In this document: positions 1 through 64,000 of the stretch, one piece after another | Position numbering within the stretch: position 1 is the stretch's first letter | Layout: every line of letters starts with the position of its first letter | Source: Candidatus Omnitrophica bacterium UBA6249 | GTDB taxonomy: Bacteria > Omnitrophota > Gorgyraeia > Gygaellales > Profunditerraquicolaceae | DNA length: 64,000 nt | Direction: 5' to 3' | Assembly (NCBI GenBank): GCA_002441305.1 | Contig: DJVT01000009.1 | Span: 345,210-409,209, forward strand | The notes under the pieces: generated by a model | What the model saw: only the letters and a program-made list of their open reading frames with translations | Told to the model about the DNA's origin: nothing | Databases searched by the model: none | Made by a program: the position numbers and the translations under genes

Positions 1-460
1 TGCTGTGGGCTATAGCCAGCGCCAAGGCGTCGGTAACATCCATATAGCGCGGCAAAACCTTAAGCCCCAATACGGAAGCTACCATATTCTGCACCTGGGA
101 TTTTGAAGCCAGCCCCTTGCCCACTATCGCTTTTTTTATTCTCGTTGCGCTATATTCAAAGAAATTTATTTTTTTGCTTGCGGCGGCCAGGCAGATAACC
201 CCCCTCGCCTGCCCCAGGATATACGAAGTGGCGGGATGCCGGTAATGGGAATAAATCTTTTCCAGCACCATGCAGTCCGGCTTCGTATCTTCTATCAATT
301 TTGTTACGCCGAGGTATATCTTATACAGGCGCCGGGAGACGTCCTCTTTCACGGAAGTCTGGATTATCCCCGCTTCATGCAAGACAAGCGGCCCTTTTCC
401 CGCGCCAATCACCCCGTAACCGGTAATGGCGAGAGCCGGGTCAACCCCCAGTATAATCAT
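1..460 (-). CDS. ruvC: Crossover junction endodeoxyribonuclease RuvC (3' end runs off the window)
   Basis: My own translation from the ATG at 460 reads MIILGVDPALAITGYGVIG...GQARGVICLAAA...DVTDALALAIAH. This is RuvC-like, with the catalytic Asp in GVDP and a C-terminal DALA motif. It has a 4-nt ATGA overlap with the yebC stop. It is missing from the ORF track because it is open at the window edge. Confidence 0.85.
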   Translation of the reverse strand, partial: MIILGVDPALAITGYGVIGAGKGPLVLHEAGIIQTSVKEDVSRRLYKIYLGVTKLIEDTKPDCMVLEKIYSHYRHPATSYILGQARGVICLAAASKKINFFEYSATRIKKAIVGKGLASKSQVQNMVASVLGLKVLPRYMDVTDALALAIAHS

Positions 461-1212
461 TCTTCGGAAGCTGCCTCCTTCATAATCTCTTCCGGTATGT
501 CGAAATTGGCATAAACCTGCTGCACATCGTCATGGTCCTCAAGCGCCTCCACCAGGGCCAGCACCTGTTTTGCCTCGTTTCCTTCAACTTTGATCGTAGA
601 AGAAGGGATCATGGTCAACTCCGCATCTTCCCATTTTATGTTCTTTTCCTGCAAGGCCTGTTTTACCTTTTCGAAATCCTGCACGGAAGTGTATATTTCA
701 TATACATTATCCTCGTGCTTCATATCTTCGGCTCCCGCATCCAGGACAATATTCATAAGCTCGTCTTCCTTGATCAGGTCTTTGGCTACGGAAATATACC
801 CCTTCTGGGTAAACATCCAGCTGACCGAACCGGCTCCGGCCATGTTCCCGCCCCTTTTGGAGACAATATTGCGCAGCTCCGCGGTTGAGCGGTTTTTGTT
901 GTCCGTGAGCGAATCGATGAGTATGGCTACGCCCCCCGGCCCGTAAGCTTCATACATTACCGCCTCATAGACCACCCCGGGGAGCTCGCCCGTCCCCCTC
1001 TTTATCGCCATTTTCACGTTATCCGAAGGCATGTTTGCCTCTTTTGCCTTCTGCATTATAGCGCGCAGGCGCGGGTTGCTGTCCGGGTTTCCTCCCCCGT
1101 CCCTTGCTACCACGGTCAGTTCCTTGATAATCTTAGTAAAGGTAGCCCCCCTCTTTGCGTCGGCTATCCCCTTTTTCCCTTTATTTGTCTTCCATTTAGA
1201 ATGACCTGACAT
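457..1212 (-). CDS. yebC: YebC/PmpR family DNA-binding transcriptional regulator
   Basis: 251-aa ORF with the family-typical N-terminus MSGHSKW..NKG..DAKRG..FTK. It has the usual yebC-ruvC adjacency. Confidence 0.9.
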   Translation of the reverse strand: MSGHSKWKTNKGKKGIADAKRGATFTKIIKELTVVARDGGGNPDSNPRLRAIMQKAKEANMPSDNVKMAIKRGTGELPGVVYEAVMYEAYGPGGVAILIDSLTDNKNRSTAELRNIVSKRGGNMAGAGSVSWMFTQKGYISVAKDLIKEDELMNIVLDAGAEDMKHEDNVYEIYTSVQDFEKVKQALQEKNIKWEDAELTMIPSSTIKVEGNEAKQVLALVEALEDHDDVQQVYANFDIPEEIMKEAASEE

Positions 1213-1257
1213 AACCCCTCCTCTGACTTTAATGAATAATGTTCATTCTCTTTTTTA

Positions 1258-1611
1258 AAAAACAGGCAGGATAAGCCGGGTTCTGTATAGATGCCTGCAG
1301 GCTAAACGCATCATCAGTGGCTATTCCTCTCAACCGGAACGTTACCGTTCCGGCTTTAGCAGCATACCCGAGATTGTCTCCCGTAAAAACGGAAGGCGCG
1401 CCGGACAGGCGCTCATCTCCTATTCTACATTGCTCCGCGCAGAGATTGCCGCGTTTCACCTCGCCTTGCGCCTTACGGCGTAAAGCTACTCGTCTCTGTG
1501 GCTCTGATCCGCTTGCCTTGCGGGCAAGGACGGGTATTACCCGCTGCGCTGTCCTGGGGAGCCCGGACTTTCCTCCCTATCTAACGATAGGGCAGCCACA
1601 TCCTGCCTGTT
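1258..1611 (-). ncRNA. rnpB: RNase P RNA, bacterial type A
   Basis: The minus strand carries the conserved blocks GAGGAAAGUCCGGGCUCC (complement of 1558-1575) and ACAGAACCCGGCUUA (complement of 1272-1286). A perfect 12-bp P1 helix forms between 1600-1611 and 1261-1272. The length of about 350 nt fits type A. Confidence 0.9.
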
Positions 1612-2033
1612 CAATAAACTATTCCCCCCTTTAACTTCTTCTTTACTGCTTCCGTAGCCAGCTTATCGGCTAACGCATTCTTCTCCCTGGGGATATGTTC
1701 AATGGAAAAATTCTCAAAGCCGCTTATGAGGCGCATCGCACGCTCATACAGGCTTATCAAGCCTTCATGCCTTACTTTATAAATTTTATTTATCTGCCTG
1801 GCCAATAACTGGCTGTCGGTATTTACTTTTACGTTACCGGCCTTAAGCAAAAGGGCCTCCTCCAAAGCGTATATCAGCGCCGTGTATTCGGCTATATTGT
1901 TTGTCGTCTCACCTATATAGCTCGATACGCTCTTCAGCAATCCGCCGTCAAGGTAGATTGCGATACCTATCCCGCTATGCCCCGGGTTGCCCTTGGAGGC
2001 TCCATCTATATAAATTTCAAAACTACGGCTCAT
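1611..2033 (-). CDS. rnhA: Ribonuclease HI
   Basis: 140-aa ORF with the RNase H fold motifs IYIDGASKGNPG, TNNIAEYTALIYALE and NALADKLA. Confidence 0.85.
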   Translation of the reverse strand: MSRSFEIYIDGASKGNPGHSGIGIAIYLDGGLLKSVSSYIGETTNNIAEYTALIYALEEALLLKAGNVKVNTDSQLLARQINKIYKVRHEGLISLYERAMRLISGFENFSIEHIPREKNALADKLATEAVKKKLKGGIVY

Positions 2034-2749
2034 TCAGGAATGTAAAAAATACGGTTGCACACTTCGCAAGTAACGATATGCTCATACATCTTGATCGAAT
2101 TGATCACCTGCGGCGGCAGGGACATATGGCAGCCGCCGCAGGAGTTATTGATTACCCCCACTATAGCCAGGCCGTCGCGGCTGGAAAGGATTCTTTCGTA
2201 CTCAGAAAGTATCTTGGCGTCTACGCCCTGCACGGCTTGTTCTCTTTGAGCCTGCAGCTGTTTTAAAATATCGTCTATTTCCTTCTCGCGCGACTCGACC
2301 GCCTTTTTCTGCTCGAGGAACTTCTTTTCTTCTTCTTTAAGCCGGTTTTTTTCTTCCTCGACTTTCACCTTCAGCTTATCCGAATCCTCGAAAGAAACAA
2401 GGATCTTCTCCTCGATCAGGGATCCATCTGCCTTGGTATCGGCAATCTGCTGCAGCATAGCCTGGAATTCCTTGTTCGTCTTAAGCGAATACAACTGTCC
2501 CTGCAGTTTTTTCACCGCTTCCGCGTTAGCCGCCAGCTCGAGCTCTTTTTCCTTCCTCTGTTTCTGTAATTCCAGGGATTCTTTTTCGAGGTTAGCCAGG
2601 TTCTGCTTTTTTGCCTCGAAAGCCTCCTCTACAGCCTTAACCTCCAGAGGTTTACCCGCCTTTTCATTATTTAAAGCGTAAATCCTGCTGTCCAGCTCCT
2701 GTAATTTAACTAAAGCGGCGATCTGCCCTTTTAAATCCGGCACAGACAA
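2030..2749 (-). CDS. Coiled-coil protein with C-terminal C4 zinc ribbon (COG1579/DUF164 type)
   Basis: 239 aa. A long charged coiled coil is followed by CGGC...CEVC zinc-ribbon cysteines. It has a 4-nt overlap with rnhA. Confidence 0.7.
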   Translation of the reverse strand: MSVPDLKGQIAALVKLQELDSRIYALNNEKAGKPLEVKAVEEAFEAKKQNLANLEKESLELQKQRKEKELELAANAEAVKKLQGQLYSLKTNKEFQAMLQQIADTKADGSLIEEKILVSFEDSDKLKVKVEEEKNRLKEEEKKFLEQKKAVESREKEIDDILKQLQAQREQAVQGVDAKILSEYERILSSRDGLAIVGVINNSCGGCHMSLPPQVINSIKMYEHIVTCEVCNRIFYIPE

Positions 2750-2773
2750 TTTCCTCTCCCATAGTTAATAAAT

Positions 2774-2847
2774 TGGGCGATAGAGGACTCGAACCTCTGA
2801 CATCTACAATGTGAATGTAGCGCTCTAACCAACTGAGCCAATCGCCC
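2774..2847 (-). tRNA. tRNA-Val (anticodon CAC)
   Basis: A 74-nt cloverleaf folded by hand: acceptor GGGCGAT/ATCGCCC, anticodon stem CTACA/TGTAG with loop TTCACAT, and T-arm AGAGG-TTCGAGT-CCTCT. Confidence 0.9.
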
Positions 2848-2903
2848 GCTAAGAAATGACCCGGCTCAGCTGCAGCCTTACCGCGATCAATCGTTTTATT
2901 CAC

Positions 2904-2977
2904 TGGGCCCACAGGGACTCGAACCCCGGACCAATTGATTATGAGTCAACTGCTCTAACCGACTGAGCTATGGGCCC
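2904..2977 (-). tRNA. tRNA with CAT anticodon (elongator Met, or Ile2 if lysidine-modified)
   Basis: A 74-nt cloverleaf: acceptor GGGCCCA/TGGGCCC, anticodon loop CTCATAA, and T-arm CGGGG-TTCGAGT-CCCTG. It lacks the three G-C pairs in the anticodon stem expected of an initiator. Confidence 0.85.
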
Positions 2978-3032
2978 CAAATTAATATTATATGATACTA
3001 TTTTTAATGTGTTTTGGCAAGATAAAAAGGTT

Positions 3033-6000
3033 TTATTTTTCTTTTTTGACAACGGTAAGGAACTGGCTGACTATCCTCGGGTCAAATTGCGTTCCGGAGG
3101 CCTTTTTAATCATTTCAATGGCCTTGGACTTGCTGAATGCCTTATGGTAGGGACGGTCGCTGATCAACGCCTGGTATACATCGGCTATGGCTATTATCCT
3201 AGCCCCGATGGGGATATCCTCCCCTTTTATCCCGCTCGGATAACCCTTCCCGTCCCATCTTTCATGGTGGTAGAATATGAACGGTATCAGGGCATGCAGG
3301 AACTGGATCGGCCTGATAATGTCTGCGCCGATCTGGGGATGTTTTTTTATCTCATCGAATTCCTTCTTGTTGAGCTTCCCTTTTTTCAAAAGGATATTCT
3401 CGCTTACTCCTATCTTTCCCAGGTCGTGCAGCATGGCGGCCTGCTTTATCAACTCTATATCCTCGCGCGGCAGATCCAGGCACTTGGCGATCTCCGTAGC
3501 GTAATGGACTGTATTCTCTACATGCTCCCCGGTATAGTGGTCTTTCAATTCGATTGTCTTGGCAAAGGCGAAAATCGATTCGGCAAGCCCCTGCTTTGAC
3601 TGCATAGTCAGCTTATCGATCGCCTTTTTCAGCACCTTCACCCCGGCCTTCTTGAATATACCGCCTTTCCCTGATAGTTTTCTTGCATCCAGAGTAGAGT
3701 AAGCCCGGTTGCCCCCCTGTTCTTTGGCTTTCTCCAGCACGCTGCTGGCGAGATTGACAAGATCGGTGCCGCTTTTAGCCCTGTCCTCGGGAAAGGACAC
3801 CGCTGCCAGGCTCAACTTCAGTTTTACCCCATGGGCTTTATTGCCGAAATTGATAAAGCTCAATGATTCCAACAGCCTTTGTGCCATGCTGAAAGCCGAA
3901 TCCCTGTTTAGGCGGGGAGAAATGATCAGAAACTCCTCCCCGTCGTAACGAATAAGGGTATCGTATCGTCTGACCATGCGTTTAAGGTGGGCGGAAAGCT
4001 GCTTTAACACCACATCCCCGAAGGCAATGCCGTAGACATCGTTTATCGACTTGAAATAATCTATATCGAGCATAATCACCGCCAGGCTATGGGCAAACCT
4101 CCGCGTACGGTGGAATTCGACTTCCACCATATCCTGGAGGTACCTGCGGTTATACAATCCGGTTTGCGAATCCACCAGGGAAAGGCTCTTGAGCTTCTTG
4201 TAGGATTTAAGGAGCTCCCCGTGAAGTTTGGTTTTTTCCGCCTCCGCTTTCTTATGCAAAGCGACTTCCTCGAGCAGGTCGGATGTCCTTTCTTCAACTA
4301 TCTCCTCAAGGTGCTCCCTGTAACGCCTAAGCCCCTCTTCGATCTTCTTCCGCTCGCTTATATCGACGTGCACCTCCGCGACCAACCATTCTCCATGTTC
4401 ATTCTGGAAAGGAATGGTGGTAACGGCGGAAGGACGGTTCGCCTCCCTGACCAGGGTTTCCTGGCTGATTACCGTTTTTTTGGTCTTGAATGCCTTTTCC
4501 ACGGCGCAGTCGGGGCAGGGTGATTTACGGCCCATAAAATAATCGTAGCATTTCTTACCTTGCCACGGTCCGTACAGCCTCGCCCATTCCGGGTCGATAT
4601 ACCGTATGCAATAGTCCTTGTCTATAATATCCAGCCCCGTCTTGGTTGCCCCCAATATAAATTCAATCTGCTGGCGCAGCTGCTTAGCCTGGAATTCGGC
4701 GGCCTCTTTAGACCTTACTTCCGCCTCCAGTTCTTTGGTGCGGTGGTCAACCAGAAGCTCGAGTTTCTCGCGGTAAACCTGCAGCTCGAATTCATACTCC
4801 TTGTTTTTCGTAATGTCGCGGTTGCTCGCCCTGCGCCCGAGTAACCTGCCCTCCTTATCGTAAATAGGAACGCATGCATGGCTCACCCAGCGCGTCTGCC
4901 CGTTACGGTTGACTATACGGAAATTCATCTCCAGCTTGGAACTGTTCTTCACCGCTTCATCGATCTTCTTTTTCACGGACCCCAGATCTTCTTTATGCAC
5001 TATCTTGTCCAAAAGCCCGGGGTCGGAAAGGAATTCCTTCTGGGAATATCCGGTTATCCTTTCGCAGGAAGGGGACATATAAATGATCTTATCGTCCATT
5101 CCCTGCCAATACTCCCAATCGTAAGTGAAATCAGCTATCGTGCGAAATCTTTCTTCGCTTAGCCTTAAAGCCTCCTCCGCCTTTTTCTTTTCGGTGACAT
5201 CCCTGGCATACTCTATAACCCCGATAAGTTTATTGGTTTTTTCTTCGATCATAGGGAAGCTGTAAAGGTCCAGATAGCCTATAAGCTTGTTGTTCTCGTC
5301 ATGAAAAGAGGCTACCTTGAAAGCGGGTTTCAAAGTCTTGATCGTTTCGCGCACCGGGCACTCCTCGCAAGGTTTGCTCCTTCCGTGAAAAGCGGCATAG
5401 CATTTTTTGCCTATCATGGGCATATTATGCTTATGCCATCTCTCCTTCGTGGGGTTGACGCGCAAGACATTCATCTCCGGGTCCAAAACACTCAACCCGT
5501 CCTGGATGCTCATAAAGACGCTATTCAGGAACCCGCTTGCGGCGAGCAGCCCCTCTTCGGCCTTGGCGCGCTCCTTGATCTCCTTCCTCAGGTTTTCGTT
5601 CAGGCTGGTCAACTCGGCGGTCCTCACCTTAACCCTTATCTCCAGCTCGGAACGGATATCCCTCTGTTTTTCCTCTTCTTTCCTGCGTTGAGAAACATCC
5701 CTGGCTATGCCGGTAGTCCCGATTAAGTTACCCTGGTCGTCGAATATAGGGGTCTTCACTGTTTCTATCCAGACCTCCCCGTTTTCTTTATTCATCAGCC
5801 TTTCTTCTATGCACTTTTGCTTCCGGCTGTTCATTACCTCCCTGTCGTCTGAACGGTAGCTTTCAGCCAGGTCCTTGGGCCAAAGCTCCAGGTCTGTCTT
5901 GCCGACTATCTCGTCCACGCTGAAACCGCAGGCCCTGGCAAAAGCGTCGTTAACCACAATAAACCTGCCCTCGGTATCTTTCAGCCAGGCCATATCCGGG

Positions 6001-6128
6001 ATATTATTCAAAACGGCTTTTTGGCGCAATTCAGCATTGCGCAAAAGCCGGGCTACGGCCAAATCGTGTTCCCGTTTAAGCGAGTCCATTCCCTCGCTCT
6101 CTTTAGCCTGTGAATCCGCCTTACCCAT
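3033..6128 (-). CDS. Multi-PAS sensor with GGDEF-like domain (motif DGEEF) and C-terminal HD-GYP phosphodiesterase domain
   Basis: 1031 aa. It has repeated PAS-type segments separated by coiled coils. The GGDEF region reads RRYDTLIRYDGEEFLII. The HD-GYP region reads HDLGKIGV...HHERWDGKGYP. Confidence 0.8.
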   Translation of the reverse strand: MGKADSQAKESEGMDSLKREHDLAVARLLRNAELRQKAVLNNIPDMAWLKDTEGRFIVVNDAFARACGFSVDEIVGKTDLELWPKDLAESYRSDDREVMNSRKQKCIEERLMNKENGEVWIETVKTPIFDDQGNLIGTTGIARDVSQRRKEEEKQRDIRSELEIRVKVRTAELTSLNENLRKEIKERAKAEEGLLAASGFLNSVFMSIQDGLSVLDPEMNVLRVNPTKERWHKHNMPMIGKKCYAAFHGRSKPCEECPVRETIKTLKPAFKVASFHDENNKLIGYLDLYSFPMIEEKTNKLIGVIEYARDVTEKKKAEEALRLSEERFRTIADFTYDWEYWQGMDDKIIYMSPSCERITGYSQKEFLSDPGLLDKIVHKEDLGSVKKKIDEAVKNSSKLEMNFRIVNRNGQTRWVSHACVPIYDKEGRLLGRRASNRDITKNKEYEFELQVYREKLELLVDHRTKELEAEVRSKEAAEFQAKQLRQQIEFILGATKTGLDIIDKDYCIRYIDPEWARLYGPWQGKKCYDYFMGRKSPCPDCAVEKAFKTKKTVISQETLVREANRPSAVTTIPFQNEHGEWLVAEVHVDISERKKIEEGLRRYREHLEEIVEERTSDLLEEVALHKKAEAEKTKLHGELLKSYKKLKSLSLVDSQTGLYNRRYLQDMVEVEFHRTRRFAHSLAVIMLDIDYFKSINDVYGIAFGDVVLKQLSAHLKRMVRRYDTLIRYDGEEFLIISPRLNRDSAFSMAQRLLESLSFINFGNKAHGVKLKLSLAAVSFPEDRAKSGTDLVNLASSVLEKAKEQGGNRAYSTLDARKLSGKGGIFKKAGVKVLKKAIDKLTMQSKQGLAESIFAFAKTIELKDHYTGEHVENTVHYATEIAKCLDLPREDIELIKQAAMLHDLGKIGVSENILLKKGKLNKKEFDEIKKHPQIGADIIRPIQFLHALIPFIFYHHERWDGKGYPSGIKGEDIPIGARIIAIADVYQALISDRPYHKAFSKSKAIEMIKKASGTQFDPRIVSQFLTVVKKEK

Positions 6129-6278
6129 CCCGGTATACCCCTCTTTTACTTATGTTTACCCAAACAAAAAAGCAGGGATTATGAAAATCTCTGCTTTTTA
6201 GGTTCGAAACTCCAAACATATTATTTCTCCCGATTAAAAATGCTTGCACCGTATTTTGTAACCTCGTCCTCCGGTATA

Positions 6279-7832
6279 CTAATACTCTCTTTGATGCGCC
6301 AAAGTCATATCCATAAAAGTGCGCAGCCTGCGTGAACGCGACGGATGGCGTAGCTTCTTCAGGGCCTTTGCCTCGATCTGCCTCACCCTCTCCCGGGTAA
6401 CCCTGAATACGTTGCCCACCTCTTCAAGGGTACGCGGAGAGCCGTCCTGGATGCCAAAACGCAAGATAAGGATTTTTTTCTCCCTTTCGGTAAGCGTGCC
6501 CAGGGCTGAATTCATTTCATCCTTGAGCATCGAACGCACAGTCTCGTTAGCGGGAGAAACCGCTTTTTTATCCTGGATAAAATCCCCAAAATGGGTATCC
6601 CCTTCATCGCCTATAGGCATCTGCAGGGAAATCGGCTCCTGGGCTATCTTAAGTATTGCCTTGATCTTGCCCTGGGGAAAACGCATTTTATGCGCGATTT
6701 CCTCGGGAGTAGGCTCTCTCCCGTTTTTCTGGACAAACACTCTCGAAAAACGGATTATCTTGTTTATCGTCTCGGTCATATGCACGGGGATTCTTATCGT
6801 GCGCGCCTGGTCGGCAATCGAGCGCGTGATCGCCTGGCGTATCCACCAGGTAGCGTATGTAGAAAATTTATACCCTCTCTTGTATTCGAATTTTTCCACG
6901 GCGCGCATAAGCCCAATATTGCCTTCCTGGATCAAATCCAGGAAAGAAAGTCCGCGGTTTGTATATTTCTTCGCTATGCTCACCACCAGGCGAAGGTTAG
7001 CCTCGACGAGCTTCTTCTTCGTGCGGCTGAATTTGAGGTGCGCTGATTTTATCAGTTTCAGCTGCTCTTTGGTTTTAGCGTAAGGTTCTGCGATTTGTTT
7101 CAGGATGTGCGATTTGCGCTCATTCTTGAGCCTTCCGGAAGAACGTTTCAGATGATCCAGCTCCCTGACCATAAGACCGAGTTTCCGCACCGCCGATTCG
7201 ATTACGGAAGTGGTAAAATTAAGCTGAAGGATCAGGTTTATCGAATTATTCTCGCTGCGCGAACGCTTGGTTTTCGCCACAAGCCGTTTAAACCTTCCCA
7301 GGACATTATTCTTTTTTATCTTGATGTCTTCCTTGGTCACTTCTTCCATATTGACCTTCTCCGCGAGCACGTCTTCGGCCACGGAAAGGATTTCGTTTCT
7401 GGCGAATTTTGTGGCTAACACCAGGCGCTTGAACCTGTCTTCCGCCTCTTCGATTTTCTTTGCCAGCTCTATCTCGTTCTCCCTGGTAAGCAGGGAGATA
7501 GACCCCATCTGCTTAAGGTACATCTTTACCGGGTCATCCAGGGGCATGAAGCGTTCCTCGCTTTTAAGATGCTCGCTTAAAAGCTCCTCTCTGCCCTGCG
7601 CAAGAGAATGCTTATCCTGCTGTATGCGGCCAGACAAACCGGGCTCTCCATCCCCCTCCACCACCTGAATATCCTCGTTACCGAGCAATTCGAAAAGGTG
7701 GTCTATGGCTACCGTGCTGGAGAAATCCTCGGGAAGCAGGTCGTTGACCTCATCGTAGGTAAGAAACCCTTTACGCTTGCCAAGGGCAATAAGTTTCTCC
7801 ATATCCTTGGTAGGCTGTTCTCTCTTTTTCAT
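6279..7832 (-). CDS. rpoD: RNA polymerase sigma-70 factor RpoD
   Basis: 517 aa. Region 2 reads [37 protein letters not shown] and region 4 reads [28 protein letters not shown]. It lies downstream of dnaG. Confidence 0.95.
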
Positions 7833-7834
7833 CG

Positions 7835-9610
7835 TTAATCGCCTTTCTTTAACAAATTATGGAACTCCCTAAAAAGCACCCCGAGCCTTTCCTTGTCCCC
7901 GACAGACTGGGCGTCCTTGATCTGCAGGTGCAGCTGCTCCCTTTTTGACCTCAACCTTTGAACCTTGATACGCGTAATACAATCCCTGACCGCCTTTTCC
8001 CTCTCCTGCCCAAGCAGGTCGGGCATGAACATAGACTCGCAGACAATCTGCCCGGCGGTATCTTCGCCGAAATAATTCATCAGGACGCTGGGCTCGACAT
8101 TCTTTCCCTGGGAGCACAAATCGTGCATCAGGGAAAATACTTTGGCCGTACGCTCATCCGCAAAGTCGCTCGGGGAAAGCTCCTGCATAATTCTTTCGGC
8201 TAATTCCTTTTCCTCAAGCATAAATTTGATTAAAAGCTTCTCTGCGGGGTGTATCTTCACAACGCTCCTGGCCGGAGGCTGCGCCGAATCGGCATCATGC
8301 CGGCGCGACGGAGGCCCTGCTTTTAATTTTTTAAGCTCTTCAAGCACTGATCCTTCGGAGACCCCCAGTTCTTCGGAAAGACGTTTAATATATTCCGCCC
8401 TGAGTATGGCATTCCCTATCTTGCCGATCGTAAAAAGCATTTCTTCGGCAATCCTGCTTTTACCGTGGGCGTCTTTTATGTCATGCCTGTTCTTTAAAAC
8501 CTTCAATTTAAAATCAAACAGGCTTACCGCATTGTTTATTTTATCCCTCAGGCAGTCCGGGCCGTCCCTGCGTACCAGTACGTCGGGATCCGCGTCTTTT
8601 GGAAGCGGGACCACCTTAACTGCCATCCCTTCTTCGACAAACATATCCAGCCCTCTTAACGTGGCCATCTCCCCCGCGGAATCGCCGTCGTAAATCATCA
8701 CTACGTTATGCGTATATCGTTTTAAAAGCCTGATCTGGTCTGCGGTAAGCGCCGTACCCTGGGAGGCCACAAGGTTGTTTACCCCCTCCTGAAAAGGCAG
8801 GATGAAATCCATATACCCTTCCACGATAAGAGCCAGGTCGTTTTTGCGTATGTGGTCCTTGGAAAGGCTCAAACCGAACAGGTTCTTGCCCTTGGTATAA
8901 ACCGCTGTTTCGGGAGAATTCATATATTTGGGAAGAGAGCTATCCATAACCCTCCCCCCGAAACCGATCAGTCTCGAACGAATGTCAAAAATAGGGAAAA
9001 TAACCCTGTTGCGGAAACGGTCATAATACCCGCCTGAATCCTTGGGCAATATAAGCCCGGCTTTTTCCATCAGGGATAAAGCTACATTCTTGGACCTTAA
9101 ATACGTAATCAGGCCGTCCCACCTGGAAGTAGCGAACCCCAGCCTGAATTCCCTGGCAGTCTTGGGCTTTATGCCCCTGCTTCCCAGGTAAGCGCGGCAG
9201 GCCGCGCCGGATTCGCCATACAGGTTGCCTTCGTAAAACTCCAGGGCCAGCTCATTGACCTTGTACAACCGCTCGTTCAGGCTGGCCTGCCTCGAAGGAA
9301 CGGCGCTTTCCTGCGCGGGAAGTATCACCCCGGCTTTTTTTGCCAGGGCCTCGACCGCCTCCGGAAAATCCATTCTTTCGTGGCGCATCAGGAATTTAAA
9401 TGCGTTCCCGGATTCACCGCAACCGAAACAATGGTATATCTGCCGGTCGGGAGAAACCGTAAAAGAAGGGGTCTTTTCGTGATGGAAAGGGCAATTAGCC
9501 TTGAAATTGCGCCCCGCTTTTTTCAGCGGGATATAGCTGGAGATGAGTTCGACTATATCTATCCTGCTGAGTATGTCTTCCAGTATGTTTTCCGGTATCC
9601 GCATCGCCAT
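7835..9610 (-). CDS. dnaG: DNA primase DnaG
   Basis: It has the zinc finger [29 protein letters not shown] and the TOPRIM segment LIVEGYMD...YDGDSAG. I prefer the ATG at 9610 (MAMRIPENI), just after the upstream stop, over the ORF-track start at 9652. Confidence 0.9.
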
Positions 9611-9611
9611 T

Positions 9612-10496
9612 TTAACGCCTCTTGATCCTTGTAAAACCCGAACACTCAACAACTTTTAATTCCTGCTTAAAATGCCTTTCGATTCCGTCGAGAAGAAGAT
9701 TCAGCCCGAGGACGTCGCTGGAGATATGCCCGGCGATTATCACGCTGAGATTCGCCTCCCTGGCTTTCTTGAGATGCTCCTCGCTCGAATGCATGGAGAT
9801 CAAAGTCCTTACCCCGGCCCGGTAAAGTTTGTCCATCGCTTCTTTAGGCCCCTCTGTCCCGCCGGTCATCTCCAGCATAATCTTCCCTGTCTTGCGAGCC
9901 GGGTTACCCAGGACCACTCGCGGGCCGACCCCAAACCTTTCCGCTATCCTGTATTCCGGAATAGCCTTTAACGCATTGACCGCCTCCCCCAGCGTGCGGG
10001 AGGAGATACAGTTCTTTTTGAAAAAATCCTCGAGGAAAGCATGCACCTGGTTATCCGCGGGAGTATGCAGATTCATGAACGGCAGCCCCAGGATCTTCGC
10101 GGCATCAACCGCCCTGTTATGGTTCTGGGAGAGTATCCTGCGTTCGACCTCGCGCCTTCTCTCCTCAATAAGCCTCGAGGCTGTTCCAGCAGGCAATCCC
10201 GCCTGCTTCAGCAGGTCGACCTGCAAAGAAATCACCTCATGCAAATGCGCATAAGAGCGGCCTTCGGGGTGATGCGCGATTACCAGGTCGAGCTTATCCT
10301 TCTGGCGAATACGGTCAGCCAAAAGTATCTCACCGACCTCCACGTCGATCCCCACCATTACGCTGGACACCTGCGTATCCGGATCGCCGCACAAGATCGA
10401 AGAATCAGCAAAAGACTTGATTCCTCCTTTGCGTTTCCGCGGGTCAGCGCACCTGCCCAAACGGACCGCCTGGCTGTAAAAATCAATCAACTTCAT
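9612..10496 (-). CDS. NIF3 (DUF34) family metal-binding protein, tentative
   Basis: 294 aa with VIAHHPEG and a C-terminal IIAGHISSD, which resemble NIF3 metal ligands. NIF3 homologs sit beside dnaG-sigA operons in other bacteria. Confidence 0.55.
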   Translation of the reverse strand: MKLIDFYSQAVRLGRCADPRKRKGGIKSFADSSILCGDPDTQVSSVMVGIDVEVGEILLADRIRQKDKLDLVIAHHPEGRSYAHLHEVISLQVDLLKQAGLPAGTASRLIEERRREVERRILSQNHNRAVDAAKILGLPFMNLHTPADNQVHAFLEDFFKKNCISSRTLGEAVNALKAIPEYRIAERFGVGPRVVLGNPARKTGKIMLEMTGGTEGPKEAMDKLYRAGVRTLISMHSSEEHLKKAREANLSVIIAGHISSDVLGLNLLLDGIERHFKQELKVVECSGFTRIKRR

Positions 10497-11074
10497 TTTT
10501 TGGCAAAATCGTTTTTGGTTTCCTCTACGACACTGTTAAGCCTCTCGCGGGAGGAAAATTTGGAAAAGACTCCGTTCCACAATATCTGATAGGTATTTGC
10601 CGAAACCACGGAAAACCTGTCGCCCAAATAAGAATGTTTGACGGAACCGATCATGTAACTTACGCTTGAAATCATCAGGATGTAAATCAACAGCCCTACC
10701 GTAAAATACCATCTGAATATCCCGAGGATAAGCCCCCCGTACCTGTTTACGTTAGGAAGCGCCTCCATCTTTATGAAATGCTGAAGCGCCCCGCGCAGGA
10801 GGGAAAATACAAGATAGACAAATACTGAAAGCAGGATAAAAACAATAAAATCGGCAAACTCCAGCGGCATGGTATCGGAAGCATAATGGCGGCGCAGGAT
10901 ATCCGAAATTGACGTATAATAATGAGAAGATATGAATATTGCGGCTACAATCCCTAAAAGTTTAAAAGCCTCCGCAATTACCCCGGACTTAATAGCAACG
11001 TAACATATTCTAAATAATACAATTAGGATAATTAAATCCAGATAATTCATCTGCTGTATGATGCCGGCGAGCAT
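10493..11074 (-). CDS. cvpA: CvpA family membrane protein
   Basis: 193 aa with four hydrophobic helices. The N-terminus (MNYLDLIILIVL...) is typical of the colicin V production family. Confidence 0.65.
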   Translation of the reverse strand: MLAGIIQQMNYLDLIILIVLFRICYVAIKSGVIAEAFKLLGIVAAIFISSHYYTSISDILRRHYASDTMPLEFADFIVFILLSVFVYLVFSLLRGALQHFIKMEALPNVNRYGGLILGIFRWYFTVGLLIYILMISSVSYMIGSVKHSYLGDRFSVVSANTYQILWNGVFSKFSSRERLNSVVEETKNDFAKK

Positions 11075-11147
11075 TTTCCCTCCATTTTATAAAATAATGA
11101 AAAGTATAACATATATCTGCCTGTATTGTCAAGGAAAGGGCTTTCTT

Positions 11148-12098
11148 TTACCTCTTGAACCAGGCAATCGTCCTCTTTAGGCCTTCTTCAAGGGGAATTG
11201 ACGGTTTCCAGGAAAGGATTTTCTTTGCCCGGGTTATATCGGGGCGGCGCTGGCGGGGGTCGTCAACAGGAAGCTCCTTATGGATTATCCTGCTCTTGGA
11301 AGGTATCATCTTCAGCACCAGTTTCGCAAGCTGCATAATCGTAAATTCTCCCGGGTTGCCAAGGTTGACCGGATAATTTTCTTTCGAAAGCATAAGGCGG
11401 AATATTCCTTCAGTCAAGTCATCGACGTAACAGAAGCTTCTCGTCTGCCTTCCGGTCCCGTAAACGCTCAGGTTCTTATTGTTCAACGCGGAAAATATGA
11501 AATTGGGAACCACTCTGCCGTCGTTATGCCTCATCCTCGGCCCATAAGTGTTAAAAATACGCACAATCTTGCTGTCCAATCCGTGCACGCGGCGGTAAGC
11601 CATGGTTAAAGCTTCCGAGAAACGCTTGGACTCGTCATAACACCCTCTCTCGCCTACCGGGTTCACATGGCCCCAGTAGCTTTCGTTCTGCGGATGGACA
11701 AGTGGATCCCCGTAGACTTCGGAAGTGGAAAAAAGCAGAAAAACGGATTTCTTCTTCTTGGCCAGGCCCAGGGCATTATGCGTACCCAGGGAGCCCACTT
11801 TTAAAGTCTCTATCGGATGTTCCAGGTAATCCTTGGGGGAAGCCAAAGAAGCGCAATGCAGGACATAATCCACCGGGCCGGGGATATCTATGCGCCTGGA
11901 AACATCGCACAGCTTGAAATCAAAATCCTTCGCCTTAAGCAGAGGCCTGATATTGCCTTCGCAGCCGGTAGCGAAATTATCCAGGCATATCACGGAATAT
12001 CCATTCTCGATAAGTTTCTCGCACATATGCGAACCGATGAAACCTGCGCCTCCGGTAATCAGAACCTTTTTCTTACGCATGGCTCCTCCAGTAATCAA
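11148..12098 (-). CDS. uxs: UDP-glucuronate decarboxylase (UDP-xylose synthase, SDR family)
   Basis: It has [19 protein letters not shown] and [10 protein letters not shown]...DGRVVPNFI, which are typical of UXS. The true start may be the internal [11 protein letters not shown] at 12080. Confidence 0.8.
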
Positions 12099-13023
12099 TA
12101 GTTATTTTCAAGCCGTTCAGAAAATCTACGGCCGGGGCAAATTTAAGAGACTTTAACGAATTGCTTATATCCGCAGACATCCTGAAGATATCTCCTGCCC
12201 GCTTCTTTTTAAATTCAGGGCGGATATGTTTTTTCAATATCCTGTTAAGGGTAGAAACCAGGTTAAGCACGGTTATATCCCTGCCCCCGGCTATATTAAA
12301 AATACCGCAACCCTGGCGGGGGAATTTTACAGCAAGCATATTCGCCTCCACCACGTTCTCTACGAAAGTAAAATCCCTTGATTGCAGTCCGTTCCCGAAC
12401 ACCGGTGGGCGGCGGCTACGCAGCAGGCAATTGATGAACTTCGGGATAACCGCCGAATACTCGTCGTCAAAAGGCTGCCTCGGTCCGAATACATTGAAAT
12501 AACGCAGAATGACTGTGGGCAGTCCGGAGTGCATGCTGAACATCCGGCAATAATGCTCTCCCGCAAGCTTTGTCAGGGCATAAGGAGAAATCGGGGCAAG
12601 GACAGAATCTTCTCTTACAGGGAACTTCTTTACCTGCCCGTATACCGAACTTGAGGAGGCAAAGACAAAGCGCTTGACTTTATTTGCCCTGGCAGCCTCG
12701 AGCATATTCAGGGTGCCTCCGATATTCACCCGGTTGTAGGCGCCGGGGTTCCTGAACGAACAGGGAACGCTTCTCAAGGCAGCCTGGTGCAGGATGAAAT
12801 CCGTATCCCGGGATGCCTTGCGGCAATCCTCAGGAACACAGATATCCCCTTTTACAAGGTCTATCTTGCCCTTCGAATCTTTCAGGTTAGAGATGCGGCC
12901 GCTGGAAAGATTATCCAATACGCGCACATAATGCCCGCGCCTGACCAGGGCGTCGACAACATGCGAACCGATGAAACCGGCGCCCCCGGTAACCAAAAAT
13001 CTGCTCACGCTCCCTCCGCTCAT
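12073..13023 (-). CDS. NAD-dependent nucleotide-sugar 4-epimerase (WbpP/TviC-like)
   Basis: It has [20 protein letters not shown] (the YxxxK catalytic motif) and [10 protein letters not shown]. It is paired with the upstream NDP-sugar dehydrogenase. Confidence 0.75.
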
Positions 13024-14334
13024 TTACAGGCGCTCTACCTTCTCCTTGTGCGCCCCTTTAAAAACATTCCTGGAATCGAATATCATCCTTGAGCTTTCAA
13101 GAAGAATCCCGTAATCCAGGGATGAATGGTCGGTGGCAATGAGCACGCAATCGAACTTCCTGATATTCGCGGGGCTTAAAACTGCGGACTTCAGATCGAT
13201 CCCTTTCAGTTTCAGGAAAGGGATAAGCGGATCGGAATAAGAAACAATTGCGCCATGCTTTTTCAGGCTGAGTATCACGTCTATGCTCGGAGATTTACGC
13301 AAGTCCTTGACGTCTTTCTTGTAAGTTACCCCCACGACCAGTATCTTTGCTCCGGCGATCCTCTTGCTCCTTTTTGAAAGAGCCAGCTCTAACCTTTTTA
13401 CGACGTATTCCGGCATGCGGTTGATCATTCCGGAAGCCAGCCGTATGAAACGCGAATGGAAACCGAATTTCTTGGCCTTCCAATGCAGGTAAAGCGGGTC
13501 CTTGGGAATGCAATGCCCTCCCACTCCGGGCCCCGGGTAAAACGGCATAAAGCCGAAAGGCTTGGTAGCAGCTGCTCCGATCACCTCCCAAATATCTATA
13601 TTCATTTTATGGGCCATCATGGATAACTCGTCGATCAAACCTATATTGATCAACCTGTAAGTATTCTCCAGCAGCTTGACCGTTTCCGCGCAGCGCGCGC
13701 TGCTTACCGGCACGACTTTATCTATAATAATCCCGTACACCATGCAGGCCAGGCGCCCTGCTTTAGGATTTAAGCCCCCCACAACCTTGGGGATCTTGTT
13801 TACGGGGAAACGCTTGTTGCCCGGGTCGATCCTTTCCGGGGAAAAACAAAGATAGAAATCTTTCCCGTGTTCAAGCCCCCGGGAACGGAATATGGGCAAT
13901 ATCTCTTCTTCCGTGGTTCCCGGATATGTAGTGCTCTCCAGGATGACAAGCGCTCCTTTTTTGATATTCAAAGCCACATCCCCGACCGCTTTTTTTATGA
14001 AAGAGATATCCGGACGGTTCCTGCCTTTCAAAGGGGTAGGCACGCATATCAGTACCGCATCCGCTTCTCCGATATCCTTAAAATTTCCGCTTGCATTAAA
14101 ACAGCCTTCGGAAACGAGCCTCCCCAGTTCCTTATCGCTGATATCGCTTATATACGAAATCTTTTTCCCTATGGAGCTGAGCCTGTCGCGGTCGATCTCT
14201 ATGCCGGTCACCCGGACGCGCTTCCTGGCAAAAGCCGCGGCCAGGGGAAAACCCACGTATCCCAGGCCTACAACCGCCAAACGCAAGCTCCGTTTGTTTA
14301 TTTTAACGCGCAGGTTCCTTATCTCTTTATCCAT
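13024..14334 (-). CDS. Nucleotide-sugar dehydrogenase (UDP-N-acetyl-hexosamine 6-dehydrogenase type, WbpA/TviB-like)
   Basis: 436 aa with the Rossmann motif VVGLGYVGFPLA and the catalytic-region motif GPGVGGHCIPKDP. Confidence 0.75.
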   Translation of the reverse strand: MDKEIRNLRVKINKRSLRLAVVGLGYVGFPLAAAFARKRVRVTGIEIDRDRLSSIGKKISYISDISDKELGRLVSEGCFNASGNFKDIGEADAVLICVPTPLKGRNRPDISFIKKAVGDVALNIKKGALVILESTTYPGTTEEEILPIFRSRGLEHGKDFYLCFSPERIDPGNKRFPVNKIPKVVGGLNPKAGRLACMVYGIIIDKVVPVSSARCAETVKLLENTYRLINIGLIDELSMMAHKMNIDIWEVIGAAATKPFGFMPFYPGPGVGGHCIPKDPLYLHWKAKKFGFHSRFIRLASGMINRMPEYVVKRLELALSKRSKRIAGAKILVVGVTYKKDVKDLRKSPSIDVILSLKKHGAIVSYSDPLIPFLKLKGIDLKSAVLSPANIRKFDCVLIATDHSSLDYGILLESSRMIFDSRNVFKGAHKEKVERL

Positions 14335-15625
14335 TGCCTTTACCCACTCCTATATATGAGAACCCCAACTTCCGCAACGGACGCGGGTCGTATATATTCC
14401 TGGCGTCGACCAAAAGCGGCCTGCGGAGCATCTTCTTTAATTTTACAAAATCCAGCTCTTTGAACTCATTCCACTCCGTGGCGACAATCAGGCAATCCGC
14501 CCCTTTGGAGGCATGGTACAGATCTTTGCAGAAAACGGCGTTTTGCAGGAGGTCCTTTGCCCTGGACATTGCCTTGGGGTCATAGACCCTTACCCTGGCG
14601 CCGTCCTGCAAAAGGGAATTGACCAAGTCCACGCTCGGGGCGTTCCTTAAATCGTCCGTATCGGGTTTAAAAGCCAGCCCCAGGACGGCTATAGTTTTAT
14701 CCTTTACGATCCATAATTCATCCTTGATTTTCTGCAGTACGAACTTTTTCTGCTCCTCGTTCGTATTCCTTACCGCCTTCAAAATCTGGAAGTCATAGCC
14801 TATCTTCTCGGCTATGCTGATAAAAGCCTCCAGGTCTTTGGGAAAACAGGAACCCCCGTAGCCTATCCCCGCGCGCAGGAAATGCCTGCCTATGCGGCTG
14901 TCCAGCCCCATCCCCTGGGCGACCTCTTCCACGTCCGCGCCGACTTTATCGCAGATTCTGGATATGGCGTTGATAAAAGAAATCTTTGTCGCCAGGAAGG
15001 CATTGGAGGCGTGCTTGATCAACTCGGCGGATTTTATATTGGTAAACAGGATCGGGCGGTTAAGCGGCTGGTAAAGGCTGGACATGATCCTCCTGGCCTT
15101 GGAGCTCTCCACCCCCAGGATGATGCGGTCGGGGCGGGTAAAGTCGTTTATCGCCGACCCCTCCCTGAGGAACTCCGGGTTTGAAACCACATCGAATTTA
15201 TGCCCTTTTTTCACGTAAGTAGCGATGGTCTTCTTTACCCAGGCGCAGGTCTCCACCGGCACGGTGGACTTCTCCACGATCAGCCGGTAGCCGTCCATAT
15301 TCTGCGCTATGCTGCGGGCTACATTTTCTATGCCTGTCAGGTCGGCCTCGCCGTTTTCAAGGGGAGGGGTCCCTACGGCGATAAAAATAACCTCGCTGCC
15401 CCTGACGGCAGACCTGATATTCGAGGTGAATTTCAGCCTTTTGTTTTCCCGGTTTTTTCTTACCAGCTCCTCCAGGCCCGGTTCGTAGATAGGAACCGCC
15501 CCTTTATTCAAAAGAGAGACTTTTTTTGAATCGCTGTCCGCGCAAATAACATTATTCCCCAGCTCGGCAAAGCAAGTTCCGGTAACCAGGCCGACGTATC
15601 CCGCCCCTATGATAGAAATGTTCAT
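14327..15625 (-). CDS. ugd: UDP-glucose 6-dehydrogenase
   Basis: 432 aa with MNISIIGAGYVGLVTG, GYGGSCFPKDL and GLAFKPDTDD. Confidence 0.9.
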   Translation of the reverse strand: MNISIIGAGYVGLVTGTCFAELGNNVICADSDSKKVSLLNKGAVPIYEPGLEELVRKNRENKRLKFTSNIRSAVRGSEVIFIAVGTPPLENGEADLTGIENVARSIAQNMDGYRLIVEKSTVPVETCAWVKKTIATYVKKGHKFDVVSNPEFLREGSAINDFTRPDRIILGVESSKARRIMSSLYQPLNRPILFTNIKSAELIKHASNAFLATKISFINAISRICDKVGADVEEVAQGMGLDSRIGRHFLRAGIGYGGSCFPKDLEAFISIAEKIGYDFQILKAVRNTNEEQKKFVLQKIKDELWIVKDKTIAVLGLAFKPDTDDLRNAPSVDLVNSLLQDGARVRVYDPKAMSRAKDLLQNAVFCKDLYHASKGADCLIVATEWNEFKELDFVKLKKMLRRPLLVDARNIYDPRPLRKLGFSYIGVGKGNG

Positions 15626-15645
15626 TTAATCCCCCGGTATAAAGT

Positions 15646-17838
15646 TTATTGGGAACCGGATTTCTTCTCGCTCATCGACTGATCGAACCCGAATTCGTTC
15701 TCGGGGAAGGCCTTGAGCCTGAAGGTAAAGAATATGGTCGTCCCGGTATCCTCTTTCTTGTTCAACGCCATATCCAATTCCCAGCAGTGCAGGTCCCTGG
15801 TAAGGCCGTATTCCTGTTCCTGCCATCCGCTGTCAAGGTAAGAAGTCTGCTTGAAATTAAAACGCTGGTACACCCTGAATCTCCATTTCGGGGTTAACTT
15901 CCAATTAAAACCGAGCGTGGCCTCGTTCTTGCCTTTTCTCTCATAACGCTGCCCGATGCTCAAAGAACGCCCCTTGCCCAGATCAAAAACAAGGTCATAG
16001 TTAGCCAAAGAAAAACTCCCGTAATTCACATTATCATGGTCCGAATGTTCATAGGTCGCCTCGCCTTCCAGGCGCATCCAGGAATAAGGAATTATTTTCA
16101 GCTTAAACAATACGTCGGAAAGCTGGCTTTTCAGCTCGTTCCCAGTATTGGTAAGAATGCTGTTTTGCCCGGTTTTCGGATCGAACACATATTCGGTGGT
16201 AATAAGCAAATCCACGAAATCCACGCTATTGCCGTCGCGTTTCGTCTGCAGTTTATTGGACAACCCCAATGAAGCGGTGTTGCCCCGGGTTATCGAATCC
16301 ACCCCGTCTATCTGCTTGATGTTGCTGACGGGGATCGTGGGGGCATGCGTATACAGATAGCCCACGGAAGGAGTGATTACATGGCGCAGCCCATTTATAT
16401 CCAGCCCGAGAAAATCGCTCTTGACGTTATAAATACGGTAGAACTTCGTGCTCACGTCCGCCCCTCCGTAAAAGATCGTCCTGATAATCCCGCTCTCCCC
16501 GTTTTCGCCCTTATCGTAAAAAGTCTGGCGGCTCGAGACATAGGGACGGAACTGGAGAAAAGCGATCTTGGTGGGCAGGGAAACGGTATTAGTGGTATCC
16601 AGCCGCGTAGAGGTTACGTCATCTGCGGTTTTGGGTTCGGTATCCGCTTTCTTGTCGTAAGAGCCGAACTGCGTGGAGTTCTCGAAATACAGCGGGGTCC
16701 CCTCCAGCTGGAGGGCCGGCAGGCTGTAATTTATCTCCGGCATCTTGTCGACCTGGTCGAACCAGTGGTTGGTGCGTTTCTGCATGAGTATATCGATGCT
16801 GGAATAATTAAAAGAGTGGTGAAAGAGCGCGTAGCTTAAAGGTTCGGAATCCTTTTCATATTCGCGGAAAAAATAATCCTTCAGTATGTTCCGTTCCGGA
16901 TCGTATTTTCTTCTCTTGTCCCCGATTTTATAAAGTTCTGCTACCAAATTAGTCTGGGGGTCGATATCCCATTTATGGCGCCAGCGCAGAAAATAACGCT
17001 GGAATTTATCCGGCGCCCCGGGGGATTTGCTGTCACCGTCTTCATCGGTATAATAAAACTTGAAATCCCCTCTCCCGAAAGGCCCGCGGCTATAATTAAG
17101 CCCAAACCCCTCCCCCCAGCCCAACTTGTTGCGGTAATCCAGGAAAATCCTGCCGTTCAGGCTTTGCGTAAGGTTGTAACGCCAGGCGCTCAACATATAA
17201 GCCCCCCAGTCCTTGCGCGTCCCCGGCTCCAGCTGCACATGCATTATCGGTTCTTCCATGGAATAGTTGAACTGCGGCAGGGATATGACCGGTATTGCGC
17301 CCAGGTATAAAATTACCTTCCTGGCGCGCACCTTATCCCCGGGAAACATATTGATTCTCTTCGAGGCTATGCGAAAATGAGGATGGTCCATGCTGCAGGT
17401 GGTAAAATAGCCGTTCTTTGCCACGAACTCTTCATCGCTCACCTTCTCTACCGTCCTCGCCCTGCCAAAATAGGGATTGGCGCGGAAATTAGCATCATAG
17501 ATTATCCCCGACTTGCTGGTGAAATCGTAAACTATCCTCTCCCCCGTAACCACGCCCTTCTCATCCTCAAGCCTCGCGTTGCCCTCGGCGGTAGCCTCCT
17601 TAGTCTGCATATTGACCTTCAATTTGTTGCAAGTAAGCTTGGAGCCTTTATATATTACCTCTATGTTCCCCGTAGCGGTCACCTCTTTGTTATCCGCAGA
17701 ATATTCCACATTATCCCCGTTTATAATTATAGGGGACTCCTTGCCTTCTTCGGCAGGAAGCGCCCGCGGGGCAAAAACCAGGAAAAACAAGGTAGCCGCG
17801 AGGATAAAAGTATTCGGGGGAAATCGTTTATTTGACAT
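15646..17838 (-). CDS. lptD: LPS-assembly outer membrane protein LptD (OstA)
   Basis: 730 aa with a signal peptide. It has an N-terminal OstA-like region ([21 protein letters not shown]) and a long beta-barrel-type C-terminus. Confidence 0.8.
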
Positions 17839-18487
17839 TACCGGCCTTGGGAATTTTTTTATAATCTTCCAGAAACTTGCTTAAACCCGCATCCGTCAGG
17901 GGATGCTTAAGCAGTTGTTCGATCACTGCAAAAGGAATCGTTGCTATATCGGCGCCGATCAAAGCGGCCTTGGCAACGTGCACGGGATTGCGCACTGAAG
18001 CAACTATTATCTGCGTTTTGAATCCGTAATTATCATATATCTTTTTTATGTCCCCGATCAAGCCTATGCCTTCCTGGGCGACATCATCGAGCCTGCCGAT
18101 AAAAGGCGAGATGTAAGTAGCTCCCGCCTTTGCCGCGAGCAGCGCCTGCACGGGGGAAAAACAAAGGGTAACATTGGTCTTGATCCCCTCCGAAGAAAGT
18201 ATCTTTACCGCCTTCAAGCCTTCTTTTATCAAAGGTATCTTGATTACGATGTTCTTGGCGATTTTCACCAGTTCGCGAGCCTCATCCGTCATACTAGAAG
18301 CTTCCACGCTGATTACCTCTGCGCTGACCGGTCCGTCGACTATCGCGCATATTTCTTTCAAAACCTGGGTTGGATTACGCCCTTCCTTGGACATCAGGGT
18401 GGGATTGGTTGTCACCCCGTCGATTAAACCGAGGCTTGCAGCCTCCGCTATATCCTTCACATTCGCCGTATCGATGAATATCTTCAT
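17828..18487 (-). CDS. Fructose-6-phosphate aldolase / short-form transaldolase
   Basis: 219 aa reading [10 protein letters not shown]...GVTTNPTL...NIVIKIP...TNVTLCFS...ISPFIGR. Confidence 0.9.
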
Positions 18488-19423
18488 TTAACACCTTCCT
18501 TTCAGAATCCTATCCCTCACCAGGCAGGCGGCCCCTATCATCCCCGCATCGTTACCCAGGCTGGCCCTAAGCACCTTGACTCTCTTTGCCTGCACGCTCA
18601 TCGCCCTCAGGCGGATATTCCTCTTCACGCTCTCCAGGAGGACTTTCCCGGCTCCGGCAACTCCTCCCCCGATCACCACGGCGTCAAGATTGAGCAGGTT
18701 TACCGCTCCGCTTAAAGCCAGACCTATCCTTCCTCCGATCTTTTCCCAAAAGGCAGCGGCGGCGGTATTCCTTGACTTGGCCATCAGGCTTAATTTTTCA
18801 AGAGTGATCCCCGGCCCGAATATCCTGCGCGCATCCTTCAATATCCTGGAATTCCCCACATACGCTTCAAGGCATCCCCGTGACCCGCAACCGCAAACCG
18901 GACCGCGTTCGTTAATGGGGATATGCCCTATCTCTCCGGCCGCATTATCGCTCCCCCGGTAAAGCGAGCCTCCGATGATCAATCCGCCCCCTACCCCGGT
19001 GCCGAGAGTGATGCATAAGGCGTTCCTGTAACCTTTCGCCGCTCCGAGTTCATGTTCGGCAAGCGCCATAAGCTTGGCGTCGTTATCGATAAAAATCTTC
19101 AATCCCGTCTGGCGTTCAAGCAGCTCTTTAAGCTTTACCTCTTTCCACCCTTTTATGTTGGGAAGGAAATGCACCAGCCCCCTGGATGCGTCTACCGGCC
19201 CGGGAAGGCCGATCCCCACCCCTGCTATATCCCTTCCTGACAAATCAAGCTTTGCGATAAAATTATTTATCGAAAAGGCTATCCCGCGGATAAGTCTTTC
19301 TTTATCGATAAAACTCTTTGTGCTGAAAGAACTTCTGTCCTTGATCCTCAATCCGCTGTCGAACAGGCAGCATTTAAGGTTCGTTCCGCCCAAATCTATG
19401 CCCACAATCAGTCGTCGGTTCAT
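18488..19423 (-). CDS. ROK family sugar kinase (glucokinase)
   Basis: 311 aa with the ATP motif GIDLGGTN and the ROK zinc motif GHIPINERGPVCGCGSRGCLE. Confidence 0.85.
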   Translation of the reverse strand: MNRRLIVGIDLGGTNLKCCLFDSGLRIKDRSSFSTKSFIDKERLIRGIAFSINNFIAKLDLSGRDIAGVGIGLPGPVDASRGLVHFLPNIKGWKEVKLKELLERQTGLKIFIDNDAKLMALAEHELGAAKGYRNALCITLGTGVGGGLIIGGSLYRGSDNAAGEIGHIPINERGPVCGCGSRGCLEAYVGNSRILKDARRIFGPGITLEKLSLMAKSRNTAAAAFWEKIGGRIGLALSGAVNLLNLDAVVIGGGVAGAGKVLLESVKRNIRLRAMSVQAKRVKVLRASLGNDAGMIGAACLVRDRILKGRC

Positions 19424-19488
19424 GGGTGGTATTTTATATTAAAAAACCCGTCCTTTCAAGGAGATTCTGGCAGTGCGGGAGGATGGCT

Positions 19489-20484
19489 TTACGAAGGATA
19501 AAAACATACCTTGTTCTTCCCGGTCTCTTTAGCCAGGTAAAGCGCCTGGTCCGCCATCTCGATAAGCTCCTGCATTTTTTCGTTATTATCGGGACATGCC
19601 GATATCCCTATGCTCACGGTAACCCTCAGCTCTTCGTCATAAGCCTTGATCACGGAAGATTCTATGGCCTGACGGATACGCTCTGCGGCAAAACCCGCCT
19701 GCTCCTTGTCCGTTTCCGCAAGCACGACCGCAAGCTCTTCCCCTCCATAACGCCCGATAAAATCTATCTGCCTGATCATCTCGCTTATCTTCCTGGATAC
19801 CTGGCGCAGTATAGCATCGCCCACCAGGTGCCCGTAACGGTCATTGAACTGCTTGAAATTATCCAGGTCAATCATCAAAAAACATAAATGCAGTTTATTC
19901 TTCCTGGAACGCTTGAGCTCTTCGCTGAAACGCTCGAGAAAATACCTGCGGCAATACGCCTGGGTAAGGGCATCCATAATGGCCATGTCCTGTATCTTCT
20001 TGTATAAATGCGCCCTTCTCAAGCCGATAAGGAGCTGCTGCACCAGGATGCCGAATTTATCCTTGTCCGATTCGGGGACCCCTTCCACCGCCAGGTATCC
20101 GGCATCCTGGTTTTCGGCGGTATTCAGCGGCATTACCATAAAATCGCCGTATTTGATCAAATCGGCGTCATTCTTGATATAATGGCAGCTCTTGAAATTT
20201 ATGTGCTTGGCGAGGTTGTCCCTGAAAACAGCGAATATCTTTTCCTCATCCAAGCTCTTGCAGATATCCTTAGTAAGCTCATACAGCGCCAGGGTATCGA
20301 CAAAAACCTTGTTCAATTTTACATTCTTCGAATCAAGGTCTTTCTTCCCCTGCTCCAGCCTCTCGAACTGGGAAAGAAGCAGGCTGTACTCCTGGTCCTT
20401 CCTTTTCGCCCTCCCGGCAAGTATCTCGCGCAGGAAGGTTATCCAGCAGAATGTAATTATGAAAAACAAGGCTATGTGGAGCAT
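19489..20484 (-). CDS. Membrane-anchored diguanylate cyclase (GGDEF domain, motif GGEEL, RxxD I-site)
   Basis: 331 aa with an N-terminal TM helix and MIRQIDFIGRYGGEELAVVL. Confidence 0.8.
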   Translation of the reverse strand: MLHIALFFIITFCWITFLREILAGRAKRKDQEYSLLLSQFERLEQGKKDLDSKNVKLNKVFVDTLALYELTKDICKSLDEEKIFAVFRDNLAKHINFKSCHYIKNDADLIKYGDFMVMPLNTAENQDAGYLAVEGVPESDKDKFGILVQQLLIGLRRAHLYKKIQDMAIMDALTQAYCRRYFLERFSEELKRSRKNKLHLCFLMIDLDNFKQFNDRYGHLVGDAILRQVSRKISEMIRQIDFIGRYGGEELAVVLAETDKEQAGFAAERIRQAIESSVIKAYDEELRVTVSIGISACPDNNEKMQELIEMADQALYLAKETGKNKVCFYPS

Positions 20485-21755
20485 ACCCGGTTTCTGCCTT
20501 TCTTCTTGGCCTCGTACATGGATTTATCCGCCATTTGTATCAGCTCATCCTCGTCTTTGGTATCCAGCGGCATACAGGCCACCCCTATGGAAACGGTGAC
20601 AGAGGTATTCTGCCGCCTTAAGAGGATCGTCTCGGTCTGTATCCTGCGGCGCAGCTCTTCGGCAACCTCCAAAGACCTGTGTTTGTCCAGCCCCGGGAGC
20701 ATCACCAGGAACTCTTCTCCCCCGAACCGGCATAATAAAGGGTTAAACTGGGCGAGCGTCTCCTTAAGCAGGGAACCCACCTTCTTCAACACGAAATCCC
20801 CGGCGATATGCCCGAACTTGTCGTTATACTGTTTGAAAAAATCTATATCGACCATGAACATGCATATGCGCTGATCGAGGCGGTTGCACCTTTTCGCTTC
20901 ATCCTTGAGCCTGCCGATAAAATACTGTTTTGAGTATAACCCGGTAAGGTCATCATGTATTGCCAAATCCTGGGTCTTCTGGAATAACAGGCTGTTCTCC
21001 AGGGCTACCGCGCCCAGCCCGGAAACCAGGGAGAGGAAACGCAGGTCATCCTGGTTAAAGGACCCCCTTTTGTCGCTTTCAAGCCTCAATATCCCGAGAA
21101 GCGAATGGTGGCTGATCAAGGGTGAGCTGATAAGGGAAAGGACCGGGCGCATCTCCTGGCTCCTTACCGTATCCAGGTCAAAACGGAAATCGTTTTTCAA
21201 ATCCTCGATGATCAATTCATGGGAATGCCTCAATACCCAGTAATCGAATATGTCCCCCTCCTTGGACAGAATGACCATCCCGCTGTTTTCTTTCACCGAA
21301 TGTATCAGGTTTAATTTCTGGCTGCGGCTGTCCAGAAGATAAAAAAGAACCGTCCCCGAAGAATTCGAAATCAGGGAATAAACCGTGGAACTGAGCACAT
21401 TGACCAATACCTCCAATCTCAGGCTGCGGTTCAGGTCCTCGATCACTTTCTTTAAATTGTCATAACGGGTAATCTTGAATTTAAGGGAAGCGCCCAGCTC
21501 CAGTGACTTTCTGCTCTCCGCATTTATCACATTGATCCGCTCTCTGGTTTTTTCTATGTTCGACTCAGAGAGGAATATTTTTTCGGAGAAGAAGCGTATC
21601 AGGAAGAAAGAAACGGTCAGGTTCAGCGCCGCGAAGGCGAGAAAAAATACAGGCTGTATTTTATGGTGGAAAAGGAATATATCTGCCGACAGCCCGACAA
21701 GACAAACCAACAAAGCTAAGAAACAAGCCTGTTTACGGAAATTTTGTTGCCGCAT
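20472..21755 (-). CDS. Membrane GAF-GGDEF diguanylate cyclase
   Basis: 427 aa with two TM helices, a GAF-like middle region and CRFGGEEFLVML. It overlaps the next GGDEF gene by 13 nt. Confidence 0.8.
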   Translation of the reverse strand: MRQQNFRKQACFLALLVCLVGLSADIFLFHHKIQPVFFLAFAALNLTVSFFLIRFFSEKIFLSESNIEKTRERINVINAESRKSLELGASLKFKITRYDNLKKVIEDLNRSLRLEVLVNVLSSTVYSLISNSSGTVLFYLLDSRSQKLNLIHSVKENSGMVILSKEGDIFDYWVLRHSHELIIEDLKNDFRFDLDTVRSQEMRPVLSLISSPLISHHSLLGILRLESDKRGSFNQDDLRFLSLVSGLGAVALENSLLFQKTQDLAIHDDLTGLYSKQYFIGRLKDEAKRCNRLDQRICMFMVDIDFFKQYNDKFGHIAGDFVLKKVGSLLKETLAQFNPLLCRFGGEEFLVMLPGLDKHRSLEVAEELRRRIQTETILLRRQNTSVTVSIGVACMPLDTKDEDELIQMADKSMYEAKKKGRNRVCST

Positions 21756-21785
21756 ATACCCCTCTAAGTAACCCCGGGAGGGAAT

Positions 21786-22889
21786 TTAGACGATAGTCTC
21801 TTCGGTGCCCTTGTCGAAGAAATGGACTTTGCTCATATCGAAGACCACATCCATCTCCTGGTTGACCTTCGGCCGGTCATGTGCGCCGACACGGGCGATA
21901 AAGGTATGCCTGCCCGTATTCAAATAAAGGTACACCTCTGAACCCATCGGTTCGAAGACTTCGCAATTAACCTTTACGATGTTCTCGGGAGGAGCCTCGG
22001 ACACAAACAGCTTATCGTAGATGTCCTCCGAACGTATGCCGAAAAGCACATCTTTGCCGACATAAGGAAGCATTTTCTTGTACATATCCTCGACGACCTT
22101 GACCTGTATCTTACCCTCGTCGAAATAAAGCCTGCCCTCTTTTTTGATTATCCTGCCCTGCATGATATTCATAGGAGGGGAACCGATAAAGCTGGCTACA
22201 AATTTATTCTTGGGATGGTCGTATACGTCTATCGGGTCATCCAGCTGGTTAAGCACCCCGTCTTTCATTACGGCGATGCGGTCCCCCATGGTCATGGCCT
22301 CCACCTGGTCATGGGTAACATAAATAATGGTGGTCTGAAGCCTTATGTGCAGTTTGTGGATCTCCGTGCGCATCTGCACGCGCATCTTGGCGTCAAGGTT
22401 GCTCAGGGGCTCGTCAAACAAGAAAACCATGGGCTTGCGTACGATCGCCCTGCCCACGGCCACTCTCTGCCTTTCCCCCCCGGAAAGCTCGCGCGGCTTC
22501 CGGTTAAGCAGGCGTTTTATCCCCAGGATGTCCGCGGCCTCGTTGACCCTCTGGGCGATCTCCTGCTTGGGTATATGCCTCAGGCGCAGGCCGAAAGACA
22601 TATTCTCAAAAACGGTCATATGCGGATACAAAGCGTAATTCTGGAAAACCATGGCTATATCTCGGTCTTTCGCCGGGATATCGTTTACGCGCTTGTTGCC
22701 TATAAATATATCCCCCGAACTTATATCCTCAAGCCCGGCGATCATCCTCAAGGTCGTGGACTTGCCGCATCCCGAAGGGCCGACCATAACCATGAATTCT
22801 TTGTTCTCGATACCCAAGTTAACATTATTCACCGCCATTACGTTTCCCGGAAAGATCTTACAGACATTCTTTAAGCTTACCTGAGCCAT
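21786..22889 (-). CDS. ABC transporter ATP-binding protein, MalK/UgpC/MsmX type
   Basis: 367 aa with Walker [10 protein letters not shown], signature LSGGERQR, Walker [10 protein letters not shown] and a C-terminal regulatory TOBE-like domain. No permease gene lies adjacent. Confidence 0.9.
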
Positions 22890-22937
22890 TTTCCTTTACT
22901 CCTTAGTATGGTGATTATATATATTCATTATATAGGC

Positions 22938-23777
22938 TCAACCGAAATAATCAAGTAAACGGCTGAGATTTTCTTTCATGTTCTTGCGGTGAACGATCAT
23001 ATCGATAAGGCCGTGCTCCAGGAGAAACTCGGAACGCTGGAACCCTACCGGCAGTTTCTGCCTTATGGTCTGCTCGATTACCCTCGGCCCGGTAAAGCCT
23101 ATCAAGGCCTTGGGTTCAGCCATGATTATATCCCCTACTCCTGCGAAAGAAGCCATTATCCCCGCCATAGTAGGATTGGTAAGCACGGACACGTATAGAA
23201 GGCCCGCTTTGCGGTGGTAAGAAAGCGCTCCGCAGGTCTTGGCCATCTGCATGAGGCTGAACATCCCTTCGTACATACGCGCCCCGCCGCCCGAGCCGGA
23301 AACTATGATCACGGGAAGCTTACTCTTGGTAGCGAACTCTATCGCCCGGGTTATCTTTTCCCCCACCACGGATCCCATAGACCCCATGATAAAACGGGAG
23401 TCGGTAACCGCGATCACCGCGCGTATTCCGTTGATTTTTCCTTCGCCCGAGACCACGGCATCCTTTAACCCGGTAGCCTCCTGGTCCTGCTTGAGCTTCT
23501 CTTTATATGTCTTCGGCCCCTTGAAATCGAGGGGATCGGCAGAAACCATATCCTTGTCGAACTCTACGAAAGTGTCCTTATCGAAAAGCAGGTTCATCCT
23601 TTCGTATGCGGTCAGCCCGAAGTGATAGTTGCATTTTGGGCATACCCTGAAATTTTCCTCGAGAGTCTTGTTGTAAAGCGTCTCCGAGCAATCCTCGCAT
23701 TTGGTCCACAGCCCCTCGGGGATCTCCTTTTTCTTTACGCGTACTATGGTATATTTCGGCTTGCCGAATAAGGCCAT
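22938..23777 (-). CDS. accD: Acetyl-CoA carboxylase carboxyltransferase beta subunit
   Basis: 279 aa with the N-terminal zinc ribbon CEDCSETLY...CPKCNYH and a carboxyltransferase core. Confidence 0.9.
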   Translation of the reverse strand: MALFGKPKYTIVRVKKKEIPEGLWTKCEDCSETLYNKTLEENFRVCPKCNYHFGLTAYERMNLLFDKDTFVEFDKDMVSADPLDFKGPKTYKEKLKQDQEATGLKDAVVSGEGKINGIRAVIAVTDSRFIMGSMGSVVGEKITRAIEFATKSKLPVIIVSGSGGGARMYEGMFSLMQMAKTCGALSYHRKAGLLYVSVLTNPTMAGIMASFAGVGDIIMAEPKALIGFTGPRVIEQTIRQKLPVGFQRSEFLLEHGLIDMIVHRKNMKENLSRLLDYFG

Positions 23778-23782
23778 CTTCG

Positions 23783-25078
23783 CTAAATATCCCTTTCTTC
23801 CAGTTTATTGATTGCCAGCCCGGAAAGCACCTTGGGATAAAAATAAGTGGATTTCGGAGGCATCTTATTACCACCCAGGGCCACGTTGATAATCTGTTCT
23901 ATCTTCACGGGATTCAGAAAAAAAGCTATTTTCATCGGGTCGGCATCCACCTCCCGGACAAACTCCTCCGCGTCCGGCTCATACCTTACGTTCGGCAGGT
24001 TGTCCAGGTCAAAATCGAGGATATTTTTCAAGACGAGGTAATTCAGGATCGCCACATCCAGGGTCCTGTATTCCTTCGGCTTATCGGAAATAATCCTGTC
24101 CAGTATTTTTATATTCTTCAACCTGAGCAGGAAATATTTTCCGTCTTTATAGACGCCTATAAGGTGCTCCGAACAGCCGGCCTTTTCCAGGAGAAAAAAG
24201 AAACGCACTTTATCCTTGACCTGGTCAACATCGAAGTATTCTTTCGCCCTGGAGATAAAATCATTCAGGTCCAGCTCTTTGCCGAGAGTAAAAAGACGGT
24301 GGATGGGTGAAATGGAAAGCCCCCGGGAATCGGTATTTGTAAAATACGACATGCAATAATTAAAATCCTCTTCGCCGGAAAAGTTCTGGCCCAGTTTCTC
24401 GCGCATGAGATTGCGGTAAGCGCACGATACTTCGTAACGGTGGTGGCCGTCGGCTATAAACATATTCTCGCTCTCCATGCTCGATTCCACCATCTCAAGA
24501 ACCTCCGGGTCATCCAGCCTCCACAACCTGTGGATCGTCTTTTCGCCGTCAACAACCTCGATAAAAGGGCGCTTGCTCCATATATACTTATGGAAAAGAC
24601 GCTGGATAATCCTTTTCTTATCCAGAAAGATAACAAAAATCGGGCTGAGGTTGGCTTTTACCTGTTTGACCAGGTTGAAACGGTCCTGCTTGGCTTCCGC
24701 GTGGGTATTCTCATGCCCGAAAACCGCCGAACCTTTCTCATCCCCCAGCCTCAACAAGGATATGAAGCCATGGCGGGTCTTCTTTTCCCCCCTGATAACG
24801 TACTGCTGGCTGTAAAAATAAATCGCCGGCTTTGCGTCACGGACAAGTATATCGTCTTTTAGCCATTCCCGGAACAAAGAAGCGGCATTGCTGTACTTGT
24901 CTTTTCCCGAAGAATCCCTGGAAAGCAAGATATGGATAAGGTTATAAGGCGACCTCTCCCGGTAAGACTCCTGGGCCGAAGGAGAAATAACGTCGTATGG
25001 AGGACACACGACGTTATTGAAATCTTCTATACGCTCCGGGTTATATACTAACGCTTGGAAAGCTTTTACCTTGCTCAT
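23783..25078 (-). CDS. DUF1015 family protein
   Basis: 431 aa with the family-diagnostic FIADGHHRYE motif. Confidence 0.75.
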   Translation of the reverse strand: MSKVKAFQALVYNPERIEDFNNVVCPPYDVISPSAQESYRERSPYNLIHILLSRDSSGKDKYSNAASLFREWLKDDILVRDAKPAIYFYSQQYVIRGEKKTRHGFISLLRLGDEKGSAVFGHENTHAEAKQDRFNLVKQVKANLSPIFVIFLDKKRIIQRLFHKYIWSKRPFIEVVDGEKTIHRLWRLDDPEVLEMVESSMESENMFIADGHHRYEVSCAYRNLMREKLGQNFSGEEDFNYCMSYFTNTDSRGLSISPIHRLFTLGKELDLNDFISRAKEYFDVDQVKDKVRFFFLLEKAGCSEHLIGVYKDGKYFLLRLKNIKILDRIISDKPKEYRTLDVAILNYLVLKNILDFDLDNLPNVRYEPDAEEFVREVDADPMKIAFFLNPVKIEQIINVALGGNKMPPKSTYFYPKVLSGLAINKLEERDI

Positions 25079-25166
25079 TAAAAATACATTAAAGTTTGGT
25101 TAAAACAATATGTAGAGTATTTTATCATATAAAACAATAAAAACAATGATTTTAAAGCTTTTTTAA

Positions 25167-25427
25167 TCAATGGCTGGAACAACCGGTGCAGCCCTGGCCG
25201 GCTTGGGGGCAGGAAACAGGCTTACTATCCCCTGAAGGGACACCCGCCTTTTTGTAGTCCGTAGCGTAAAACCCGGGGCCCTTGAATATAAACCCCCCGG
25301 TACTGCTGATAAGCTTCCTCACCTTCTTGGAGCACTTGGGGCATTTTGTCACAGGCTTGGCTTTTATGCTCTGCAAAACCTCGAATCTATGCTTGCATGA
25401 TAAACATTCATATTCATAAGTAGGCAT
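25167..25427 (-). CDS. FmdB family zinc-ribbon protein
   Basis: 86 aa starting MPTYEYECLSCKHRFEV...CPKC. Confidence 0.8.
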   Translation of the reverse strand: MPTYEYECLSCKHRFEVLQSIKAKPVTKCPKCSKKVRKLISSTGGFIFKGPGFYATDYKKAGVPSGDSKPVSCPQAGQGCTGCSSH

Positions 25428-25444
25428 ACAATTCTCCTTTTGTC

Positions 25445-26608
25445 TTACCGGAATGTCTTCTTTATCCTTTCACTGAAGCTGTCTTTCGGGTTATCTGACT
25501 CCCCGCCGGCTTTGGCAAATTCCTCGATCAATTGCCTTTGCCGTCCGGACAGCTTGGTGGGAATATCTATGTTCACTTTAACCAGCTCGTCCCCGATATC
25601 GCGTGAATGCAGATCCGGGAATCCTTTTCCCTTAAGGCGGAATGTCTTTCCGCACTGGGTTCCCGGGGGGATCTTCATCATCATCCTTCCGTCCAGCCCC
25701 GGGACCTCCGCCTCCCCCCCGAGTATGGCCTTGGTCAAGCTGATATTCACCGAAGTCGAGATATCATTATGGTGCCTTTCAAAGATATCATGCGGCCTTA
25801 CCTCGATCACAACATACAGGTCGCCGCGGCTGGCCGTTCCAGCTTCGCCTTCCTGGCGTACGCGCAGCTGTGACCCCGTGTCCACCCCGGCCGGGATCTT
25901 GACCTTTATCTTTTTAGTGACCCGCATCCGGCCTTCTCCGTGGCACTCCGGGCAGGGGGCTTGTATTATCGAGCCTTCCCCTCCGCAGCGCTGGCATGTC
26001 TGCGCGAGCTGGAAAAAACCGTTGGAAACCACCGTCCTTCCGGACCCCTTGCAATGGGGGCAGGTGGTCTTCTTCGTTCCCGGTTTCGCCCCGCTGCCTG
26101 CGCATACAGAGCATATTTCATAACGCGGCACGCTGATTATTTTTTCAACCCCGGAAAAAGCCTCCTCCAGGGAAATATCGATAGTTATCTGCAGGTCCCT
26201 GCCGCGCTTCCTTCCCTGCTGCCCCTTGGAATGGCGGGTGCCGAAAATATCAAATCCAAGATCGCTGAATATCTCTTCGAAAATCCCCCCTCCCGAAGAG
26301 AATCCCCCGCCCATGCCCCCAAAGATACTGCTGAAATCCGCGCCTTTGAATATATCCTCCTGGGCATACCTCTGGTCAATCCCTGAATGCCCGTATTTAT
26401 CGTATAAATCCCTTTTCGCGGAATCGGAAAGCACGGCGTAGGCCTCGGAAACCTCCTTGAACCTCTCTTCAGCCTCTTTTTTCTCTTCCGCAGGGACCCT
26501 GTCGGGGTGGAACTTCAAAGCCATCTCGCGGTAGGATTTTCTTATATCCTCCGCGGAAGCATTCTTGGGAATCCCCAGGATTTCATAATAATCACGTTTT
26601 GCGGACAT
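25445..26608 (-). CDS. dnaJ: Molecular chaperone DnaJ
   Basis: J domain (DYYEILG...HPD), G/F-rich linker and four CxxCxGxG zinc repeats. Confidence 0.95.
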
Positions 26609-26669
26609 CTACGCACTTCTTTCTATGGACTTTTGGAATACGGACCCCATACAGGGTTTTTCCGTATAC

Positions 26670-28607
26670 TTATTTTTTGTCGTCTTCTTCCTTGTACTCC
26701 GCATCTATAATATCCTCCTTGCCGGGCTGCGAAGAAGGGGCATCCTGCTCAGGCTTTGCCTCCTTTTCCCCTGCCCCTGCCGAAGCGGAAGATTGCTTTG
26801 CGTCTGCCTGCTGCTTGGCCGCCGCCTGCTTGTAAATCTCCTCGGCAAGCTTATGCGAAGACTTGGTCAGGTCGTCCATCCCTTTCTTGATCCTCTCCAC
26901 ATTCTTGTCTTTTACCGCGCCTTTTAAGTCGTTAAGCTTTGCCTCTATATCCGCGCGTTCGGCCTGGGTTACCTTATCGCCGTAATCCTTGAGCGATTTT
27001 TCCGTAGCATAGACAAGATTGTCGGCCTGGTTTACCACCTCGACCTCTTCCTTCTTCTTGCTATCTTCAGAAGCGTACTTTTCGGCCTCGCGCACCATTT
27101 TTTCTATCTCTTCTTTAGACAGCTTTTTCGGGGCGGTAATCTTAATGGACTGCTCCTTGCCCGTGCCAAGGTCCTTGGCGGAAACGTGCACTATGCCGTT
27201 AGCGTCTATATCGAAAGCAACCTCCACCTGGGGCACTCCGCGCGGCGCGGCGGGAATACCCACCAGGTCAAACCTGCCCAGCTCCACGTTGCCCTCTGCA
27301 TCGGCAATCGGGCGTTCCCCCTGGATAACCCTGATAGTAACCGCGGTCTGATTATCCGCTGCCGTGGAGAAAACCTGCGATTTGCGCGTAGGGATAGTAG
27401 TATTTCTTTCTATCAGCTTGGTGTTTACCCCTCCCAACGTCTCGATCCCCAGGGACAGCGGGGTCACGTCGAGTAAAAGCACATCCTTAACATCCCCCTT
27501 GATAATCGCCGCCTGGACCGCAGCGCCAAGCGCCACGCACTCCATAGGGTCTACGCCGCGCTCTATCTTCTTGCCGGTAAAATCCTCCACGAACTTCTGC
27601 ACTATAGGCATACGTGTGGGGCCGCCGACCATGATAATCTTGTCCACCCCTTTATCCGCAAAACTAATCCCTTCTTTCTCGAACGACTCCTTGGCATCTT
27701 TTAAGGCGTTCTCCAGCGGGATCCTGCAGCGCTCTATTATAGGAGCAACCAGCTCCTCCAGTTTCGCCCTGTTGATGCTCATAGTCAAATGCTTCGGGCC
27801 AGAGGCATCCGCAGTAATAAAAGGAAGGTTGATGTCTGTGGTAACCGTGCTGGAAAGCTCCACCTTCGCTTTTTCCGCCGCTTCACGCAGCCTCTGCATA
27901 GCCATCTTGTCGTTTTTAAGGTCTATGCCTGTCTCCTTTTTGAACTCCTTTACGATGTGGTCGATCAAGGCGTTATCCATATCCGTCCCGCCGAGCTGCG
28001 TATCGCCGCTGGTGGCCATTACCTTGAAGCCGCCCTCTTTCCACATCTCCATTATCGTTACATCGAGAGTCCCACCGCCCAAATCAAAAACCAGTATCTT
28101 CAGCTCTTTCCCCGCCTTCTCCAAACCGTAAGCCAGGCATGCGGCTGTAGGCTCGTTTATGATCCTGAGCACCTTCAATCCCGCTATCTCCCCGGCATCC
28201 TTGGTAGCGGTTCTCTGGTTGTCATCAAAATAAGCCGGGCAGGTTATGACTACCTCCTCCACCTTATCCCCCAGATAAGCCTCCGCGTCCTGCTTGACTT
28301 TTTGAAGGATAAAAGAAGATATCTGCTGAGGAGTATATTCTTTTCCAAAAACATTGAACTTGTAATCAGAACCCATTTTGCGCTTAGCCGCCTGAATCGT
28401 GCCTTCGGCGTTTATGGCCGCCTGGCGCCTTGCCGGCTCGCCCACAAGCTTCTGCCCGTCTTTAGTAAAGGCTACGAAAGAAGGGAAAGCCTTGCCTGAG
28501 GCCACTCCCGCGCCTTCGGCCGAAGGGATAATTACCGGTCTGCCGCCTTCCATCACCGCAGCAGCCGAATTGGATGTACCTAAGTCTATTCCGATTACTT
28601 TTGCCAT
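26670..28607 (-). CDS. dnaK: Molecular chaperone DnaK (Hsp70)
   Basis: 645 aa with [18 protein letters not shown] and an acidic C-terminal tail. Confidence 0.97.
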
Positions 28608-28636
28608 GTTTTCCTCCTTATTGCTATTGCTGAAAT

Positions 28637-29185
28637 TTATTTTTTGGAAACTTTCACCTTGGCGGTCCTGATTACCCGCTCATGCATCAAATAACCCTTT
28701 TGCAACACCTCGACTATAGTATTCTCGGGAAGGTCCTTGTTTTCTACCTGCATCAAGGCTTCATGGTAATTCGGGTCAAATACCCGCCCTTCTGCATCGA
28801 CCGGTTTTACCCCGTGCGTCTTAAGCAGTTCATAGAGATGCGCCAATATCATCTCTACGCCTTTCAGGAAAGCATCGAGGTCCTCGTGCTTATCCTCTGC
28901 CAGATTGATAACCCTTTCCAGATCGTCCAATATATTGAGCAGCTCCAGGACTACCCCCTCGCTGGCATACTTAAAAAAATCCTGCTTTTCTCTCTCCAGA
29001 CGTTTACGCATATTCTCAAAATCCGCCTGGGAACGAATCATCCTATCCTGCAGCTCTTTGGCTGTTTCAAAGGCATTCTTGAGTTCGGCGTACTCGGATT
29101 CCTTAATCGTCACCATGCCGTCATTCTTGGCATCCTTGGCTTCTTTATGGCTTTCCTGGTTGTCTTTCTTGTCTTCCGTCTTCAT
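28637..29185 (-). CDS. grpE: Nucleotide exchange factor GrpE
   Basis: 182 aa with [12 protein letters not shown] and a C-terminal beta domain. It lies in the hrcA-grpE-dnaK-dnaJ order. Confidence 0.9.
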
Positions 29186-29916
29186 ATCTCGTTAAGCACC
29201 TCCGTTAAAACGTCGGAAATATACCGCATGACCGGGATAATGTGGTCATATTCCATGCGCATCGGGCCGAGTACGGCAAGCCTCCCGGAAGGGCGGTCAT
29301 TGATCCTGTAGCTGGTGACTATGAGCGAGCAGTTCTCCATCTCCGGAAGGCCTATCTCCCCGCCGATATAAATTTTTACCTTATCCGAAAAATCGCGGTT
29401 GACGATATCCAAAAGCCTGCTTTTATCTTCTACCAGCCTTACCAGGAGCCTTATCTTGTCGATATCCCTGAATTCCGGCTGATCCAGTATGCGGCTTATC
29501 CCCTTATAGAACATCTTGTCCTGCCACTCCAAAAAAGAGACTATGCCGGCATAATGGGTAATCTCGGAGATCACCTCGGAGGTATTCTCCAGAGCATCAT
29601 CCAGGCGGCGTATCTTTTTCTTGCATTCTTTGAGGATACTCTCCTTCTCCTCGTCGAGAAGCTCGATTTGATTGATGAGGAAATCCACATAGTAACGGTA
29701 CCCCCTATCCGTAGGCACCCTCCCCCCGGAAGTATAAGGATGTTTTAAATACCCGGACTCATCGAGTTCGGAGAATATATTCCTTATGGTAGCCGAACTC
29801 AAATCAAACTCTTCGGCCATATCCTCGGAGGCTACGGGAACCGCGCTCCTGATATAACGGCTGATTGCCGAGTTCAAGATCATTTTCCTGCGGGAATTAT
29901 AATCGATATTACGCAC
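29182..29916 (-). CDS. hrcA: Heat-inducible transcription repressor HrcA (short form, 244 aa)
   Basis: Its N-terminal winged helix reads PVASEDMAEEFDLSSATIRNIFSELDESGYL..P.TSGGRVPTDRGYRYYVD. A CIRCE operator lies upstream. Confidence 0.85.
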   Translation of the reverse strand: MRNIDYNSRRKMILNSAISRYIRSAVPVASEDMAEEFDLSSATIRNIFSELDESGYLKHPYTSGGRVPTDRGYRYYVDFLINQIELLDEEKESILKECKKKIRRLDDALENTSEVISEITHYAGIVSFLEWQDKMFYKGISRILDQPEFRDIDKIRLLVRLVEDKSRLLDIVNRDFSDKVKIYIGGEIGLPEMENCSLIVTSYRINDRPSGRLAVLGPMRMEYDHIIPVMRYISDVLTEVLNEI

Positions 29917-29993
29917 GCTTCTCCTCTTTCATAAGCTCTTAAAATTTACGCTAAGGGGTAATTTTAGCACAAACTGGCGCTTTGTCAATAATA

Positions 29994-30020
29994 TTAGCAC
30001 TTAAATCATGAGAGTGCTAA
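29994..30020 (-). promoter_or_regulatory. CIRCE operator (HrcA binding site)
   Basis: TTAGCACTT-N9-GAGTGCTAA matches the consensus TTAGCACTC-N9-GAGTGCTAA at all but one position. It sits 78 nt upstream of the hrcA start. Confidence 0.9.
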
Positions 30021-30036
30021 TATCAGGTTAAAAAAA

Positions 30037-30291
30037 TCAGAACTCTTTCTCCAGTATGATTTTCACGCCATGAATGTTCACGTGTTTCTTCTCCATCAAA
30101 TAATGCACGTATTCGAGTTTTTTCAGGTCTTTGAATGAATACAGGCGGTTCCCTTTACCTGCCCGCTTAGCGCGCACCACTCCCGCCTTATCCAGCTGCC
30201 GCAAGGTCCATACAGGTATATCCACCAGCCTGCACACCACCCCGATCACATACACCGGGTCTTCCGGGTCTATTTTTACCCTATAAGGCAT
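30037..30291 (-). CDS. MerR family HTH regulator (HspR-like position upstream of the dnaK operon)
   Basis: VYVIGVVCRLVDIPVWTLRQLDKAGVV is a MerR-type HTH. I moved the start to the ATG at 30291 (MPYRVK, preceded by GGAGGGG) because the promoter below overlaps the longer ORF-track start. Confidence 0.65.
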   Translation of the reverse strand: MPYRVKIDPEDPVYVIGVVCRLVDIPVWTLRQLDKAGVVRAKRAGKGNRLYSFKDLKKLEYVHYLMEKKHVNIHGVKIILEKEF

Positions 30292-30309
30292 GCCCCTCCG
30301 CATGGAAAG

Positions 30310-30338
30310 AGTATAACACAACTAATACATATTGTCAA
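30310..30338 (-). promoter_or_regulatory. Sigma-70-type promoter candidate for the MerR-like gene / heat-shock operon
   Basis: The minus strand reads TTGACA (30338-30333), a 17-nt spacer, then TATACT (30315-30310). Confidence 0.5.
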
Positions 30339-30365
30339 GTAGAATGATTATTATAATTAGATAAT

Positions 30366-31625
30366 CTAACAGATAATGCGCATCTCGCCGTGCCTGTTGA
30401 GCTGCTCGAAAAGGCTGCGCGGCATCCTGAGGCTTATGCTTACCCCCTCCTCGAGATAGTCTATTTTGTCTATCCTGGCCTGGCGGTAAAGCATATCCAC
30501 AAGCTTCATCGAGGAATGCGGTACGAGGACTTTTAAATCCGCGATCATTCCCGAAAAATACTCCCCCATGCGCCTGATCAGCCCTTCCATATTCTCGCCG
30601 GTCTTTGCGGACAGCACCACAGCTTCGGCAAACTCGTTTTTTTGCAGTTCCAACCAGCTCCTGTCGCAAACCAGGTCGACTTTATTCAAAGCTGTAAGGA
30701 AAGGCTTGTCGGACAGTCCAAGCTCATCCAGCACTTCGCGTACCGATTCTTCGTGTTCATGCACGCGCTGGTCGGATATATCAAGCACATAGATGAGTAG
30801 ATCCGCTTCCTTCACCTCCTCCAGTGTGGCCTTGAAGGCCTCGATCAGATGATGCGGAAGCTCATGCAGGAACCCAACGGTATCTGAAATAATAACATCC
30901 TGTCCGTTTTCCAGCCGCAGGGCTTTCGAGAGCGGGTCCAGCGTGGTAAAGAGTTTTTCCGATACCGGCTGAGACGATCCCGTCAAGCGGTTAAGCAAGG
31001 TGGATTTTCCCGCAGAGGTATAACCGATAAGCGCCACTAAGGGCAGGCAGCTATTCTTCCTTCTCTTATTGATCGTACGCCGGTGCGACCTGAATGATTC
31101 CAGGTCGCTCTTTAATTTCCCTATCCTCTTCCTGACCTGGCGCCGGTCGACCTCGAGTTTCGTTTCTCCCGGCCCTCTAGTCCCTATGCCGCCGCCTAAA
31201 CGCGAAAGCATAATCCCTTTGCCTGTCAGGCGGGGAAGAAGATACTCCAGTAAAGCGAGCTCCACCTGGGTCTTTCCCTCGGGGCTTTTGGCCCTCTTGC
31301 TGAAAATATCAAGGATCAGCTGGGTGCGGTCTATGGTCTTCCTACCTATGACGCCCTCCAGATTACGCTGCTGGGTGCCGGAAAGGTCATGGCTGAAGAT
31401 CACGGTATCGGCATTCTCATCCGCGGATAAGAGGGCGATCTCCTCCACCTTGCCTCTTCCTACGAGATAAGCAGCGGACGGCTTCTCGCATACGCAAACA
31501 AGATGCCCGGCAATCCCTACACCGGCCGAGGAAACAAGCTCCTCAAGTTCGGAAGAAACATCCTCCATGCGCCAGCGCCGCCTTTCGCTCTTTATTTCTA
31601 TACTTACCAAAACAGCTCTTTCCAT
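30366..31625 (-). CDS. hflX: GTPase HflX
   Basis: 419 aa with the HflX N-terminal domain and the G motifs GYTSAGKST, DTVGF and NKVD. Confidence 0.9.
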   Translation of the reverse strand: MERAVLVSIEIKSERRRWRMEDVSSELEELVSSAGVGIAGHLVCVCEKPSAAYLVGRGKVEEIALLSADENADTVIFSHDLSGTQQRNLEGVIGRKTIDRTQLILDIFSKRAKSPEGKTQVELALLEYLLPRLTGKGIMLSRLGGGIGTRGPGETKLEVDRRQVRKRIGKLKSDLESFRSHRRTINKRRKNSCLPLVALIGYTSAGKSTLLNRLTGSSQPVSEKLFTTLDPLSKALRLENGQDVIISDTVGFLHELPHHLIEAFKATLEEVKEADLLIYVLDISDQRVHEHEESVREVLDELGLSDKPFLTALNKVDLVCDRSWLELQKNEFAEAVVLSAKTGENMEGLIRRMGEYFSGMIADLKVLVPHSSMKLVDMLYRQARIDKIDYLEEGVSISLRMPRSLFEQLNRHGEMRIIC

Positions 31626-31626
31626 A

Positions 31627-32544
31627 TCAATCCCCGTCTTTCAAAAGAGAATAAATCCTTCCGGCGATACGCTCCGGTGCATCCCTCCTGCCGGCTTCAA
31701 CCCAAATAATGCGCTTATCCTTTCTGAACCAAGTAAGCTGGCGCTTGGCGTAACGCCTGCTGTTCCTTTTGATAAGCTCCTTGGCGCTGTCCAAAGAAAT
31801 TTCGCCCTTAAAATAACTTTTAAGCTCCCGCAACCCTATGGCATAACGCGCGGTCCTGCTCAGCCTGCGCCCAAGCAGACTCTTGGCCTCTTTTAACAGG
31901 CCAAGCGAAAACATCTTCTCCACTCTCGCGTCTATCCTGGCATACAGGTCATTACGATCCATACTCAAACAAAATATGCGCACGGTATGCGTATCCGCCA
32001 GCCCGTTGCGCCTCTTTTGCAGGGCGGATATGGGATGGCCGGTGCTCTCGTACACCTCGAGAGCGCGCACGATACGTTTTTTATCGTGGAGATGTATCTT
32101 CTTAGAGGCCTCCGGGTCAACCTTGGCCAGGCGCCTGGCCAAGATTCCGCCGTCCAATGCCTCCAGGCTTGCGCGCAGCCCGGGCAGGGTTTCCCGTTCC
32201 TCGAATATGCCATCGACAAGAGAAGAAAGATAAAGGCCGGTTCCGCCGGTAAAAAGCGGTGTCCTCCCCCTGCTGAAAATTTCCTTCACGGACTTCAAGG
32301 CCAGACGCCTGTATGCGGAAACGTTCCACTCCTTTTGCGGGCTGACTACTCCCAGCAAATGATGTTTAACCGATTTCAACAAAGCCCTGCGCGGGGCTGA
32401 GGTAATTATATTCATATCCTTGTATATCTGCATTGAATCGCAGGATATGATTTCTCCTCCTATCTTCTTCGCCAATTTCACCGAGACTTCGGTCTTTCCG
32501 ATCCCGGTCGGACCCACCAAGAATACCACCATGTCACAAGGCAC
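31627..32544 (-). CDS. miaA: tRNA dimethylallyltransferase MiaA
   Basis: 305 aa with the P-loop GPTGIGKT and DSMQIYKDMNIITSAP. Confidence 0.9.
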   Translation of the reverse strand: MPCDMVVFLVGPTGIGKTEVSVKLAKKIGGEIISCDSMQIYKDMNIITSAPRRALLKSVKHHLLGVVSPQKEWNVSAYRRLALKSVKEIFSRGRTPLFTGGTGLYLSSLVDGIFEERETLPGLRASLEALDGGILARRLAKVDPEASKKIHLHDKKRIVRALEVYESTGHPISALQKRRNGLADTHTVRIFCLSMDRNDLYARIDARVEKMFSLGLLKEAKSLLGRRLSRTARYAIGLRELKSYFKGEISLDSAKELIKRNSRRYAKRQLTWFRKDKRIIWVEAGRRDAPERIAGRIYSLLKDGD

Positions 32545-34390
32545 GTTCCGCCCCTCTCAGCCTGCTTTCGATAAAATCCTTCTCCCTGCGCTGCCATTTG
32601 CGCACCTTATTTTGAGCCTCGATCAGCATCTTGCCGGACATTTCGGAATCTCCGGATTTCTCATAAGCGTAAGCCATCTCGAGGTAAAGCCCAGGGTCGT
32701 CGGGGACATAACGCAGGCCCTGCCGCAAGATATCCAGCGCATCGTCCCAGCGCCCAGACCTGTTATACATATACCCGAGATTGTAATAAGCGTCCGGATA
32801 AAAAGGTGCCTCTTCCAGCACGCGTTTAAATAACCGCTCCGCCTTTTCATATTCGCCCAGCTCATAATATACGGCGGCAAGGGAAAACAAAACCCTGGGG
32901 TTTTCCGGATGCAGGTTTAATGCCGAATTAAGCTCCTTCAGTGCTCCGTCGTAATCTTTGTCCTTTGCAAAATTTACCCCGGAAAGGAAATGGCCCCGAA
33001 AGGAAGCCTCTTGGGAGGATGCCGAGGCATTACGCAAAGCAAGGTGCCTGGAGAACAAGAGCGCAAGTGCGCACAGAAGTGCGATAACGGCAGGTTTGAA
33101 ATATTTCTTTTGTTTTAAACCCTCCCAGAATACGCAAACCGCCAATCCGGAAAATACCGACAAAAAAGGTACCATCATTATCCGGTTTTTGGAGATAACA
33201 AAGAAAATCACCGTGTTCAGGGAAAACCCGACGACTGCCAGGCATAACAGCGTCTTCAGGCGCGATCCCGGGGCAAAAAACAATCCTGCCAGGGCAAGCG
33301 GCATAATTAACGCCAAATCGCTCATCTGCCCCCCAGGCATACCCCCTCCCCCGGAAACGATTTTATACTCCGGGTCGCATATATTCTCCTCCGGGGAAAA
33401 AGTAAACAAGATTTTCTTTAAAAGCAGGCGTCCGTACTTGCAGGGACTCTTTGAAATAAAAGACCATGATTTTCCCAGCCAATAACTGCATACCTCAAAA
33501 ACAGAAGGGTCCTTCCCCTCGTAGAGCCCGGCTTCTCCGCGGGCCTCCCTGTATAAAGATTCCTGGTTTGGAGTGAAATGTTTCGGGAGATAATAAGAAC
33601 CTGCAGACTCGGGATTATTCCCCAGGTAAAAATTAAAACCGGCATTCCGGGAAAAGAACGCCGGTTTTCCGTCGCTCGCAAAATTCATCCCGGTGAGCAA
33701 AGCGGCAACCAGGAGAAAACCCGCGCAAAAAGAAAAAAACATTTTTAGCCTGCCGGGTAATCCTGGCGTAGCCCCGCTTAACGCCCAAAACAACCCCAAA
33801 AAACCAAAAACCAGAATGCCCCCCTGCAGGGAAACGCATATGCCGAGAAACAACCCGCCCCAGAAAAACAGGCGCAAAGAACCGTTTTTTCCCAGCAGTA
33901 ATATAAAGAGAAAAAACAGCGAATTCAAGAAAATGGCGGGCGAAGTATAAATAAGCAGGTTATCGTAAAATACGAATAGCCCGTAGAAAACACATAATAA
34001 ACCGGCCGCAAACCCTGCTATCCTGCTGCCGCATAATCTACCGATAAAATAAACCAGCACGCAATTCAACGCCCCGAGGATATTTTGCGCCATATAGGCC
34101 AAGGCCAGGGAACCATGCCCCAGCTTGAGGAAAAAGGCCAGAATGTAAGAATAAAGCGGCCAGCTTATAAATATCTTCCAGCTCAAGAAATCGCCGCTGT
34201 TTATATCCAGGGCGCGTAAATAGTAAAAATAACTGTCGGAATAAGGCAGGAGCGGGTATGCCTGGGTTAAAGAGTACTGGCGCAGGTACAAAAGCCGGAA
34301 CGCCATGGCAAGCGAAAACAGTATGAGAATAAACGCCGAATCTTTTCTGGAGACGGATATTTTAGAATCTGGGAATAGGCGATGAGGCAT
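32534..34390 (-). CDS. Polytopic membrane glycosyltransferase-like protein (GT39/ArnT-like) with C-terminal TPR repeats
   Basis: 618 aa. About 11 hydrophobic helices are followed by TPR-type repeats (AVYYELGEYEKAERLF..., AYYNLGYMYNRSGRWDDA...). Confidence 0.5.
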   Translation of the reverse strand: MPHRLFPDSKISVSRKDSAFILILFSLAMAFRLLYLRQYSLTQAYPLLPYSDSYFYYLRALDINSGDFLSWKIFISWPLYSYILAFFLKLGHGSLALAYMAQNILGALNCVLVYFIGRLCGSRIAGFAAGLLCVFYGLFVFYDNLLIYTSPAIFLNSLFFLFILLLGKNGSLRLFFWGGLFLGICVSLQGGILVFGFLGLFWALSGATPGLPGRLKMFFSFCAGFLLVAALLTGMNFASDGKPAFFSRNAGFNFYLGNNPESAGSYYLPKHFTPNQESLYREARGEAGLYEGKDPSVFEVCSYWLGKSWSFISKSPCKYGRLLLKKILFTFSPEENICDPEYKIVSGGGGMPGGQMSDLALIMPLALAGLFFAPGSRLKTLLCLAVVGFSLNTVIFFVISKNRIMMVPFLSVFSGLAVCVFWEGLKQKKYFKPAVIALLCALALLFSRHLALRNASASSQEASFRGHFLSGVNFAKDKDYDGALKELNSALNLHPENPRVLFSLAAVYYELGEYEKAERLFKRVLEEAPFYPDAYYNLGYMYNRSGRWDDALDILRQGLRYVPDDPGLYLEMAYAYEKSGDSEMSGKMLIEAQNKVRKWQRREKDFIESRLRGAERAL

Positions 34391-34394
34391 AACT

Positions 34395-35162
34395 TTAAGG
34401 AATGACCTTTGTAGGGTGCCCCTGCCGGGAAAGCCTCTTGCCTATGCTCGAAGCCTGCTCACGCGAACTAAATTTCCCCACCCTTACCCTGTAACCTCCG
34501 GAAGAGCTCTCTACGTAAGCCGGGTACCCTGCAGCGAAAAGCTTGTTTTTCAATTTAAGGGCGTTTTTCTTGTTGGCGAAAAAACCTACCTGGACGGCAA
34601 AACTTTCCGGCTCATTCTGCAAAATCCCCGCCGCAGAAAAGGCGTCTTTAGAATATCTTAAATCGAGGCTCAAGGGGAAATCCCTCTTCAGCTTAAAAAG
34701 GTACTCTTCAGAACGCTCCTTCTCCAGCCCCTTGTTAGCCAAACGGCTCAAACGGAATAATACGCTTGCCTTGAGGCTTGTCCCTGGGTAATCCTCCAGC
34801 AGTTTCTTATACGCATATTCGGATTTACGCAGGCGGCCCTCGAGTAAATCCACATCCGCCAGCGAGAATAAGGCGCGCTCCCTATTCCTGCTGATTGGAT
34901 TGTTCGCTACCCGGCGGAGGCATTCTTCCGCCTTGCCCAGGTTGCCTGCCTTCATATAGCTTAATCCTAAAAGGTAATTTAAATCGTCGGCGCCCTGGAT
35001 ATTGAAATACCCCAGCTGCGCCTCCGCCTCGCTTATCACCCTATGGTAGTTCCCTTTCAGAAAATAAATTTTCACGCTGTCCAAACCGGCAGCCATGAGA
35101 AAAGAAGGAAAAGACAATACGCATAAAATAAATATGCCTGTTCTTGCCATCAGCTTGTGCAT
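34395..35162 (-). CDS. TPR plus SPOR domain protein (peptidoglycan-binding)
   Basis: 255 aa with a signal peptide, TPR repeats and the C-terminal SPOR segment FAVQVGFFANKKNALKLKNKL...YRVRVGKFSSREQA. Confidence 0.7.
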   Translation of the reverse strand: MHKLMARTGIFILCVLSFPSFLMAAGLDSVKIYFLKGNYHRVISEAEAQLGYFNIQGADDLNYLLGLSYMKAGNLGKAEECLRRVANNPISRNRERALFSLADVDLLEGRLRKSEYAYKKLLEDYPGTSLKASVLFRLSRLANKGLEKERSEEYLFKLKRDFPLSLDLRYSKDAFSAAGILQNEPESFAVQVGFFANKKNALKLKNKLFAAGYPAYVESSSGGYRVRVGKFSSREQASSIGKRLSRQGHPTKVIP

Positions 35163-36349
35163 TACCGGCCCCTCAATCTATTGGAAATCTCTCTCTGTAA
35201 ATCAAGAATGCGTTTATGCCTGTCTTCCTTTTCTTCCTGGGTAAGGGAATCGGCCAGTTTAGAAGACTGCGTATTCGGCCTGGGGGAATATTTGAATATA
35301 TATGAAGCGTTAAACCCGACGTTCTTGAGCAAGGCACAGGTCTCCTGGAAATCCCCCTCTGTTTCTGTGGGGAAACCTACGATAATATCCGTAGTCAATG
35401 TACCCCCTGTAACGATTCTACGATAAGAGTCGGTTAAAGCCAAGTACTCTTTTACGGAGTACCCGCGGTTCATAAGCTTGAGTATCCTGTCCGAACCGGA
35501 TTGCACCGGAAGATGCAGGGATTTCTCCAGCTTCTCCAGGTCCCTGATGGCGCGGAAAAATTCTTCATTGGCGTCTTTAGGGTGGGAGGTGAAAAAATTA
35601 AAACTCTCCAGCCCTTCCAGCGCGTTTACCTCTTCAAGAAGCCCCCTGAAACCGGAATCCCCCTGGCAATAAGCGTTTACATTCTGCCCCAGGAGGGTAA
35701 TCCTGGATATACCCGAACCCAATGCCCGGAGGATCTCCTCTATAACGCTGGACTGCGCGCGGTGGCGCAATGGCCCGCGCACATACGGAACAATACAATA
35801 CGAACAAAAATTTGAACAGCCCTCGGAAATAACCACGTAAGCATGACTCTTGTCCGCGCGGAAAGAAGTATGATAGACCTCATCCGGCCTCTCCTTGGCC
35901 GCAGTCTCCCAGACCTTCCGCTGGAATAACCCCTCATCCTGGCTCTGTCCTAAAGCAAGAAGCCGGTCAAGAATCGAGGGTATTTTGCCGATATCCTGCG
36001 GCCCCACCACAAAAGAAATCGCCGGGTCGCGCTGGAACGCCTTGTCTTGATAATTCTGCGCCATGCACCCGGCCAACCCGATAATCTTACTGCCTTTATA
36101 ACTCCCGATCAGGCTCCAGACACGGTCCTCGGCATGCTTGCGTACGGAGCAAGTATTAAAGATCACGACATCGGCGTCTTGATCGGAATCACAGACCCGG
36201 TAACCGGCACCCTGGAGAAGCCCGCAGATAATCTCGGAATCCCGGACATTCATCTGGCATCCGAAGGTACGCAAAAGCACACGTAGCTTCTTCGGGCTTT
36301 TGCCTCCGGAATCGCCTGTATTGTCGTCTTTTCGTTCGTTTTCAACCAT
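35162..36349 (-). CDS. miaB: tRNA-i6A37 methylthiotransferase MiaB. The 5' end (36278-36349) is supplied by the integrated element.
   Basis: 395 aa with the UPF0004 domain LRTFGCQMN, the radical-SAM CSNFCSYC motif and a TRAM C-terminus. The first 24 codons lie to the element side of the 20-bp att core and overlap the integrase 3' end in another frame. Confidence 0.85.
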   Translation of the reverse strand: MVENERKDDNTGDSGGKSPKKLRVLLRTFGCQMNVRDSEIICGLLQGAGYRVCDSDQDADVVIFNTCSVRKHAEDRVWSLIGSYKGSKIIGLAGCMAQNYQDKAFQRDPAISFVVGPQDIGKIPSILDRLLALGQSQDEGLFQRKVWETAAKERPDEVYHTSFRADKSHAYVVISEGCSNFCSYCIVPYVRGPLRHRAQSSVIEEILRALGSGISRITLLGQNVNAYCQGDSGFRGLLEEVNALEGLESFNFFTSHPKDANEEFFRAIRDLEKLEKSLHLPVQSGSDRILKLMNRGYSVKEYLALTDSYRRIVTGGTLTTDIIVGFPTETEGDFQETCALLKNVGFNASYIFKYSPRPNTQSSKLADSLTQEEKEDRHKRILDLQREISNRLRGR

Positions 36350-37935
36350 TTCATCCCCTCTTCATAGCAAGTCTTCCAAGGCTCATTCAACTCAAACTTC
36401 ACGATTTCCTGATTCTGGATAGTAATCGACTTAAAGACAATCCGCATGAACGTCTTTATAAGGTAGTCCAATTGGTGATTGTCGCTTTCGGGCGTACTGC
36501 GCAACCTTAAAAGGAAATCCTGCGTCGCTTTCACCAAATTGACGGAATTGCGCTTGTCCAGAATCTTAAGATGAATGGCCTTGATATCCTGCTTTAGTTT
36601 TTTCTCCTCATTACTTAAAAGCTCGGCTCTGTCCTTATAAAGCCCCATATTTATTTTGTCTTCTGAAAATAATTCGTATATAGCCCTTTGCTTCTCCACG
36701 TTCTTTTTAAGAAGCGCTTCCTTCTCCTCCAACTGCTCCATATATACCCGCTCCGGCTCAGAAGCGTTAAGCCGAATCATGTCGCCTAATTCTTCCAGCA
36801 CGTGAAGATTTTTTCTAATAACTTCAACGATATCCCAGACCTGCTTATTGATAGCATCAGCAGTCACGGATTTATTGTTGCACTTAATATACCGAATCCC
36901 TCTAGACGAACATCTATACCACGGACGCCTCATTTTGGTGCGGTGATTAACGATATGCGTCATCCCGCGATAATTACCGCCGCATTCATTGCATTTTAAT
37001 ATACCGGAAAGATGATAAACATTATTCCTGAATCTAACTATGCCATTAGTGCGGTTTCGCTTGAGAAGCGTGGAAGCCTCGTCAAACTCCCTTTGCGAAA
37101 TAATCGGCTCGTGCGTATTCGGGACCTCGATGATCTTGGAAGGATCATTCTTGATATAGCAATATCCCTTTCCCTCGCCATTTTTAGTCTTGATCTTTGT
37201 ATCGTAACGCCGCTTATTCCAGACCAGCATTCCCAAATACACTTTATTTTTAAGGATATCCGAGATGAATTTAGTATAAAACTTCCCGCCCTGCCGCGAA
37301 GGGATACCAAGCATGTAATAATGCCCGGCAATCTGCGAAGTGCTCTTGCCATTTATATACATCGAGAAAATTTCTTTGACGATTTTCGCTTCTTCAGGGT
37401 GGACTTCCAGTTTCTTGGCTTCCTTATTATAACGATAGCCATACGGCGCGTAACGCGCTCCCTGCCAATGCCCCCGCTTAACACCTACAACCATACCCGG
37501 AAAAACGCGCTCAACTAAACGATTACGCTCAAATTCCGCGCAACTGCCAAGCATTTGAATCGCCATTTTGCCCGCGCTCGATGTAGTATCAAACGGCTCA
37601 GTCGCTGATTTATAGCCAACACCCAAAGAATCAATCTCCTCAAGCAATCCTAACAGATCCTTGAGCCGACGACTTAAGCGATCTTGTTTATACACCAAGA
37701 CCAAATCAAACTGCTTATTGCGGGCATCGAAGAGAAGCCTCTGTAATGCCGGTCTATCCATATTGCCGCCGGAATAGCCGTCATCCATATAAACATCCCG
37801 GCCCGACATACTGCAAAAAACATCCCAGCCGAAGTTCTTCGCATATTGCAAAAGATACGTTCTCTGCACCTCCAGCGAAAATCCTTCGCGAGCTTGATCC
37901 TCTGTGCTAACTCTTGTGTATAACGCTACCCTCAT
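36250..37935 (-). CDS. Large serine recombinase (integrase 1)
   Basis: 561 aa with the resolvase catalytic domain ALYTRVSTEDQ, a recombinase domain, the zinc ribbon CNECGGNY...CSSRGIRYIKC and a coiled coil. Its last codons cross the att core. Confidence 0.9.
   Translation of the reverse strand: MRVALYTRVSTEDQAREGFSLEVQRTYLLQYAKNFGWDVFCSMSGRDVYMDDGYSGGNMDRPALQRLLFDARNKQFDLVLVYKQDRLSRRLKDLLGLLEEIDSLGVGYKSATEPFDTTSSAGKMAIQMLGSCAEFERNRLVERVFPGMVVGVKRGHWQGARYAPYGYRYNKEAKKLEVHPEEAKIVKEIFSMYINGKSTSQIAGHYYMLGIPSRQGGKFYTKFISDILKNKVYLGMLVWNKRRYDTKIKTKNGEGKGYCYIKNDPSKIIEVPNTHEPIISQREFDEASTLLKRNRTNGIVRFRNNVYHLSGILKCNECGGNYRGMTHIVNHRTKMRRPWYRCSSRGIRYIKCNNKSVTADAINKQVWDIVEVIRKNLHVLEELGDMIRLNASEPERVYMEQLEEKEALLKKNVEKQRAIYELFSEDKINMGLYKDRAELLSNEEKKLKQDIKAIHLKILDKRNSVNLVKATQDFLLRLRSTPESDNHQLDYLIKTFMRIVFKSITIQNQEIVKFELNEPWKTCYEEGMKWLKTNEKTTIQAIPEAKARRSYVCFCVPSDAR
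36258..36277. repeat. att core copy 1 (CATCCGAAGGTACGCAAAAG), the junction between miaB and element 1
   Basis: Identical 20-mer to 54295-54314. It lies inside miaB codons LLRTFGC and inside the last codons of integrase 1. Confidence 0.8.
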
Positions 37936-38113
37936 TAGTATCCTTTAGTGTCTCCCGCCATTCTTTAATCTTGGCGATACACTCGTCCGTAAACACGGGC
38001 CAGTCTTTGTAGTCGCGCTTGGGCTTAACCCAACCCTTGCGGATCCAATTGATCATGGTCTGCCGGTGAACACCCAGCTTTTTTGCCGTCTCTGTCATGG
38101 TGTAAGTTTTCAT
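37907..38113 (-). CDS. Excisionase-type (MerR-like, HTH_17) DNA-binding protein, a candidate recombination directionality factor
   Basis: MKTYTMTETAKKLGVHRQTMINWIRKGW...; 51 of 58 aligned residues are identical to the element 2 copy. Its 3' end overlaps the integrase start by 29 nt. Confidence 0.65.
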   Translation of the reverse strand: MKTYTMTETAKKLGVHRQTMINWIRKGWVKPKRDYKDWPVFTDECIAKIKEWRETLKDTNEGSVIHKS

Positions 38114-38139
38114 AATTGGCACCCTCTAAGATTAGTGCC

Positions 38140-38168
38140 CAGTATACCGTATTATACAACCCTATACA
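38140..38168 (-). promoter_or_regulatory. Promoter candidate for xis-int (conserved in both elements)
   Basis: The minus strand reads TTGTAT (38168-38163), a 17-nt spacer, then TATACT (38145-38140), with an internal TATAAT. The same block recurs near 56705-56735 in element 2. Confidence 0.4.
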
Positions 38169-38365
38169 AGGGTTTTCTTCTCCGCGTCATACGAGGACAG
38201 GAACATTTTTGACAACAACTCAATGCCTTCAAAAAAGGATTTACGCGCCTCCTGAATCTCAATGCTGGATAGGCCGCGGCCTTTTAGCTTTATCTCTAAA
38301 GCATCCCAGCCCCTAAGGCTAACCGCCTGATCATTATTTGTGCGTACATCCTTGCTCATTTTCAC
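38162..38365 (-). CDS. Conserved small element protein, unknown function
   Basis: 67 aa. SLRGWDALEIKLKGRGLSSIEIQEARKSFFEGIELLSKMF aligns with the element 2 ORF at 56734-56928. Confidence 0.55.
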   Translation of the reverse strand: MKMSKDVRTNNDQAVSLRGWDALEIKLKGRGLSSIEIQEARKSFFEGIELLSKMFLSSYDAEKKTLV

Positions 38366-38373
38366 CGCTACCC

Positions 38374-38456
38374 ATTAGGACATTAGGACATTTTTCGTGT
38401 CGTATGATGTCCGGTTTCACTGACATACTGACATAACTCGTGTCAGTGAATGTCAG
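38374..38456. repeat. Short-word arrays upstream of the small ORF (operator/iteron-like)
   Basis: ATTAGGAC occurs twice in tandem (38374-38391). CTGACAT occurs twice (38420, 38428), followed by inverted TGTCAG twice (38441, 38451). Confidence 0.6.
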
Positions 38457-38600
38457 TCAAAACACCCCTCAAAACCATCGAAATACCCCAAAATTGACAC
38501 TTTTTCCGCAAAGAATGCCTGTTTTGAGCCTTCCTGACCACATTTTGACGCTCTCCGGATAACCCCATATGACATGACATCACTTTTTCAAAATTTTAGA

Positions 38601-38712
38601 TCACTGACAAACTGCGCCTCGCCCGACCCTCACCCGACACCGGCTGCCAAGGACCCGTAAACAAAATGCGTGCGGAGGAGGGCGGAAGGTGTCGCCCTCT
38701 GCCAGACGCATT
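38601..38712. repeat. Conserved GC-rich motif copy 1 plus adjacent hairpin
   Basis: TCACTGACA..GCGCCTCGCCCGACCCTC..AAGGACCC (38601-38656), with an invariant 18-mer at 38614-38631. A hairpin AATGCGT...ACGCATT follows at 38665-38712. Confidence 0.8.
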
Positions 38713-38781
38713 TATCTGGCAAAACTTTCGCGATGGAAGAAGTTAACAAGAACATCGATCCGGTTCCTCCGCATTAGATTG

Positions 38782-39465
38782 TTACTCAGCAACCAACTCT
38801 ACCTGCTCCACTGGCTTTGCGGGCTCAGGCCGATATTTTTTCATAAGGTTATTAATCTCCTGCTCGAGGTCGAAATGCGATACCCAGTGATCCCTGACAC
38901 GGATATCCTCCTCGATATCTGCCGTTGTCGGCCTGCGAAGCTCGGCGATACCCTTTTCTTTCTCAGCATGAAAAATACTGTGCGGCTCTGTTCCTAAACT
39001 GGGGCTAAACGCGGGGTAATCTTCCAAATGCCGTCGGGTAGTCTCTGGATGACCGTAGATAGCAAATGCTAAGGCAAACAACCGGCCCTTCGCCTTCCAC
39101 AGATCGAGGATCAACGTCTCCTTCTCTCTGTTCATGGCTTTACGGTCTTCGATGAGCCTTTTCATCTCTTCGTCCCGCTTCTCCGTCAACGCTTCCTCCA
39201 TTTTCGTCTTGAGTTTAGCGAGGCTCTCGGCAACGACATCGAGATTGATATTGCATTCCTCCAACGCCAAATCCGCTAGCTTCACAGCCTCGGGATTAAT
39301 CCTCTCGCCGCACATAACCCGGCTTCTGATTTCTTTTGCTTTCTCTTTAGCTTCAGTTTTTTCCTGCTCGCAGAGCTTCTGCTTTTCTTCAAGCGCCACA
39401 ATCTGCTCGGCGATCTCTTCCGGCGTGCTTTTGCCCTTTAACACGTTTAAAAAATTCAGTTTCAT
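38782..39465 (-). CDS. Coiled-coil hypothetical protein (variable slot of element 1)
   Basis: 227 aa, charged and helical. I recognise no motif. It occupies the position held by the Nu1-like gene in element 2. Confidence 0.5.
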   Translation of the reverse strand: MKLNFLNVLKGKSTPEEIAEQIVALEEKQKLCEQEKTEAKEKAKEIRSRVMCGERINPEAVKLADLALEECNINLDVVAESLAKLKTKMEEALTEKRDEEMKRLIEDRKAMNREKETLILDLWKAKGRLFALAFAIYGHPETTRRHLEDYPAFSPSLGTEPHSIFHAEKEKGIAELRRPTTADIEEDIRVRDHWVSHFDLEQEINNLMKKYRPEPAKPVEQVELVAE

Positions 39466-39559
39466 TTTTCGTTCCTCCTGTATTTGTTGATTTGAATTAC
39501 TATTCTTCTGCCTTGGTTTTTACGTTTGCCTACATCTTTCACCTCCCCTTTTTCTACCC

Positions 39560-39772
39560 TCTGAACGTTGTGAACATTGACTACTCTTATTTTTCTAACT
39601 GCCTCTAATGACCCCCTACAAGGGGCTTTCCCTCTTTCTCTTTTCTTTTTTAGAAAAGGAAAGAAACGACATTCACAATATTCATGAATCCCACATCCTC
39701 TTGTAGATTATGAGGATAATCCGTGACCAAAGCTGTGAACGTAGCCCGTCCACAGTCACAATGGTCACACCT
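39560..39772. repeat. Iteron-like word pairs and an AT-rich tract downstream of primase 1 (replication origin candidate)
   Basis: TGAAC occurs at 39562 and 39571, TTCA(C/T) words at 39671 and 39680, and GTCACA at 39755 and 39764. Each pair is 9 bp apart. An A/T-rich imperfect palindrome lies at 39630-39665. Confidence 0.4.
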
Positions 39773-42136
39773 TTAATACGGCCTTGGATCGTCTTCATCA
39801 CAAAAATCCTTTCCTTGTTCACCTTCATTCACGCCTTCGTTCACACTGCCTTTAAAAAGCGAATTACCCTTTATCCTGCGTAAGATAACCAGCTTCCTGC
39901 CGGTACCGGCTTCACGCTTTTCCGGACGTAAAATATCAATGCCCACACTGCGCATAACCGGAGCGATGCGCATAAGCTCTGAACCAAGTGCCCGGGCGTT
40001 GCCGGGTAGCGTCTTATCAAAACCGGTTTCCGGCTTAATGCTCTCAAGCAGTGTGGTCGCAGAACCCGCCCACTCGCCTCCGTTTGACTCCACAAGATAG
40101 ACCAACTTTTGCGCGAATGTGCTCTCTTCTGCGGTGTCCTCCCATTTATGATCAACCGATTGCTGATACCGCTTAAAAAATTCCTCCCGGGAGAATCCCA
40201 AATGCTGTGACAACGCCGCACCCCACTGCGCGAAATCCGACATCCTAAAACGCTCATGCCCGGACACACCGTCAATAACTGCCATTGCGTTTGAAATTGC
40301 CGAAAAGAAACCGCCGAGAATACCGGGAAGCGAAGCCCGCCATTCGTAAGCGATGACTTTCTCCGGCCTTGTCTCTTTTAAGATTGGTATATCGAAGATA
40401 ACTGAACGGTCTAATAGATCCGGACGGCATATAGCACTGCCGATACCGTTTAAAACGAAACATCGGCGATAGGTCCTGATGAATTCCTCATCATTGGTGT
40501 AAAGCGATCGCTTCATATCTCCCTCGCCTGTTACTGCCCGGCATAAAAAATCACTGAACCACTCAGACACGCGAGAAAAATTGTCGAAATTATTCAACCA
40601 GTGTTTATCCGCGATCATCTGCGCCTGCTCTAAATCCTTAGGCACAGAAATGGACATCACCTTGGAAGGATCGCACAGGCTTTTAATCATCCGGGAGTTG
40701 TTAGACTTTCCTGTTCCCTGCTCGCCTATCTGCACTGGTATGACATGAGGAATATCGGGAATAAAGAAAGTCGCTACCGCCGTCATGAATAGACAAGCGT
40801 CATCTTTATTGATATTGCAAAACTCCAAAAGCTTTTTAGGATCAGAGCCCTTGACCGGAAAAACCTGCTCTGCCTGATGGGGGTATCGCTTGAATATTGG
40901 AGGCAGGAAAACAACTTCCCATCCATCTTTAGTAATAATGACCCCGCGCCAGTCTTGAGTGGTCAGGTCATAATAAATAGCCCCGTTATGCCAACCGACA
41001 CGGTTATATAGCTCAACCTGCCTTCCGCCTTCGCACTTCGCCTCAATCTGAACTTTCGCCTGCTTTATAGCTTCGCTCCCGGGCGGATGGCCGAAGTCCT
41101 GCCGGTAACGCAGAGCGCAGTAATTCCTGAAGCGGGAACTGCTTGTCTGGCAAACCTCAAGATGTTTATCAAACGGAAGAACAACGTAAGGATTACCTTG
41201 TTGGTCGCGCAGATATTCGCTAACCGTTTCTTCACAGTCACGGGTGATAATTTCGCCTTGGGTAAGTTTCTTCTGCTTCGGAGATGTTGACGCCTCAAAT
41301 ACATTTTCGGTGTCTTGGACGGCCTTCTGAATAACGCTTTGCCCGTAAGTCTTGCCGTCACCAAAATGTTTCTCATCCCACTTCGGCCGCATAAGCCCCG
41401 ACTGCCGGAACAACGCATCCATCTGCCCGGCGTCTTTGCTTGTCCAAAACGCCAGCTTGTTGCACAACGCCAGATCCGCCTCACTTTGAGAGGGATAATC
41501 GGTCTGCCACTGGCCCGAATAAAGCCGCTGAAACCTCTCCGCGTCTTTACTCTTGGCGATCAAGGTAAGAATGTCGTCTGCGGGCCCTTTATCCACAAAC
41601 CGGCTGAATATATCTTTAAGCGCATCAGTGCACTCGTTAAGCTCAGCCGGATAATTTTCAAGGCGGTTGCCGGTAACGGTAAAGAATCGGCCATTGGTAT
41701 AAATCTCCAAGCCGATCTTGGAAATTTTGCAGGCCCGGGCGATCTCGCCTTTACAAAGGATATGAATACCTGTGCCGCTTGGCGAATATTCGGAATATGA
41801 ATTAATCGCCTTGAGAATCTCAACCGCATACGGCGCGATTGATCCGTCTTTGACGCAGTGGTCAATATCCACGCCCACATACGGCGGCTGAAACATAAAG
41901 CCAATGCCCGCGTAGTTACGCTGAATCGCCAAATCTAAAGCCATTTCAAAATCAGTCCATGTTGCAGGATCGTTGCTTTTCGCAGGCGCGCCGGTCATAA
42001 CATTCATCGGAATCTTGTCAACACGGCCATTGTTCTCTCTGGTGACATAACCCACCCACGCCTTTTGAGACCTAATCTCGGCGGGAATAATTGAAGGCAT
42101 CTTGTTAAAATCTATCATTGCTGTTTGCATCGCCAC
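39773..42136 (-). CDS. Prim-Pol (AEP) primase fused to a DUF3987-like P-loop helicase
   Basis: 787 aa with the N-terminal AEP motifs VGVDIDHC and SPSGTGIHIL, and the PriCT-like block YPSQSEADLALCNKLAFWT...LFRQSGLMRPKW. The Walker A motif is GEQGTGKS. Confidence 0.8.
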   Translation of the reverse strand: MAMQTAMIDFNKMPSIIPAEIRSQKAWVGYVTRENNGRVDKIPMNVMTGAPAKSNDPATWTDFEMALDLAIQRNYAGIGFMFQPPYVGVDIDHCVKDGSIAPYAVEILKAINSYSEYSPSGTGIHILCKGEIARACKISKIGLEIYTNGRFFTVTGNRLENYPAELNECTDALKDIFSRFVDKGPADDILTLIAKSKDAERFQRLYSGQWQTDYPSQSEADLALCNKLAFWTSKDAGQMDALFRQSGLMRPKWDEKHFGDGKTYGQSVIQKAVQDTENVFEASTSPKQKKLTQGEIITRDCEETVSEYLRDQQGNPYVVLPFDKHLEVCQTSSSRFRNYCALRYRQDFGHPPGSEAIKQAKVQIEAKCEGGRQVELYNRVGWHNGAIYYDLTTQDWRGVIITKDGWEVVFLPPIFKRYPHQAEQVFPVKGSDPKKLLEFCNINKDDACLFMTAVATFFIPDIPHVIPVQIGEQGTGKSNNSRMIKSLCDPSKVMSISVPKDLEQAQMIADKHWLNNFDNFSRVSEWFSDFLCRAVTGEGDMKRSLYTNDEEFIRTYRRCFVLNGIGSAICRPDLLDRSVIFDIPILKETRPEKVIAYEWRASLPGILGGFFSAISNAMAVIDGVSGHERFRMSDFAQWGAALSQHLGFSREEFFKRYQQSVDHKWEDTAEESTFAQKLVYLVESNGGEWAGSATTLLESIKPETGFDKTLPGNARALGSELMRIAPVMRSVGIDILRPEKREAGTGRKLVILRRIKGNSLFKGSVNEGVNEGEQGKDFCDEDDPRPY

Positions 42137-42351
42137 GTCCGTATTTGGTTAAGTATTGCCCGGAGTTTACTGTCGTTATATGGCACGCGACAGGTATAAA
42201 GCCACATCTCGACCTCTGAGGCGCGAAACATAACTTCCCCGCTTGGTAGCCTAAAATGCGGGATAAGCCAATTCTTCACCAGATAGTCAATCTGGCTCCG
42301 CCTTAGATTGAGATGAGTCATAAGCCGTTCAACAGTCAATAAGCCTTCCAT
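42115..42351 (-). CDS. AlpA/excisionase-family HTH regulator
   Basis: 78 aa. LLTVERLMTHLNLRRSQIDYLVKNWLIPHFRLPSGEVMFRASEVEMWL matches the HTH_17 pattern. It overlaps the primase start by 22 nt. Confidence 0.6.
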   Translation of the reverse strand: MEGLLTVERLMTHLNLRRSQIDYLVKNWLIPHFRLPSGEVMFRASEVEMWLYTCRVPYNDSKLRAILNQIRTWRCKQQ

Positions 42352-42460
42352 GTGATATCCTCCTCGCGAATTTCTTTTCTACTTGGAGTTTATCACTGGA
42401 AAAATCATGCCTTCCCAGCTTTACCCAAATTTGCTCAAATTTTTACATTGATTGTGCGTA

Positions 42461-42488
42461 AAAAAGAAAAAACGCCCTAAGGCGTTTT
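42461..42488 (-). terminator. Rho-independent terminator after the 203-aa gene
   Basis: The minus strand has the stem AAAACGCC / GGCGTTTT with a 4-nt loop, followed by a T-run. Confidence 0.7.
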
Positions 42489-42522
42489 AGTGGGAATTAC
42501 TGCTATTTTTGTTTTGGAAATA

Positions 42523-43134
42523 CTACTGAGAGGAGTCTTGATCGTCAGCGGTAGGAAGTTCTTCGGCGGCGATCTGCCATTTGCTTCCGATCTTGCGGGC
42601 TAATAACTGATTATTCTCAAGCCAGTTTTGCATGGTCTTACGGCTGATATTAAAAACCTTGGCCCAATGCGTGATTGGATACGGGCTTGACCAGCCGCTA
42701 CGCGGGATTAATTTCGGTCTTATTCTAAACTCAGAAGACATTATCCTGTTTCTTGCACCCATAATACGGTGCATCATCCCAAGTTGCATATCTTTCGTCT
42801 TTTCACACCATTCATTGTAGCCTCCGGGAAGCCACGTTGGAAGCTCAGGGATAACCGGTGTTTCATTCGGCCCGAATAGATATTCTATAATGGGGATAGC
42901 CGCTTGATTGGCTTCCTGATAAAGATTTCCCAAGTCAGGCTTTTTTACTTTATGCTTCTTTAGCGTTTTCTCATACTTGTGGAATACATCATCTTTTGTC
43001 AGCCAATCATAGGAATCGATTGATGAAAGACCGAGCCTTTCAATAGTCAACACCCACTCACTGGAGGCCTTCTCATACGCTGACCACTTTTTCCAGAACT
43101 CCGTAACGCAATCGAGTTTATTCTTTTTATCCAC
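42523..43134 (-). CDS. Conserved 203-aa element protein with C-terminal excisionase-type HTH
   Basis: It aligns along its whole length with 60633-61244 of element 2. The C-terminus reads ITHWAKVFNISRKTMQNWLENNQLLARKIGSKWQI. Confidence 0.7.
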   Translation of the reverse strand: MDKKNKLDCVTEFWKKWSAYEKASSEWVLTIERLGLSSIDSYDWLTKDDVFHKYEKTLKKHKVKKPDLGNLYQEANQAAIPIIEYLFGPNETPVIPELPTWLPGGYNEWCEKTKDMQLGMMHRIMGARNRIMSSEFRIRPKLIPRSGWSSPYPITHWAKVFNISRKTMQNWLENNQLLARKIGSKWQIAAEELPTADDQDSSQ

Positions 43135-43179
43135 AACGGATTATCCTAATCATTGTTAAAATGACCAACATCGCTTCAT

Positions 43180-43395
43180 TTAATCAATACGTAAAGTGCT
43201 GTCCTTAAAAATATTTTTTTCTTCATTCTGGTTCAGTTTTCTAAAAACAAATAGGTGTTCATGCATGATTAAAAGGAAATCCTTGTCCTGCGCGCTCCAG
43301 TATCTGGTAGTCGAACAATTGTGTTGTACTTTTATAACATCTTCTTTGAGTAGGAATCCGGCTTTTAAGAAGCGTCGCATAACAGAAAATGCCAA
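43180..43395 (-). CDS. Hypothetical 71-aa ORF (weak)
   Basis: An ORF with no motif in AT-rich DNA. An equally long antisense ORF overlaps it. Confidence 0.25.
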   Translation of the reverse strand: MAFSVMRRFLKAGFLLKEDVIKVQHNCSTTRYWSAQDKDFLLIMHEHLFVFRKLNQNEEKNIFKDSTLRID

Positions 43396-43462
43396 CGGAA
43401 CATAATGCCTGCGTCGGCGAGTATCTCCGATGAGGATGGCGCAATATTGAAGGCCAATTTAC

Positions 43463-43681
43463 TCAGTCAGCTTTTTCTATATCTTTTTCCTCCTCTGAAA
43501 CACGATTATCTTCACCGCATTGAATAGACAGGACAAGCGGCCCCTTTGCAAAATTCATACAAATTACACCCTGCGAGTCAACAACACCGTTTATATCGGT
43601 ATCTTCCGATAACTGCCAGCCACTATTTTTTAATGTGGCTAATATTTTCTTCGCCTCTTGAATATGATTTTTATCGAGCAT
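43463..43681 (-). CDS. Small hypothetical protein translationally coupled to the DpnI-like gene
   Basis: 72 aa from the internal ATG (MLDKNHIQEAKKILATLKNSGWQL...). It overlaps the DpnI-like stop by 11 nt. Confidence 0.4.
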   Translation of the reverse strand: MLDKNHIQEAKKILATLKNSGWQLSEDTDINGVVDSQGVICMNFAKGPLVLSIQCGEDNRVSEEEKDIEKAD

Positions 43682-44468
43682 TTTCTTCCTTATGCTCCAA
43701 CGGCGTAAGCCGATACTTGCCACGACCGATGAATTCCAAATACCCTTTATCACGTAAAATTTGCAATTGCTGCCTGATCTTATCCTTGATGTGTTTATTG
43801 CCAGGATAAGCTCTCTTTAATTCCTCTTCAAATTTATAAACATCATCTAACAAAAAGTCTTTTTTGTCTAAACGGTCGATGCATTTCATAACCGTTAATG
43901 TCCACCCTCTCGATTCAGATCGGGAAGATTCCCTTAAAAATAGAGTCCTCCGCCATTCAGCCGACACCTTGTCTTTTGGCGAAACCTGATGATCACGTAT
44001 AAAATATATCTTCCCGGCCTCAGGGATAGAACGAAGCAGAATATTGCAACCAACCCAATGGCTCCGCCTAGCCTCAGGTGAGAGCGGTTTTCTCATCTCA
44101 ATAATATCGGCCGTAAAAAAATGTTTTGGGATTACCAAAAAATTTACAACCGCCCATGATGTAATCGAATAATTCAAAAAGAAAAAATTTGGATTATTTA
44201 GATCTTTTAGTCGCTCGAGCATCGTCTCATAAGCGCCATCGACTACTTTATCTCCGATTTTGTCTTTTTTGCTCTTTAACTCAAATTCCTCTCTACAACT
44301 TAGGCAAAAGAAATCCGCGACAGGCCTGCTATTCGGAAATTGCCTAAGAGAAAGCCCACAATTGGGACAATATATCTCTCGCTCAACCCAGTTCTCGGTA
44401 AGAACTCTGGCCTTCTGAGAAGGACTTTTGTATGCCGCCGATAGGCGCTGATCAAGATCGAGGTTCAT
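43671..44468 (-). CDS. DpnI-like methyl-directed type IIM restriction endonuclease (Dam-replacing family)
   Basis: 265 aa that aligns throughout, from memory, with S. pneumoniae DpnI. Shared blocks are SQKAR.LTE.WV....YCPNCG, NRPVADF.C..C.EEFELKSKK, NPNFFFL, SRGWT and NHIK.KIRQQLQILRDK...F.GRGKYR. Confidence 0.85.
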   Translation of the reverse strand: MNLDLDQRLSAAYKSPSQKARVLTENWVEREIYCPNCGLSLRQFPNSRPVADFFCLSCREEFELKSKKDKIGDKVVDGAYETMLERLKDLNNPNFFFLNYSITSWAVVNFLVIPKHFFTADIIEMRKPLSPEARRSHWVGCNILLRSIPEAGKIYFIRDHQVSPKDKVSAEWRRTLFLRESSRSESRGWTLTVMKCIDRLDKKDFLLDDVYKFEEELKRAYPGNKHIKDKIRQQLQILRDKGYLEFIGRGKYRLTPLEHKEENAR

Positions 44469-44622
44469 ATTGGATAGCCGTAGCCAGTCTCCTTAAAACC
44501 GAATAAATATGATCACAATCCTCACCGGCTTCTAGCCAGTTTTTCTTTTCATCATCCCAGCAATAATCCAAGACACGCCTAATATCATCTTCCACCTGCT
44601 CATTCATTATTATTGATCGCAT
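44452..44622 (-). CDS. Possible 56-aa ORF overlapping the DpnI-like start (below the ORF-track cutoff)
   Basis: My own translation is MRSIIMNEQVEDDIRRVLDYCWDDEKKNWLEAGEDCDHIYSVLRRLATAIQYEPRS. Its stop lies 17 nt inside the DpnI-like gene. Confidence 0.3.
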   Translation of the reverse strand: MRSIIMNEQVEDDIRRVLDYCWDDEKKNWLEAGEDCDHIYSVLRRLATAIQYEPRS

Positions 44623-44634
44623 AGGCCTCGTTGA

Positions 44635-45768
44635 TCACCTTTTTTCTTTTGATGCCGAAGAATCTTTTAATGCCCGCTCAATTTCTTTAATTGTCGGCAA
44701 ACTTGATTTCAATTCCTTAGGTAATGCCCGTGTAATTTGATATTCAGACACCCCGATGGCTTTGGTTACGCCTTTCAAAGCATATTCGGCAATAATCTGA
44801 TTCTTATCCTGACACAGGATAAGTCCTATCGTTGGCCTATCTTGTTCATGACAAAGTTGGGCGTCTACCACATTACAATAAAAATTCATTTTTCCCGCGT
44901 ATTCTGGTTTAAATGGCCCCCGCTTGAGATCTACGACAATGAAGCACCGCAAACGCAAGTGGTAAAATAAAAGATCCAGATAAAATTCTTTCGCGCCTAT
45001 GTTCAAGAGATACTGTCGGCCTACAAATGCAAAGCCCTGCCCTAACTCAAGGAGGAATTTCTCAACGTGTGCGAGAAGGCCCAACTCAAGTTCTCGCTCA
45101 TGAAAAGGTTCCGATAAAGTAAGAAAGTCAAAGATATACGGGTCCTTTAAACTTTGCTCTGCAAGATCCGATTGAGCTGGCGGCAATGTCCGCGAGAAGT
45201 TATGAATCACTTTTCCAGAACTTCGATGAGCTGCTGATTTAATCATTGCGCTCAATCTATCGCGACTCCAGCCCTGTTCTATCGTCTGCTGCATATACCA
45301 CAATCTATCATCAAGATCACTTACTTTCTCCATGAGAAGCACATTATGAAACCATGGCAATTTTGCAGCAACCTGCTGCAAAATTAAAGAATGCTTCTGA
45401 CGAGCTTTATTTTTTGCAGCACCCTGCTGCATAATTAACGGCTTCCCATATTCCCGGGCAAAGCGAATCATATACCCAATATTTCTCTCCGAAAAACCCT
45501 TTACCTCTGGCATTTCATTCCGAATATCCCTGGCTAATTTAGGAATAATTGCCGCGCCCCAACCAGCTCTTGCTTGACGTTCAATAATGGCCCGTCCGAT
45601 ATCCCAATAAAGGACAACCATTTCATTATTGACAGCGAACGTGGCTTTAACTTGTGCCGACCGAATACGCTCTTTCACCGCTTTTAAAAAAACAGGATAG
45701 TCGGAAGGCAACCCTGATAACTTTTTAACAGATAGTGAATTACTTGATGGCGACATCTTTTTTGTCAT
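44635..45768 (-). CDS. DUF1016 / YhcG family PD-(D/E)XK nuclease-domain protein
   Basis: 377 aa with the typical YhcG N-terminus (..RIRSAQVKATFAVNNEMVVLYWDIGRAI...). The C-terminal nuclease core reads YLDLLFYHLRLRCFIVVDLK. Confidence 0.8.
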   Translation of the reverse strand: MTKKMSPSSNSLSVKKLSGLPSDYPVFLKAVKERIRSAQVKATFAVNNEMVVLYWDIGRAIIERQARAGWGAAIIPKLARDIRNEMPEVKGFSERNIGYMIRFAREYGKPLIMQQGAAKNKARQKHSLILQQVAAKLPWFHNVLLMEKVSDLDDRLWYMQQTIEQGWSRDRLSAMIKSAAHRSSGKVIHNFSRTLPPAQSDLAEQSLKDPYIFDFLTLSEPFHERELELGLLAHVEKFLLELGQGFAFVGRQYLLNIGAKEFYLDLLFYHLRLRCFIVVDLKRGPFKPEYAGKMNFYCNVVDAQLCHEQDRPTIGLILCQDKNQIIAEYALKGVTKAIGVSEYQITRALPKELKSSLPTIKEIERALKDSSASKEKR

Positions 45769-46397
45769 AAATCATCCTCTAAATTAGGAATCGTATGGAC
45801 TACTACTCCCTGAGCCTGAAAATCATTTCCCGCCACAATAGGTTTATGATTTTTATTCGTCGACCGTGGTTTTAATACCACCGTATGGGCAGAAGCCGAA
45901 TATTCTTTGATTGTAACCTCATTATCGACTAAAGCAACGATCGCCTCTCCGTTTTCGGCGGTTCGTTGTTTCTTAACCAGAATAAAATCCCCATCGTTAA
46001 TTCCTTTTTTATTCATAGAATCACCCTTGGCGCGCAAAAGGAAGTATTTATGCGGAGGTTTAGCGAGTTTCGTTGAGACAGGAAATACAGCTTGAATATT
46101 CTCTTCAGCAAAAATCGGCATTCCACATGGGGCCGTACCCACCAAAGGGATATCAATCGTTTGAATATTAGCCTTATCCTCAAAATCCCGGACGATTTGT
46201 AAAGATCCGATCGGGCTCCTACGAAGAATACCCTTCGAGATGAGTTTATTAACTAACAGAGAAGCAGATCGAGGTGAGCGGTATCCCAGCGTCTTCATCA
46301 AATCGCGCAATGAAGGACATCGACCAAAATTAATTATCGAGCTTCTTATTTCTTTTAGGGCAATATTTTCTTTATCTGAAAGCGTTAATGTTCTCAT
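45765..46397 (-). CDS. LexA-like repressor (winged-helix plus S24 peptidase)
   Basis: It has a LexA-type DNA-binding N-terminus (PSLRDLMKTLGYRSPRSASLLVNKL) and an S24 core (GDSMNKKGINDGDFILVKK, catalytic Ser/Lys context). I use the ATG at 46397. It has a 4-nt overlap with the DUF1016 gene. Confidence 0.8.
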   Translation of the reverse strand: MRTLTLSDKENIALKEIRSSIINFGRCPSLRDLMKTLGYRSPRSASLLVNKLISKGILRRSPIGSLQIVRDFEDKANIQTIDIPLVGTAPCGMPIFAEENIQAVFPVSTKLAKPPHKYFLLRAKGDSMNKKGINDGDFILVKKQRTAENGEAIVALVDNEVTIKEYSASAHTVVLKPRSTNKNHKPIVAGNDFQAQGVVVHTIPNLEDDL

Positions 46398-46414
46398 GTA
46401 TACAATTGTATACA
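46397..46414. promoter_or_regulatory. Perfect 18-bp palindrome abutting the lexA-like start (operator candidate)
   Basis: TGTATACAATTGTATACA is two self-complementary TGTATACA octamers joined by AT. It has an SOS-box-like TGT...ACA periphery. Confidence 0.6.
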
Positions 46415-46687
46415 ATATGAATAAGAAGTCAATGATTTTTTGCGAATTTTATAAGACAAATGTCAGTAGTGCCAAATGTCCATTTGCCAGCAAATATTAA
46501 ATTCTCGTGGGCATTTTCATGTCCATCCATGTCCATCAAAATGCCCTTTTTCGGCCTTCCCGGGAGTCCCTAAAACACCCCTAAAATCGCCTATTTCCCG
46601 TCGCTGGACGCTCATTTTGGCCGGGTTGACCACTTATGCCCAAACCCCAAAAGTGATGGACATGGACATCGATTTTTTTAACCACTA

Positions 46688-46815
46688 TCACTGGCTCCTT
46701 GCGCCTCGCCCGACCCTCACCCAAGCCCCCTTCCAAGGACCCAGTGCCACTTAACAACATATTTCGTAAATACAAGAATCCTCCCGCAATAAGGCATTAC
46801 GGAAGGATTCTTGTA
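46688..46815. repeat. Conserved GC-rich motif copy 2 plus adjacent hairpin
   Basis: TCACTGG..GCGCCTCGCCCGACCCTCACCC..CCAAGGACCC (46688-46742). A hairpin TACAAGAATCCT...AGGATTCTTGTA follows at 46771-46815. It is preceded by GGACAT/ATGTCC word arrays at 46461-46536 and 46656-46669. Confidence 0.8.
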
Positions 46816-46911
46816 AAAACATTACTTCTTTCTCTTTTTAGCCTTCTTCTTATTTGCGACCTTATCCCCCATCGGTTCTCACCCCCCTTCTATTTTTTAA
46901 CGCTTATAATA

Positions 46912-47328
46912 TCAAGAGAGAGCTTCGCCGTTCGCTTCCGGTTGATAAATGATTTTTTCAACCTGCAGTTTCGCAACACCTGCAGGCACTTTCCATTCAA
47001 TAATATCCCCAACGCTATATCCGAGTAATGCCGTACCAATCGGCGCTAAGATTGAAACTCTCCCCTGACTAGCATCGGCCTGATCGGGGAAAACCAATTG
47101 ATACGTTATTTCTTCTTTTGTGTTTAAATCTCGCAAATGAACTTCCGAGCTCATCGTGATAATGTCCTGCGGAATATCTTGAGATTTTATGATTTTGCCC
47201 CTGTTCAGCTCAGCTTCTAAATCCTGCAAATACTTCTCTTCTTCTTTTTTAAATTGTCTCGCAACCATTATCAATTCCCGTAATCTTCTCATATCATTAT
47301 CGGTAATATATATAGTTTTACTTGTCAT
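46912..47328 (-). CDS. rnk: Rnk / GreA-GreB family regulator (nucleoside diphosphate kinase regulator-like)
   Basis: 138 aa that aligns from memory with E. coli Rnk. Shared blocks are ...VVTM.S.V...........L V.P........VS.LAP.G.ALLG..VGD.I.W..P.G......V....YQPEA. Confidence 0.75.
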   Translation of the reverse strand: MTSKTIYITDNDMRRLRELIMVARQFKKEEEKYLQDLEAELNRGKIIKSQDIPQDIITMSSEVHLRDLNTKEEITYQLVFPDQADASQGRVSILAPIGTALLGYSVGDIIEWKVPAGVAKLQVEKIIYQPEANGEALS

Positions 47329-47345
47329 TTTTACCCCCTCCCTTT

Positions 47346-47663
47346 TTATCCAACAACACGGTTGACATTCATTACAAAAAGAATACCTTGTCCCGGCTCT
47401 TTTAAGTTACCATGTTTTTCCAGTACTTTGATGAGTTTCTCTCTGTTAACATCCAGCGTCAGAAGAATTAAAATCTCTCTAGATGAACCAATCTGCAAAC
47501 CAATTGTGCGTCTACCAGCTTCTGTACACAGCCCCTTACCGGAAAGCACAGTAGCGCCAAAAATCCCAGTGTCTTTAAGGACTGGCATTATTGCCTTTAT
47601 TTTTCCTTTCGGAAGAATAGCCACAATCAGTTTAAGCATCCCGAACCTCTTTCTCTTCATCAT
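47346..47663 (-). CDS. PII-like small signalling protein (beta-alpha-beta x2 pattern)
   Basis: MLKLIVAILPKGKIKAIMPVLKDTGIFGATVLSGKG..., then a T-loop-like segment, then ...GQGILFVMNVNRVVG. The probable start is the internal MLKLIV at 47639. Confidence 0.5.
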   Translation of the reverse strand: MMKRKRFGMLKLIVAILPKGKIKAIMPVLKDTGIFGATVLSGKGLCTEAGRRTIGLQIGSSREILILLTLDVNREKLIKVLEKHGNLKEPGQGILFVMNVNRVVG

Positions 47664-47985
47664 TTCATATCCCCTTTAACTTGTTTTAAATATCCAGCCA
47701 ATAGATCTCATCGACCAATCTGATATGTTCTAGCATCTTCCGAAAGTTTATAAAAACCACGGCTCAAACCGTAACATTAAATTTTATGCCAAATTATCAT
47801 TCGGATTACGGTATAAGCCTGAAAATAATCGAATTCAGCAATAGGCCTCCAGTGTTTTTCTGAGATTGCAGGAGGCCCATTGATCCATGAAGGTTTATCG
47901 TCCCTTTCGTTTTTTACCTTTTTTTGATCGCCACATAATCCCCATCGCCATTCACCTCCTTTCAAGGTCAATGTCGGACAGATTA

Positions 47986-48441
47986 TTAAACGTTTAATAC
48001 TTCTTTCACCCTTCGTTTAATATATTCCATATTAAAAGGCTGATATACCCACTCTTGCACCCCCAATTCAATTAACTTCTCTTTGCCTCTGATATCTTGT
48101 AACGATGACACCACAATAACGCAGGTCCTTAAGCTCATCTTTTTGATTTGCCGCATTATACTTTCGCAATACTCAATCGTCGTTGTAACCCCAACAATAA
48201 CCATATCCACGCGCTTTTGAGCTAACAACTCAAATATTTCCGAATGGCTGGACAGAGAAACCGTATGATAGCCGGATTTTTCCAGAAGCTCTCTAAGGCC
48301 CCGGCCGGGATCATAGTATTTTTGAGCGATCAAAATGGTCAGTTTCGTTCCAATTTTATAGTCCTGCCTCTGTCTAAATAACCGGATTAAGACGCGCCAC
48401 ACCTCTGACATCCTCAATGGTATAAAAAGCACCTTGATCAA
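47986..48441 (-). CDS. Receiver-like domain protein lacking the phospho-acceptor Asp (pseudo-receiver)
   Basis: It has the REC-type pattern LTILIAQ...VDMVIVGVTT...CVIVVSS...KP-like FNM. The canonical DD pair and phospho-Asp are replaced (QK.. and G). The start is uncertain because the ORF overlaps the upstream gene. Confidence 0.5.
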   Translation of the reverse strand: MIKVLFIPLRMSEVWRVLIRLFRQRQDYKIGTKLTILIAQKYYDPGRGLRELLEKSGYHTVSLSSHSEIFELLAQKRVDMVIVGVTTTIEYCESIMRQIKKMSLRTCVIVVSSLQDIRGKEKLIELGVQEWVYQPFNMEYIKRRVKEVLNV

Positions 48442-48910
48442 ATTTCTTTATTATGCCTAAAACGTTATCTAACAACTTGCGCCGGACAATGACAAAAACA
48501 ATCTTCACCGGCCCCGCTGTCCCCTGTCCGTCAATCGTCGTTGCGCCGTATCCTTTGGAACGAAAATATCTCAATAAACTAGCCGGATTTTTATTCGTTA
48601 TAAACTGGACAGCTAAATTGCCTATGGCGATTTTTCGTTCGATTGTAATACCTACAAAAGTGCCCATACTAAAGCCGCCCGCAAAAGCGATATAGCTGAT
48701 CGGGTTATTCAAATTCTGCATAATTTGCGATATGCCGATAAGCCAAACAAGCATCTCAAAAAATCCAATAATAGCAGCTAATGCCCTTATCCCTCGGCTG
48801 ACAAAAATAATCCTGACAGCAGCCATACTGACGTCTGCCGCCCGCGCGAGAAAAATTAAAATAGGAATCAATATTGGAACAAAATCATTTTGCGGAATAA
48901 CAAAAGACAT
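48374..48910 (-). CDS. UPF0316 family membrane protein with DUF2179 domain
   Basis: 178 aa with three TM helices (...ARAADVSMAAVRIIFVSRG...) and a C-terminal soluble domain (GYGATTIDGQGTAGPVKIVFVIVRRK). Confidence 0.6.
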   Translation of the reverse strand: MSFVIPQNDFVPILIPILIFLARAADVSMAAVRIIFVSRGIRALAAIIGFFEMLVWLIGISQIMQNLNNPISYIAFAGGFSMGTFVGITIERKIAIGNLAVQFITNKNPASLLRYFRSKGYGATTIDGQGTAGPVKIVFVIVRRKLLDNVLGIIKKFDQGAFYTIEDVRGVARLNPVI

Positions 48911-48957
48911 GTCTAAAATACCTCCTTTTTAATTCTCGCTACTTAACACTGGCTAAG

Positions 48958-49140
48958 TTATTTTTCCCTTATGGACTCCTGGAATCCTATAGGCCACCCA
49001 GTTTTAAATTGATAAAACACACACCTTATAAAACTACCACGGCAATGTTCTTCCTGTCGTTTCTCACTGGGAGAAAAGGCATTACTCGATACTCCTTCGC
49101 AAAAATTATTCCTTTCTTTCGATATAAAATACGGACACAT
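48958..49140 (-). CDS. Small 4-Cys protein, paralog 1 (MCPYF...C...C..F..C..YQ)
   Basis: 60 aa. It shares MCPYF, four Cys at matching spacing, and a terminal YQ with the ORF at 50606-50797. It starts 3 nt after the dual-REC stop. Confidence 0.55.
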   Translation of the reverse strand: MCPYFISKERNNFCEGVSSNAFSPSEKRQEEHCRGSFIRCVFYQFKTGWPIGFQESIREK

Positions 49141-49142
49141 GA

Positions 49143-49871
49143 TTAATTTCCTCTGCCAACATTAAGAATGCGCTCAACTTTCTCTATGAGGATGCTGACA
49201 CCTTCCGCTTTATCAAAATAATCGTCCGCTTCTTTGATTAAAGACTGCTGATCATCTTTCGGAAAGACGCTAGACACTATGATTTTTACTGGAGGGGTTC
49301 TTCCCTTGATTCTTTCATAAACTTCCATGCCGATTTTCTTGGGAAGCGCGATATCAAGAATGACTAATCCAATACCCCGCTCTTTAGCAAACAATTCAAG
49401 TCCCGACTCTCCGTCTTCGGCTTCCAGAGTGCGGTATCCAAGATTCTCCAATTGGTTACTGAATAACTTTCTTATTTTGAATTCATCTTCGATAATAAGT
49501 ATCGTGTTTAACGGCATTAAACTGCGCGCAACTTTCTTGATTTTCTCAAGCAAAATATCGACACCTTGAGCTTTGTCATAGTACTCTGCGGCATCTTTCA
49601 TTATTTCCCGCTGTTCTTCAACAGGATAAACGCTCGTTACAATTACTTTTATGCTCTTATGAAATACCTGCATAAGATCAAACAATACGCTTCCATAAAC
49701 ATGAGGAAGGTTGATGTCCAGCAGGATAATATCAAAATGTTTTCTAAGTAAAATTTCGCTGGCTTGCACGGCGTCAGAAACGCTTACCACTGCATACCCT
49801 TCGCTTTCAAGCAATTCCGCATGTAACTTTCGCACCTTGTCCTCATCTTCAACTATCAATATCCTCATCAT
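49143..49871 (-). CDS. Response regulator consisting of two tandem receiver domains and no output domain
   Basis: 242 aa. REC1 reads ILIVEDE...FDIILLDINLP and REC2 reads ILIIEDE...GLVILDIALP. Both end with a similar ..DDYFDKA.GV.IL.EK motif. Confidence 0.8.
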   Translation of the reverse strand: MMRILIVEDEDKVRKLHAELLESEGYAVVSVSDAVQASEILLRKHFDIILLDINLPHVYGSVLFDLMQVFHKSIKVIVTSVYPVEEQREIMKDAAEYYDKAQGVDILLEKIKKVARSLMPLNTILIIEDEFKIRKLFSNQLENLGYRTLEAEDGESGLELFAKERGIGLVILDIALPKKIGMEVYERIKGRTPPVKIIVSSVFPKDDQQSLIKEADDYFDKAEGVSILIEKVERILNVGRGN

Positions 49872-49943
49872 TTAGAATTCCCGTCTTTTATTCGTTTAAT
49901 AAGCAGCAGTAAGGCTGGGAAAGCGTAAAATTGCGAATAATTC

Positions 49944-50609
49944 TCAAATCTTGGCAATATTCACAGTGTGCGTAGCAATATCTCTTACGCTCTGAATAAT
50001 AAATAATAAAACAGTTTCGCCTCTCACCGTCGATTCTGCTGTTTTATTTGTCTCTATTAACTCATCCTGTCTACGGCTGCATATCTTTTTTAGTGTCAGG
50101 CTTGTTAAAACAGTTTTCTTCGCTAACGCCGTGTCTTGTTTTAAAAATGAAATGACCGAATCCCAAACTATATTTTGAAAAATTATAGCGAATTGAGAAA
50201 TATTGATTTTATCCTTGTCAGGGATATTTGTATTCAAGCTTAATAAGCTCTCCGCAATACCGGCGGTTAAGTCCGTAATTTGTTTTAATTCGCTACTAAT
50301 GTTTATGCTTGAAGAGATGAATTTCAAGACACTGTCCTCGGGGTGATATTGTCTAACGATATTAGTAAAATATTCTTCGTAAGCGACGCAAAGAACCCTT
50401 ATTTTTTTGTTATTATCTATTATCTCTTGCGTATTCTCGGCATCAAAACGCATCAGAACGCCAGAAATGTTTCTTATTGCCTCCTGCGTCAAACGGCAAA
50501 TTTGAAGTAAATCATCGTTTAATTTCCGAAGTTCTTTCTCAATGGCTATCATTAAAACATCCTCCGTATTCATCCAATAATTGCGCAATAACCAAACTAA
50601 AATATTCAT
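49944..50609 (-). CDS. PhoU-domain-like protein
   Basis: 221 aa in two helical repeats ending in PhoU-like ...ELKQITDLTAGIAE and ...SVRDIATHTVNIAK. Confidence 0.5.
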   Translation of the reverse strand: MNILVWLLRNYWMNTEDVLMIAIEKELRKLNDDLLQICRLTQEAIRNISGVLMRFDAENTQEIIDNNKKIRVLCVAYEEYFTNIVRQYHPEDSVLKFISSSINISSELKQITDLTAGIAESLLSLNTNIPDKDKINISQFAIIFQNIVWDSVISFLKQDTALAKKTVLTSLTLKKICSRRQDELIETNKTAESTVRGETVLLFIIQSVRDIATHTVNIAKI

Positions 50610-50797
50610 GCCTCATCACTTTTTGATCCCCGCACGGATTTGATAATAATGGACTTCATTTGTAATTGATAGAGTGGGCAATTCATAAATTTACCGACAC
50701 AATATTGTCTTTTGCGTTTGATGTTGGGGCGAAATAAACCGTCTCCGTAACATCCGCAATGACCAATCGGTCTTGTAGCAACAAAATAAGGACACAT
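50606..50797 (-). CDS. Small 4-Cys protein, paralog 2
   Basis: 63 aa from the internal ATG (MCPYFVATRPIGHCGCYGDGLFRPNIKRKRQYCVGKFMNCPLYQ...). It has a 4-nt ATGA overlap with the PhoU-like gene. Confidence 0.55.
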   Translation of the reverse strand: MCPYFVATRPIGHCGCYGDGLFRPNIKRKRQYCVGKFMNCPLYQLQMKSIIIKSVRGSKSDEA

Positions 50798-50967
50798 GAT
50801 GCATTTCCTCTTAATAAGCAGCAACCCCTGGCCCCTGTAAAATTGAGGCTGCGAGAAAATGTTAAACAATCTCAAATCGTTGAATATTTTTTAAGCCCCT
50901 TAGCTGCTACAAATGTATCAAAAAGGGGATTAACGAAAGGTTAAATAATAATTAAAATTTTTAATGA

Positions 50968-52026
50968 TTATTCGTGAGGATTCGGAGGGATATCGCCGGC
51001 AATTCGAGGCAGGTCTACGGTAAAAACAGTGCCTTTTCCGATTTGACTGGACACCGTTATTTCACCTTGATGAAGTTTTGCTATTGATTGTGCGATGCTT
51101 AACCCTAATCCACTGCTGGGAGCAGTATCTTTTATTTTCTCACCAATCCGAAAGAACTTATCAAAAAGTCGCGGAAGGTTTTCTTGTTCGATGCCGATAC
51201 CGGTATCAGCGATGGAAATTCTGATGCGATCAGTTTCAAAATGGGCAACAATATCTATTTTCCCATCCTGCGGCGTGTATTTTATAGCATTATCAATAAG
51301 ACTTAAAAATAAACGCCGAAGATTTGGTTCATCCGCATTCACCAACGCCGTTGTGTCGGGAACTTGAGCATTGACCGCTATATTCTTTCCCGTGGCTAAA
51401 ATCTTGGCCTTTTCAAACAACACTATAACAAATTGACTTAAATCCAAAGGCTGTAGCTGCAAATCGTTGGAACGATAATTGACGCGAGTCAACAATAAGA
51501 GGTCTTCAATGATCTTAAACATCCGTCGCGTTTCTTCTAAGCTACCGATAATAACTTGCTTATACTCTTCTTTATCCCGTTCCTTTTTTAGGGCAACTTC
51601 CGCCTCTCCTCTCATGATTGCGAGAGGCGTTTTTAGCTCATGGGCAATATACGAACTCGATTCGGTGATATAGGCAAAGGCGGCTTCAAGGCGAGAAATC
51701 ATGTCATTGAAAGCCTTAACTAAAAACTGCGTCTCTTCACCGGCATTCTCGACCTTAACTCTTCTGCTTAAATCCTCATGAGTAATGCCCTCAGCTACCT
51801 CGGCAACTTCCTTGATTGGTTTAATAATCTTTCCTATTGAAATCTGGCTCATTAAATAACCCAGCAAAAAAACCGGAGGTAAAGGCATTAAAAGATAACA
51901 AATCATTTCAATATTCCGAAAATTGGGACGAAGCAAAAAAAGAACAGTATAATAACCCCCTAAAAATACACTCAATAATATGATGTATAAAAAACTGCGT
52001 TTAAAGCTAACGGTTTTGAAACGCAT
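50968..52026 (-). CDS. Sensor histidine kinase (2 TM, HAMP, HisKA, HATPase_c)
   Basis: 352 aa with H-box HELKTPLAIMRG, N-box LIDNAIKYT, and G-boxes DTGIGI and GLGLSIA. Confidence 0.9.
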   Translation of the reverse strand: MRFKTVSFKRSFLYIILLSVFLGGYYTVLFLLRPNFRNIEMICYLLMPLPPVFLLGYLMSQISIGKIIKPIKEVAEVAEGITHEDLSRRVKVENAGEETQFLVKAFNDMISRLEAAFAYITESSSYIAHELKTPLAIMRGEAEVALKKERDKEEYKQVIIGSLEETRRMFKIIEDLLLLTRVNYRSNDLQLQPLDLSQFVIVLFEKAKILATGKNIAVNAQVPDTTALVNADEPNLRRLFLSLIDNAIKYTPQDGKIDIVAHFETDRIRISIADTGIGIEQENLPRLFDKFFRIGEKIKDTAPSSGLGLSIAQSIAKLHQGEITVSSQIGKGTVFTVDLPRIAGDIPPNPHE

Positions 52027-52697
52027 TATTCCTCCCTTATCGTGTAACCTTTACCATGAATGGTATGAATAAGCGGTTTCTTAAAATCTTTATCTATCTT
52101 ATTACGTAAAAAACTGATAAATACATCAATAACATTGGTGAAACTATCGAAATCCTCATGCCAGACATGCTCAGAAATCGTTGTCCGGGTAACAACATGA
52201 TTGGCATTAAGCATTAGGTATTCCAGAAGCGCGAATTCCTTACTGCTGAGCTGAATTTCTTTTCCCGCTCTTTTAACGTTATGACGTAATTGGTCTAGTT
52301 CTAAATCTCCAATTTTTAAAATGCCAGTCTTATCATCCCTATTCCTTCTTAGTAATGCTCCGATCCTAGCCGAAAGCTCTTCGAAATCAAACGGCTTCGC
52401 AAGATAATCATCCGCTCCGGAATTTAATCCTAAAACCTTATCCCTCACCTGATTTTTTGCGGTAAGCATTAAAATGGGCACGTTGATCTTCTTTTTTCTT
52501 AACTCTCGGCATATAGTGATCCCGTCTATATGCGGAAGCATGACATCAAGAATAATCAAATCATACGGGTTTATTTCCGCCAGAAACATGGCTTTCTCCC
52601 CATCGGTCGCCACATCAACAACATAATTCTCTTCTTTCAGCCCGCGCTCAATAAAATTAGCTATTTTTATTTCATCTTCTACTAATAATATCCGCAT
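52026..52697 (-). CDS. OmpR-family response regulator
   Basis: 223 aa with the REC domain ILLVEDE...DLIILDVMLP...LTAK and a winged-helix C-terminus. Its stop overlaps the kinase start. Confidence 0.9.
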   Translation of the reverse strand: MRILLVEDEIKIANFIERGLKEENYVVDVATDGEKAMFLAEINPYDLIILDVMLPHIDGITICRELRKKKINVPILMLTAKNQVRDKVLGLNSGADDYLAKPFDFEELSARIGALLRRNRDDKTGILKIGDLELDQLRHNVKRAGKEIQLSSKEFALLEYLMLNANHVVTRTTISEHVWHEDFDSFTNVIDVFISFLRNKIDKDFKKPLIHTIHGKGYTIREE

Positions 52698-52714
52698 TAT
52701 TTGCTCCTAAGAAT

Positions 52715-54175
52715 TTATTCTTTTAATCGTGCCAAAGCACATTGCAAAACAGAAAAATCTTCCGCATTTGCCAGCACCAATAAAACATCGCCGCCCTCGA
52801 TCACGGTTGACCCGGACGGAATAACAAATTTGTCGTTGCGCGAAACAAGCATGATCAGGCATTTCACCGGAACATTCAATTCCTTGATCATCTTGCCAAT
52901 AGCCTCTGAATTATACGGCACGATAACATCCGTCAGTTCCGCGTCAATGCCTTCAACTTTCTCAAATTCTATAGGGTATGCTTTCTTGTCAGGCAAAGGC
53001 ACATCCAACTTTAGCAGTTTTGAAACCAGAGGAATTGACGTGCCCTGAATAAAAACAGAAGCAATGACAATGAAAAACACGATATTAAAAATTGTCTCGG
53101 CCTGAGGAATGCCTGCCGCGAGCGGAAATGTGGCCAAGATGATCGGAACCGAGCCCCTCAATCCTACCCACGAAAGCATGATCTTTTTCGGCACGGCGAA
53201 TTTAAACGGAAGTAAGCAGAGAAAAACGCTCAAAGGCCGGGCAATAAACATGAGGACAATCGTAACCAGCAACCCTGTTCCGATAAGCGGAACCAAGTGA
53301 GAAGGATAAACGAGCAAACCTAAAGTCACGAACATGGCAATTTGGCTGATCCAAGCCAAACCGTCATGAAATTTCATAATGGATTTCTTATTAGGAAATT
53401 CCGTCTGCGCTAGACCGAGCCCAGCAAGATAAACCGCAAGGATCCCGTTTCCCTTTAAAAGAACTGCAATAACGTAAGTAAACAAGATCAATGAAATTGT
53501 TATAATTGGATAAAGGCCTTCATAATCTAATTTAAGCCGCTTGATAAAGAAAACGATGGCCTTCGCCATTAAATAACCGACAAGCGCCCCCATCCCCATA
53601 TCCAGAACGAATCTCGGAATCAGCGAAACGAGCCCTGATCCTTTCACGGTCAAAAGGCTCAAAAACCCCATTGTCAGAAAAATAGCCATCGGATCATTAC
53701 TGCCGGACTCGAATTCGAGCAACGGTTTCAATGGCTTCTTCAAACTTATGCGTCTTGATCTTAGAATAGCGAATACGGCGGCGGCGTCTGTAGATGAAAC
53801 GATAGATCCAAGCAACACACCGTCTAATAGAGAAAATTTGAGGACATAAACAGCAAACAACCCCGTAATAATTGCCGTAACCAATACTCCAAGAGTCGAA
53901 AGCACGATCCCCGGGAGAATAATTGGTCTTGTGTCTTTCCAGTTAGTATCAAGCCCGCCTGAAAAGATAATAAATATAAGTGCCAAAATACCGATCTGCT
54001 TCGCCAGTTGAGCATTATCAAAATAGATCTTGCCGATCCCTTCCGATCCGGCAAGCATCCCAACCGCCAAAAATAACAACAACACGGGAACCGCGAACTT
54101 GTCCGATATCTTGCTCGAAACAACGCTCACGAACATTAAAACCGAAGCCCATAATAAAATAGTTTCAAATGCCAT
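52715..54175 (-). CDS. nhaP2: K+/H+ antiporter NhaP2/CvrA type (CPA1) with C-terminal TrkA-C (RCK_C) domain
   Basis: 486 aa with about 12 TM helices, an N-terminus typical of NhaP2 and a C-terminal RCK_C-like segment (VIPSGSTVIEGGDVLLVLA). Confidence 0.8.
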   Translation of the reverse strand: MAFETILLWASVLMFVSVVSSKISDKFAVPVLLLFLAVGMLAGSEGIGKIYFDNAQLAKQIGILALIFIIFSGGLDTNWKDTRPIILPGIVLSTLGVLVTAIITGLFAVYVLKFSLLDGVLLGSIVSSTDAAAVFAILRSRRISLKKPLKPLLEFESGSNDPMAIFLTMGFLSLLTVKGSGLVSLIPRFVLDMGMGALVGYLMAKAIVFFIKRLKLDYEGLYPIITISLILFTYVIAVLLKGNGILAVYLAGLGLAQTEFPNKKSIMKFHDGLAWISQIAMFVTLGLLVYPSHLVPLIGTGLLVTIVLMFIARPLSVFLCLLPFKFAVPKKIMLSWVGLRGSVPIILATFPLAAGIPQAETIFNIVFFIVIASVFIQGTSIPLVSKLLKLDVPLPDKKAYPIEFEKVEGIDAELTDVIVPYNSEAIGKMIKELNVPVKCLIMLVSRNDKFVIPSGSTVIEGGDVLLVLANAEDFSVLQCALARLKE

Positions 54176-54229
54176 AAGTGAATTCTGTTTTTACCTTAAC
54201 CAATTCAATTTTTTTGCATAACTTCTTAA

Positions 54230-56110
54230 TCAATCTGCACCTATCAACGCCTCCGCCAAATCCGCCATGCTGTGTCTATAAGGTAGACAACGGCCATCCG
54301 AAGGTACGCAAAAGTATACGCTTTCCCTTCGGGGAACCTTCGCCTTCGGCTCGGTTTCCTCGGTGCTTTTCTTCGCCTTTTTTGGCGTCATTTCTCTCTT
54401 TGTTTGACATTTTACTCCTTCTTTCAAACTGTCATCCTGAGGAAGGCCGCAGGCCGACCGAAGGATCTCATCCTTAGCCAGATTCTTCGCCTTCGGCTCA
54501 GAATGACGGACTTTCAGTGCCTCGTCATAGCACATCTTCCACGGCTGATTAATATCAACCTTAACAATTTCCTGATTTTGAATATATATCCCTTTAAATA
54601 TAATCCTCATAAACGTCTTTATAAGGTAATCCATCTGCTGGGTGTTGGGATTACTCCTCAATTTCAATAGAAAATCCTGCGTGGCTTTCACCAGATTAAC
54701 CGCGTTACGTTTTTCAAGGATCTTTAACTGGATCGACTTTATATCCTGTCTGAGCTTCTTCTCCTCATTCCTGAGAAGTTCAGCCTTGTCTTTATAAATA
54801 TCAATATTGATCTTATCCTCTGAGAAAACCTCATAAAGCGCCTTCTGTTTTTCAAGGTTCTTGGCCAACGCCTTTTCCGTATCTTCCAACTGCTCGATAT
54901 AACACTGTTCAGGCTCAGTTGCGCTTAACTTGATCATGTCCCCCAGTTCTTCGATAACATGCAAATTTCTACTTATCGTATCAATAATATCCCAAACCTG
55001 TTTGTTGATCCCATCGGCCGTAACTGATTTATTCTTGCACTTAACATACGATACACCGACAGATGAACAGCAATACCACGGCCTACGTTCCTTCGTCCTG
55101 TGGTTCTTCGTTAAAGTCAACCCTCGGTAATTTCGCCCGCATTCATGGCATTTTAAAACACCGGACAGGTGATAAACATTGTTGCGAAATCTCACGACTT
55201 TATTTGTGCGGTTTCTATCAAGCAGTTTCTGCGCCTTATCAAACACCTCTTGAGTGATGATCGCTTCATGGCAATCCTTCACCTCAATAATCTTAGACGG
55301 ATCATTATTCACATACTTGTATCCCTTACCCTCGCCATTATGCGTTTTCTCTTTTTTCTCATACCGCTTTTTATTCCACACCAGCATGCCCAGATACGTC
55401 TTATTCTTGAGAATCGATGAAATAAATTTGGTATAAAACTTCCCGCCCTGACGTGATTTGATGCCTAAATTATAATAATGCCCGGCGATCTGAGACGTAC
55501 TTTTACCGCTAATATACATATCAAAAATCTCTTTAACGATCTTCGCTTCTTCGTCGTGGACTTCCAGCTTCTTGATCTCTTTATTGTAACGGTAACCATA
55601 AGGAGCATACCGTGCGCCTTGCCAGTGCCCACGCTTAACTCCCACAACCATGCCCGGGAATACGCGCTCAACCAGACGATTGCGTTCAAACTCCGCGCAA
55701 CTGCCCAACATCTGTATTGCCATCTTACCCGCGCTTGATGTGGTATCAAACGGCTCAGTCGCTGATTTGTAACCGATCCCTAACGACTCAAACTCCTCAA
55801 GTAACGCCAAAAGATCCTTTAACTTCCTGCTAAGCCTGTCCTGCTTATAAACCATTACCAAATCAAACTGCTTATTCTTCGCGTCAAACAAAAGCCTCTG
55901 CAAAGCTGGCCTGTCCATATTTCCACCGGAATAACCGTCATCCATATAAACATCTTTACCGGACATCGTGCAAACAACATCCCAGCCAAAGTTCTTGGCA
56001 TACTGCAAAAGGTAATCCCGCTGAACTTCCAGCGAAAACCCCTCCCGCGCCTGATCCTCTGTGCTGACTCTTGTGTATAAAGCTACTTTCATGTTCTCCT
56101 GCTCTGTCAT
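54230..56110 (-). CDS. Large serine recombinase (integrase 2) carrying an in-frame repeat insertion near the C-terminus
   Basis: 626 aa, collinear with integrase 1 (ALYTRVSTEDQAREGFSLEVQR..., zinc ribbon, coiled coil). The probable start is MKVALY at 56092. The tail reads across the att core into the distal arm of element 1. Confidence 0.9.
   Translation of the reverse strand: MTEQENMKVALYTRVSTEDQAREGFSLEVQRDYLLQYAKNFGWDVVCTMSGKDVYMDDGYSGGNMDRPALQRLLFDAKNKQFDLVMVYKQDRLSRKLKDLLALLEEFESLGIGYKSATEPFDTTSSAGKMAIQMLGSCAEFERNRLVERVFPGMVVGVKRGHWQGARYAPYGYRYNKEIKKLEVHDEEAKIVKEIFDMYISGKSTSQIAGHYYNLGIKSRQGGKFYTKFISSILKNKTYLGMLVWNKKRYEKKEKTHNGEGKGYKYVNNDPSKIIEVKDCHEAIITQEVFDKAQKLLDRNRTNKVVRFRNNVYHLSGVLKCHECGRNYRGLTLTKNHRTKERRPWYCCSSVGVSYVKCKNKSVTADGINKQVWDIIDTISRNLHVIEELGDMIKLSATEPEQCYIEQLEDTEKALAKNLEKQKALYEVFSEDKINIDIYKDKAELLRNEEKKLRQDIKSIQLKILEKRNAVNLVKATQDFLLKLRSNPNTQQMDYLIKTFMRIIFKGIYIQNQEIVKVDINQPWKMCYDEALKVRHSEPKAKNLAKDEILRSACGLPQDDSLKEGVKCQTKREMTPKKAKKSTEETEPKAKVPRRESVYFCVPSDGRCLPYRHSMADLAEALIGAD
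54295..54314. repeat. att core copy 2 (CATCCGAAGGTACGCAAAAG), the junction between element 1 and element 2
   Basis: Identical to 36258-36277. It lies in the 3' end of integrase 2. Confidence 0.8.
54431..54507. repeat. Inverted pair of the GTCATYCTGA...GAAGRATC repeat family (miniature element) inside the integrase 2 ORF
   Basis: GTCATCCTGAGGAAGGCCGCAGGCCGACCGAAGGATC (54431-54467) faces GATTCTTCGCCTTCGGCTCAGAATGAC (54481-54507). The pair is translated as RHSEPKAKNLAKDEILRSACGLPQDDS. Confidence 0.8.
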
Positions 56111-56138
56111 TCTGAGGCCCCGCAGGGGCCGAAGAATC
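56106..56138. repeat. Solo copy of the same repeat family between xis2 and int2
   Basis: GTCATTCTGAGGCCCCGCAGGGGCCGAAGAATC. It is absent from the homologous xis1/int1 junction, where the two genes overlap. Confidence 0.8.
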
Positions 56139-56314
56139 TAATCTTTCAAAGTCCCCCGCCATTCTTTAATCTTCTTAATACACTCATCCGTAAACACCGG
56201 CCAATCCCTGTAATCGCGCTTCGGTTTGATCCAGCCTTTACGCACCCAATGGATCATAGTCTGGCGATGCACCCCTAAAATCTTTGCCGTCTCTGTCATC
56301 GTGTATGTCTTCAT
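56138..56314 (-). CDS. Excisionase-type HTH protein, RDF candidate (element 2 copy)
   Basis: MKTYTMTETAKILGVHRQTMIHWVRKGW...; 51 of 58 residues are identical to the element 1 copy. Confidence 0.65.
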   Translation of the reverse strand: MKTYTMTETAKILGVHRQTMIHWVRKGWIKPKRDYRDWPVFTDECIKKIKEWRGTLKD

Positions 56315-56323
56315 AAGCAAGTT

Positions 56324-56360
56324 GTCATCCTGACCCTGAACGAAGTGAAGGGGAAGGATC
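56324..56360. repeat. Repeat family copy on the 3' side of the GIY-YIG gene
   Basis: GTCATCCTGACCCTGAACGAAGTGAAGGGGAAGGATC. It ends at the GIY-YIG stop codon. Confidence 0.8.
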
Positions 56361-56653
56361 TAAATAATACTTTCATATAAATCCTTCCACTCCGGGTTAT
56401 TCTTTTCAATTAAAGCGATCTTCTTTTTCCTAAGCCATCCTTTAATCTGCTTCTCTCGTTCTATAGCTGTCATCATGTCATCCGAAACTTCAAAATGAAC
56501 CAATTTATGCACATTGTATTTTTTGGTAAATCCATCGACCATTTTATTCTTATGCTCATAAACCCGCTTAACCAGATCACTCGTTACACCTGTATAAAGA
56601 ACCTTATTATGCACATTCGTTAAAATGTAAACGTATCCTTGTTTTTCTCTCAT
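56360..56653 (-). CDS. Small GIY-YIG nuclease-domain protein (UPF0213/COG2827 type)
   Basis: 97 aa with GYVYILTNVHNKVLYTGVTSDLVKRVYEHK (GIY...YTG), then ..E...IK.W.R.KK. Confidence 0.85.
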   Translation of the reverse strand: MREKQGYVYILTNVHNKVLYTGVTSDLVKRVYEHKNKMVDGFTKKYNVHKLVHFEVSDDMMTAIEREKQIKGWLRKKKIALIEKNNPEWKDLYESII

Positions 56654-56658
56654 CTTCA

Positions 56659-56693
56659 GATCCTTCGGTCGGCTTCGCCTCCCTCAGGATGAC
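56659..56693. repeat. Repeat family copy on the 5' side of the GIY-YIG gene, inverted relative to 56324-56360
   Basis: GATCCTTCGGTCGGCTTCGCCTCCCTCAGGATGAC, which is the reverse complement of GTCATCCTGAGGGAGGCGAAGCCGACCGAAGGATC. Confidence 0.8.
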
Positions 56694-56733
56694 GTGCCGT
56701 TCATTGAAGGCCAGTATACCTCATTATACAACC

Positions 56734-56928
56734 TTATACAAGAGGATTCTTCTCCGTATCATAGCAAACCAAAAACATTTTCGATAAGACCTCTATCCCA
56801 TCATAAAACGATTTACGAGCCTCCTGTATTTCCGCGATAGACATACCCCGGCTTTTGAGTTTTTCCTCTAAAGCCTCCCATCCCCGCGAATTCTCCGTAA
56901 TTGTTCTATTCTTCTGCTTCTCCATCAT
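56734..56928 (-). CDS. Conserved small element protein (element 2 copy)
   Basis: NSRGWEALEEKLKSRGMSIAEIQEARKSFYDGIEVLSKMF aligns with 38162-38365. I chose the start by homology (MMEKQKN). Confidence 0.55.
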   Translation of the reverse strand: MMEKQKNRTITENSRGWEALEEKLKSRGMSIAEIQEARKSFYDGIEVLSKMFLVCYDTEKNPLV

Positions 56929-57532
56929 GACCTTTACGTACACCGGCAAATTCGTCGATAATATCGGCTATCGCCTCATAAAGAAGCGTTTCAATTTCCC
57001 GAGGTTCTCTCATCGCTAAACGAGGCGCCATTATTGTCGGCAATGCTAAAAATGACCGCTTAACTACCATGATCCTCTCAATTCTTCCCTTCTCAACTTC
57101 ATCTCTTGGCAAGACCTCGCCTAAAGCCTTTTTTAAATCAATCTCTGACAAAAGAGCCTTGTTCTTCCGATATTCAATATCCCATTTTTCCTTCTCGGTA
57201 TCCCGCACATCCCGATAACTCTGCTGAGTCATTCGCCATGCCTTAATTTCCAAAAGATCGTAATGACCTTCGGGCGTCACAGGCATTCCTTCTTTCGCCC
57301 AGTAGTAAACAGTCCTGACAGACACATTCAAAGCCTTGGCGACCTTCTCTTTGGTATCCACAATACCGTTAGGTAAATCAGATTCCGCCTCAAGCCTTTC
57401 AAGTTCTTTAAGCTCTGCTGGTGTTAGCGGCGTACCGCTATGAAGCTTCTCATACAGATATAAGTGCCGCTTTTTCCGTGCTATCTCCACGATATTGGGT
57501 TTCTTGTTTTCCGCTGTTTTATTCTCTTCCAT
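56906..57532 (-). CDS. HTH protein resembling a phage Nu1-type small terminase subunit (tentative)
   Basis: 208 aa. KEKVAKALNVSVRTVYYWAKEGMPV...YDLLEIKAW, followed by a coiled coil, parallels the lambda Nu1 layout (HTH, ..GMPV.., ..W.., helical C-terminus) as I recall it. Confidence 0.4.
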   Translation of the reverse strand: MEENKTAENKKPNIVEIARKKRHLYLYEKLHSGTPLTPAELKELERLEAESDLPNGIVDTKEKVAKALNVSVRTVYYWAKEGMPVTPEGHYDLLEIKAWRMTQQSYRDVRDTEKEKWDIEYRKNKALLSEIDLKKALGEVLPRDEVEKGRIERIMVVKRSFLALPTIMAPRLAMREPREIETLLYEAIADIIDEFAGVRKGHDGEAEE

Positions 57533-57687
57533 ACTGAAATCCTCCGTTTCAAAATTTGCAGGTTATTAACCCCTGATTCAGACCTTAAAATCTTTAAATA
57601 CTCCTTTTTCTATAGGGAAAATACACTTCTCCCTTGCTTCGCCGCTTCAATCTTATTGAACATGCAACCTAAAAATTGAAGTTAATA

Positions 57688-57790
57688 TCACTGACAGACC
57701 GCGCCTCGCCCGACCCTCGGCAAACCCCCGTGGTAAGGACCCATTGTTTAAAAGATGCCGGAGTTACATGTAGTCGCAAGACTACACTCC
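57688..57790. repeat. Conserved GC-rich motif copy 3 plus adjacent hairpin
   Basis: TCACTGACAGACCGCGCCTCGCCCGACCCTCGG..GTAAGGACCC (57688-57742). A hairpin GGAGT..GTAGTC-GCAA-GACTAC-ACTCC follows at 57760-57790. Confidence 0.8.
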
Positions 57791-57899
57791 TGCCCTCAGG
57801 CGACGGAAAACGCGCGTCCACCCAGAATCCCGGTTTCCATTTCTTCTTTTTCTTTTTTCTATACCAGTTGTAGTAATACATTTCTTATTCTCCCTTTCC

Positions 57900-58035
57900 G
57901 TCATGCGCCGAATGACAGAAATGACAACTTTTCCCACACTTATTTATTTTTTCTTTCCTGCTTTCATCCCCTTCCACTCCTCCATCCCTAAACACAATTA
58001 ATGAATATTCCTGTCATTCTTGTCATAGTTGTCAT
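57900..58035. repeat. Inverted iteron clusters flanking an AT-rich spacer at the primase 2 stop (origin candidate)
   Basis: ATGACA occurs at 57912 and 57921. The inverted word TGTCAT occurs at 58012, 58021 and 58030. All recur at a 9-bp period and are separated by about 85 bp of T-rich DNA. Confidence 0.5.
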
Positions 58036-60176
58036 TAATAAGGCCGTCCGGAAATATCCACTTCACCCTCTCTGCGAAGCCGAATGCCTTTCCACGTCCT
58101 CGCGGAACTACACCTTCCTTTATTAACCGAATCATATTGCCGGATTAATTCACGGCCGAAAGTGATCTTGCTAAGCGGCCGATACCCGCTATCCAGACAC
58201 CAGTTGTTATATGCCTGATACAGATCATCCTTGCTGATATCATCATGCGCATCGAGAACACACATCTCCTCGACAAAGATGATCACGTTATTGTTCTCCT
58301 TGCGATACTCATCTTTTACGTTAAGCATTGAGGCGCTTTCCTCAAAATATCCACGATCCCTTAACCTCTTCAGTCCGTTAAGCGCCCACAAGAAAATGCC
58401 ATCAAGCTCACTTGAAGCGATCTTGTATTTAAGTTTATGATCACGTTCTTCTTTATTGAATTGACGGTTAAAAGGCAGGATTAAAAGACGGCGGTAATAC
58501 CCTTCGCTCTTATCACCCACGCGCGGCATATTGTTTGTCGAAAATAGAAGCTTGCAGTAAGGCTTAAACTGAAAAGGCTGTCCATACTTCTCATCAGCCG
58601 AAATCGTATCGCCGGTAACGATGGCCTTGAACATATTGTCATAGACATTCGTCTTAGCATTGGTCTCAAGGCTGATATTGACCAGCTTGTCCCGAAGCCG
58701 GGCGATATAGTGCGAATCATTAAACTTCTCAAGCGCGATCGATGAACAATTTTCTTTGCCGATAAGCTCCTCAAGCACATACAAAACAACACTCTTGCCG
58801 TTCGCTCCCTCGCCAAATAAAAAGAGTGCCTTCTCATAATCATTTTCCCGCGTCAGGCAATACCCGAAAAATTCCTGCAGTAACTCAATACGCTCCGCGT
58901 CATTTTCAAATATCTGATCCAGACTCTTTTTCCATACCGGACAGTCGGCATCATCCTGATACGTCACATTAAGCTGATTAATGGAATACACATCCGCTGA
59001 ATGCGGAACAAGCCGCATATTATCAATGTCATAAAGCCCGTTTTTGACATTCAGAAAAGAAACACCATTAATAATGTCCGGCTTAATAAATGTCTCGGTC
59101 TTTAACGCCACAAGCACATTGCGAAGCCTGCTTGCCGAAAACATCGCCCCGCAAACATCCTTGATCCATTTCTGCACCTCTTCGATAAAAAGCGACCGGT
59201 AACAACCGCTTTGGTATTCATAATATGTATCCGCGAAATTAATCAGCCTGTGCTTCTCAAGAATGGCGTCCGCCACTTCATTGGAGTTTATCTTCTTAGG
59301 TGTATATTCTGATGAATTGCCCGCGCTGTAAACATCACGGCAACCGGCAATAGCTTTAGCGATAGTATCCGCACCGTACGTCCTGCCGTCACTGAAATGC
59401 GCTTCATCCCATTTCGGCCGCATAAGACCCGATGAACGAAACACAAGATCCATAAGCCCGGCATCTTTACCTGTCCAGAACGCCAGCTTATTGCAAAGCG
59501 CCAGATCCGCTTCACTTTGCGAAGGATAATCCGCATGCCAATTCCCTTCATACAGCCGGAAAAACGCGTCCTTATCTTTACTTCTCTTGACCCTGTTCAA
59601 AATCGTCTTAACGCTCTTGCCCTGTTTCTCTGTTCCCTGAACCTCCGCGAAAACCCGATTCAATTCATCCTTACGAGTCTCAATGGAGCTCTTGCCCGCA
59701 ATAATCCGTCCGGTGATCGTAAAAAACCGGTTTTTCGAATACATCTCAACATTACAAGAGCTGAACTTGCGTTCACGCGCGATCTCACCCTTACAGATAA
59801 TATGTGCGCCCTTGCCGCCGGGAGAATATTCCGTATAACTGTTTAATGTGGAAATAATCGTTCGGGCGAGTGATGACATACCGTCGTCAGTCATGCAACT
59901 GTCTATATCAATCCCGACATACGGCGAAGTGATGGCAAACCCTATCGCGTCCAAATTAAGCGCCTCAACTCGCTCCAATAACTCATCAAACGAACACCAT
60001 GTGCTTGAATCATTACACTTGGCAGGCCCGCCGGTTTTGATATTTATAGGAACTTTCTTCGGCTTTTTCCTGGGTTGAGGCAGAAATTTAAATCCAACCC
60101 AGATAGAAAGGTCTTTTAACTCTTGAGGGATATTATCAATATCCCACCTTTTCTCTTTTCTTCTCTCTTCGTTCAT
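58035..60176 (-). CDS. Prim-Pol (AEP) primase fused to a P4/D5-type SF3 helicase
   Basis: The N-terminal half is homologous to primase 1 (VGIDIDSC, SPGGKGAHII, YPSQSEADLALCNKLAFWTGKDAG...). The C-terminal half is of the P4-family type, with FLFGEGANGKS. I place the start at MNEERRKEKRW (60176), 4 nt after the upstream stop. Confidence 0.8.
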   Translation of the reverse strand: MNEERRKEKRWDIDNIPQELKDLSIWVGFKFLPQPRKKPKKVPINIKTGGPAKCNDSSTWCSFDELLERVEALNLDAIGFAITSPYVGIDIDSCMTDDGMSSLARTIISTLNSYTEYSPGGKGAHIICKGEIARERKFSSCNVEMYSKNRFFTITGRIIAGKSSIETRKDELNRVFAEVQGTEKQGKSVKTILNRVKRSKDKDAFFRLYEGNWHADYPSQSEADLALCNKLAFWTGKDAGLMDLVFRSSGLMRPKWDEAHFSDGRTYGADTIAKAIAGCRDVYSAGNSSEYTPKKINSNEVADAILEKHRLINFADTYYEYQSGCYRSLFIEEVQKWIKDVCGAMFSASRLRNVLVALKTETFIKPDIINGVSFLNVKNGLYDIDNMRLVPHSADVYSINQLNVTYQDDADCPVWKKSLDQIFENDAERIELLQEFFGYCLTRENDYEKALFLFGEGANGKSVVLYVLEELIGKENCSSIALEKFNDSHYIARLRDKLVNISLETNAKTNVYDNMFKAIVTGDTISADEKYGQPFQFKPYCKLLFSTNNMPRVGDKSEGYYRRLLILPFNRQFNKEERDHKLKYKIASSELDGIFLWALNGLKRLRDRGYFEESASMLNVKDEYRKENNNVIIFVEEMCVLDAHDDISKDDLYQAYNNWCLDSGYRPLSKITFGRELIRQYDSVNKGRCSSARTWKGIRLRREGEVDISGRPY

Positions 60177-60180
60177 TTCT

Positions 60181-60411
60181 CTACACTCCGTTTTGAAATA
60201 AAAAGTCTTTAACTTTGCGGTAGCACTGAAAAAGTTCTTCTTCTTTAGAATTATTAAAAAACTTATCCGCGAGCTTCTTCGCCTTCTCGCAATCCTCGAA
60301 TAGAACACGCTTTTGACGGCCGTAACCCGAAAGCGCCTTCATCACACAACCCTTCTGAACTAAATACGCGGCCAGATATATGTTTCCCGCTTCAAAATAC
60401 TTCTCTTCCAT
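60181..60411 (-). CDS. Small protein upstream of primase 2 (possibly DUF5659-like)
   Basis: 76 aa reading MEEKYFEAGNIYLAAYLVQKGCVM.... It occupies the slot held by the AlpA-like gene in element 1 but is not homologous to it. Confidence 0.4.
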   Translation of the reverse strand: MEEKYFEAGNIYLAAYLVQKGCVMKALSGYGRQKRVLFEDCEKAKKLADKFFNNSKEEELFQCYRKVKDFLFQNGV

Positions 60412-60544
60412 TGTTCTCTACTCCCCACTATAGGTATTACGTTTTTGGCTTCAGAATTTCGCTTCTATTTTGAGTTTATCAGAAGAAAAAATGAGCCTTC
60501 CCGGTTTTACCCAAGATTGCCCAATTTTTATCAAAGACTAAGCA

Positions 60545-60583
60545 TAAAAAAATGGAGACAGCCCAATGAAGGACCATCTCCAT
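60545..60583 (-). terminator. Rho-independent terminator after the 204-aa gene
   Basis: The minus strand has the stem ATGGAGA / TCTCCAT followed by TTTTTTTA. It is positionally equivalent to 42461-42488. Confidence 0.6.
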
Positions 60584-60632
60584 AAAAGAAATTATTCAGA
60601 TTTTTTTGCTATTTAGGAATAAAAGGAATCAA

Positions 60633-61244
60633 TCAGAAGGAAGAATCTTTGTCATCCGAAGCGGGAAGTTCTTCGCAGGCGATCTGCCATTTAGTGCCGA
60701 CTTGGCGGGCTAGGATCTGGTTATTCTTAAGCCAGCTCTGCATGGTTTTGCGGCTTATATTGAAAACTTCAGCCCAATGAGTTATTGAGTGAGGATTTGA
60801 CCACCCGCTTCGAGGAATCAATTTTGGTCTGGTCTTAAACTCCGAAGATAATATTCTATTCCTTGCCCCCATAATACGGTGCATCATATCAATGTCCATA
60901 TCTCTCGTCTTTTCACACCACTCGTTATAACCGCCGGGAACCCACGATGGGAACTCGGGTATAACCGGCGTCTCATTAGGCCCGAATAAAAACTCCAAAA
61001 TAGGTATAGCCGCCTGATTAGCTTCCTGATGAATCTTTGCTAAATCAGGCTGTTTTACTTTATGCTTCTTGAGTGTTTTCTCAAACTTATTAAACACATC
61101 ATCTTTTGTCAGCCAATCATAGTGATCGGTCGATGAAAGTCCAAGGCGGTCAATAGCCAGCACCCACTCACTGGCGGCTTTTTGGTATGCCATCCACTTC
61201 TTGGCAAATTCCGACACACAATCAAGTTTACTTTTCATTTTCAT
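60633..61244 (-). CDS. Conserved 204-aa element protein with C-terminal excisionase-type HTH (element 2 copy)
   Basis: It aligns end to end with 42523-43134. I chose the start MKMKSKLD (61244) by homology instead of the 240-aa ORF-track start. It overlaps the stop of the giant ORF by 17 nt. Confidence 0.7.
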   Translation of the reverse strand: MKMKSKLDCVSEFAKKWMAYQKAASEWVLAIDRLGLSSTDHYDWLTKDDVFNKFEKTLKKHKVKQPDLAKIHQEANQAAIPILEFLFGPNETPVIPEFPSWVPGGYNEWCEKTRDMDIDMMHRIMGARNRILSSEFKTRPKLIPRSGWSNPHSITHWAEVFNISRKTMQSWLKNNQILARQVGTKWQIACEELPASDDKDSSF

Positions 61245-64000
61245 TATGAAATTCTTCCCATACAGGCTTGAGGAAATGAACCCCGCGCCTTCCATATGTC
61301 GAACAAATAAAATCAGCGTCCTTTGCGTCACCTTTAGTAAATATTCTTCGAACAATTAGCTCTACATCTTCTTGTCTAAACGTAGGCGTCATATTTTCTA
61401 AGATTTTTTTAAAAATACGTCCTATGCGTAGAACACTTTCATCATCATCGTATTGCGCCAAGTATTCAATAAAAAAAGTAGATCTATGCTGTCGATCGAC
61501 ATGAGGCGCGCTCAAAAGCAGCCATTTTTCTTCTTCTTCACCAATTCTATCTAAAATAATTGTCAATTCTGCCATCCTGCCAAGAAAATCCTCATATTCG
61601 TCCTTAAGGTTATCTTTTACAATATCTGGGTTATTAAACGTCCAGCGCCAGAATTCCAAGATTTTATTCTTATGATCTTCCGGAAGTTCTTCTTTTGAAT
61701 CCTTATCTGCATCTTTTTTACGTTTAGTCCGTCCAGTAATAGACCAAAAAAATCCGGCTATTTCCATCCAGCGATCAGGTTTACCTAGTTTTCCAGCATC
61801 CATTAAAACCTTCCAAAACAAACTCTCATCTCCGTCATCATTCTTTTCGCTTAGAGATTCTCCCAAGTTTAAATAGCCTACACAAATATGCTCAACAAGC
61901 CGTTTATCGACACGATCATCAAACACATTACAAGATATGCCTTTTTTATAATTTTCTCTCATGAGATCATATAAATCCTTATAGACCCGCGCACCTGTTA
62001 AATAACCCTCCATGAACATTTGCCATTGAAAATCAAAAACAGTTTGCTTGGAAAAATAATTTATCTTTGCCTTTGCGTAATCAGCATCTAAATAATTAAT
62101 TTGAGGCAAATAAGACCCCATCCAAATATAGCCGTCTATACCTATGGGCAGAAAACGTTCAAATTTATCATTACCCCAGTTTTCCTGCTTTTTCTGGGTA
62201 GCCCTTGCCACCCTCAAGGAAAATGAAAGATAATTCATAACTGTTCTTCCAAGCGTAGTATTTAATACATACGTCAATGCGTCACGTTGCGTATCCGGCT
62301 GAGCCTCACCTTTTAGAAACGGTATTATCAGATCAAAAACTTTCTCAGCTTGATCAAAATATTTAGCATCAAAGGCACGTTTATCATCCTTAGAGCCATC
62401 TGCAATCAAGTCTGATAGGCTCTCGATAATCCATAAATAACGACCTTTACCGCTATCCTCTCCTTGAGCAGAAAGGGCTTCTTTAATAATTAACTCTTTT
62501 CCCCTGCTTAAATAAGTAATACAAAAAGCAAAATATTTCTCCCAAGCTATATCTTTCCCCTCATTCCAAGCGTCTTTGATTCCCCGAATGATTCTGTGTA
62601 AGTAAAAATAATCTATGTCGATACATTGTTGCAAAGCATCCATAAATTTATCAGGTTCATCTTTTACCGTAGACTGCAAAACATCAGCTAATCCTTCTTT
62701 ATCCGGCTCTCCTTCAAATGTCCCATGCCAAAAATCGGCCCCTTTGAATTCATTCAAATACTTAATAATTTCAGCAACGGGCATCTTCAATATTTCTTCT
62801 TTTGAAAGGGGAGATTTATGTGTTACAAAGCCACCCTTAAATGTCGAACGCTCAGGCATATAATCTTTCCCATCCTTCGGGGCGGCCTTATCTTTAGCTT
62901 CTTCATACAAGGAAACAAAGTCTTCATTATCCTTGAGGGGAGAAAGCCATTTAAATTTCCAGTAAAAGGTAAGTTTTTCTCCCTCTTTTAAGTAATATTC
63001 AGGAACGGCATTAATAAAGACCTTTATCCTGCTCTTGATTTCATCATCAAATTCTGAATTATGATGAAGTAGAACATCATATAATTCGACTTCCAGATCA
63101 GACTCCTCTAAAACATTTGGTATCAGTTCGAATAGTTTCTTTAAAAGATGATGACAATCTTCCCAATACATATCAACACATAGAAGAATAAACCTTTCAA
63201 ATATAGGAAAATCGTATTTAGGCTCCAGAAATAATTCCAGAATCTCCTTTGCCTCTGCAATATCATTTTCACATTTAGATAGCAAAATCTTCTTGAAGAT
63301 AGTCGTTAAAACTTCTTCTGCGCTACTGGCGTGATCGCTTACGCCATTAGCCAAAGAACGACACCATATATGCGAATAATCAGAAAATAGACCTTCATAA
63401 ATCCCCTCAATCTTTTTAATGAATTTTGCATCTTTTTCCCAATCTACCCCATCAGGTAGGTTTTCCTTAATTCTGTCAAACATCTCTTTCTTATCAGATG
63501 ACTCAAGCTCAAAGCTTTTTATTATGTCGTTTGGAGCTTCTTTATGAAGCGCCCAGAAATCAGCTTCCCGATTTGTCTTCTTTAATTGATCTTCGGTGTA
63601 TTTGCTTATTACACAAGAATAAAAATTGTCTTTAAATCCTAAGGGACGCGATTCATCTTCTATCCTTCCGACCCAAATTCTATAAACCTCGTTCTCTGAT
63701 ATTTCAATAGTGGCATAATAATTTTTCTGCTTAAATTGTAATGCTAACCTGAGCTGATCTGCTATCCCAAGTAAAACTTTAGAAGAACACTTCTTGCCAA
63801 TTTCATCACCATGTTTATTGAAAGCTTGGTTTATCCAGTAGGCATCCCACTCCATTCTCGCATCTTCTCGCTTGGTTATTCCCCGAACATTGCCCCCCGA
63901 TTTGATTTGCGTTATCGCATCTATAATAATATTTGCGTATTCGTAGTCAGGCCCGTAATCATCATTAAGAAATTTTGGCAATAATTTTTCGCCTATATCG
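61228..64000 (-). CDS. Large orphan protein of more than 917 aa, mostly alpha-helical. The reading frame is still open at the window edge.
   Basis: It is a long uninterrupted ORF in visibly AT-rich DNA. The track start at 63981 is a TTG, and the 19 nt upstream to position 64000 contain no in-frame stop. I found no Walker A or other recognisable catalytic motif in the visible part. Confidence 0.7.
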   Translation of the reverse strand, partial: DIGEKLLPKFLNDDYGPDYEYANIIIDAITQIKSGGNVRGITKREDARMEWDAYWINQAFNKHGDEIGKKCSSKVLLGIADQLRLALQFKQKNYYATIEISENEVYRIWVGRIEDESRPLGFKDNFYSCVISKYTEDQLKKTNREADFWALHKEAPNDIIKSFELESSDKKEMFDRIKENLPDGVDWEKDAKFIKKIEGIYEGLFSDYSHIWCRSLANGVSDHASSAEEVLTTIFKKILLSKCENDIAEAKEILELFLEPKYDFPIFERFILLCVDMYWEDCHHLLKKLFELIPNVLEESDLEVELYDVLLHHNSEFDDEIKSRIKVFINAVPEYYLKEGEKLTFYWKFKWLSPLKDNEDFVSLYEEAKDKAAPKDGKDYMPERSTFKGGFVTHKSPLSKEEILKMPVAEIIKYLNEFKGADFWHGTFEGEPDKEGLADVLQSTVKDEPDKFMDALQQCIDIDYFYLHRIIRGIKDAWNEGKDIAWEKYFAFCITYLSRGKELIIKEALSAQGEDSGKGRYLWIIESLSDLIADGSKDDKRAFDAKYFDQAEKVFDLIIPFLKGEAQPDTQRDALTYVLNTTLGRTVMNYLSFSLRVARATQKKQENWGNDKFERFLPIGIDGYIWMGSYLPQINYLDADYAKAKINYFSKQTVFDFQWQMFMEGYLTGARVYKDLYDLMRENYKKGISCNVFDDRVDKRLVEHICVGYLNLGESLSEKNDDGDESLFWKVLMDAGKLGKPDRWMEIAGFFWSITGRTKRKKDADKDSKEELPEDHKNKILEFWRWTFNNPDIVKDNLKDEYEDFLGRMAELTIILDRIGEEEEKWLLLSAPHVDRQHRSTFFIEYLAQYDDDESVLRIGRIFKKILENMTPTFRQEDVELIVRRIFTKGDAKDADFICSTYGRRGVHFLKPVWEEFHNENEK

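What the first reader, a model, noticed from the sequence alone, without database searches (positions are those of the whole stretch)
44635..46815. A LexA-like S24 repressor is translationally coupled to a DUF1016 (YhcG) nuclease, behind a perfect 18-bp palindrome and a copy of the conserved motif
The lexA-like gene (45765-46397) and the PD-(D/E)XK DUF1016 gene (44635-45768) overlap by ATGA, so they form one operon. The lexA-like ATG is directly abutted by TGTATACAATTGTATACA (46397-46414), a perfect palindrome with an SOS-box-like TGT/ACA periphery. Further upstream lie GGACAT word arrays and motif copy 2, an architecture parallel to the region upstream of the small-ORF/xis/int block. This suggests two non-exclusive roles. 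The S24 repressor could be the DNA-damage-sensing maintenance switch of the element. Alternatively, the pair could be a damage- or infection-triggered nuclease module. I do not recognise it as any described defence system.
Basis: inference. Interest (0 to 1): 0.65.

Follow-up and report, generated by a model that had tools for sequence, protein, structure and literature searches.

The report
LexA repressor heading a restriction-nuclease operon
A genuine LexA-type DNA-damage sensor is the first gene of a small operon of restriction nucleases carried on an integrated mobile element, and its close relatives in other uncultivated bacteria almost always head restriction or other anti-phage gene cassettes, which suggests an undescribed way of wiring such defences to DNA damage.

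Summary
lexA (45765-46397, minus) overlaps yhcG/DUF1016 (44635-45768) by ATGA. The 18-bp palindrome abuts the ATG and is unique in the window.

The protein is a canonical LexA. It passes the NCBIfam lexA equivalog cut-off and keeps an invariant Cys91-Gly92 cleavage site, Ser127 and Lys164.

An 88-aa remnant of a DpnII-cassette methylase follows, so yhcG-orf56-dpnI replaced a Dam/DpnII cassette.

LexA-DUF1016 pairing occurs only in this population. In all 22 distinct loci of the 58-93% identity clade, however, lexA is directly followed by Type II restriction genes. More distant members in other phyla head CBASS, ubiquitin-like and translesion-polymerase cassettes. None of 34 ordinary lexA loci showed this pattern among the families listed.

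The promoter (TTGAC-N16-TAYAAT-N7-ATG, probably leaderless) and the TGTATA-N6-TATACA operator are conserved. The same operator type lies before xis-int in both elements of the window.

Most likely this is an SOS-sensing repressor of a serine-integrase/primase element, co-transcribed with its restriction cargo, as in lambda cI-rexAB. I rate it a new variant of a known kind. Whether it is also the host's only LexA is unresolved.

The parts
46405..46432 (-). lexA promoter: -35 TTGACT (46432-46427), 16-nt spacer, -10 TACAAT (46410-46405). The -10 ends 7 nt before the ATG, so the mRNA is probably leaderless.
   Evidence: Consensus scan gives 10 of 12 matches. The same TTGAC(A/T)-N16-TA(C/T)AAT-N7-ATG layout occurs in 18 other lexA promoters of the clade.
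46397..46414 (.). Predicted LexA operator TGTATA-CAATTG-TATACA. It can also be read as two TGTATAC units 10 bp apart. It overlaps the -10 box, the transcription start and the ATG.
   Evidence: Unique in the window. Identical or near-identical in all orthologous promoters despite unrelated upstream flanks.
45765..46397 (-). lexA: canonical LexA repressor, 210 aa, with Cys91-Gly92 cleavage site, Ser127 and Lys164.
   Evidence: Pfam LexA_DNA_bind plus Peptidase_S24. NCBIfam TIGR00498 scores 137.8 against a cut-off of 110.95. These residues are invariant in 32 sequences. Aligns end to end with E. coli LexA structures.
44635..45768 (-). yhcG: DUF1016_N plus YhcG_C PD-(D/E)XK nuclease, 377 aa. Its start overlaps the lexA stop (ATGA).
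   Evidence: Pfam. PADLOC PDC-S02, E 6e-143. D265, D280 and K282 are conserved. The nearest relatives, at most 70% identical, are in other phyla.
44452..44622 (-). orf56: small protein that accompanies DpnI. It overlaps the dpnI start by 17 nt.
   Evidence: 50% identical to the 56-aa ORF that precedes DpnI in L207. No family match.
43671..44468 (-). dpnI-like methyl-directed (GmATC) Type IIM restriction endonuclease, 265 aa.
   Evidence: Pfam DpnI plus DpnI_C, full length. PADLOC mREase_II, E 1.5e-114. 58-59% identical to the DpnI genes that follow lexA in L004 and L207.
43186..43449 (-). Pseudogene remnant: the C-terminal third of the second methyltransferase of a DpnII cassette. It is a scar of cassette replacement.
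   Evidence: tblastn gives 81% identity over residues 174-261 of 261 of the L001 methylase. Sister locus L110 has lexA-dam-X-M2 intact on the same backbone. Homology breaks at about 45799 and 43449.
46508..46745 (.). Motif region copy 2, with GGACAT words, ATCACTG, TGCGCCTCGCCCGACCCTCACCC and CCAAGGACCC. It is the outermost conserved part of the element. Homology to other genomic contexts stops at about 46743-46745.
   Evidence: In L110 and L113 the flanks beyond AAGGACCC are unrelated, whereas the syntenic L265 continues into rnk.
38142..38169 (-). LexA-type operator at the internal promoter before xis-int of element 1: TTGTATAGGGTTGTATAATACGGTATAC, containing a TATAAT -10 box.
   Evidence: Exact match to TTGTATANNNTTGTATA, expected 0.00 times by chance. 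Matrix score 20.1, above all 20 shuffles. Conserved in element variant L213.
56714..56741 (-). Homologous LexA-type operator in element 2: TTGTATAAGGTTGTATAATGAGGTATAC.
   Evidence: It is the best conserved block in the alignment of the two small-ORF/xis regions.
36250..43134 (-). Backbone of integrative element 1: serine integrase 36250-37935, xis-like HTH 37907-38122, small ORF 38162-38365, internal motif region 38366-38660, 227-aa gene 38782-39465, primase-polymerase 39773-42136, 78-aa HTH 42115-42351, 203-aa HTH 42523-43134.
   Evidence: Pfam and PHROGs. 85% nucleotide identity to the same backbone in L265, which carries a different lexA/R-M module.

Best explanation
The gene at 45765-46397 encodes a canonical, self-cleaving LexA repressor. 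It belongs to a horizontally mobile LexA lineage whose members sit as the first gene of restriction or other defence operons.

In this window it heads the operon lexA-yhcG-orf56-dpnI. The operon lies in the cargo slot at the far end of a roughly 10.4-kb integrative element (serine integrase, xis, primase-polymerase; about 36.3-46.74 kb).

Proposed mechanism:
1. A LexA dimer binds TGTATA-N6-TATACA, which overlaps the -10 box and the start of a probably leaderless mRNA.
2. Negative autoregulation therefore keeps LexA and the co-transcribed nucleases at a low steady level while the element is integrated.
3. The nucleases are YhcG (a PD-(D/E)XK enzyme of unknown specificity) and DpnI (which cuts Dam-methylated GATC).
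4. When RecA filaments form on single-stranded DNA, through DNA damage or an infecting phage, LexA cuts itself at Cys91-Gly92 using Ser127 and Lys164.
5. The operon is then derepressed and nuclease output rises.
6. The same loss of LexA frees the operator-bearing promoter in front of xis-int in both elements of the window, which favours excision.

Shown: gene identities, operon structure, conservation of promoter, operator and catalytic residues, the clade-wide LexA/restriction linkage, cassette replacement, and the operator-like sites at xis.

Inferred: DNA binding, RecA-dependent cleavage, a leaderless start, induction of the nucleases, control of excision, and any anti-phage activity.
For: Identity of LexA.

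Operon: ATGA overlap, gaps of 12 nt or overlaps between genes, and no convincing terminator on the minus strand.

Operator and promoter: conserved in 19 promoters whose upstream flanks are unrelated.

Linkage: 22 of 22 distinct loci of the 58-93% clade have restriction genes right after lexA.
- DpnII cassettes; DpnI; MvaI/BcnI; HinfI; BpuJI-like; BsoBI; PDDEXK_5.
- Members at 49-57% identity in other phyla head TdeIII R-M, a CBASS cyclase, HNH-SAVED, E1/E2 systems, umuDC and imuB-dnaE2.
- Control: 59 ordinary lexA loci. Of the 34 with a co-directional neighbour, none hit a methylase or restriction family among the 25 families listed.

lexA and the R-M genes move as a unit. L265 has the same chromosomal flank (92% identity) and the same element backbone (85%). 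Its LexA is only 63% identical and its cargo is MvaI/BcnI.

Cassette replacement scars: the methylase remnant at 43186-43449 here, the sister locus L110, and a 50-aa dam N-terminal remnant before DpnI in L004.

Operators at xis-int.

The element terminus at about 46743 places lexA inside the element.

Precedent: in Thermus phages a LexA-like gene, a restriction gene and the integrase form an operon expressed in the prophage (bioRxiv 10.1101/2024.08.14.607894).
Against: - No experiment exists. The organism is an uncultivated Omnitrophota bacterium.
- I could not determine whether the genome has a second lexA, or whether this operator also precedes recA, uvrA and similar genes. No SOS gene lies in the window, and the metagenome scan for the 18-mer returned mostly unrelated sequences.
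- In L004 and L207 the lexA/DpnI pair sits among housekeeping genes with no visible mobile element. This fits a chromosomal SOS regulator equally well.
- The two xis operators are homologous copies, so they count as one independent event. Their first repeat overlaps the last codons of the small ORF.
- The scissile site is Cys-Gly rather than the usual Ala-Gly of LexA.
- The many DpnII-type loci may reflect one ancestral acquisition, so the 22 loci are not 22 independent events. At least eight different restriction families are nevertheless involved.
Confidence: 0.6

Rival explanations
1. This is simply the host's chromosomal SOS master regulator. The position downstream of lexA is a permissive insertion hotspot where restriction cassettes accumulate. 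Co-transcription would then be incidental, giving the cassettes a promoter without any adaptive coupling to DNA damage.
For: - The protein passes the lexA equivalog model.
- Homologues are annotated LexA throughout Omnitrophota.
- In L004 and L207 the gene lies among housekeeping genes.
- Some clade members head classical SOS cassettes: umuDC and imuB-dnaE2.
Against: - Clade members at 49-57% identity occur in Bacteroidota, Nitrospirota, Methylococcales, Zixibacteria and on viral contigs, while all other LexAs fall to 38% or less. Bacteroidetes are reported to lack canonical LexA (PMC8565304).
- In L265 lexA diverged together with its cargo inside an otherwise 85-92% identical context.
- Here lexA lies inside the element boundary.
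- The linkage is 22 of 22, against none seen among ordinary lexA genes.
Confidence: 0.2
2. LexA acts here as a restriction-modification controller, a functional analogue of C proteins. It would set the timing and level of methylase and nuclease expression on entry into a new host and enforce cassette maintenance. The S24 domain would serve dimerisation or turnover rather than DNA-damage sensing.
For: - It is always the first gene, autoregulated, and tightly coupled to Type II R-M genes.
- lexA and the R-M genes are exchanged as a unit.
Against: - It lacks the C-protein fold. It has a LexA wHTH plus S24 domain, not a small HTH_3 protein.
- The Cys-Gly site and the Ser/Lys dyad are invariant across the clade, which argues that self-cleavage is under selection.
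- A pure repressor at the head of the operon does not delay the nuclease relative to the methylase.
- The cargo also includes methylase-less nucleases (DpnI, YhcG) and CBASS, which need no establishment control.
Confidence: 0.12
3. LexA and YhcG form a dedicated two-gene, damage-triggered toxin or abortive-infection module.
For: - ATGA translational coupling.
- YhcG is a catalogued defence candidate with an intact PD-(D/E)XK site.
Against: - The pairing occurs only in this population. None of the 21 other clade loci has a DUF1016 gene after lexA.
- yhcG arrived together with orf56 and dpnI by replacing dam-dpnII.
- The closest YhcG relatives, at most 70% identical, come from other phyla.
Confidence: 0.05

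Closest known systems
Canonical LexA/SOS autoregulation (E. coli LexA, PDB 1jhh, 3jso, 7b5g)
   Same: - The same two-domain protein, aligned end to end, with the Ser/Lys dyad.
- An operator in its own promoter.
- The half-site TGTATA/TATACA equals the core of the E. coli consensus CTGTATATATATACAG (own knowledge).
   Different: - The half-sites are 6 bp apart instead of 2 (TGT-N12-ACA against TGT-N8-ACA).
- The cleavage site is Cys-Gly, as in UmuD (own knowledge), not Ala-Gly.
- The mRNA is probably leaderless.
- The downstream genes are restriction nucleases rather than repair genes.
- The gene rides on a mobile element.
Lambda cI-rexA-rexB operon (own knowledge)
   Same: An S24-family repressor of an integrated element is co-transcribed with defence genes from an autoregulated promoter, so the defence is expressed in the quiescent state. 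RecA-stimulated self-cleavage induces the element.
   Different: - The repressor here is a true LexA (wHTH, PF01726), not a cI-type HTH_3 protein.
- The cargo is restriction nucleases.
- The element is a serine-integrase/primase element without visible virion genes. Element 2 has only a small-terminase-like gene.
Thermus phages IN93, Tsatsa and Riverbug: variable defence region between a LexA-like gene and the integrase (bioRxiv 10.1101/2024.08.14.607894)
   Same: A LexA-like regulator, a restriction endonuclease (Type IV or Type IIL) and the integrase are co-directional and thought to be transcribed in the prophage. The slot is variable and horizontally exchanged.
   Different: - A different phylum and a different element type.
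- Here lexA is exchanged together with the cargo.
- The linkage extends to chromosomal loci and to many Type II R-M families.
Pneumococcal DpnI/DpnII alternative cassettes (Lacks 1986; PMC3812788; PMC12707154)
   Same: - The same enzyme families alternate at one locus: Dam-type methylase, DpnII and an N6_N4 methylase, versus DpnI.
- Physical scars of replacement are present.
- Part of the pneumococcal cassette (dpnA) is stress-induced, through competence.
   Different: - Here the cassette sits behind lexA and a LexA operator instead of a competence promoter.
- The gene order is M-R-M.
- An extra YhcG nuclease and orf56 accompany DpnI.
C (controller) proteins of Type II R-M systems (PMC12707154)
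   Same: An autoregulatory DNA-binding protein is encoded as the first gene and co-transcribed with restriction genes.
   Different: - An unrelated fold.
- C proteins activate and then repress, and carry no protease domain or damage sensor.
DNA-damage-responsive defence regulators: BrxR/CapW (WYL) (PMC9122601, PMC9122589); CapH-CapP (own knowledge)
   Same: Regulators encoded next to diverse defence systems (BREX, CBASS, R-M). Per the listed abstracts they co-localise with and regulate defence systems; that they link expression to DNA damage signals is my own knowledge.
   Different: - Different protein families.
- Here the sensor is the classical RecA/LexA self-cleavage module.
lexA2-imuA-imuB-dnaE2 mobile mutagenesis cassette (Erill et al. 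2006, own knowledge; PMC4951493)
   Same: A lexA copy travels as the first gene of a horizontally spread cassette. Clade members L014 and L018 carry a Y-family polymerase plus DnaE2, and L015 carries umuDC.
   Different: In the window and in the whole 58-93% clade the cargo is restriction or defence genes, not polymerases.

Membership tests
LexA (NCBIfam TIGR00498, canonical LexA) | N-terminal LexA winged helix-turn-helix (PF01726) | tested here: met
   28.3 bits against a cut-off of 23.7, residues 7-62.
LexA (NCBIfam TIGR00498, canonical LexA) | C-terminal S24 peptidase domain with catalytic Ser and Lys | tested here: met
   PF00717, E 6.7e-26. Ser127 and Lys164 are invariant in 32 sequences and align with S119 and K156 of E. 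coli LexA.
LexA (NCBIfam TIGR00498, canonical LexA) | Ala-Gly scissile bond in the cleavage loop | tested here: inconclusive
   The aligned position is Cys91-Gly92, invariant in the clade. Cys-Gly is the natural cleavage site of UmuD (own knowledge), so cleavage is plausible but unproven.
LexA (NCBIfam TIGR00498, canonical LexA) | Whole-protein score above the curated equivalog cut-off | tested here: met
   137.8 bits against 110.95.
LexA (NCBIfam TIGR00498, canonical LexA) | Operator in its own promoter (autoregulation) | tested here: met
   A conserved dyad overlaps the -10 box and the start in 19 promoters. This is sequence evidence only.
LexA (NCBIfam TIGR00498, canonical LexA) | RecA-stimulated self-cleavage | not testable with these tools
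   Needs biochemistry.
LexA (NCBIfam TIGR00498, canonical LexA) | Controls an SOS regulon (recA, uvrA, translesion polymerases) | not tested
   No such gene is in the window.
YhcG/DUF1016 nuclease (PADLOC candidate PDC-S02) | DUF1016_N plus YhcG_C domain pair, and a match to the PDC-S02 models | tested here: met
   Pfam E 2.9e-39 and 1.8e-64. PDC-S02 E 6e-143.
YhcG/DUF1016 nuclease (PADLOC candidate PDC-S02) | PD-(D/E)XK catalytic residues | tested here: met
   D265 is nearly invariant, K282 is invariant, and D280 is present in the VVDLK motif, in 16 sequences.
YhcG/DUF1016 nuclease (PADLOC candidate PDC-S02) | Embedded, co-directional, inside another defence locus (the criterion by which PDCs were defined) | tested here: met
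   It lies between lexA and orf56-dpnI on the same strand. The criterion is taken from bioRxiv 10.1101/2024.01.29.577857.
YhcG/DUF1016 nuclease (PADLOC candidate PDC-S02) | Demonstrated anti-phage activity | not testable with these tools
   The source states that the PDC systems are untested.
DpnI-type Type IIM restriction enzyme | N-terminal DpnI catalytic domain plus C-terminal winged-helix domain | tested here: met
   PF06044 covers 1-180 of 183 and PF17726 covers 1-69 of 70. PADLOC mREase_II.
DpnI-type Type IIM restriction enzyme | No active cognate GATC adenine methylase in the same locus | tested here: met
   Only an 88-aa methylase remnant remains. No dam or DpnII match occurs elsewhere in the window.
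R-M controller (C) protein | Small HTH_3-type protein acting as activator and repressor at C-boxes | tested here: not met
   The protein has 210 aa with LexA wHTH and S24 domains and no HTH_3 match. It may work like a controller but is not a member.
Repressor-defence-integrase operon of temperate elements (lambda cI-rexAB, Thermus IN93) | S24 repressor co-directional with defence genes on an element that has an integrase | tested here: met
Repressor-defence-integrase operon of temperate elements (lambda cI-rexAB, Thermus IN93) | The same repressor controls the element's excision or lytic promoters | tested here: inconclusive
   Operator-type sites lie before xis-int in both elements and in L213. 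Binding was not tested.

The most novel reading that the evidence does not exclude
A horizontally mobile lineage of canonical LexA serves as a plug-in DNA-damage or infection sensor for Type II restriction-modification systems and other defences (CBASS, E1/E2 systems, PDC-S02).

On this reading lexA and its cargo move and are swapped as one cassette. This includes a DpnI/DpnII alternation like that of pneumococcus. The module makes restriction inducible through RecA-triggered self-cleavage, while the same repressor gates excision of the carrier element. It would be a new class of defence regulator alongside C proteins, BrxR/CapW and CapH-CapP, with a new LexA operator, TGTATA-N6-TATACA.
Probability: 0.45. 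Interest if true: 0.8.

Novelty: new variant of a known kind. Interest (0 to 1): 0.65.

Why it matters
Type II restriction systems are generally described as constitutive or governed by dedicated C proteins, methylase autoregulation or antisense RNA. A 2025 review of R-M biology that I searched shows no LexA-headed R-M operon.

If the linkage seen here is functional, restriction levels in these bacteria rise on DNA damage or infection. That would change how self-restriction risk, phage defence and horizontal transfer are balanced.

It would also add the oldest known damage sensor, RecA/LexA, to the short list of sensors that control defence islands.

The module is small (lexA, its promoter and a cassette) and could be tested directly in E. 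coli.

The locus also offers a second natural example, outside Streptococcus, of DpnI and DpnII cassettes replacing each other, with the scars still visible.

Tried and rejected
- **Regulon via the 18-mer.** I scanned metagenome contigs for the exact 18-mer to find the regulon. Of 120 stretches, 111 lack lexA and are unrelated palindromes, microsatellite-like repeats or iterons from other organisms. The scan gave more lexA loci but no regulon.
- **SOS genes in the window.** A search for signature motifs found none.
- **RNA families.** An Rfam search of 36-48 kb at E up to 1 gave no match, so the conserved motif region is not a known RNA.
- **tRNA genes.** The only ones, at 2774-2977, are far from the element, so there is no tRNA attachment site.
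- **YhcG structure.** No solved homologue was found by sequence. The AlphaFold model from 16 close homologues had a mean pLDDT of 49, too poor for a fold search, so none was run.
- **Empty integration site.** All contigs carrying the identical YhcG (L210-L217) have the element at the same place, so the boundary had to be inferred from L110, L113 and L265.
- **Contig L201.** It shows a permuted module order but no terminal overlap, so a circular form is not shown.
- **LexA-YhcG toxin/antitoxin reading.** Considered and rejected because the pairing is not conserved.
- **C-protein membership.** Considered and rejected because the fold differs.
- **Exact attachment sites.** I could not resolve them.


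Full report
**1. The observation**

On the minus strand an ORF with ATG at 46397 and stop at 45765 (210 aa) is followed by a 377-aa ORF at 44635-45768. The two share the four bases ATGA.

TGTATACAATTGTATACA lies at 46397-46414. Its first base pairs with the A of the ATG. It is a perfect palindrome and occurs once in the 64-kb window even with three mismatches allowed, against 0.01 expected. The octamer TGTATACA occurs only at these two positions.

The roughly 300 bp further upstream align with the region upstream of the small ORF/xis/integrase block. The two share an identical 23-mer and GGACAT words. A third copy lies in a second element at about 57.7 kb.

**2. What the genes are**

The first protein has the LexA DNA-binding domain and the S24 peptidase domain. 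It scores 137.8 bits against the NCBIfam lexA equivalog model, whose cut-off is 110.95. It aligns end to end with E. coli LexA structures.

In an alignment of 32 clade members, Cys91-Gly92, Ser127 and Lys164 are invariant. Cys91-Gly92 sits at the position of the Ala84-Gly85 scissile bond. Ser127 and Lys164 correspond to E. coli S119 and K156. Cys-Gly is the natural cleavage site of UmuD (own knowledge).

The second protein has DUF1016_N plus the YhcG PD-(D/E)XK domain, with D265, D280 and K282 in place. It matches the PADLOC models for PDC-S02 at E 6e-143. PDC systems are candidates defined by being embedded in known defence loci, and they are untested (bioRxiv 10.1101/2024.01.29.577857).

After a 12-nt gap comes a 56-aa ORF (44452-44622). 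Overlapping it is a full-length DpnI-family methyl-directed restriction enzyme at 43671-44468 (Pfam DpnI plus DpnI_C; PADLOC mREase_II, E 1.5e-114). No convincing terminator separates these genes.

**3. Promoter and operator**

A TTGACT-16-TACAAT promoter lies at 46432-46405. Its -10 hexamer ends seven bases before the ATG, which leaves no room for a ribosome-binding site. A leaderless mRNA is likely; this is an inference.

Exactly the same layout is found in 18 other promoters of related lexA genes whose upstream flanks are unrelated. It consists of an A-tract, TTGAC(A/T), 16 nt, TA(C/T)AAT, 7 nt and then the ATG.

The operator varies between TGTATACAATTGTATAC, TGTATAATA(C/G)TGTATAC and a few other forms. 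All fit TGTATA-N6-TATACA, which can also be read as two TGTATAC units 10 bp apart.

The half-site equals the core of the E. coli SOS box, but the spacing is four bases wider (own knowledge of the E. coli consensus). I found no report of this motif in the held literature. The nearest published case is the direct-repeat motif TTACACATATTTTWTACATA of Balneolaeota LexA (PMC7739468).

**4. Who else has this LexA and what follows it**

The closest homologues, at 58-93% identity, are almost all from Candidatus Omnitrophota.

In species-representative genomes, further relatives at 49-57% identity appear in Nitrospirota, Bacteroidota, Methylococcales, Goldiibacteriota, Margulisiibacteriota, Zixibacteria and Patescibacteria. 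After these, identity drops abruptly to 38% or less for ordinary LexAs. Two predicted viral contigs also carry members at 50%. Bacteroidetes are reported to lack canonical LexA (PMC8565304). The clade has therefore spread horizontally.

I examined the gene directly downstream in every locus with enough sequence. In the 58-93% clade, all 22 distinct loci have Type II restriction genes there.

| Cargo directly after lexA | Loci |
|---|---|
| Dam-type methylase, DpnII, N6_N4 methylase | L001, L005, L006, L086, L100, L103, L132, L205, L206, L263 |
| Same, with the nuclease replaced | L110, L113, L201 |
| DpnI | L004, L207 |
| Methylase plus MvaI/BcnI | L007, L265 |
| Methylase plus HinfI | L208 |
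| Two C5 methylases, BpuJI-like nuclease, Vsr | L266 |
| Methylase plus BsoBI | L267 |
| PDDEXK_5 protein | L209 |
| YhcG, orf56, DpnI | this window |

The more distant members in other phyla head other cassettes:
- a TdeIII R-M system (L010);
- a Dam methylase plus an unknown protein (L017);
- a SMODS/AGS_C CBASS cyclase (L025);
- an HNH-SAVED effector on a viral contig (L218);
- E1/E2/ubiquitin-like systems (L012, L016);
- umuDC (L015);
- a Y-family polymerase with DnaE2 (L014, L018).

As a control I took the 59 ordinary lexA loci from the same scan. Twenty-five have no co-directional neighbour within 300 nt. The first neighbours of the other 34 hit 47 Pfam families. Among the 25 families listed, none is a methylase or a restriction enzyme.

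The loci are not all independent, because the DpnII group may descend from one event. At least eight different restriction families are involved, however.

**5. yhcG is a recent insert, and cassettes replace each other**

Window 43186-43449 encodes an 88-residue fragment. It is 81% identical to the last third of the second methylase of the DpnII cassette.

Locus L110 has the same element backbone and a 95% identical LexA, but carries lexA-dam-X-methylase intact. Its homology to the window breaks at about 45799, inside the last eleven codons of lexA, and at 43449. The segment yhcG-orf56-dpnI therefore replaced dam-dpnII-5' methylase.

In L004 the reverse scar is seen. A 50-codon N-terminal piece of dam remains between lexA and dpnI.

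The 56-aa ORF is 50% identical to the ORF that precedes DpnI in L207, so it belongs with DpnI.

The identical YhcG occurs only in contigs of this same population. Its next relatives, at most 70% identical, are in other phyla. LexA-DUF1016 is thus not a conserved pair.

The alternation of DpnII-type and DpnI-type cassettes at one locus mirrors the pneumococcal system, where part of the cassette is induced by competence (PMC3812788; PMC12707154).

**6. Relation to the mobile element**

The window holds two related elements, each with all genes on one strand.
- Element 1 runs, in transcription order: lexA, yhcG, orf56, dpnI, methylase remnant, 203-aa HTH, 78-aa HTH, primase-polymerase, 227-aa protein, internal motif region, small ORF, xis-like HTH, serine integrase.
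- Element 2 (54.2 kb to beyond the window end) has the same backbone. It also carries a small-terminase-like gene and a GIY-YIG insert.

L265 comes from a related genome. It has the same chromosomal neighbours (rnk and others, 92% identity up to window 46508) and the same backbone (85% identity from window 43148 onward). Between these it carries a LexA only 63% identical, followed by an MvaI/BcnI system. lexA and its restriction cargo have therefore been exchanged as a unit inside a conserved frame.

In L110 and L113 the similarity to the motif region stops at window 46742-46743, right after AAGGACCC, and unrelated sequence follows. This places the element end there and puts lexA inside the element.

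**7. LexA-type operators at xis-int**

The pattern TTGTATANNNTTGTATA occurs exactly three times in the window, against 0.00 expected. The three sites are the lexA promoter and the position just before xis in each element (38153-38169 and 56725-56741).

I built a weight matrix from nine distinct lexA operators.

| Site | Matrix score |
|---|---|
| lexA site | 25.7 |
| xis site, element 1 | 20.1 |
| xis site, element 2 | 18.7 |
| Best score in any of 20 shuffled windows | 18.1 |

In 322 kb of related loci, only lexA promoters and the xis promoter of element variant L213 exceed 15.5.

Both xis sites contain a TATAAT hexamer and form the best conserved block of that region. They are homologous copies, so they count as one independent event. 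Binding is untested.

**8. Interpretation**

The most economical reading is the one known from lambda cI-rexAB (own knowledge). It is also the reading of the Thermus phages in which a LexA-like gene, a restriction gene and the integrase form a prophage-expressed operon with a variable defence slot (bioRxiv 10.1101/2024.08.14.607894).

On this reading an S24 repressor of an integrated element is co-transcribed with defence cargo. Negative autoregulation gives steady low expression. RecA-triggered self-cleavage then raises nuclease expression and releases the excision genes.

Several features are new relative to those precedents:
- the repressor is a canonical LexA;
- it is linked clade-wide to Type II R-M and other defence cassettes across phyla;
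- lexA and the cargo move together;
- the operator has not been reported in the literature I searched.

The main rival is that this is simply the host's SOS regulator with passenger cassettes. It cannot be excluded, because I could not test for a second lexA or for operators at SOS genes.

**9. Verdict**

The repressor, the operator and the link to xis-int hold up. The specific LexA-DUF1016 system does not.

I rate the finding a new variant of a known kind, with interest 0.65.

Noticed in passing
window 36250-36349: The last 11 codons of the element 1 serine integrase (YVCFCVPSDAR) are read in another frame from the 5' coding region of the MiaB-like radical-SAM gene (LRTFGCQMN). Element 2 and L113 carry nearly the same sequence (TTTTGCGYACCTTCGGATG) near the 3' end of their integrase genes, although element 2 sits next to a Na+/H+ exchanger gene. 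This suggests that the attachment site mimics the miaB 5' end. I could not locate the exact crossover or the displaced miaB 5' fragment.
   Followed up: partly
window 38366-38660, 46508-46745, about 57690-57750; also L110, L113, L201, L265: A ~300-bp module contains GGACAT/TGACAT word arrays, ATCACTG, GCGCCTCGCCCGACCC and AAGGACCC. It precedes two different operons (lexA-restriction and small ORF-xis-int). It ends sharply at AAGGACCC in seven different contexts. Rfam gives no match. It could be an origin, a recombination site or a shared regulatory leader.
   Followed up: partly
L201 (metagenome contig Ga-type, 14455 bp): The same modules occur in a permuted order: primase, 227-aa gene, motif region, 109-aa ORF, lexA, dam, a 180-aa gene in place of DpnII, and the methylase. 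A serine recombinase lies on the opposite strand. This is the order expected if the segment between the two motif copies of element 1 were circularised. The contig has no terminal overlap.
   Followed up: partly
L265 5632-5904 and L201 3766-4095: A conserved 90-109-aa ORF (KTRYISVRL.GEEVYVENIST) lies between the motif region and the lexA promoter in relatives. It is absent from the window, where homology breaks at 46508.
   Followed up: no
window 56360-56653: In element 2 a GIY-YIG nuclease gene is inserted between the operator-bearing promoter and xis. Element 1 lacks it.
   Followed up: no
window 56906-57532: The 208-aa protein of element 2 matches phage small terminase subunits (PHROG 57, E 2e-20). 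Together with the integrase and primase, this gives the elements a phage-satellite-like look.
   Followed up: no
window 46771-46815 and L265 about 5215-5260: The hairpin after the rnk/greA-like gene keeps its pairing through compensatory changes (GAATCC/GGATTC against GAACCC/GGGTTC), as expected for a real terminator.
   Followed up: partly
window 1-36000 versus 42000-64000: G+C is about 0.50 in the first 36 kb and 0.36-0.44 from 42 kb onward. This includes apparently chromosomal genes (two-component systems, PhoU-like, Na+/H+ exchanger) between the two elements.
   Followed up: no
L005 11261-14095, L006 3676-4758, L263 9892-12708, L206 9300-12624: The lexA-DpnII cassettes are often followed by further defence-type genes: SIR2 plus a HerA-like ATPase, an SNF2 helicase, an SMC/AAA protein and a 1340-aa protein. 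These loci therefore act as small defence islands.
   Followed up: no
L218 (IMG/VR contig), 6001-7807: On a high-GC predicted viral contig, a 50% identical LexA overlaps an HNH-SAVED (Cap5-like CBASS effector) gene. A serine recombinase lies divergently upstream. The TGTATA-type operator is absent there.
   Followed up: no

What the first reader, a model, noticed from the sequence alone, without database searches (positions are those of the whole stretch)
46912..54175. The cargo includes an unusually dense signalling and ion-homeostasis cluster with two paralogous 4-Cys mini-proteins
Eleven co-oriented, tightly spaced genes lie here. They are Rnk (GreA-like), a PII-like protein, a pseudo-receiver lacking the phospho-Asp, and a UPF0316/DUF2179 membrane protein. 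Next come 4-Cys mini-protein 1, a two-receiver response regulator with no output domain, a PhoU-like protein, and 4-Cys mini-protein 2. Last are an HK/OmpR-type pair and a NhaP2 K+/H+ antiporter with an RCK_C domain. The two mini-proteins share MCPYF-x8-C-x7-F-x-P-x8-C-x-G-x-F-x2-C-x2-YQ. Each is coupled to a regulator gene, one with a 3-nt gap after the dual-REC gene and one with an ATGA overlap with the PhoU-like gene. Small ligand-binding modules (PII-like, DUF2179, RCK_C) recur here with a monovalent-cation antiporter. This suggests a self-contained sensing circuit for cation, pH or redox state, carried on a mobile element. I do not recognise the 4-Cys family.
Basis: inference. Interest (0 to 1): 0.65.

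Follow-up and report, generated by a model that had tools for sequence, protein, structure and literature searches.

The report
Conserved signalling operon with Cys4 mini-proteins
An 11-gene signalling and ion-transport operon found almost only in the uncultured phylum Omnitrophota contains a previously undescribed family of ~60-residue four-cysteine proteins that always sit between a receiver-domain gene and an RNA-polymerase-binding Rnk gene, and this copy rides on an integrated mobile element.

Summary
All 11 genes lie on the minus strand and every family call passes a profile search. The two mini-ORFs are real genes: they have ribosome-binding sites and dN/dS of 0.08-0.20. They belong to a new family with invariant C2, P3, C14, P24, C33 and C40, and it has no Pfam, NCBIfam or PDB match. 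An exhaustive search of 1.84 billion representative proteins found only 16 clusters. DNA pattern scans found 56 further loci, nearly all Omnitrophota (including Ca. Velamenicoccus archaeovorus LiM), and all carry the same operon genes beside the mini gene. The constant partners are the dual receiver upstream (35/36) and Rnk downstream (40/40). DUF2179 (19/22), PhoU (24/40) and PII-like (13/40) are optional. The "mobile cargo" claim is supported. An attB inside a MiaB-like methylthiotransferase gene can be rebuilt from two junctions, which places the cluster inside an ~18-kb serine-recombinase element, one of two in tandem. Related clusters also occur next to ordinary genes, including a second copy in the LiM genome. 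Function is inferred, not shown. The likeliest reading is a two-component circuit tied to K+/H+ (and Mg2+) transport, with a receiver-to-mini-protein-to-Rnk branch acting on RNA polymerase. The metal, redox or heme chemistry of the mini-proteins is untested, and structure prediction failed.

The parts
52715..54175 (-). NhaP2-type K+/H+ antiporter with a C-terminal TrkA_C (RCK_C) domain, 486 aa; first gene of the cluster
   Evidence: Pfam Na_H_Exchanger 163 bits + TrkA_C 55 bits. NCBIfam NF003716 597.6 bits against a cut-off of 355. Found upstream of OmpR in L021, L022, L027, L031, L040, L043, L053, L055 and L056.
52026..52697 (-). OmpR-family response regulator (receiver + winged-helix DNA-binding domain), 223 aa
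   Evidence: Response_reg 104 bits + Trans_reg_C 90 bits. Present in 19/20 loci with enough upstream sequence.
50968..52026 (-). Histidine kinase, 352 aa: two transmembrane helices with an ~8-residue outer loop, then HAMP-HisKA-HATPase_c (intramembrane-sensing type)
   Evidence: Pfam domains. Hydropathy gives TM1 ~12-32 and TM2 ~41-60. Overlaps the OmpR gene by 1 nt. Present in 24/25 loci that can be assessed.
50606..50797 (-). Mini-protein 2, 63 aa, subfamily C (5 Cys); the 'before PhoU' slot
   Evidence: GAGGAAA ribosome-binding site in front of the ATG. 21 distinct orthologous sequences, median dN/dS 0.138. The stop overlaps the long PhoU start (ATGA).
49944..50609 (-). PhoU-like protein, 221 aa (202 aa if it starts at the ATG at 50552)
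   Evidence: PF01895 56 bits with two repeats. TIGR02135 scores 65.6, below its cut-off of 130. Aligns with A. aeolicus PhoU (1T72) at 1.4e-18; the E/DxxxD metal motifs are changed to KQITD and RDIAT.
49143..49871 (-). Dual-receiver response regulator with no output domain, 242 aa
   Evidence: Two Response_reg stretches, 124 bits. Acidic pocket, phospho-Asp and Lys are invariant in both domains in 23/23 distinct orthologues. Found upstream of the mini gene in 35/36 loci.
48958..49140 (-). Mini-protein 1, 60 aa, subfamily D (4 Cys); lies 2 nt after the dual-receiver stop codon
   Evidence: The exact protein occurs in metagenome contigs (P0001). 9 distinct orthologues, median dN/dS 0.196. Ribosome-binding site and a single possible start.
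48374..48910 (-). UPF0316 membrane protein (DUF5698 + DUF2179), 178 aa
   Evidence: Pfam 77 and 39.7 bits. NF003191 210 bits against a cut-off of 179. Present in 19/22 loci that can be assessed, with mini genes on one or both sides.
47986..48441 (-). Pseudo-receiver (start probably at 48402-48411); found only in the type II variant of the cluster
   Evidence: Response_reg 33.8 bits. G at the phospho-Asp position, Q at the Lys position, QK at the acidic pair. G in 7/7 orthologues.
47664..47985 (-). Conserved non-coding leader between the pseudo-receiver and PII genes. It holds a 16-codon ORF (47895-47945, MGIMWRSKKGKKRKGR), a 12-bp hairpin and a terminator-like hairpin (47756-47775).
   Evidence: The GGAGGTG ribosome-binding site and the ORF are conserved in relatives ~80-82% identical over this 381-nt stretch, and the five variable sites read in the ORF are all synonymous. 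Terminator-like site. No Rfam match.
47346..47663 (-). PII-like protein (97 aa from MLKLIV at 47639); the T-loop is ~5 residues shorter than in canonical PII
   Evidence: Pfam P-II 26.6 bits against 25. Orthologue profile against PII structures: E=1.9e-5, full length. Present in 13/40 loci.
46912..47328 (-). Rnk (GreA/GreB-fold protein that binds the RNA polymerase secondary channel), 138 aa; last gene
   Evidence: NF004396 132 bits against a cut-off of 109. A Gre/Rnk-family gene lies downstream of the mini gene(s) in 40/40 loci that can be assessed, and also in the divergent loci L076 and L077.
54295..54302 (-). Core TTCGGATG of an attP-like junction between the tandem elements Y and X; it lies inside the 3' end of the Y recombinase gene, ~120 nt upstream of NhaP2
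   Evidence: Junction alignment, core positions and sequence. L055, L050 and L069 keep high identity with the window only on the cluster side of this point.
36258..36265 (-). Core TTCGGATG of attR of element X, joined to the 3' part of a MiaB/RimO-like methylthiotransferase gene (ORF 35162-36349)
   Evidence: Joining the left flank of L050 to this right flank restores one ORF reading ...KVFVKT|FGCQMNVRDSE..., with a complete UPF0004 domain (1-98 of 98) and a Radical_SAM domain.
54230..56110 (-). Large serine recombinase of element Y, 626 aa
   Evidence: Resolvase + Recombinase + Zn_ribbon_recom.
36250..37935 (-). Large serine recombinase of element X, 561 aa. X is the element that carries the cluster.
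   Evidence: Resolvase + Recombinase + Zn_ribbon_recom. 70-78% DNA identity to the Y copy at a spacing of ~18.1 kb.

Best explanation
This is a multi-part two-component signalling operon found almost only in Omnitrophota. The copy in the window is cargo of an ~18-kb serine-recombinase integrative element inserted in a MiaB-like gene.

Shown here:
- The gene families.
- The conserved gene order: NhaP2, OmpR, HK, dual receiver, mini, (mini), UPF0316, mini, PhoU, Rnk, (Rnk), (PII).
- The mini-proteins are real, conserved, cytoplasmic-type proteins with four invariant Cys.
- Their constant neighbours are a phosphorylatable receiver protein and an Rnk-family gene.

Inferred mechanism:
1. The kinase has no sensor domain, only two membrane helices and an ~8-residue loop. 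It probably reads the state of membrane partners in the operon, namely the K+/H+ antiporter and UPF0316. Where a PhoU-like protein is present it would act as adaptor, as PhoU links PstB to PhoR.
2. The kinase phosphorylates the OmpR-type regulator, giving promoter-specific output. It also phosphorylates the dual receiver, which is a branch or a phosphate sink.
3. The Cys4 mini-proteins are metal-binding adaptor subunits (Zn or Fe-S is most likely). They couple the receiver branch to UPF0316/PhoU and finally to Rnk. Rnk competes for the RNA polymerase secondary channel, so the signal would reach transcription globally.
4. The physiological input is most likely cation or pH homeostasis: K+/H+, and Mg2+ in the loci flanked by MgtE.
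For: - Family calls.
- Family size and distribution: 16 clusters among 1.84 billion representative proteins. There are 16 true loci among GTDB species genomes, nearly all Omnitrophota and including two loci in Ca. V. archaeovorus LiM, and 40 metagenome loci. All of these carry the same operon genes beside the mini gene.
- Co-occurrence: Rnk 40/40, dual receiver 35/36, HK 24/25, OmpR 19/20, DUF2179 19/22, PhoU 24/40, PII 13/40.
- Minimal variants are dual receiver-mini-Rnk (L016, L038, L057). Divergent members keep REC-mini-GreA_GreB (L076, L077).
- Translation signals: a ribosome-binding motif in 45/54 distinct upstream regions, and the ATG of MCPYF is the only possible start in 40/54.
- dN/dS of 0.08-0.20 in all four subfamilies.
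- The mini-proteins are hydrophilic, with no membrane segment or signal peptide.
- Both receiver domains keep all phosphorylation residues in 23/23 orthologues; the kinase topology comes from hydropathy.
- MgtE lies directly downstream of the operon in L022 and L058.
- Mobile element: ~18.1-kb tandem homology, junction alignment, attB reconstitution, and defence cargo in the sister element Y.
Against: - There is no expression, interaction or phenotype data, so co-transcription is not shown.
- A terminator-like hairpin and a 322-nt leader separate PII-Rnk from the upstream genes in this variant.
- The Cys spacing (x11, x18, x6) has no CxxC knuckle, so metal binding is only a guess.
- AlphaFold gave pLDDT 40.7 and 53.0 with contradictory secondary structure.
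- The PhoU-like protein has lost the canonical E/DxxxD residues and falls below the PhoU equivalog cut-off. PhoU and mini-2 are dispensable in near-identical copies.
- NhaP2 was seen in only 4 of 9 loci with enough upstream sequence (one of the five misses, L001, is a detection failure), so the link to the antiporter is weaker than the link to Rnk.
- One divergent member (L078) sits in an unrelated context.
Confidence: 0.5

Rival explanations
1. The mini-proteins are redox, Fe-S or heme sensors that supply the input signal, rather than passive adaptors. The invariant N-terminal Cys-Pro-aromatic motif, and a second Cys-Pro in subfamilies A and B, would bind heme or a cluster. That would gate the receiver or PhoU branch according to redox or iron state in these anaerobes.
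For: C2-P3-[YF]-[FL] is invariant, and C23-P24 is present in subfamilies A and B. This resembles Cys-Pro heme-regulatory motifs (my own knowledge, not tested). Members have 4 to 6 Cys and the number depends on the subfamily. Hemerythrin-domain genes lie close to the operon in L036 and L058.
Against: There is no cofactor evidence. Subfamilies C and D lack the second Cys-Pro. No homology was found to any known heme or Fe-S protein. The hemerythrin neighbour appears in only 2 loci.
Confidence: 0.2
2. The mini-proteins are structural zinc-binding subunits of a membrane complex with UPF0316 (DUF2179) and PhoU. They have no direct link to the receiver or to Rnk, and the adjacency to those genes only reflects operon order.
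For: Mini genes flank the DUF2179 gene on both sides with gaps of 8-60 nt or ATGA overlaps (L009, L035, L047), and overlap PhoU. DUF2179 is present in 19/22 loci.
Against: Loci with a mini gene but neither DUF2179 nor PhoU exist: L016, L038, L057 and L077, all REC-mini-Rnk. PhoU is absent in 16/40 loci.
Confidence: 0.15
3. The mini-proteins are exported Cys-rich peptides (pheromone, bacteriocin or modified-peptide precursors) that the adjacent kinase senses, as in the Agr and Com peptide-sensing systems.
For: They are small Cys-rich ORFs in 1-3 copies next to a kinase/regulator pair.
Against: The phmmer map of the 58 loci marks only cluster genes between the dual receiver and Rnk, with short gaps, so no exporter, peptidase or modifying enzyme is seen there. 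There is no signal peptide or double-glycine leader, and the proteins are hydrophilic. The whole 45-residue core starting at residue 1 is conserved with dN/dS of 0.08-0.20, unlike fast-evolving pheromones. The kinase has only an ~8-residue outer loop.
Confidence: 0.04
4. The eleven genes are not one functional unit. The element simply picked up a stretch of host DNA holding several unrelated small operons.
For: There are two larger intergenic gaps, one with a terminator-like hairpin. The content is modular: PhoU+mini-2, the pseudo-receiver and PII come and go between variants.
Against: The same gene set and order recurs in 58 distinct loci that are only 66-99% identical in DNA to the LiM type I locus. 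Gaps are very short or the genes overlap.
Confidence: 0.05

Closest known systems
PhoR-PhoB / PhoU / PstSCAB phosphate-signalling complex
   Same: A kinase without its own ligand-binding sensor, an OmpR-family regulator, a PhoU-fold protein and a transporter are encoded together. This suggests that the kinase senses through the transporter with a PhoU adaptor in between.
   Different: There are no pst genes; the transporter is a K+/H+ antiporter. The kinase has HAMP but no PAS domain. The PhoU-like protein is below the PhoU equivalog cut-off and has lost the E/DxxxD residues. PhoU is optional (24/40 loci). The dual receiver, Cys4 mini-proteins, UPF0316, Rnk and PII-like protein are extra.
PhyR-NepR-sigma(EcfG) partner switch of Alphaproteobacteria
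   Same: A phosphorylatable receiver protein, a ~60-residue small protein and a factor that binds RNA polymerase are encoded together. This gives a model in which the phosphorylated receiver captures the small protein and frees the polymerase-binding factor.
   Different: There is no sequence relationship. The dual receiver has no sigma-like domain. The polymerase-binding partner is a secondary-channel factor (Rnk), not a sigma factor. The small protein is Cys-rich. The analogy is a hypothesis only.
E. coli Rnk and other secondary-channel factors (GreA/GreB, Gfh1, DksA/TraR)
   Same: The last gene meets the Rnk equivalog model. [quoted passage not shown] Gfh1 activity depends on pH (same review), which fits the ion and pH theme.
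   Different: In E. coli, Rnk has no known regulatory partner. Here it is always linked to a two-component system and a Cys4 mini-protein, and often comes as two paralogues of 143 and 172 aa. DksA and TraR carry their own CxxC...CxxC zinc finger; the mini-proteins have no CxxC.
K+ homeostasis circuits with RCK_C/PII-like ligand sensors (KdpDE; c-di-AMP-controlled KhtTU, CpaA, KtrA, PstA/DarA)
   Same: A cation/proton antiporter with an RCK_C (TrkA_C) domain is combined with a two-component system and small PII-fold proteins.
   Different: No nucleotide-binding test was possible and no cyclase gene was examined. The PII-like protein is highly divergent with a shortened T-loop. The resemblance rests on domain types only.
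Intramembrane-sensing histidine kinases (BceS, LiaS type) and dual-CheY proteins such as FrzZ
   Same: The kinase has two membrane helices and a minimal outer loop, which implies an accessory sensor protein. The tandem-receiver protein has no output domain.
   Different: No ABC transporter or LiaF-type partner and no chemosensory genes are present. The candidate accessory proteins are NhaP2, UPF0316, PhoU and the mini-proteins.
Large-serine-recombinase integrative elements and prophages (phiC31, Bxb1, TP901-1 type integration into a gene)
   Same: The recombinase has the Resolvase + Recombinase + Zn_ribbon_recom architecture and lies next to the att site. Integration is inside a host gene, there are no long direct repeats, and the cargo region is variable.
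   Different: No phage structural genes are present. The backbone is HTH_17, primase-polymerase/helicase and recombinase. There are two related elements in tandem with an attP-like junction. The cargo is an entire 11-gene signalling operon paralogous to a second operon copy in the related LiM genome.

Membership tests
Cys4 mini-protein family (new, defined here) | 57-75 aa; starts M-C-P-[YF]-[FL]; invariant C2, P3, C14, P24, C33, C40 with no indels in residues 1-45 | tested here: met
   Both window proteins fit. 53 distinct sequences in four subfamilies.
Cys4 mini-protein family (new, defined here) | Encoded between a receiver-domain gene and a Gre/Rnk-family gene | tested here: met
   Window: both mini genes lie between HK/dual receiver and Rnk. 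Across loci: 35/36 and 40/40.
Zinc ribbon / rubredoxin / DksA-type C4 zinc finger | Two CxxC (or CPxC) knuckles | tested here: not met
   The Cys spacings are 11, 18 and 6 residues with no CxxC. No Pfam hit up to E=10. The best PDB profile matches have E of 0.39 or worse.
Exported peptide pheromone or modified-peptide precursor | Leader or signal sequence plus a neighbouring exporter, protease or modifying enzyme | tested here: not met
   Hydrophilic with no leader. The phmmer map of the 58 loci shows only cluster genes beside the mini genes. Strong purifying selection on the whole core.
Rnk (nucleoside diphosphate kinase regulator, NF004396) | Score above the equivalog cut-off over the full length | tested here: met
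   132.2 bits against 109; residues 2-136 match model positions 3-135 of 137.
Rnk | [quoted passage not shown] | not testable with these tools
   Known for E. coli Rnk only (PMC4598747).
PhoU (phosphate signalling complex protein) | Two PhoU repeats | tested here: met
   PF01895 56.1 bits, 2 stretches. Aligns with 1T72 over residues 23-220.
PhoU (phosphate signalling complex protein) | Equivalog-level score (TIGR02135) and conserved E/DxxxD metal-binding motifs | tested here: not met
   65.6 bits against a cut-off of 130.25. ERMGD is replaced by KQITD and ERIAD by RDIAT in the alignment to 1T72.
PhoU (phosphate signalling complex protein) | Genomic association with pstSCAB and phoRB | tested here: not met
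   The gene calls with Pfam hits that were read for copies of the window locus show no Pst-type transporter. The other loci were screened only for the cluster's own families.
PII (GlnB/GlnK) signal proteins | P-II fold detectable over the full length | tested here: met
   Pfam 26.6 bits against 25. Orthologue profile against 3MHY: E=1.9e-5, positions 2-96 against 1-100.
PII (GlnB/GlnK) signal proteins | Canonical T-loop length and an equivalog-level score | tested here: not met
   The T-loop region is ~5 residues shorter (gaps). NCBIfam scores are 16.5 and 12.6 against cut-offs of 181 and 202.
UPF0316 (DUF5698 + DUF2179) | Both domains present and an equivalog-level score | tested here: met
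   PF18955 77 bits, PF10035 39.7 bits, NF003191 210.4 against 179.
NhaP2/CvrA K+/H+ antiporter | CPA1 membrane domain + C-terminal TrkA_C; equivalog-level score | tested here: met
   NF003716 597.6 against 355; Pfam domains. Ion specificity was not tested.
Phosphorylatable receiver domains | Acidic pair, phospho-Asp and conserved Lys | tested here: met
   Both domains of the dual receiver: invariant in 23/23 orthologues.
Phosphorylatable receiver domains | The same residues in the 138/151-aa receiver-like protein | tested here: not met
   G at the Asp position (7/7), Q/R/K at the Lys position, QK at the acidic pair. It is a pseudo-receiver.
Large-serine-recombinase integrative element | Resolvase + Recombinase + Zn_ribbon_recom recombinase next to the att site; the target site can be rebuilt from the two junctions | tested here: met
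   Domain architecture. The left flank of L050 plus the window flank at 36265 restore an intact UPF0004/Radical_SAM methylthiotransferase ORF.
Known anti-phage defence systems | Match to PADLOC system models | tested here: not met
   Only generic HATPase and receiver hits.

The most novel reading that the evidence does not exclude
The dual receiver, the Cys4 mini-protein and Rnk form a phosphorylation-driven partner switch acting on the RNA polymerase secondary channel. The mini-protein holds Rnk (or the receiver) until the kinase phosphorylates the dual receiver, and a metal, heme or thiol state of the four cysteines adds a second input. This would be the first known signal-controlled regulator of a secondary-channel factor, and it would give Rnk a physiological role. 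A mobile element would then carry its own copy of such a circuit to reprogramme host transcription.
Probability: 0.15. Interest if true: 0.8.

Novelty: new variant of a known kind. Interest (0 to 1): 0.55.

Why it matters
- It defines a new, tightly conserved small-protein family in a phylum with no cultured isolates and ties it to a specific genomic context.
- It gives a concrete, testable context for Rnk. Rnk binds RNA polymerase and its function has stayed unknown since its structure was solved.
- It shows an integrative element carrying a complete 11-gene signalling and ion-transport operon that is paralogous to a second copy in the related LiM genome, rather than the usual defence or metabolic cargo.
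- Ca. Velamenicoccus archaeovorus is an ultra-small predator of methanogens with a reduced genome. Two copies of such an operon suggest that ion or pH sensing is important for that lifestyle.

Tried and rejected
- Structure prediction of the mini-proteins failed twice. With 4 sequences it gave pLDDT 40.7 and all-beta. With 16 sequences it gave pLDDT 53.0 and mostly helical. The models contradict each other, so no fold search was run.
- The profile search of the PDB gave only noise, E of 0.39 or worse. Pfam up to E=10, NCBIfam up to E=1 and PADLOC gave nothing for the mini-proteins.
- The word-indexed protein search found few members, 3 and then 16. The exhaustive HMM search was needed.
- My first DNA pattern was mistyped (123 instead of 120 bases). 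It found nothing in genome contigs or in the window. It was corrected and checked on the window, then rerun.
- The viral contig collection has no member.
- L011 (Chitinophagaceae) is a chance pattern match with no operon context. P0016 is a repeat-protein false positive.
- I first read the junction next to the recombinase as evidence that the cluster lay outside the element. The ~18.1-kb periodicity and the attB reconstitution reversed that reading.
- Literature: no mention of this operon in the two Omnitrophota overview papers searched. The DUF2179/UPF0316 search returned only incidental mentions. The original V. archaeovorus paper (PMC9004380) is not held. The supplements of PMC12583861 list no cluster protein.
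- Rfam found nothing in the conserved intergenic leaders. The promoter and terminator scans were near the level expected from shuffles.

Full report
**1. The observation**

The region 46912-54175 holds eleven ORFs, all on the minus strand. In the order they are transcribed:

| Gene | Coordinates |
|---|---|
| NhaP2-type antiporter with TrkA_C | 52715-54175 |
| OmpR-type regulator | 52026-52697 |
| HAMP-HisKA-HATPase kinase | 50968-52026 |
| Mini-protein 2 (63 aa from the ATG) | 50606-50797 |
| PhoU-like protein | 49944-50609 |
| Dual receiver | 49143-49871 |
| Mini-protein 1 (60 aa) | 48958-49140 |
| UPF0316 (DUF5698+DUF2179) | 48374-48910 |
| Receiver-like protein | 47986-48441 |
| PII-like protein | 47346-47663 |
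| Rnk | 46912-47328 |

All family calls pass Pfam and/or NCBIfam. The weakest is PII, at 26.6 bits against a cut-off of 25. A profile of seven orthologues strengthens it: it hits PII structures over their full length at E=1.9e-5. The receiver-like protein is a true pseudo-receiver. It has G at the phospho-Asp position, Q at the conserved Lys and QK at the acidic pair, and the G is present in 7/7 orthologues.

The two mini-proteins share the stated motif and align without gaps at E=6e-12. The back-translated motif matches twice in the window against 0.00 expected by chance.

Minor corrections:
- The gap between the dual receiver and mini-1 is 2 nt, not 3.
- Two intergenic gaps are long, at 170 and ~322 nt.
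- The ATGA overlap of mini-2 with PhoU depends on the long PhoU start. That start is conserved in orthologues, but public gene calls did not use it.

**2. The mini-proteins are real genes of a new family**

Each has a ribosome-binding motif 5-9 nt upstream. Across 54 distinct upstream regions, 45 have such a motif. In 40 of them the ATG of MCPYF is the only possible start.

An exhaustive HMM search of 1.84 billion representative proteins found 16 genuine clusters, all 57-81 aa. The core, residues 1-45, has no indels and has invariant C2, P3, C14, P24, C33 and C40.

From the DNA of 87 gene copies I defined four subfamilies with 4, 5 or 6 cysteines. The median dN/dS over the 45 core codons is 0.079, 0.138, 0.125 and 0.196, which means strong purifying selection. 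The proteins are hydrophilic, with no membrane segment or leader.

There is no Pfam hit up to E=10 and no NCBIfam hit up to E=1. The best PDB profile match has E=0.39, and every source that names one of these proteins calls it hypothetical. AlphaFold failed (pLDDT 40.7 and 53.0), so the fold is unknown.

**3. Distribution and gene neighbourhood**

I scanned public collections with a degenerate DNA pattern for the motif.
- **GTDB species genomes:** 17 loci, of which one (L011) is a chance hit.
- **Metagenome contigs:** 40 loci.
- **Viral contigs:** none.

The genome hits are almost all Candidatus Omnitrophota. They include the complete genome of Ca. Velamenicoccus archaeovorus LiM, which has two loci. 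L019 is 99.3% identical to the window's cluster, and L022 is a diverged second copy.

I mapped the window's proteins onto all ORFs of the loci with phmmer. Every true hit carries the same operon genes beside the mini gene.

- **Type I order (commonest):** NhaP2, OmpR, HK, dual receiver, mini A, (mini B), UPF0316, mini C, PhoU, Rnk' (143 aa), Rnk (172 aa), (PII).
- **Type II order:** OmpR, HK, dual receiver, mini D, UPF0316, pseudo-receiver, PII, Rnk.
- **The window:** type II with a mini C-PhoU module inserted between HK and the dual receiver.

The mini genes occupy fixed slots:
- directly after the dual receiver, at 2-52 nt;
- directly before UPF0316;
- directly after UPF0316, at 13 nt, overlapping PhoU.

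Presence among the 58 distinct loci, counting only loci with enough flanking sequence:

| Gene | Present / assessable |
|---|---|
| Rnk-family gene downstream | 40/40 |
| Dual receiver upstream | 35/36 |
| HK | 24/25 |
| OmpR | 19/20 |
| DUF2179 | 19/22 |
| PhoU | 24/40 |
| PII | 13/40 |

Reduced variants are simply dual receiver-mini-Rnk (L016, L038, L057). The most divergent family members keep the same trio. L077 has REC, then 2 nt, then mini, then GreA_GreB. L076 has mini, a saccharopine dehydrogenase-like gene, GreA_GreB, REC and PhoU. One short contig (L078) has a different context.

So the constant association is receiver, mini-protein, Rnk.

**4. Other features that bear on mechanism**

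- The kinase has two membrane helices (~12-32 and ~41-60), an ~8-residue outer loop and then HAMP. That is the intramembrane-sensing type, which usually relies on accessory proteins (the generalisation is established knowledge of BceS/LiaS-type kinases).
- Both receiver domains of the dual receiver keep the acidic pocket, phospho-Asp and Lys in 23/23 orthologues.
- The PhoU-like protein aligns with A. aeolicus PhoU at 1.4e-18, but the two E/DxxxD motifs read KQITD and RDIAT. It also scores below the PhoU equivalog cut-off.
- In type I loci a MgtE Mg2+ transporter gene follows Rnk directly (L022, L058). Hemerythrin-domain genes lie nearby in L036 and L058.
- Rnk is known to bind RNA polymerase and to compete with Gre factors and DksA, and its physiological function is unknown (PMC4598747).

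**5. Is it mobile-element cargo? Yes.**

The window contains two related backbones ~18.1 kb apart, at 36.25-43.1 kb and 54.3-61.4 kb. They are 70-78% identical. Each reads HTH_17, primase-polymerase/helicase, small genes, then large serine recombinase.

Three kinds of junction share the core TTCGGATG:
- **Window 54302:** the recombinase 3' end joined to the cluster side.
- **Window 36265:** the second recombinase's 3' end joined to a different flank.
- **L050 position 1143:** a contig whose cluster is 99.8% identical to the window's. Here an unrelated left flank is joined to the same cluster side.

Joining the left flank of L050 to the window flank at 36265 gives one continuous ORF reading ...KVFVKT|FGCQMNVRDSE...ADVVIFNTCSVR...CSNFCSYC.... 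It has a complete UPF0004 domain (positions 1-98 of 98) and a Radical_SAM domain, so it is a MiaB/RimO-type methylthiotransferase.

From this I conclude:
- attB lies inside that gene.
- 36265 is attR.
- The L050 junction is attL.
- The window junction at 54302 is attP-like, as expected between two elements in tandem.

Element X therefore spans ~36265-54302. It carries, in order, the cluster, a LexA/S24-type repressor, YhcG, DpnI, HTH_17, the primase-polymerase and the recombinase.

Element Y starts at 54302 and runs beyond the window. In the position equivalent to X's cargo it carries a SIR2-domain gene, a 1037-aa gene and a type I restriction-modification system.

The cargo is mosaic:
- L055 has a 99%-identical cluster that lacks the 942-bp mini-2-PhoU module. 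Its neighbouring recombinase is only 72% identical.
- L031, L035, L047 and L049 have PhoU but no mini-2.
- The LiM genome diverges from the window downstream of 46508.
- Several contigs end at or close to the cluster borders.

GC content is not decisive. The cluster is ~40% GC against 52.9% for the LiM genome, but the second LiM copy is also ~40%.

**6. Interpretation**

The descriptive part is solid. This is an Omnitrophota-wide accessory-rich two-component operon with a new Cys4 small-protein family, and one variant is captured on an integrative element.

The mechanism is inferred. The sensor-less kinase would read membrane partners, namely the antiporter and UPF0316, with PhoU as an optional adaptor by analogy with PhoU-PstB-PhoR. 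It would signal to the OmpR regulator and to the dual receiver. The mini-proteins, probably holding a metal through the four invariant cysteines, would couple that branch to Rnk and so to RNA polymerase.

The rival readings, scored in the report sections, are:
- the mini-proteins are redox, heme or Fe-S sensors;
- they are subunits of a UPF0316/PhoU membrane complex;
- they are exported peptides;
- the eleven genes are not one functional unit.

The most novel reading is a partner switch on a secondary-channel factor, analogous to PhyR-NepR-sigma(EcfG). I put its probability at about 0.15.

**7. Novelty and score**

None of the parts other than the mini-proteins is new as a family, and the overall logic (two-component system plus accessory proteins) is a known kind. 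What is new:
- the mini-protein family;
- its strict linkage to a receiver and Rnk;
- carriage of a whole signalling operon as element cargo.

I found no prior description in the literature I could search. I rate it a new variant of a known kind, with interest 0.55.

Noticed in passing
window 36250-64000 (element X ~36265-54302; element Y 54302 to beyond the window end): Two related integrative elements lie in tandem inside a MiaB/RimO-like methylthiotransferase gene. Each has the backbone HTH_17, primase-polymerase/helicase, large serine recombinase. The junction between them looks like an intact attP. The host gene's 3' part is the ORF at 35162-36349.
   Followed up: yes
window 54230-54302 and 36250-36265: The crossover core lies inside the recombinase reading frame. 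The recombinase at the attP-like junction is 626 aa, with its last ~23 residues encoded beyond the core. The one at attR stops 8 nt after the core and is 561 aa. So the integrated and excised forms would encode recombinases with different C-termini.
   Followed up: partly
window 47895-47945 (-) within the leader 47664-47985: A 16-codon ORF (MGIMWRSKKGKKRKGR) with a GGAGGTG ribosome-binding site is conserved in relatives ~80-82% identical over this stretch, and the five variable sites are all synonymous. A conserved 12-bp hairpin and a terminator-like hairpin follow it, upstream of PII-Rnk. It could be a leader peptide or attenuator. There is no Rfam match.
   Followed up: partly
window 38599-38659, 46686-46746, 57686-57746: A GC-rich ~45-60-nt repeat (core GGGTCCTTGG...GAGGGTCGGGCGAGGCGC...CAGTGAT) occurs once in each element backbone, downstream of the primase gene. 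A third copy lies just downstream of Rnk. Its function is unknown. The third copy suggests that element X is itself a composite.
   Followed up: partly
window 49898-50839; L055 4616-4705: The mini-2 + PhoU module is a 942-bp segment that is present or absent between otherwise 99%-identical clusters. Relatives about 79-85% identical (L031, L035, L047, L049) have PhoU but no mini-2.
   Followed up: partly
window 43671-46415; L079 1-9075 (extends beyond the window end): Both elements carry defence-type cargo. X has DpnI (methyl-directed restriction), a YhcG/DUF1016 nuclease and a LexA/S24-like repressor. Y has a SIR2_2 gene with a 1037-aa partner and a type I restriction-modification system. The window's 917-aa ORF at 61228-63981 is the truncated 1037-aa gene.
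   Followed up: partly
L022 3-488; L058 8351-9706; L036 8190-8741; L058 6313-6864: In type I copies of the operon that are not next to a recombinase, an MgtE Mg2+ transporter gene directly follows the Rnk genes (two loci), and hemerythrin-domain genes lie nearby (two loci). A saccharopine dehydrogenase-like gene occurs in L076, and a similar 480-aa ORF (not profile-tested) in L058.
   Followed up: partly
L041 4827-~7000; L052 5342-~7500: Other operon variants also lie next to a DUF2924 gene plus a serine recombinase-like gene. In L041 there are also large ORFs whose N-termini look like type I restriction enzyme genes (not profile-tested). These clusters may often sit in or beside integration hotspots.
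   Followed up: no
L078 772-963: A divergent family member (P0012, with extra cysteines) lies between a peptidoglycan-binding-domain gene and a glycine-zipper outer-membrane-type gene, not in the usual operon. The contig is short.
   Followed up: no
window 1258-1610, 2774-2977: RNase P RNA (class A, 179.9 bits) and tRNA-Val(CAC) and tRNA-Met(CAT) genes mark the left part of the window as ordinary chromosome (~49-51% GC).
   Followed up: no
L015, L018, L013, L009 (GTDB records): Records labelled Planctomycetales or Planctomycetia carry operon copies ~93% identical to the LiM type I locus, so they are probably mislabelled Omnitrophota bins. L013 (labelled Elusimicrobia, 58% GC) has a reduced, divergent version.
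   Followed up: no

What the first reader, a model, noticed from the sequence alone, without database searches (positions are those of the whole stretch)
54230..54340. The att core is embedded in the integrase ORF, so the integrase C-terminal tail depends on integration state
Integrase 1 ends two codons past the core (..CVPSDAR-stop). Its last codons and its stop come from miaB-side DNA. Integrase 2 reads through its core for 21 more codons into the distal arm of element 1 (..CVPSDGRCLPYRHSMADLAEALIGAD-stop). After excision and circularisation, integrase 1 would be joined to that same distal arm and would acquire the 21-residue tail. The protein made from the integrated form therefore differs from the protein made from the excised form. 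This could bias the direction of recombination.
Basis: inference. Interest (0 to 1): 0.6.

Follow-up and report, generated by a model that had tools for sequence, protein, structure and literature searches.

The report
Serine integrase rewrites its own tail
Two related mobile elements sit in tandem in the start of a tRNA-modification gene, and their serine integrase cuts inside its own last codons, so the enzyme ends in two host-encoded residues when joined to the host gene but carries a conserved 21-residue tail when joined to an element arm; whether this changes its activity is untested.

Summary

**In the window**
- Int1 (36250-37935, minus strand) and Int2 (54230-56110, minus strand) are large serine recombinases.
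- External junctions (L008, L002, L019) narrow the attB/attP common core to 11 bp, ACCTTCGGATG. It lies inside both ORFs.
- Int1 ends ...SD-AR-stop. The stop is the host's ATGAA, the Met-Asn codons of the GCQMN motif of a MiaB-family methylthiotransferase.
- Int2 reads 21 codons into the distal arm of element 1.

**Across the clade**
- In 40 of 48 related genome loci (Omnitrophota, Elusimicrobia, WOR-1) the integrase ends on that same host TGA.
- In all 40 the integrase's 3' end also encodes, in another frame, a substitute start and N-terminus for the interrupted gene.
- Where the integrase is joined to an element arm, the tail is conserved. It shows synonymous codon changes, a fixed stop position, and conservation that falls to random right after the stop.
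- AlphaFold predicts the tail as a short helix on a disordered tether, at low confidence.

**Status**
- A functional difference between the two forms is plausible but untested. The C-terminus of SPbeta integrase has been linked to directionality.
- The precedent is phage Mx8, which uses a tyrosine integrase.
- I found no report of this arrangement for serine integrases.
- Verdict: a new variant of a known kind.

The parts
36250..37935 (-). Int1, a large serine recombinase of 561 aa; junction form P1-O-B', ending ...FCVPSD-AR-stop
   Evidence: The identical protein is found on at least 10 public contigs.
54230..56110 (-). Int2, a large serine recombinase (626 aa; gene callers start at 56092, giving 620 aa); junction form P2-O-P'1, ending ...FCVPSD-GRCLPYRHSMADLAEALIGAD-stop
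   Evidence: AlphaFold model.
36258..36268 (-). 11-bp common core ACCTTCGGATG at the junction of element 1 with the host gene. The inferred central dinucleotide TG is at plus-strand 36258-36259.
   Evidence: Breakpoints of identity in L019 (ends at 36258) and L002 (ends at 36247). Dyad NCCGANGG read from the sequences.
54295..54305 (-). 11-bp common core at the junction of element 2 with element 1. The inferred central TG is at 54295-54296.
   Evidence: L008 is identical to the window from 54305 downwards.
54233..54295 (-). The 21 tail codons of Int2, encoded by the distal (P') arm of element 1. This is the conserved block.
   Evidence: Nucleotide identity is 0.53-0.81 for the first 60 nt after the crossover, then about 0.25-0.3.
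36250..36258 (-). Host-derived end of Int1: Ala, Arg and the TGA stop. This is the +1 frame of the host codons TGC CAG ATG AA (Cys-Gln-Met-Asn).
35162..36280 (-). MiaB-family methylthiotransferase without a TRAM domain. The host part begins at the core. A substitute GTG start at 36280 (VLLRTFGCQMN...) is supplied by the element inside the 3' end of int1.
   Evidence: The gene caller in L004 uses this GTG.
36258..54305 (-). Element 1 (about 18 kb). In order: P'1 arm, Na+/H+ exchanger, two-component and PhoU genes, GreA, LexA-like repressor, DUF1016, DpnI, primase-helicase, small HTH protein, Int1.
54295..64000 (-). Element 2, partial; it runs off the window. In order from the window edge: protein of about 1,072 aa without a Pfam family, 203-aa HTH protein, primase-helicase, GIY-YIG, small HTH protein, Int2. 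The HsdS and SIR2 genes lie beyond the window.
37907..38113 (-). 68-aa HTH_17/MerR_1 protein that overlaps the start of int1. Candidate directionality factor or excisionase.
56138..56314 (-). 58-aa HTH_17/MerR_1 protein just upstream of int2. Homolog of the 68-aa protein.

Best explanation
**Shown**
- Two related integrative elements sit head-to-tail in the first codons of a MiaB-family radical-SAM methylthiotransferase gene of an Omnitrophota bacterium.
- Each element is moved by a large serine recombinase whose attP lies across the last codons of its own gene.
- The attB/attP common core is 11 bp, ACCTTCGGATG.
- Recombination therefore swaps the 3' end of int.
  - Joined to the host gene, the ORF ends two codons later on a TGA formed by the host's conserved ATG-AA (the Met-Asn of GCQMN).
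  - Joined to an element arm, in a circle or behind another element in a tandem array, it continues for about 20-45 codons.
- The same P arm also encodes, one frame over, a substitute start codon and first strand (...LLRTFG) for the interrupted gene.

**Inferred**
- The crossover dinucleotide is TG. It is the T of the Asp codon plus the first base of the next codon.
- The tail is a selected peptide: a short amphipathic helix on a disordered tether. It is not random read-through.
- The tailed and the truncated integrase differ in activity or in response to a directionality factor, as Int and IntX of phage Mx8 do.
- My working guess is that the tailed form is the integration-proficient enzyme. 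The truncated form made from a singly integrated element would then be the one open to the small HTH protein co-transcribed with int, which drives excision.
- I put about 0.9 on the anatomy and about 0.35 on a real functional difference.
For: **Anatomy**
- Basic features.
- Junction set: P1-O-B' and P2-O-P'1 in the window, B-O-P'1 in L008, P1-O-B' on a second host gene in L002-6, and P1-O-P'x in L019.

**The whole clade behaves the same way**
- The best 120 protein clusters, down to 42% identity, nearly all end x-[ST]-[DAV]-[AV]-[RK]-stop.
- In 40 of 48 genome loci the int ORF ends on the TGA of T-[FY]-G-C-Q-M-N, with the methylthiotransferase following.
- In all 40 the methylthiotransferase frame stays open into int and contains a start codon. 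Some give native-looking N-termini such as MPKIYIKTFGCQMN.

**Tail conservation**
- Shared motif [GDAV]-R-[WC]-x(2,3)-Y-x3-[MLI]-x2-[LFIM]..., seen with integrases only 40-42% identical.
- Ala-Glu-Ala is invariant but uses synonymous codons, and third codon positions vary most.
- Identity falls to random immediately after a stop at a conserved position.
- Only the int frame is open.

**Structure.** Folded to about residue 545, then a disordered linker that spans the core codons, then a helix at 609-618.

**Plausibility of a functional role**
- The SPbeta integrase C-terminus contacts its directionality factor and has been called part of a 'toggle switch'.
- The extreme C-terminus of phiC31 integrase forms part of the surface that binds its directionality factor.

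**Recent mobility.** An identical Int1 is found at two different target genes.
Against: - No excised circle (P1-O-P'1) and no intact target gene for this strain were found by exact look-up. No contig showed terminal overlap. Every tailed junction seen could be a tandem array.
- Selection on the tail is only moderate, with pN/pS about 0.5.
- Tail length varies from 3-4 residues (GRWK, GGT) to about 45.
- Near-identical integrases occur with different tail families. The observed tail therefore belongs to the neighbouring element, not necessarily to the integrase's own element.
- The AlphaFold confidence of the tail helix is below 50, and no docking site is predicted.
- The ORF may cross the core only because the P arm must encode and help express the substitute 5' end of the host gene.
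- No directionality factor has been shown; the HTH_17 proteins are only candidates.
Confidence: 0.6

Rival explanations
1. The tail is a by-product. The int ORF crosses the core only because the P arm must carry, and help translate, a substitute 5' end for the interrupted methylthiotransferase gene. The tail and its loss have no effect on recombination.
For: - In 40 of 40 integrated members the P arm encodes a start codon and a native-like N-terminal strand in the host-gene frame.
- The int stop overlaps the host ATG (ATGA), an arrangement typical of translational coupling.
- The linker and the core codons are predicted to be disordered.
- Very short tails exist (GRWK, GGT).
- pN/pS is only about 0.5.
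Against: - This does not explain why about 60 bp beyond the crossover are conserved up to a stop at a fixed position and not beyond it.
- It does not explain the synonymous changes at invariant residues.
- It does not explain why unrelated P' arms (families A, B, C, D) share the same W/C..Y..hydrophobic periodicity.
Confidence: 0.3
2. The conserved 60 bp is a DNA signal: an extended P' arm or a binding site for an accessory protein. The peptide it encodes is incidental.
For: - The first 9 bp or so of P' resemble B' (GCCGATGG against CCAGATGA), and a TATAG motif sits about 20 bp out. Both are expected of a half-site.
- Nucleotide identity peaks at 36-48 nt from the crossover.
- TATAG also gives the stop that ends the 17-residue host stub peptide at attL.
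Against: - Serine-integrase att sites are 40-50 bp in total (abstract). Conservation to +60 nt is therefore unexpected for a half-site.
- Third codon positions vary most, and Ala-Glu-Ala is kept through synonymous codons.
- Families A and B share a peptide pattern but not DNA sequence.
Confidence: 0.08
3. The two 'cores' are merely the conserved 3' coding sequence of two paralogous integrases. The 18 kb between them is ordinary chromosome, not an element in a tandem array.
For: - Nine of the 20 shared bp are indeed P-arm homology.
- Element 1 carries housekeeping-looking cargo: Na+/H+ exchanger, two-component system, PhoU, GreA.
Against: - L008 joins the far end of the 18 kb to the missing first 11 codons of the methylthiotransferase. 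The window joins the near end to the rest of that gene.
- The same 18-kb layout recurs behind other integrases (L036, L039).
Confidence: 0.02

Closest known systems
Myxophage Mx8 Int/IntX (attP inside int; integration replaces the integrase C-terminus)
   Same: - The attP core lies inside the integrase coding sequence.
- Integration creates a recombinant gene with a new 3' end, so the enzyme's own reaction changes its primary sequence (review PMC6070905).
   Different: - Mx8 Int is a tyrosine recombinase with arm-type sites and targets a different kind of site.
- Here the enzyme is a large serine recombinase.
- The integrated form is cut back to two residues by a stop codon that a conserved host protein motif supplies.
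- Activity differences are demonstrated for Mx8 but not here.
Large serine integrases with directionality factors (phiC31, Bxb1, A118/LI, TP901-1, SPbeta SprA/SprB)
   Same: - Same domain set: catalytic domain, recombinase domain, and zinc ribbon with an inserted coiled coil.
- Simple att sites with little attB/attP identity.
- The C-terminus lies near the directionality-factor site in SPbeta and phiC31.
   Different: - In the papers I read, attP is treated as a separate short site. I found none that describes it inside the int ORF.
- This clade has about 60-150 extra C-terminal residues: a small domain, a disordered linker, and the junction-dependent tail.
Islands that insert in the 5' end of a housekeeping gene and restore it (dusA-associated integrase islands, PMC4482086)
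   Same: Insertion in the 5' end of a conserved tRNA-modification gene. A new 5' end is supplied by the element here; I did not read the dusA paper's text on this point (one search failed), so that part of the comparison is from memory.
   Different: - Those islands use tyrosine integrases.
- I did not check whether their replacement 5' end overlaps the integrase ORF; here it is overprinted on it.
SCC-type tandem arrays built by Ccr serine recombinases
   Same: - Several elements with related serine recombinases are stacked at one chromosomal site.
- CcrB and CcrC are the best NCBIfam matches to Int1.
   Different: - The scores are far below the Ccr cut-offs (196 bits against 900).
- From memory: the SCC target is the 3' end of rlmH, and no rewriting of the recombinase ORF is known.
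Integration-dependent immunity of mycobacteriophages (attP inside the repressor gene; PMC3694055)
   Same: Integration truncates a phage protein by moving its 3' end, which gives a switch that depends on state.
   Different: The gene affected there is the repressor and the integrase is a tyrosine enzyme. Here the LexA-like repressor (45765-46415) is far from the att site.

Membership tests
Large serine recombinase (serine integrase) | N-terminal resolvase-type catalytic domain with the serine nucleophile | tested here: met
   PF00239, E = 8e-34 (Int1) and 1e-34 (Int2). YTRVSTEDQ motif. The TP901-1 integrase catalytic domain is the best PDB match.
Large serine recombinase (serine integrase) | Recombinase domain plus zinc-ribbon domain carrying an inserted coiled coil | tested here: met
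   PF07508 and PF13408. The AlphaFold model has long antiparallel helices at 395-480 after the zinc ribbon. Aligns to SPbeta integrase residues 63-454.
Large serine recombinase (serine integrase) | Short att sites with imperfect dyad symmetry around a non-palindromic central dinucleotide | tested here: inconclusive
   The 11-bp common core is bounded by four independent junctions. All four half-sites read NCNGANG outward from TG (my reading). The cleavage position has not been determined experimentally.
Large serine recombinase (serine integrase) | Excision needs a separate directionality factor | not testable with these tools
   There are only candidates: HTH_17/MerR_1 proteins of 58 and 68 aa directly upstream of each int.
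Mx8-type integrase rewritten by its own reaction | attP core inside the integrase ORF, so that integration gives a different C-terminus | tested here: met
Mx8-type integrase rewritten by its own reaction | The two forms differ in recombination activity or specificity | not testable with these tools
   Only indirect evidence: tail conservation.
Mx8-type integrase rewritten by its own reaction | Tyrosine recombinase | tested here: not met
   Serine recombinase domains only. This is therefore an analogue of Mx8, not a member of its family.
5'-end gene-restoring islands (dusA-type) | Insertion in the 5' end of a conserved gene, with a replacement 5' end on the element | tested here: met
   40 of 40 loci keep the host frame open and have a start codon inside int. 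Expression of the restored gene was not tested.
5'-end gene-restoring islands (dusA-type) | DusA-associated tyrosine integrase | tested here: not met
Ccr recombinases of SCC elements | Score above the NCBIfam CcrA, CcrB or CcrC cut-off | tested here: not met
   CcrB 195.8 bits against a cut-off of 900; CcrC 157.7 against 900.
Integration-dependent immunity | attP inside the repressor gene | tested here: not met
   The core lies in int. The LexA-like repressor is at 45765-46415.

The most novel reading that the evidence does not exclude
The junction-dependent tail is a built-in directionality switch.
- The candidate directionality factor, the small HTH protein, overlaps the int start and is probably always made together with the integrase.
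- On this reading, the tethered amphipathic helix of the excised form occupies or shields the site on the zinc-ribbon/coiled-coil hinge where that factor would bind. This forces integration.
- Integration deletes the helix and makes the enzyme responsive to the factor, which permits excision.
- The direction of a serine integrase would then be set by a record of its own last reaction written into its gene, rather than by regulated expression of the factor.
Probability: 0.15. Interest if true: 0.85.

Novelty: new variant of a known kind. Interest (0 to 1): 0.6.

Why it matters
- Serine integrases are valued as genome-engineering tools because they are strictly one-directional until a separate factor is added. 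A natural clade in which the enzyme's own reaction adds or removes a conserved C-terminal peptide would offer a new and very compact way to couple direction, or activity, to integration state. It can be tested with two constructs per enzyme.
- The clade shows an unusually economical att design. One stretch of about 30 bp serves as a recombination half-site, as the integrase C-terminus, and as a replacement start for the host gene.
- A conserved host protein motif (GCQMN) guarantees both a conserved target and the integrase's stop codon.
- This explains how near-identical elements occupy different methylthiotransferase paralogs, and how related integrases do so across several poorly studied phyla.

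Tried and rejected
- **IMG/VR.** An exact scan for the P arm plus core gave only two unrelated chance hits. A protein-based scan gave two relatives, one of them tailed (L016).
- **Exact look-ups.** In-silico Int1 plus tail, Int2 ending AR, VR, VK or AK, and the reconstructed intact methylthiotransferase are all absent from the collection.
- **Far end of element 2 (B-O-P'2).** Not reached. It lies beyond the window and beyond the 10-kb flanks. Walking out with the homolog of the 1,072-aa protein led to a different locus without an integrase.
- **Sigma-70 promoter scan of int1.** No more sites than in shuffles, so there is no evidence for an internal promoter for the host gene.
- **Remnant junction between GreA and the LexA-like module of element 1.** Considered, because L019 and L031 have one there. 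None was found in the window.
- **Shine-Dalgarno reading of GGAGG inside the tail.** Rejected, because other family-A arms have GAAGC at that position.
- **Literature.** Searches for a serine integrase with attP inside its ORF, or for methylthiotransferase genes as targets, found nothing relevant. One literature look-up failed on term syntax.
Full report
**1. What is in the window**

Two ORFs on the minus strand encode large serine recombinases: 36250-37935 (Int1, 561 aa) and 54230-56110 (Int2, 626 aa; gene callers use Met7, giving 620 aa). Both have Resolvase, Recombinase and Zn_ribbon_recom domains. The closest solved structures are the TP901-1 catalytic domain and SPbeta integrase.

The 20-mer CATCCGAAGGTACGCAAAAG occurs exactly twice, at 36258-36277 and 54295-54314. 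None is expected by chance. Int1 ends ...FCVPSD-AR-stop. Int2 ends ...FCVPSD-GRCLPYRHSMADLAEALIGAD-stop.

The window matches ENA contig ERZ27315056 k141_274781 at 100% over the 21.7 kb compared. Sources name the integrases 'Candidatus Omnitrophota'. One close relative comes from the Velamenicoccus archaeovorus genome.

**2. Where the exchange happens**

Four independent junctions bound the exchange point.
- **L008** joins the sequence that forms Int2's tail directly to ATGAAAAAAAATATTTTCTTTAAAACCTTCGGATG. This encodes MKKNIFFKTFG, the missing start of a methylthiotransferase. TrkH and a transpeptidase lie upstream and there is no integrase. Identity to the window starts at 54305.
- **The window** joins Int1's end to the rest of that gene...TFG|CQMNVRDSE.
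- **L002-L006** join the same Int1 arm (99.8% identical DNA) to a different methylthiotransferase. Identity stops at 36247, which is 11 bp past the core, because both hosts encode CQMN.
- **L019** joins Int1 (100% identical to the window over the 1,138 bp held) to a different element arm. Identity stops at 36258.

From these, the sequence common to attB and attP is ACCTTCGGATG, at window 36258-36268 and 54295-54305. All of it lies inside both ORFs.

Reading outward from the TG at its end, all four half-sites follow NCNGANG. P and B read TCCGAAGG, P' reads GCCGATGG or GCCGTTGT, and B' reads CCAGATGA. I therefore infer TG as the central dinucleotide. It is the T of the Asp codon plus the first base of the next codon. 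This last step is inference from symmetry, not a mapped cleavage.

The reconstructed sites on the minus strand are:
- attB: TTCTTTAAAACCTTCGGA-TG-CCAGATGAATGTCCGGG
- attP1: GTGTGCTTTTGCGTACCTTCGGA-TG-GCCGTTGTCTACCTTATAGACAC

**3. The arrangement is a tandem array**

Reading along the minus strand, the order is: element 2 (over 9.7 kb, running off the window), the junction P2-O-P'1, element 1 (about 18 kb), the junction P1-O-B', and then the host gene.
- Element 1 carries a LexA-like repressor, DUF1016, DpnI, a primase-helicase, a small HTH protein and Int1.
- It also carries a co-oriented cargo block: Na+/H+ exchanger, two-component system, PhoU, GreA.
- The same layout follows other integrases in L036 (about 90% identity) and L039.
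- I could not reach the far end of element 2.

**4. The same design runs through a whole clade**
- **Protein clusters.** Of the best 120 clusters related to Int2 (down to 42% identity), nearly all end x-[ST]-[DAV]-[AV]-[RK]-stop. That is the +1 reading of T-[FY]-G-C-[QK]-M-N.
- **Species-representative genomes.** In 40 of 48 loci with 40-75% identity, the int ORF stops on the TGA inside ATGAA of a downstream methylthiotransferase. These come from Omnitrophota, Elusimicrobia, WOR-1 and some bins labelled Planctomycetia.
- **The other 8 loci.** Three carry tails. The rest are cut by contig ends or are damaged.
- **More distant serine recombinases** (L093-L124) do not do this.
- **At 50% clustering**, at least a dozen clusters share the ending.
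- **The target gene.** It is a true MiaB in L002 (445 bits against a cut-off of 355). In the window it is a MiaB-like paralog without a TRAM domain, next to miaA (345 bits).

**5. The P arm is double-coding**
- In all 40 integrated loci the methylthiotransferase frame stays open for 10-113 codons into int and contains ATG, GTG or TTG.
- Several give native-looking N-termini: MPKIYIKTFGCQMN, MRRYYIKTYGCQMN, MLRRVYVCTYGCQMN.
- In the window a GTG at 36280 gives VLLRTFGCQMN.... One public annotation uses it (L004).
- So the element replaces the 11 codons it cuts off.
- Whether the rescued gene is expressed is not shown. A sigma-70 scan found nothing above background.

**6. The tail looks selected**

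A metagenome scan for P arm plus core followed by a purine, which excludes host junctions, returned 27 loci. About 15 of them are integrase junctions. Their tails fall into families:
- A: G-R-[CW]-x-x-Y-[RS]-x-x-M-x-x-[LIM]-A-E-A-[LIV]-x-G-E
- B: [DE]-E-W-[LV]-x-x-Y-[RK]-T-T-[LM]-x-F-L-K-E-L-F..., about 45 aa
- Further variants appear among the protein hits, for example RWFxYGQRIILGM and LRLYNxLxSFF.

All families share the pattern W/C, then Tyr, then hydrophobic residues at helical spacing. The pattern occurs with integrases as little as 40-42% identical to Int2 (P0143, L071).

In family A (nine arms):
- Nucleotide identity is 0.53-0.81 over the first 60 nt after the crossover and 0.24-0.31 from there on. 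The stop lies at codon 25-27 (codon 33 in one arm), counting from the Phe of FC[VA]PSD, although the downstream sequences are unrelated.
- Third codon positions vary most.
- Ala-Glu-Ala is invariant through GCG/GCC/GCA and GAG/GAA.
- Only the int frame is open. Its amino-acid identity is 0.59, against 0.42-0.43 in the other two frames.
- pN/pS is about 0.5, which indicates moderate constraint.

The first 9 bp or so of P' resemble B' (GCC CGA TGG against GCC AGA TGA). A Trp or Cys codon sits exactly where the host supplies the stop.

Family-B arms are followed by conjugation-like genes, so they are element arms and not alternative host sites.

**7. Structure**

AlphaFold was run with 113 aligned sequences and gave a mean pLDDT of 81.
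- Int2 is folded through the catalytic, recombinase and zinc-ribbon domains.
- A long coiled coil follows (395-480), then a small extra domain (484-545).
- Residues 544-611, which include the core codons, have pLDDT below 50.
- A helix is drawn at 609-618 with low confidence.

The tail is thus a short helix on a flexible tether of about 60 residues. In a monomer model it docks nowhere.

**8. How it most likely works**

Shown: the integrase's reaction changes its own C-terminus, and the tail is present only at P-O-P' junctions.

Inferred: the two forms differ functionally. The reasons are:
- The tail is conserved.
- The open frame through a poorly conserved linker is kept in every member.
- In SPbeta integrase the C-terminus moves to contact the directionality factor and has been proposed as part of a 'molecular toggle switch' (Abe et al. 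2021, cited).
- In phiC31 the extreme C-terminus is part of the factor-binding surface.
- Fusing a directionality factor to an integrase C-terminus through a flexible linker is known to work.
- A conserved HTH_17/MerR_1 protein of 58-68 aa lies just upstream of int2 and overlaps the start of int1. If it is the factor, it is probably co-expressed with the integrase. A second cue for direction would then be useful.

The main rival is that the ORF crosses the core only to serve rescue of the host gene and the tail is irrelevant. The data do not exclude this.

Note also that the tail depends on the junction partner, not strictly on integration. Int2 is integrated yet tailed.

**9. Comparison with known systems**
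- The concept matches phage Mx8. There attP lies within int, and integration makes intX with a new C-terminus and altered activity. Mx8 Int is a tyrosine recombinase, however.
- Rescue of a gene's 5' end recalls the dusA-associated islands.
- Stacking of elements recalls SCC arrays, but the Ccr models score far below their cut-offs.
- I found no paper describing a serine integrase with attP inside its ORF, or methylthiotransferase genes as targets. A recent survey of Omnitrophota genomes mentions site-specific recombinases only in general terms.
- The library does not hold subscription-only papers, so absence is not proof.

**10. Verdict**

The structural interpretation is supported and extended to a clade. 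The functional interpretation is plausible but untested. This is a new variant of a known kind, with interest 0.6.

Noticed in passing
L096, L099, L100, L103, L104, L108, L109 (genome loci, Gaiellaceae and Solirubrobacterales): A distant serine-recombinase clade (30-32% identity) ends ...GLEPPTS..RRSPN-stop. The last 64 nt or so of the ORF overlap a tRNA-Ala, tRNA-Val or tRNA-Ile gene on the opposite strand. An att site inside the integrase ORF may therefore be more widespread among serine integrases.
   Followed up: partly
L009:700-1120: The distal arm of element 1 is joined here not to an integrase but to a perfect palindrome, CATCCAAAAGTTTT-TGTC-AAAACTTTTGGATG. A direct repeat of about 100 bp and a GIY-YIG gene lie upstream. 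The arm resembles the host B arm. Unexplained.
   Followed up: no
L031:3040-3280: A cassette without an integrase: only the last 60 codons or so of an int, the core, and a family-A tail. It lies between a GreA homolog and a LexA-type module. It is either a deletion remnant or a site that could be mobilised in trans.
   Followed up: partly
window 36250-39733 versus L002-L006: The identical Int1 protein, with 99.8% identical element DNA, sits in two different target genes. One is a true miaB next to nadA; the other is the TRAM-less paralog next to SPOR, TPR and miaA. This points to recent movement.
   Followed up: yes
window 35162-36280 and 31627-32544: The target methylthiotransferase lacks the C-terminal TRAM domain; it matches profile positions 2-371 of 437. 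It lies three genes from miaA.
   Followed up: partly
window 61228-64000; L010/L011:1-4865; L125:2701-12265: Element 2 carries HsdS, a SIR2_2 protein and a protein of about 1,070 aa without a Pfam family (139 homologs at E<=1e-100). The same block (HsdR/M/S, SIR2, 1,068-aa protein) occurs in L125 at another locus without a primase or integrase. It looks like a portable defence module.
   Followed up: partly
L018, L030, L042: A hairpin-like repeat, GAAGGTGCGCAAAA-N13-TTTTGCGCACCTTCGGATG, contains the core sequence but is not attached to an integrase. Its nature is unknown.
   Followed up: no
P0143 and P0007 (Velamenicoccus archaeovorus genome): In the complete V. archaeovorus genome, an integrase only 42% identical to Int2 (BU251_02785) carries exactly the tail GRCLPYRHSMADLAEALIGAD. 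An Int1 homolog (BU251_02880) lies 19 locus-tag numbers away. A similar tandem may therefore exist in that genome.
   Followed up: partly
window 54236-54294 (minus strand), attL form in L008: In the host-gene frame, the conserved TATAG of family-A arms supplies a TAG. This ends the cut-off host start as a 17-residue peptide (MKKNIFFKTFGWPLSTL). All nine arms have a stop in that frame.
   Followed up: partly
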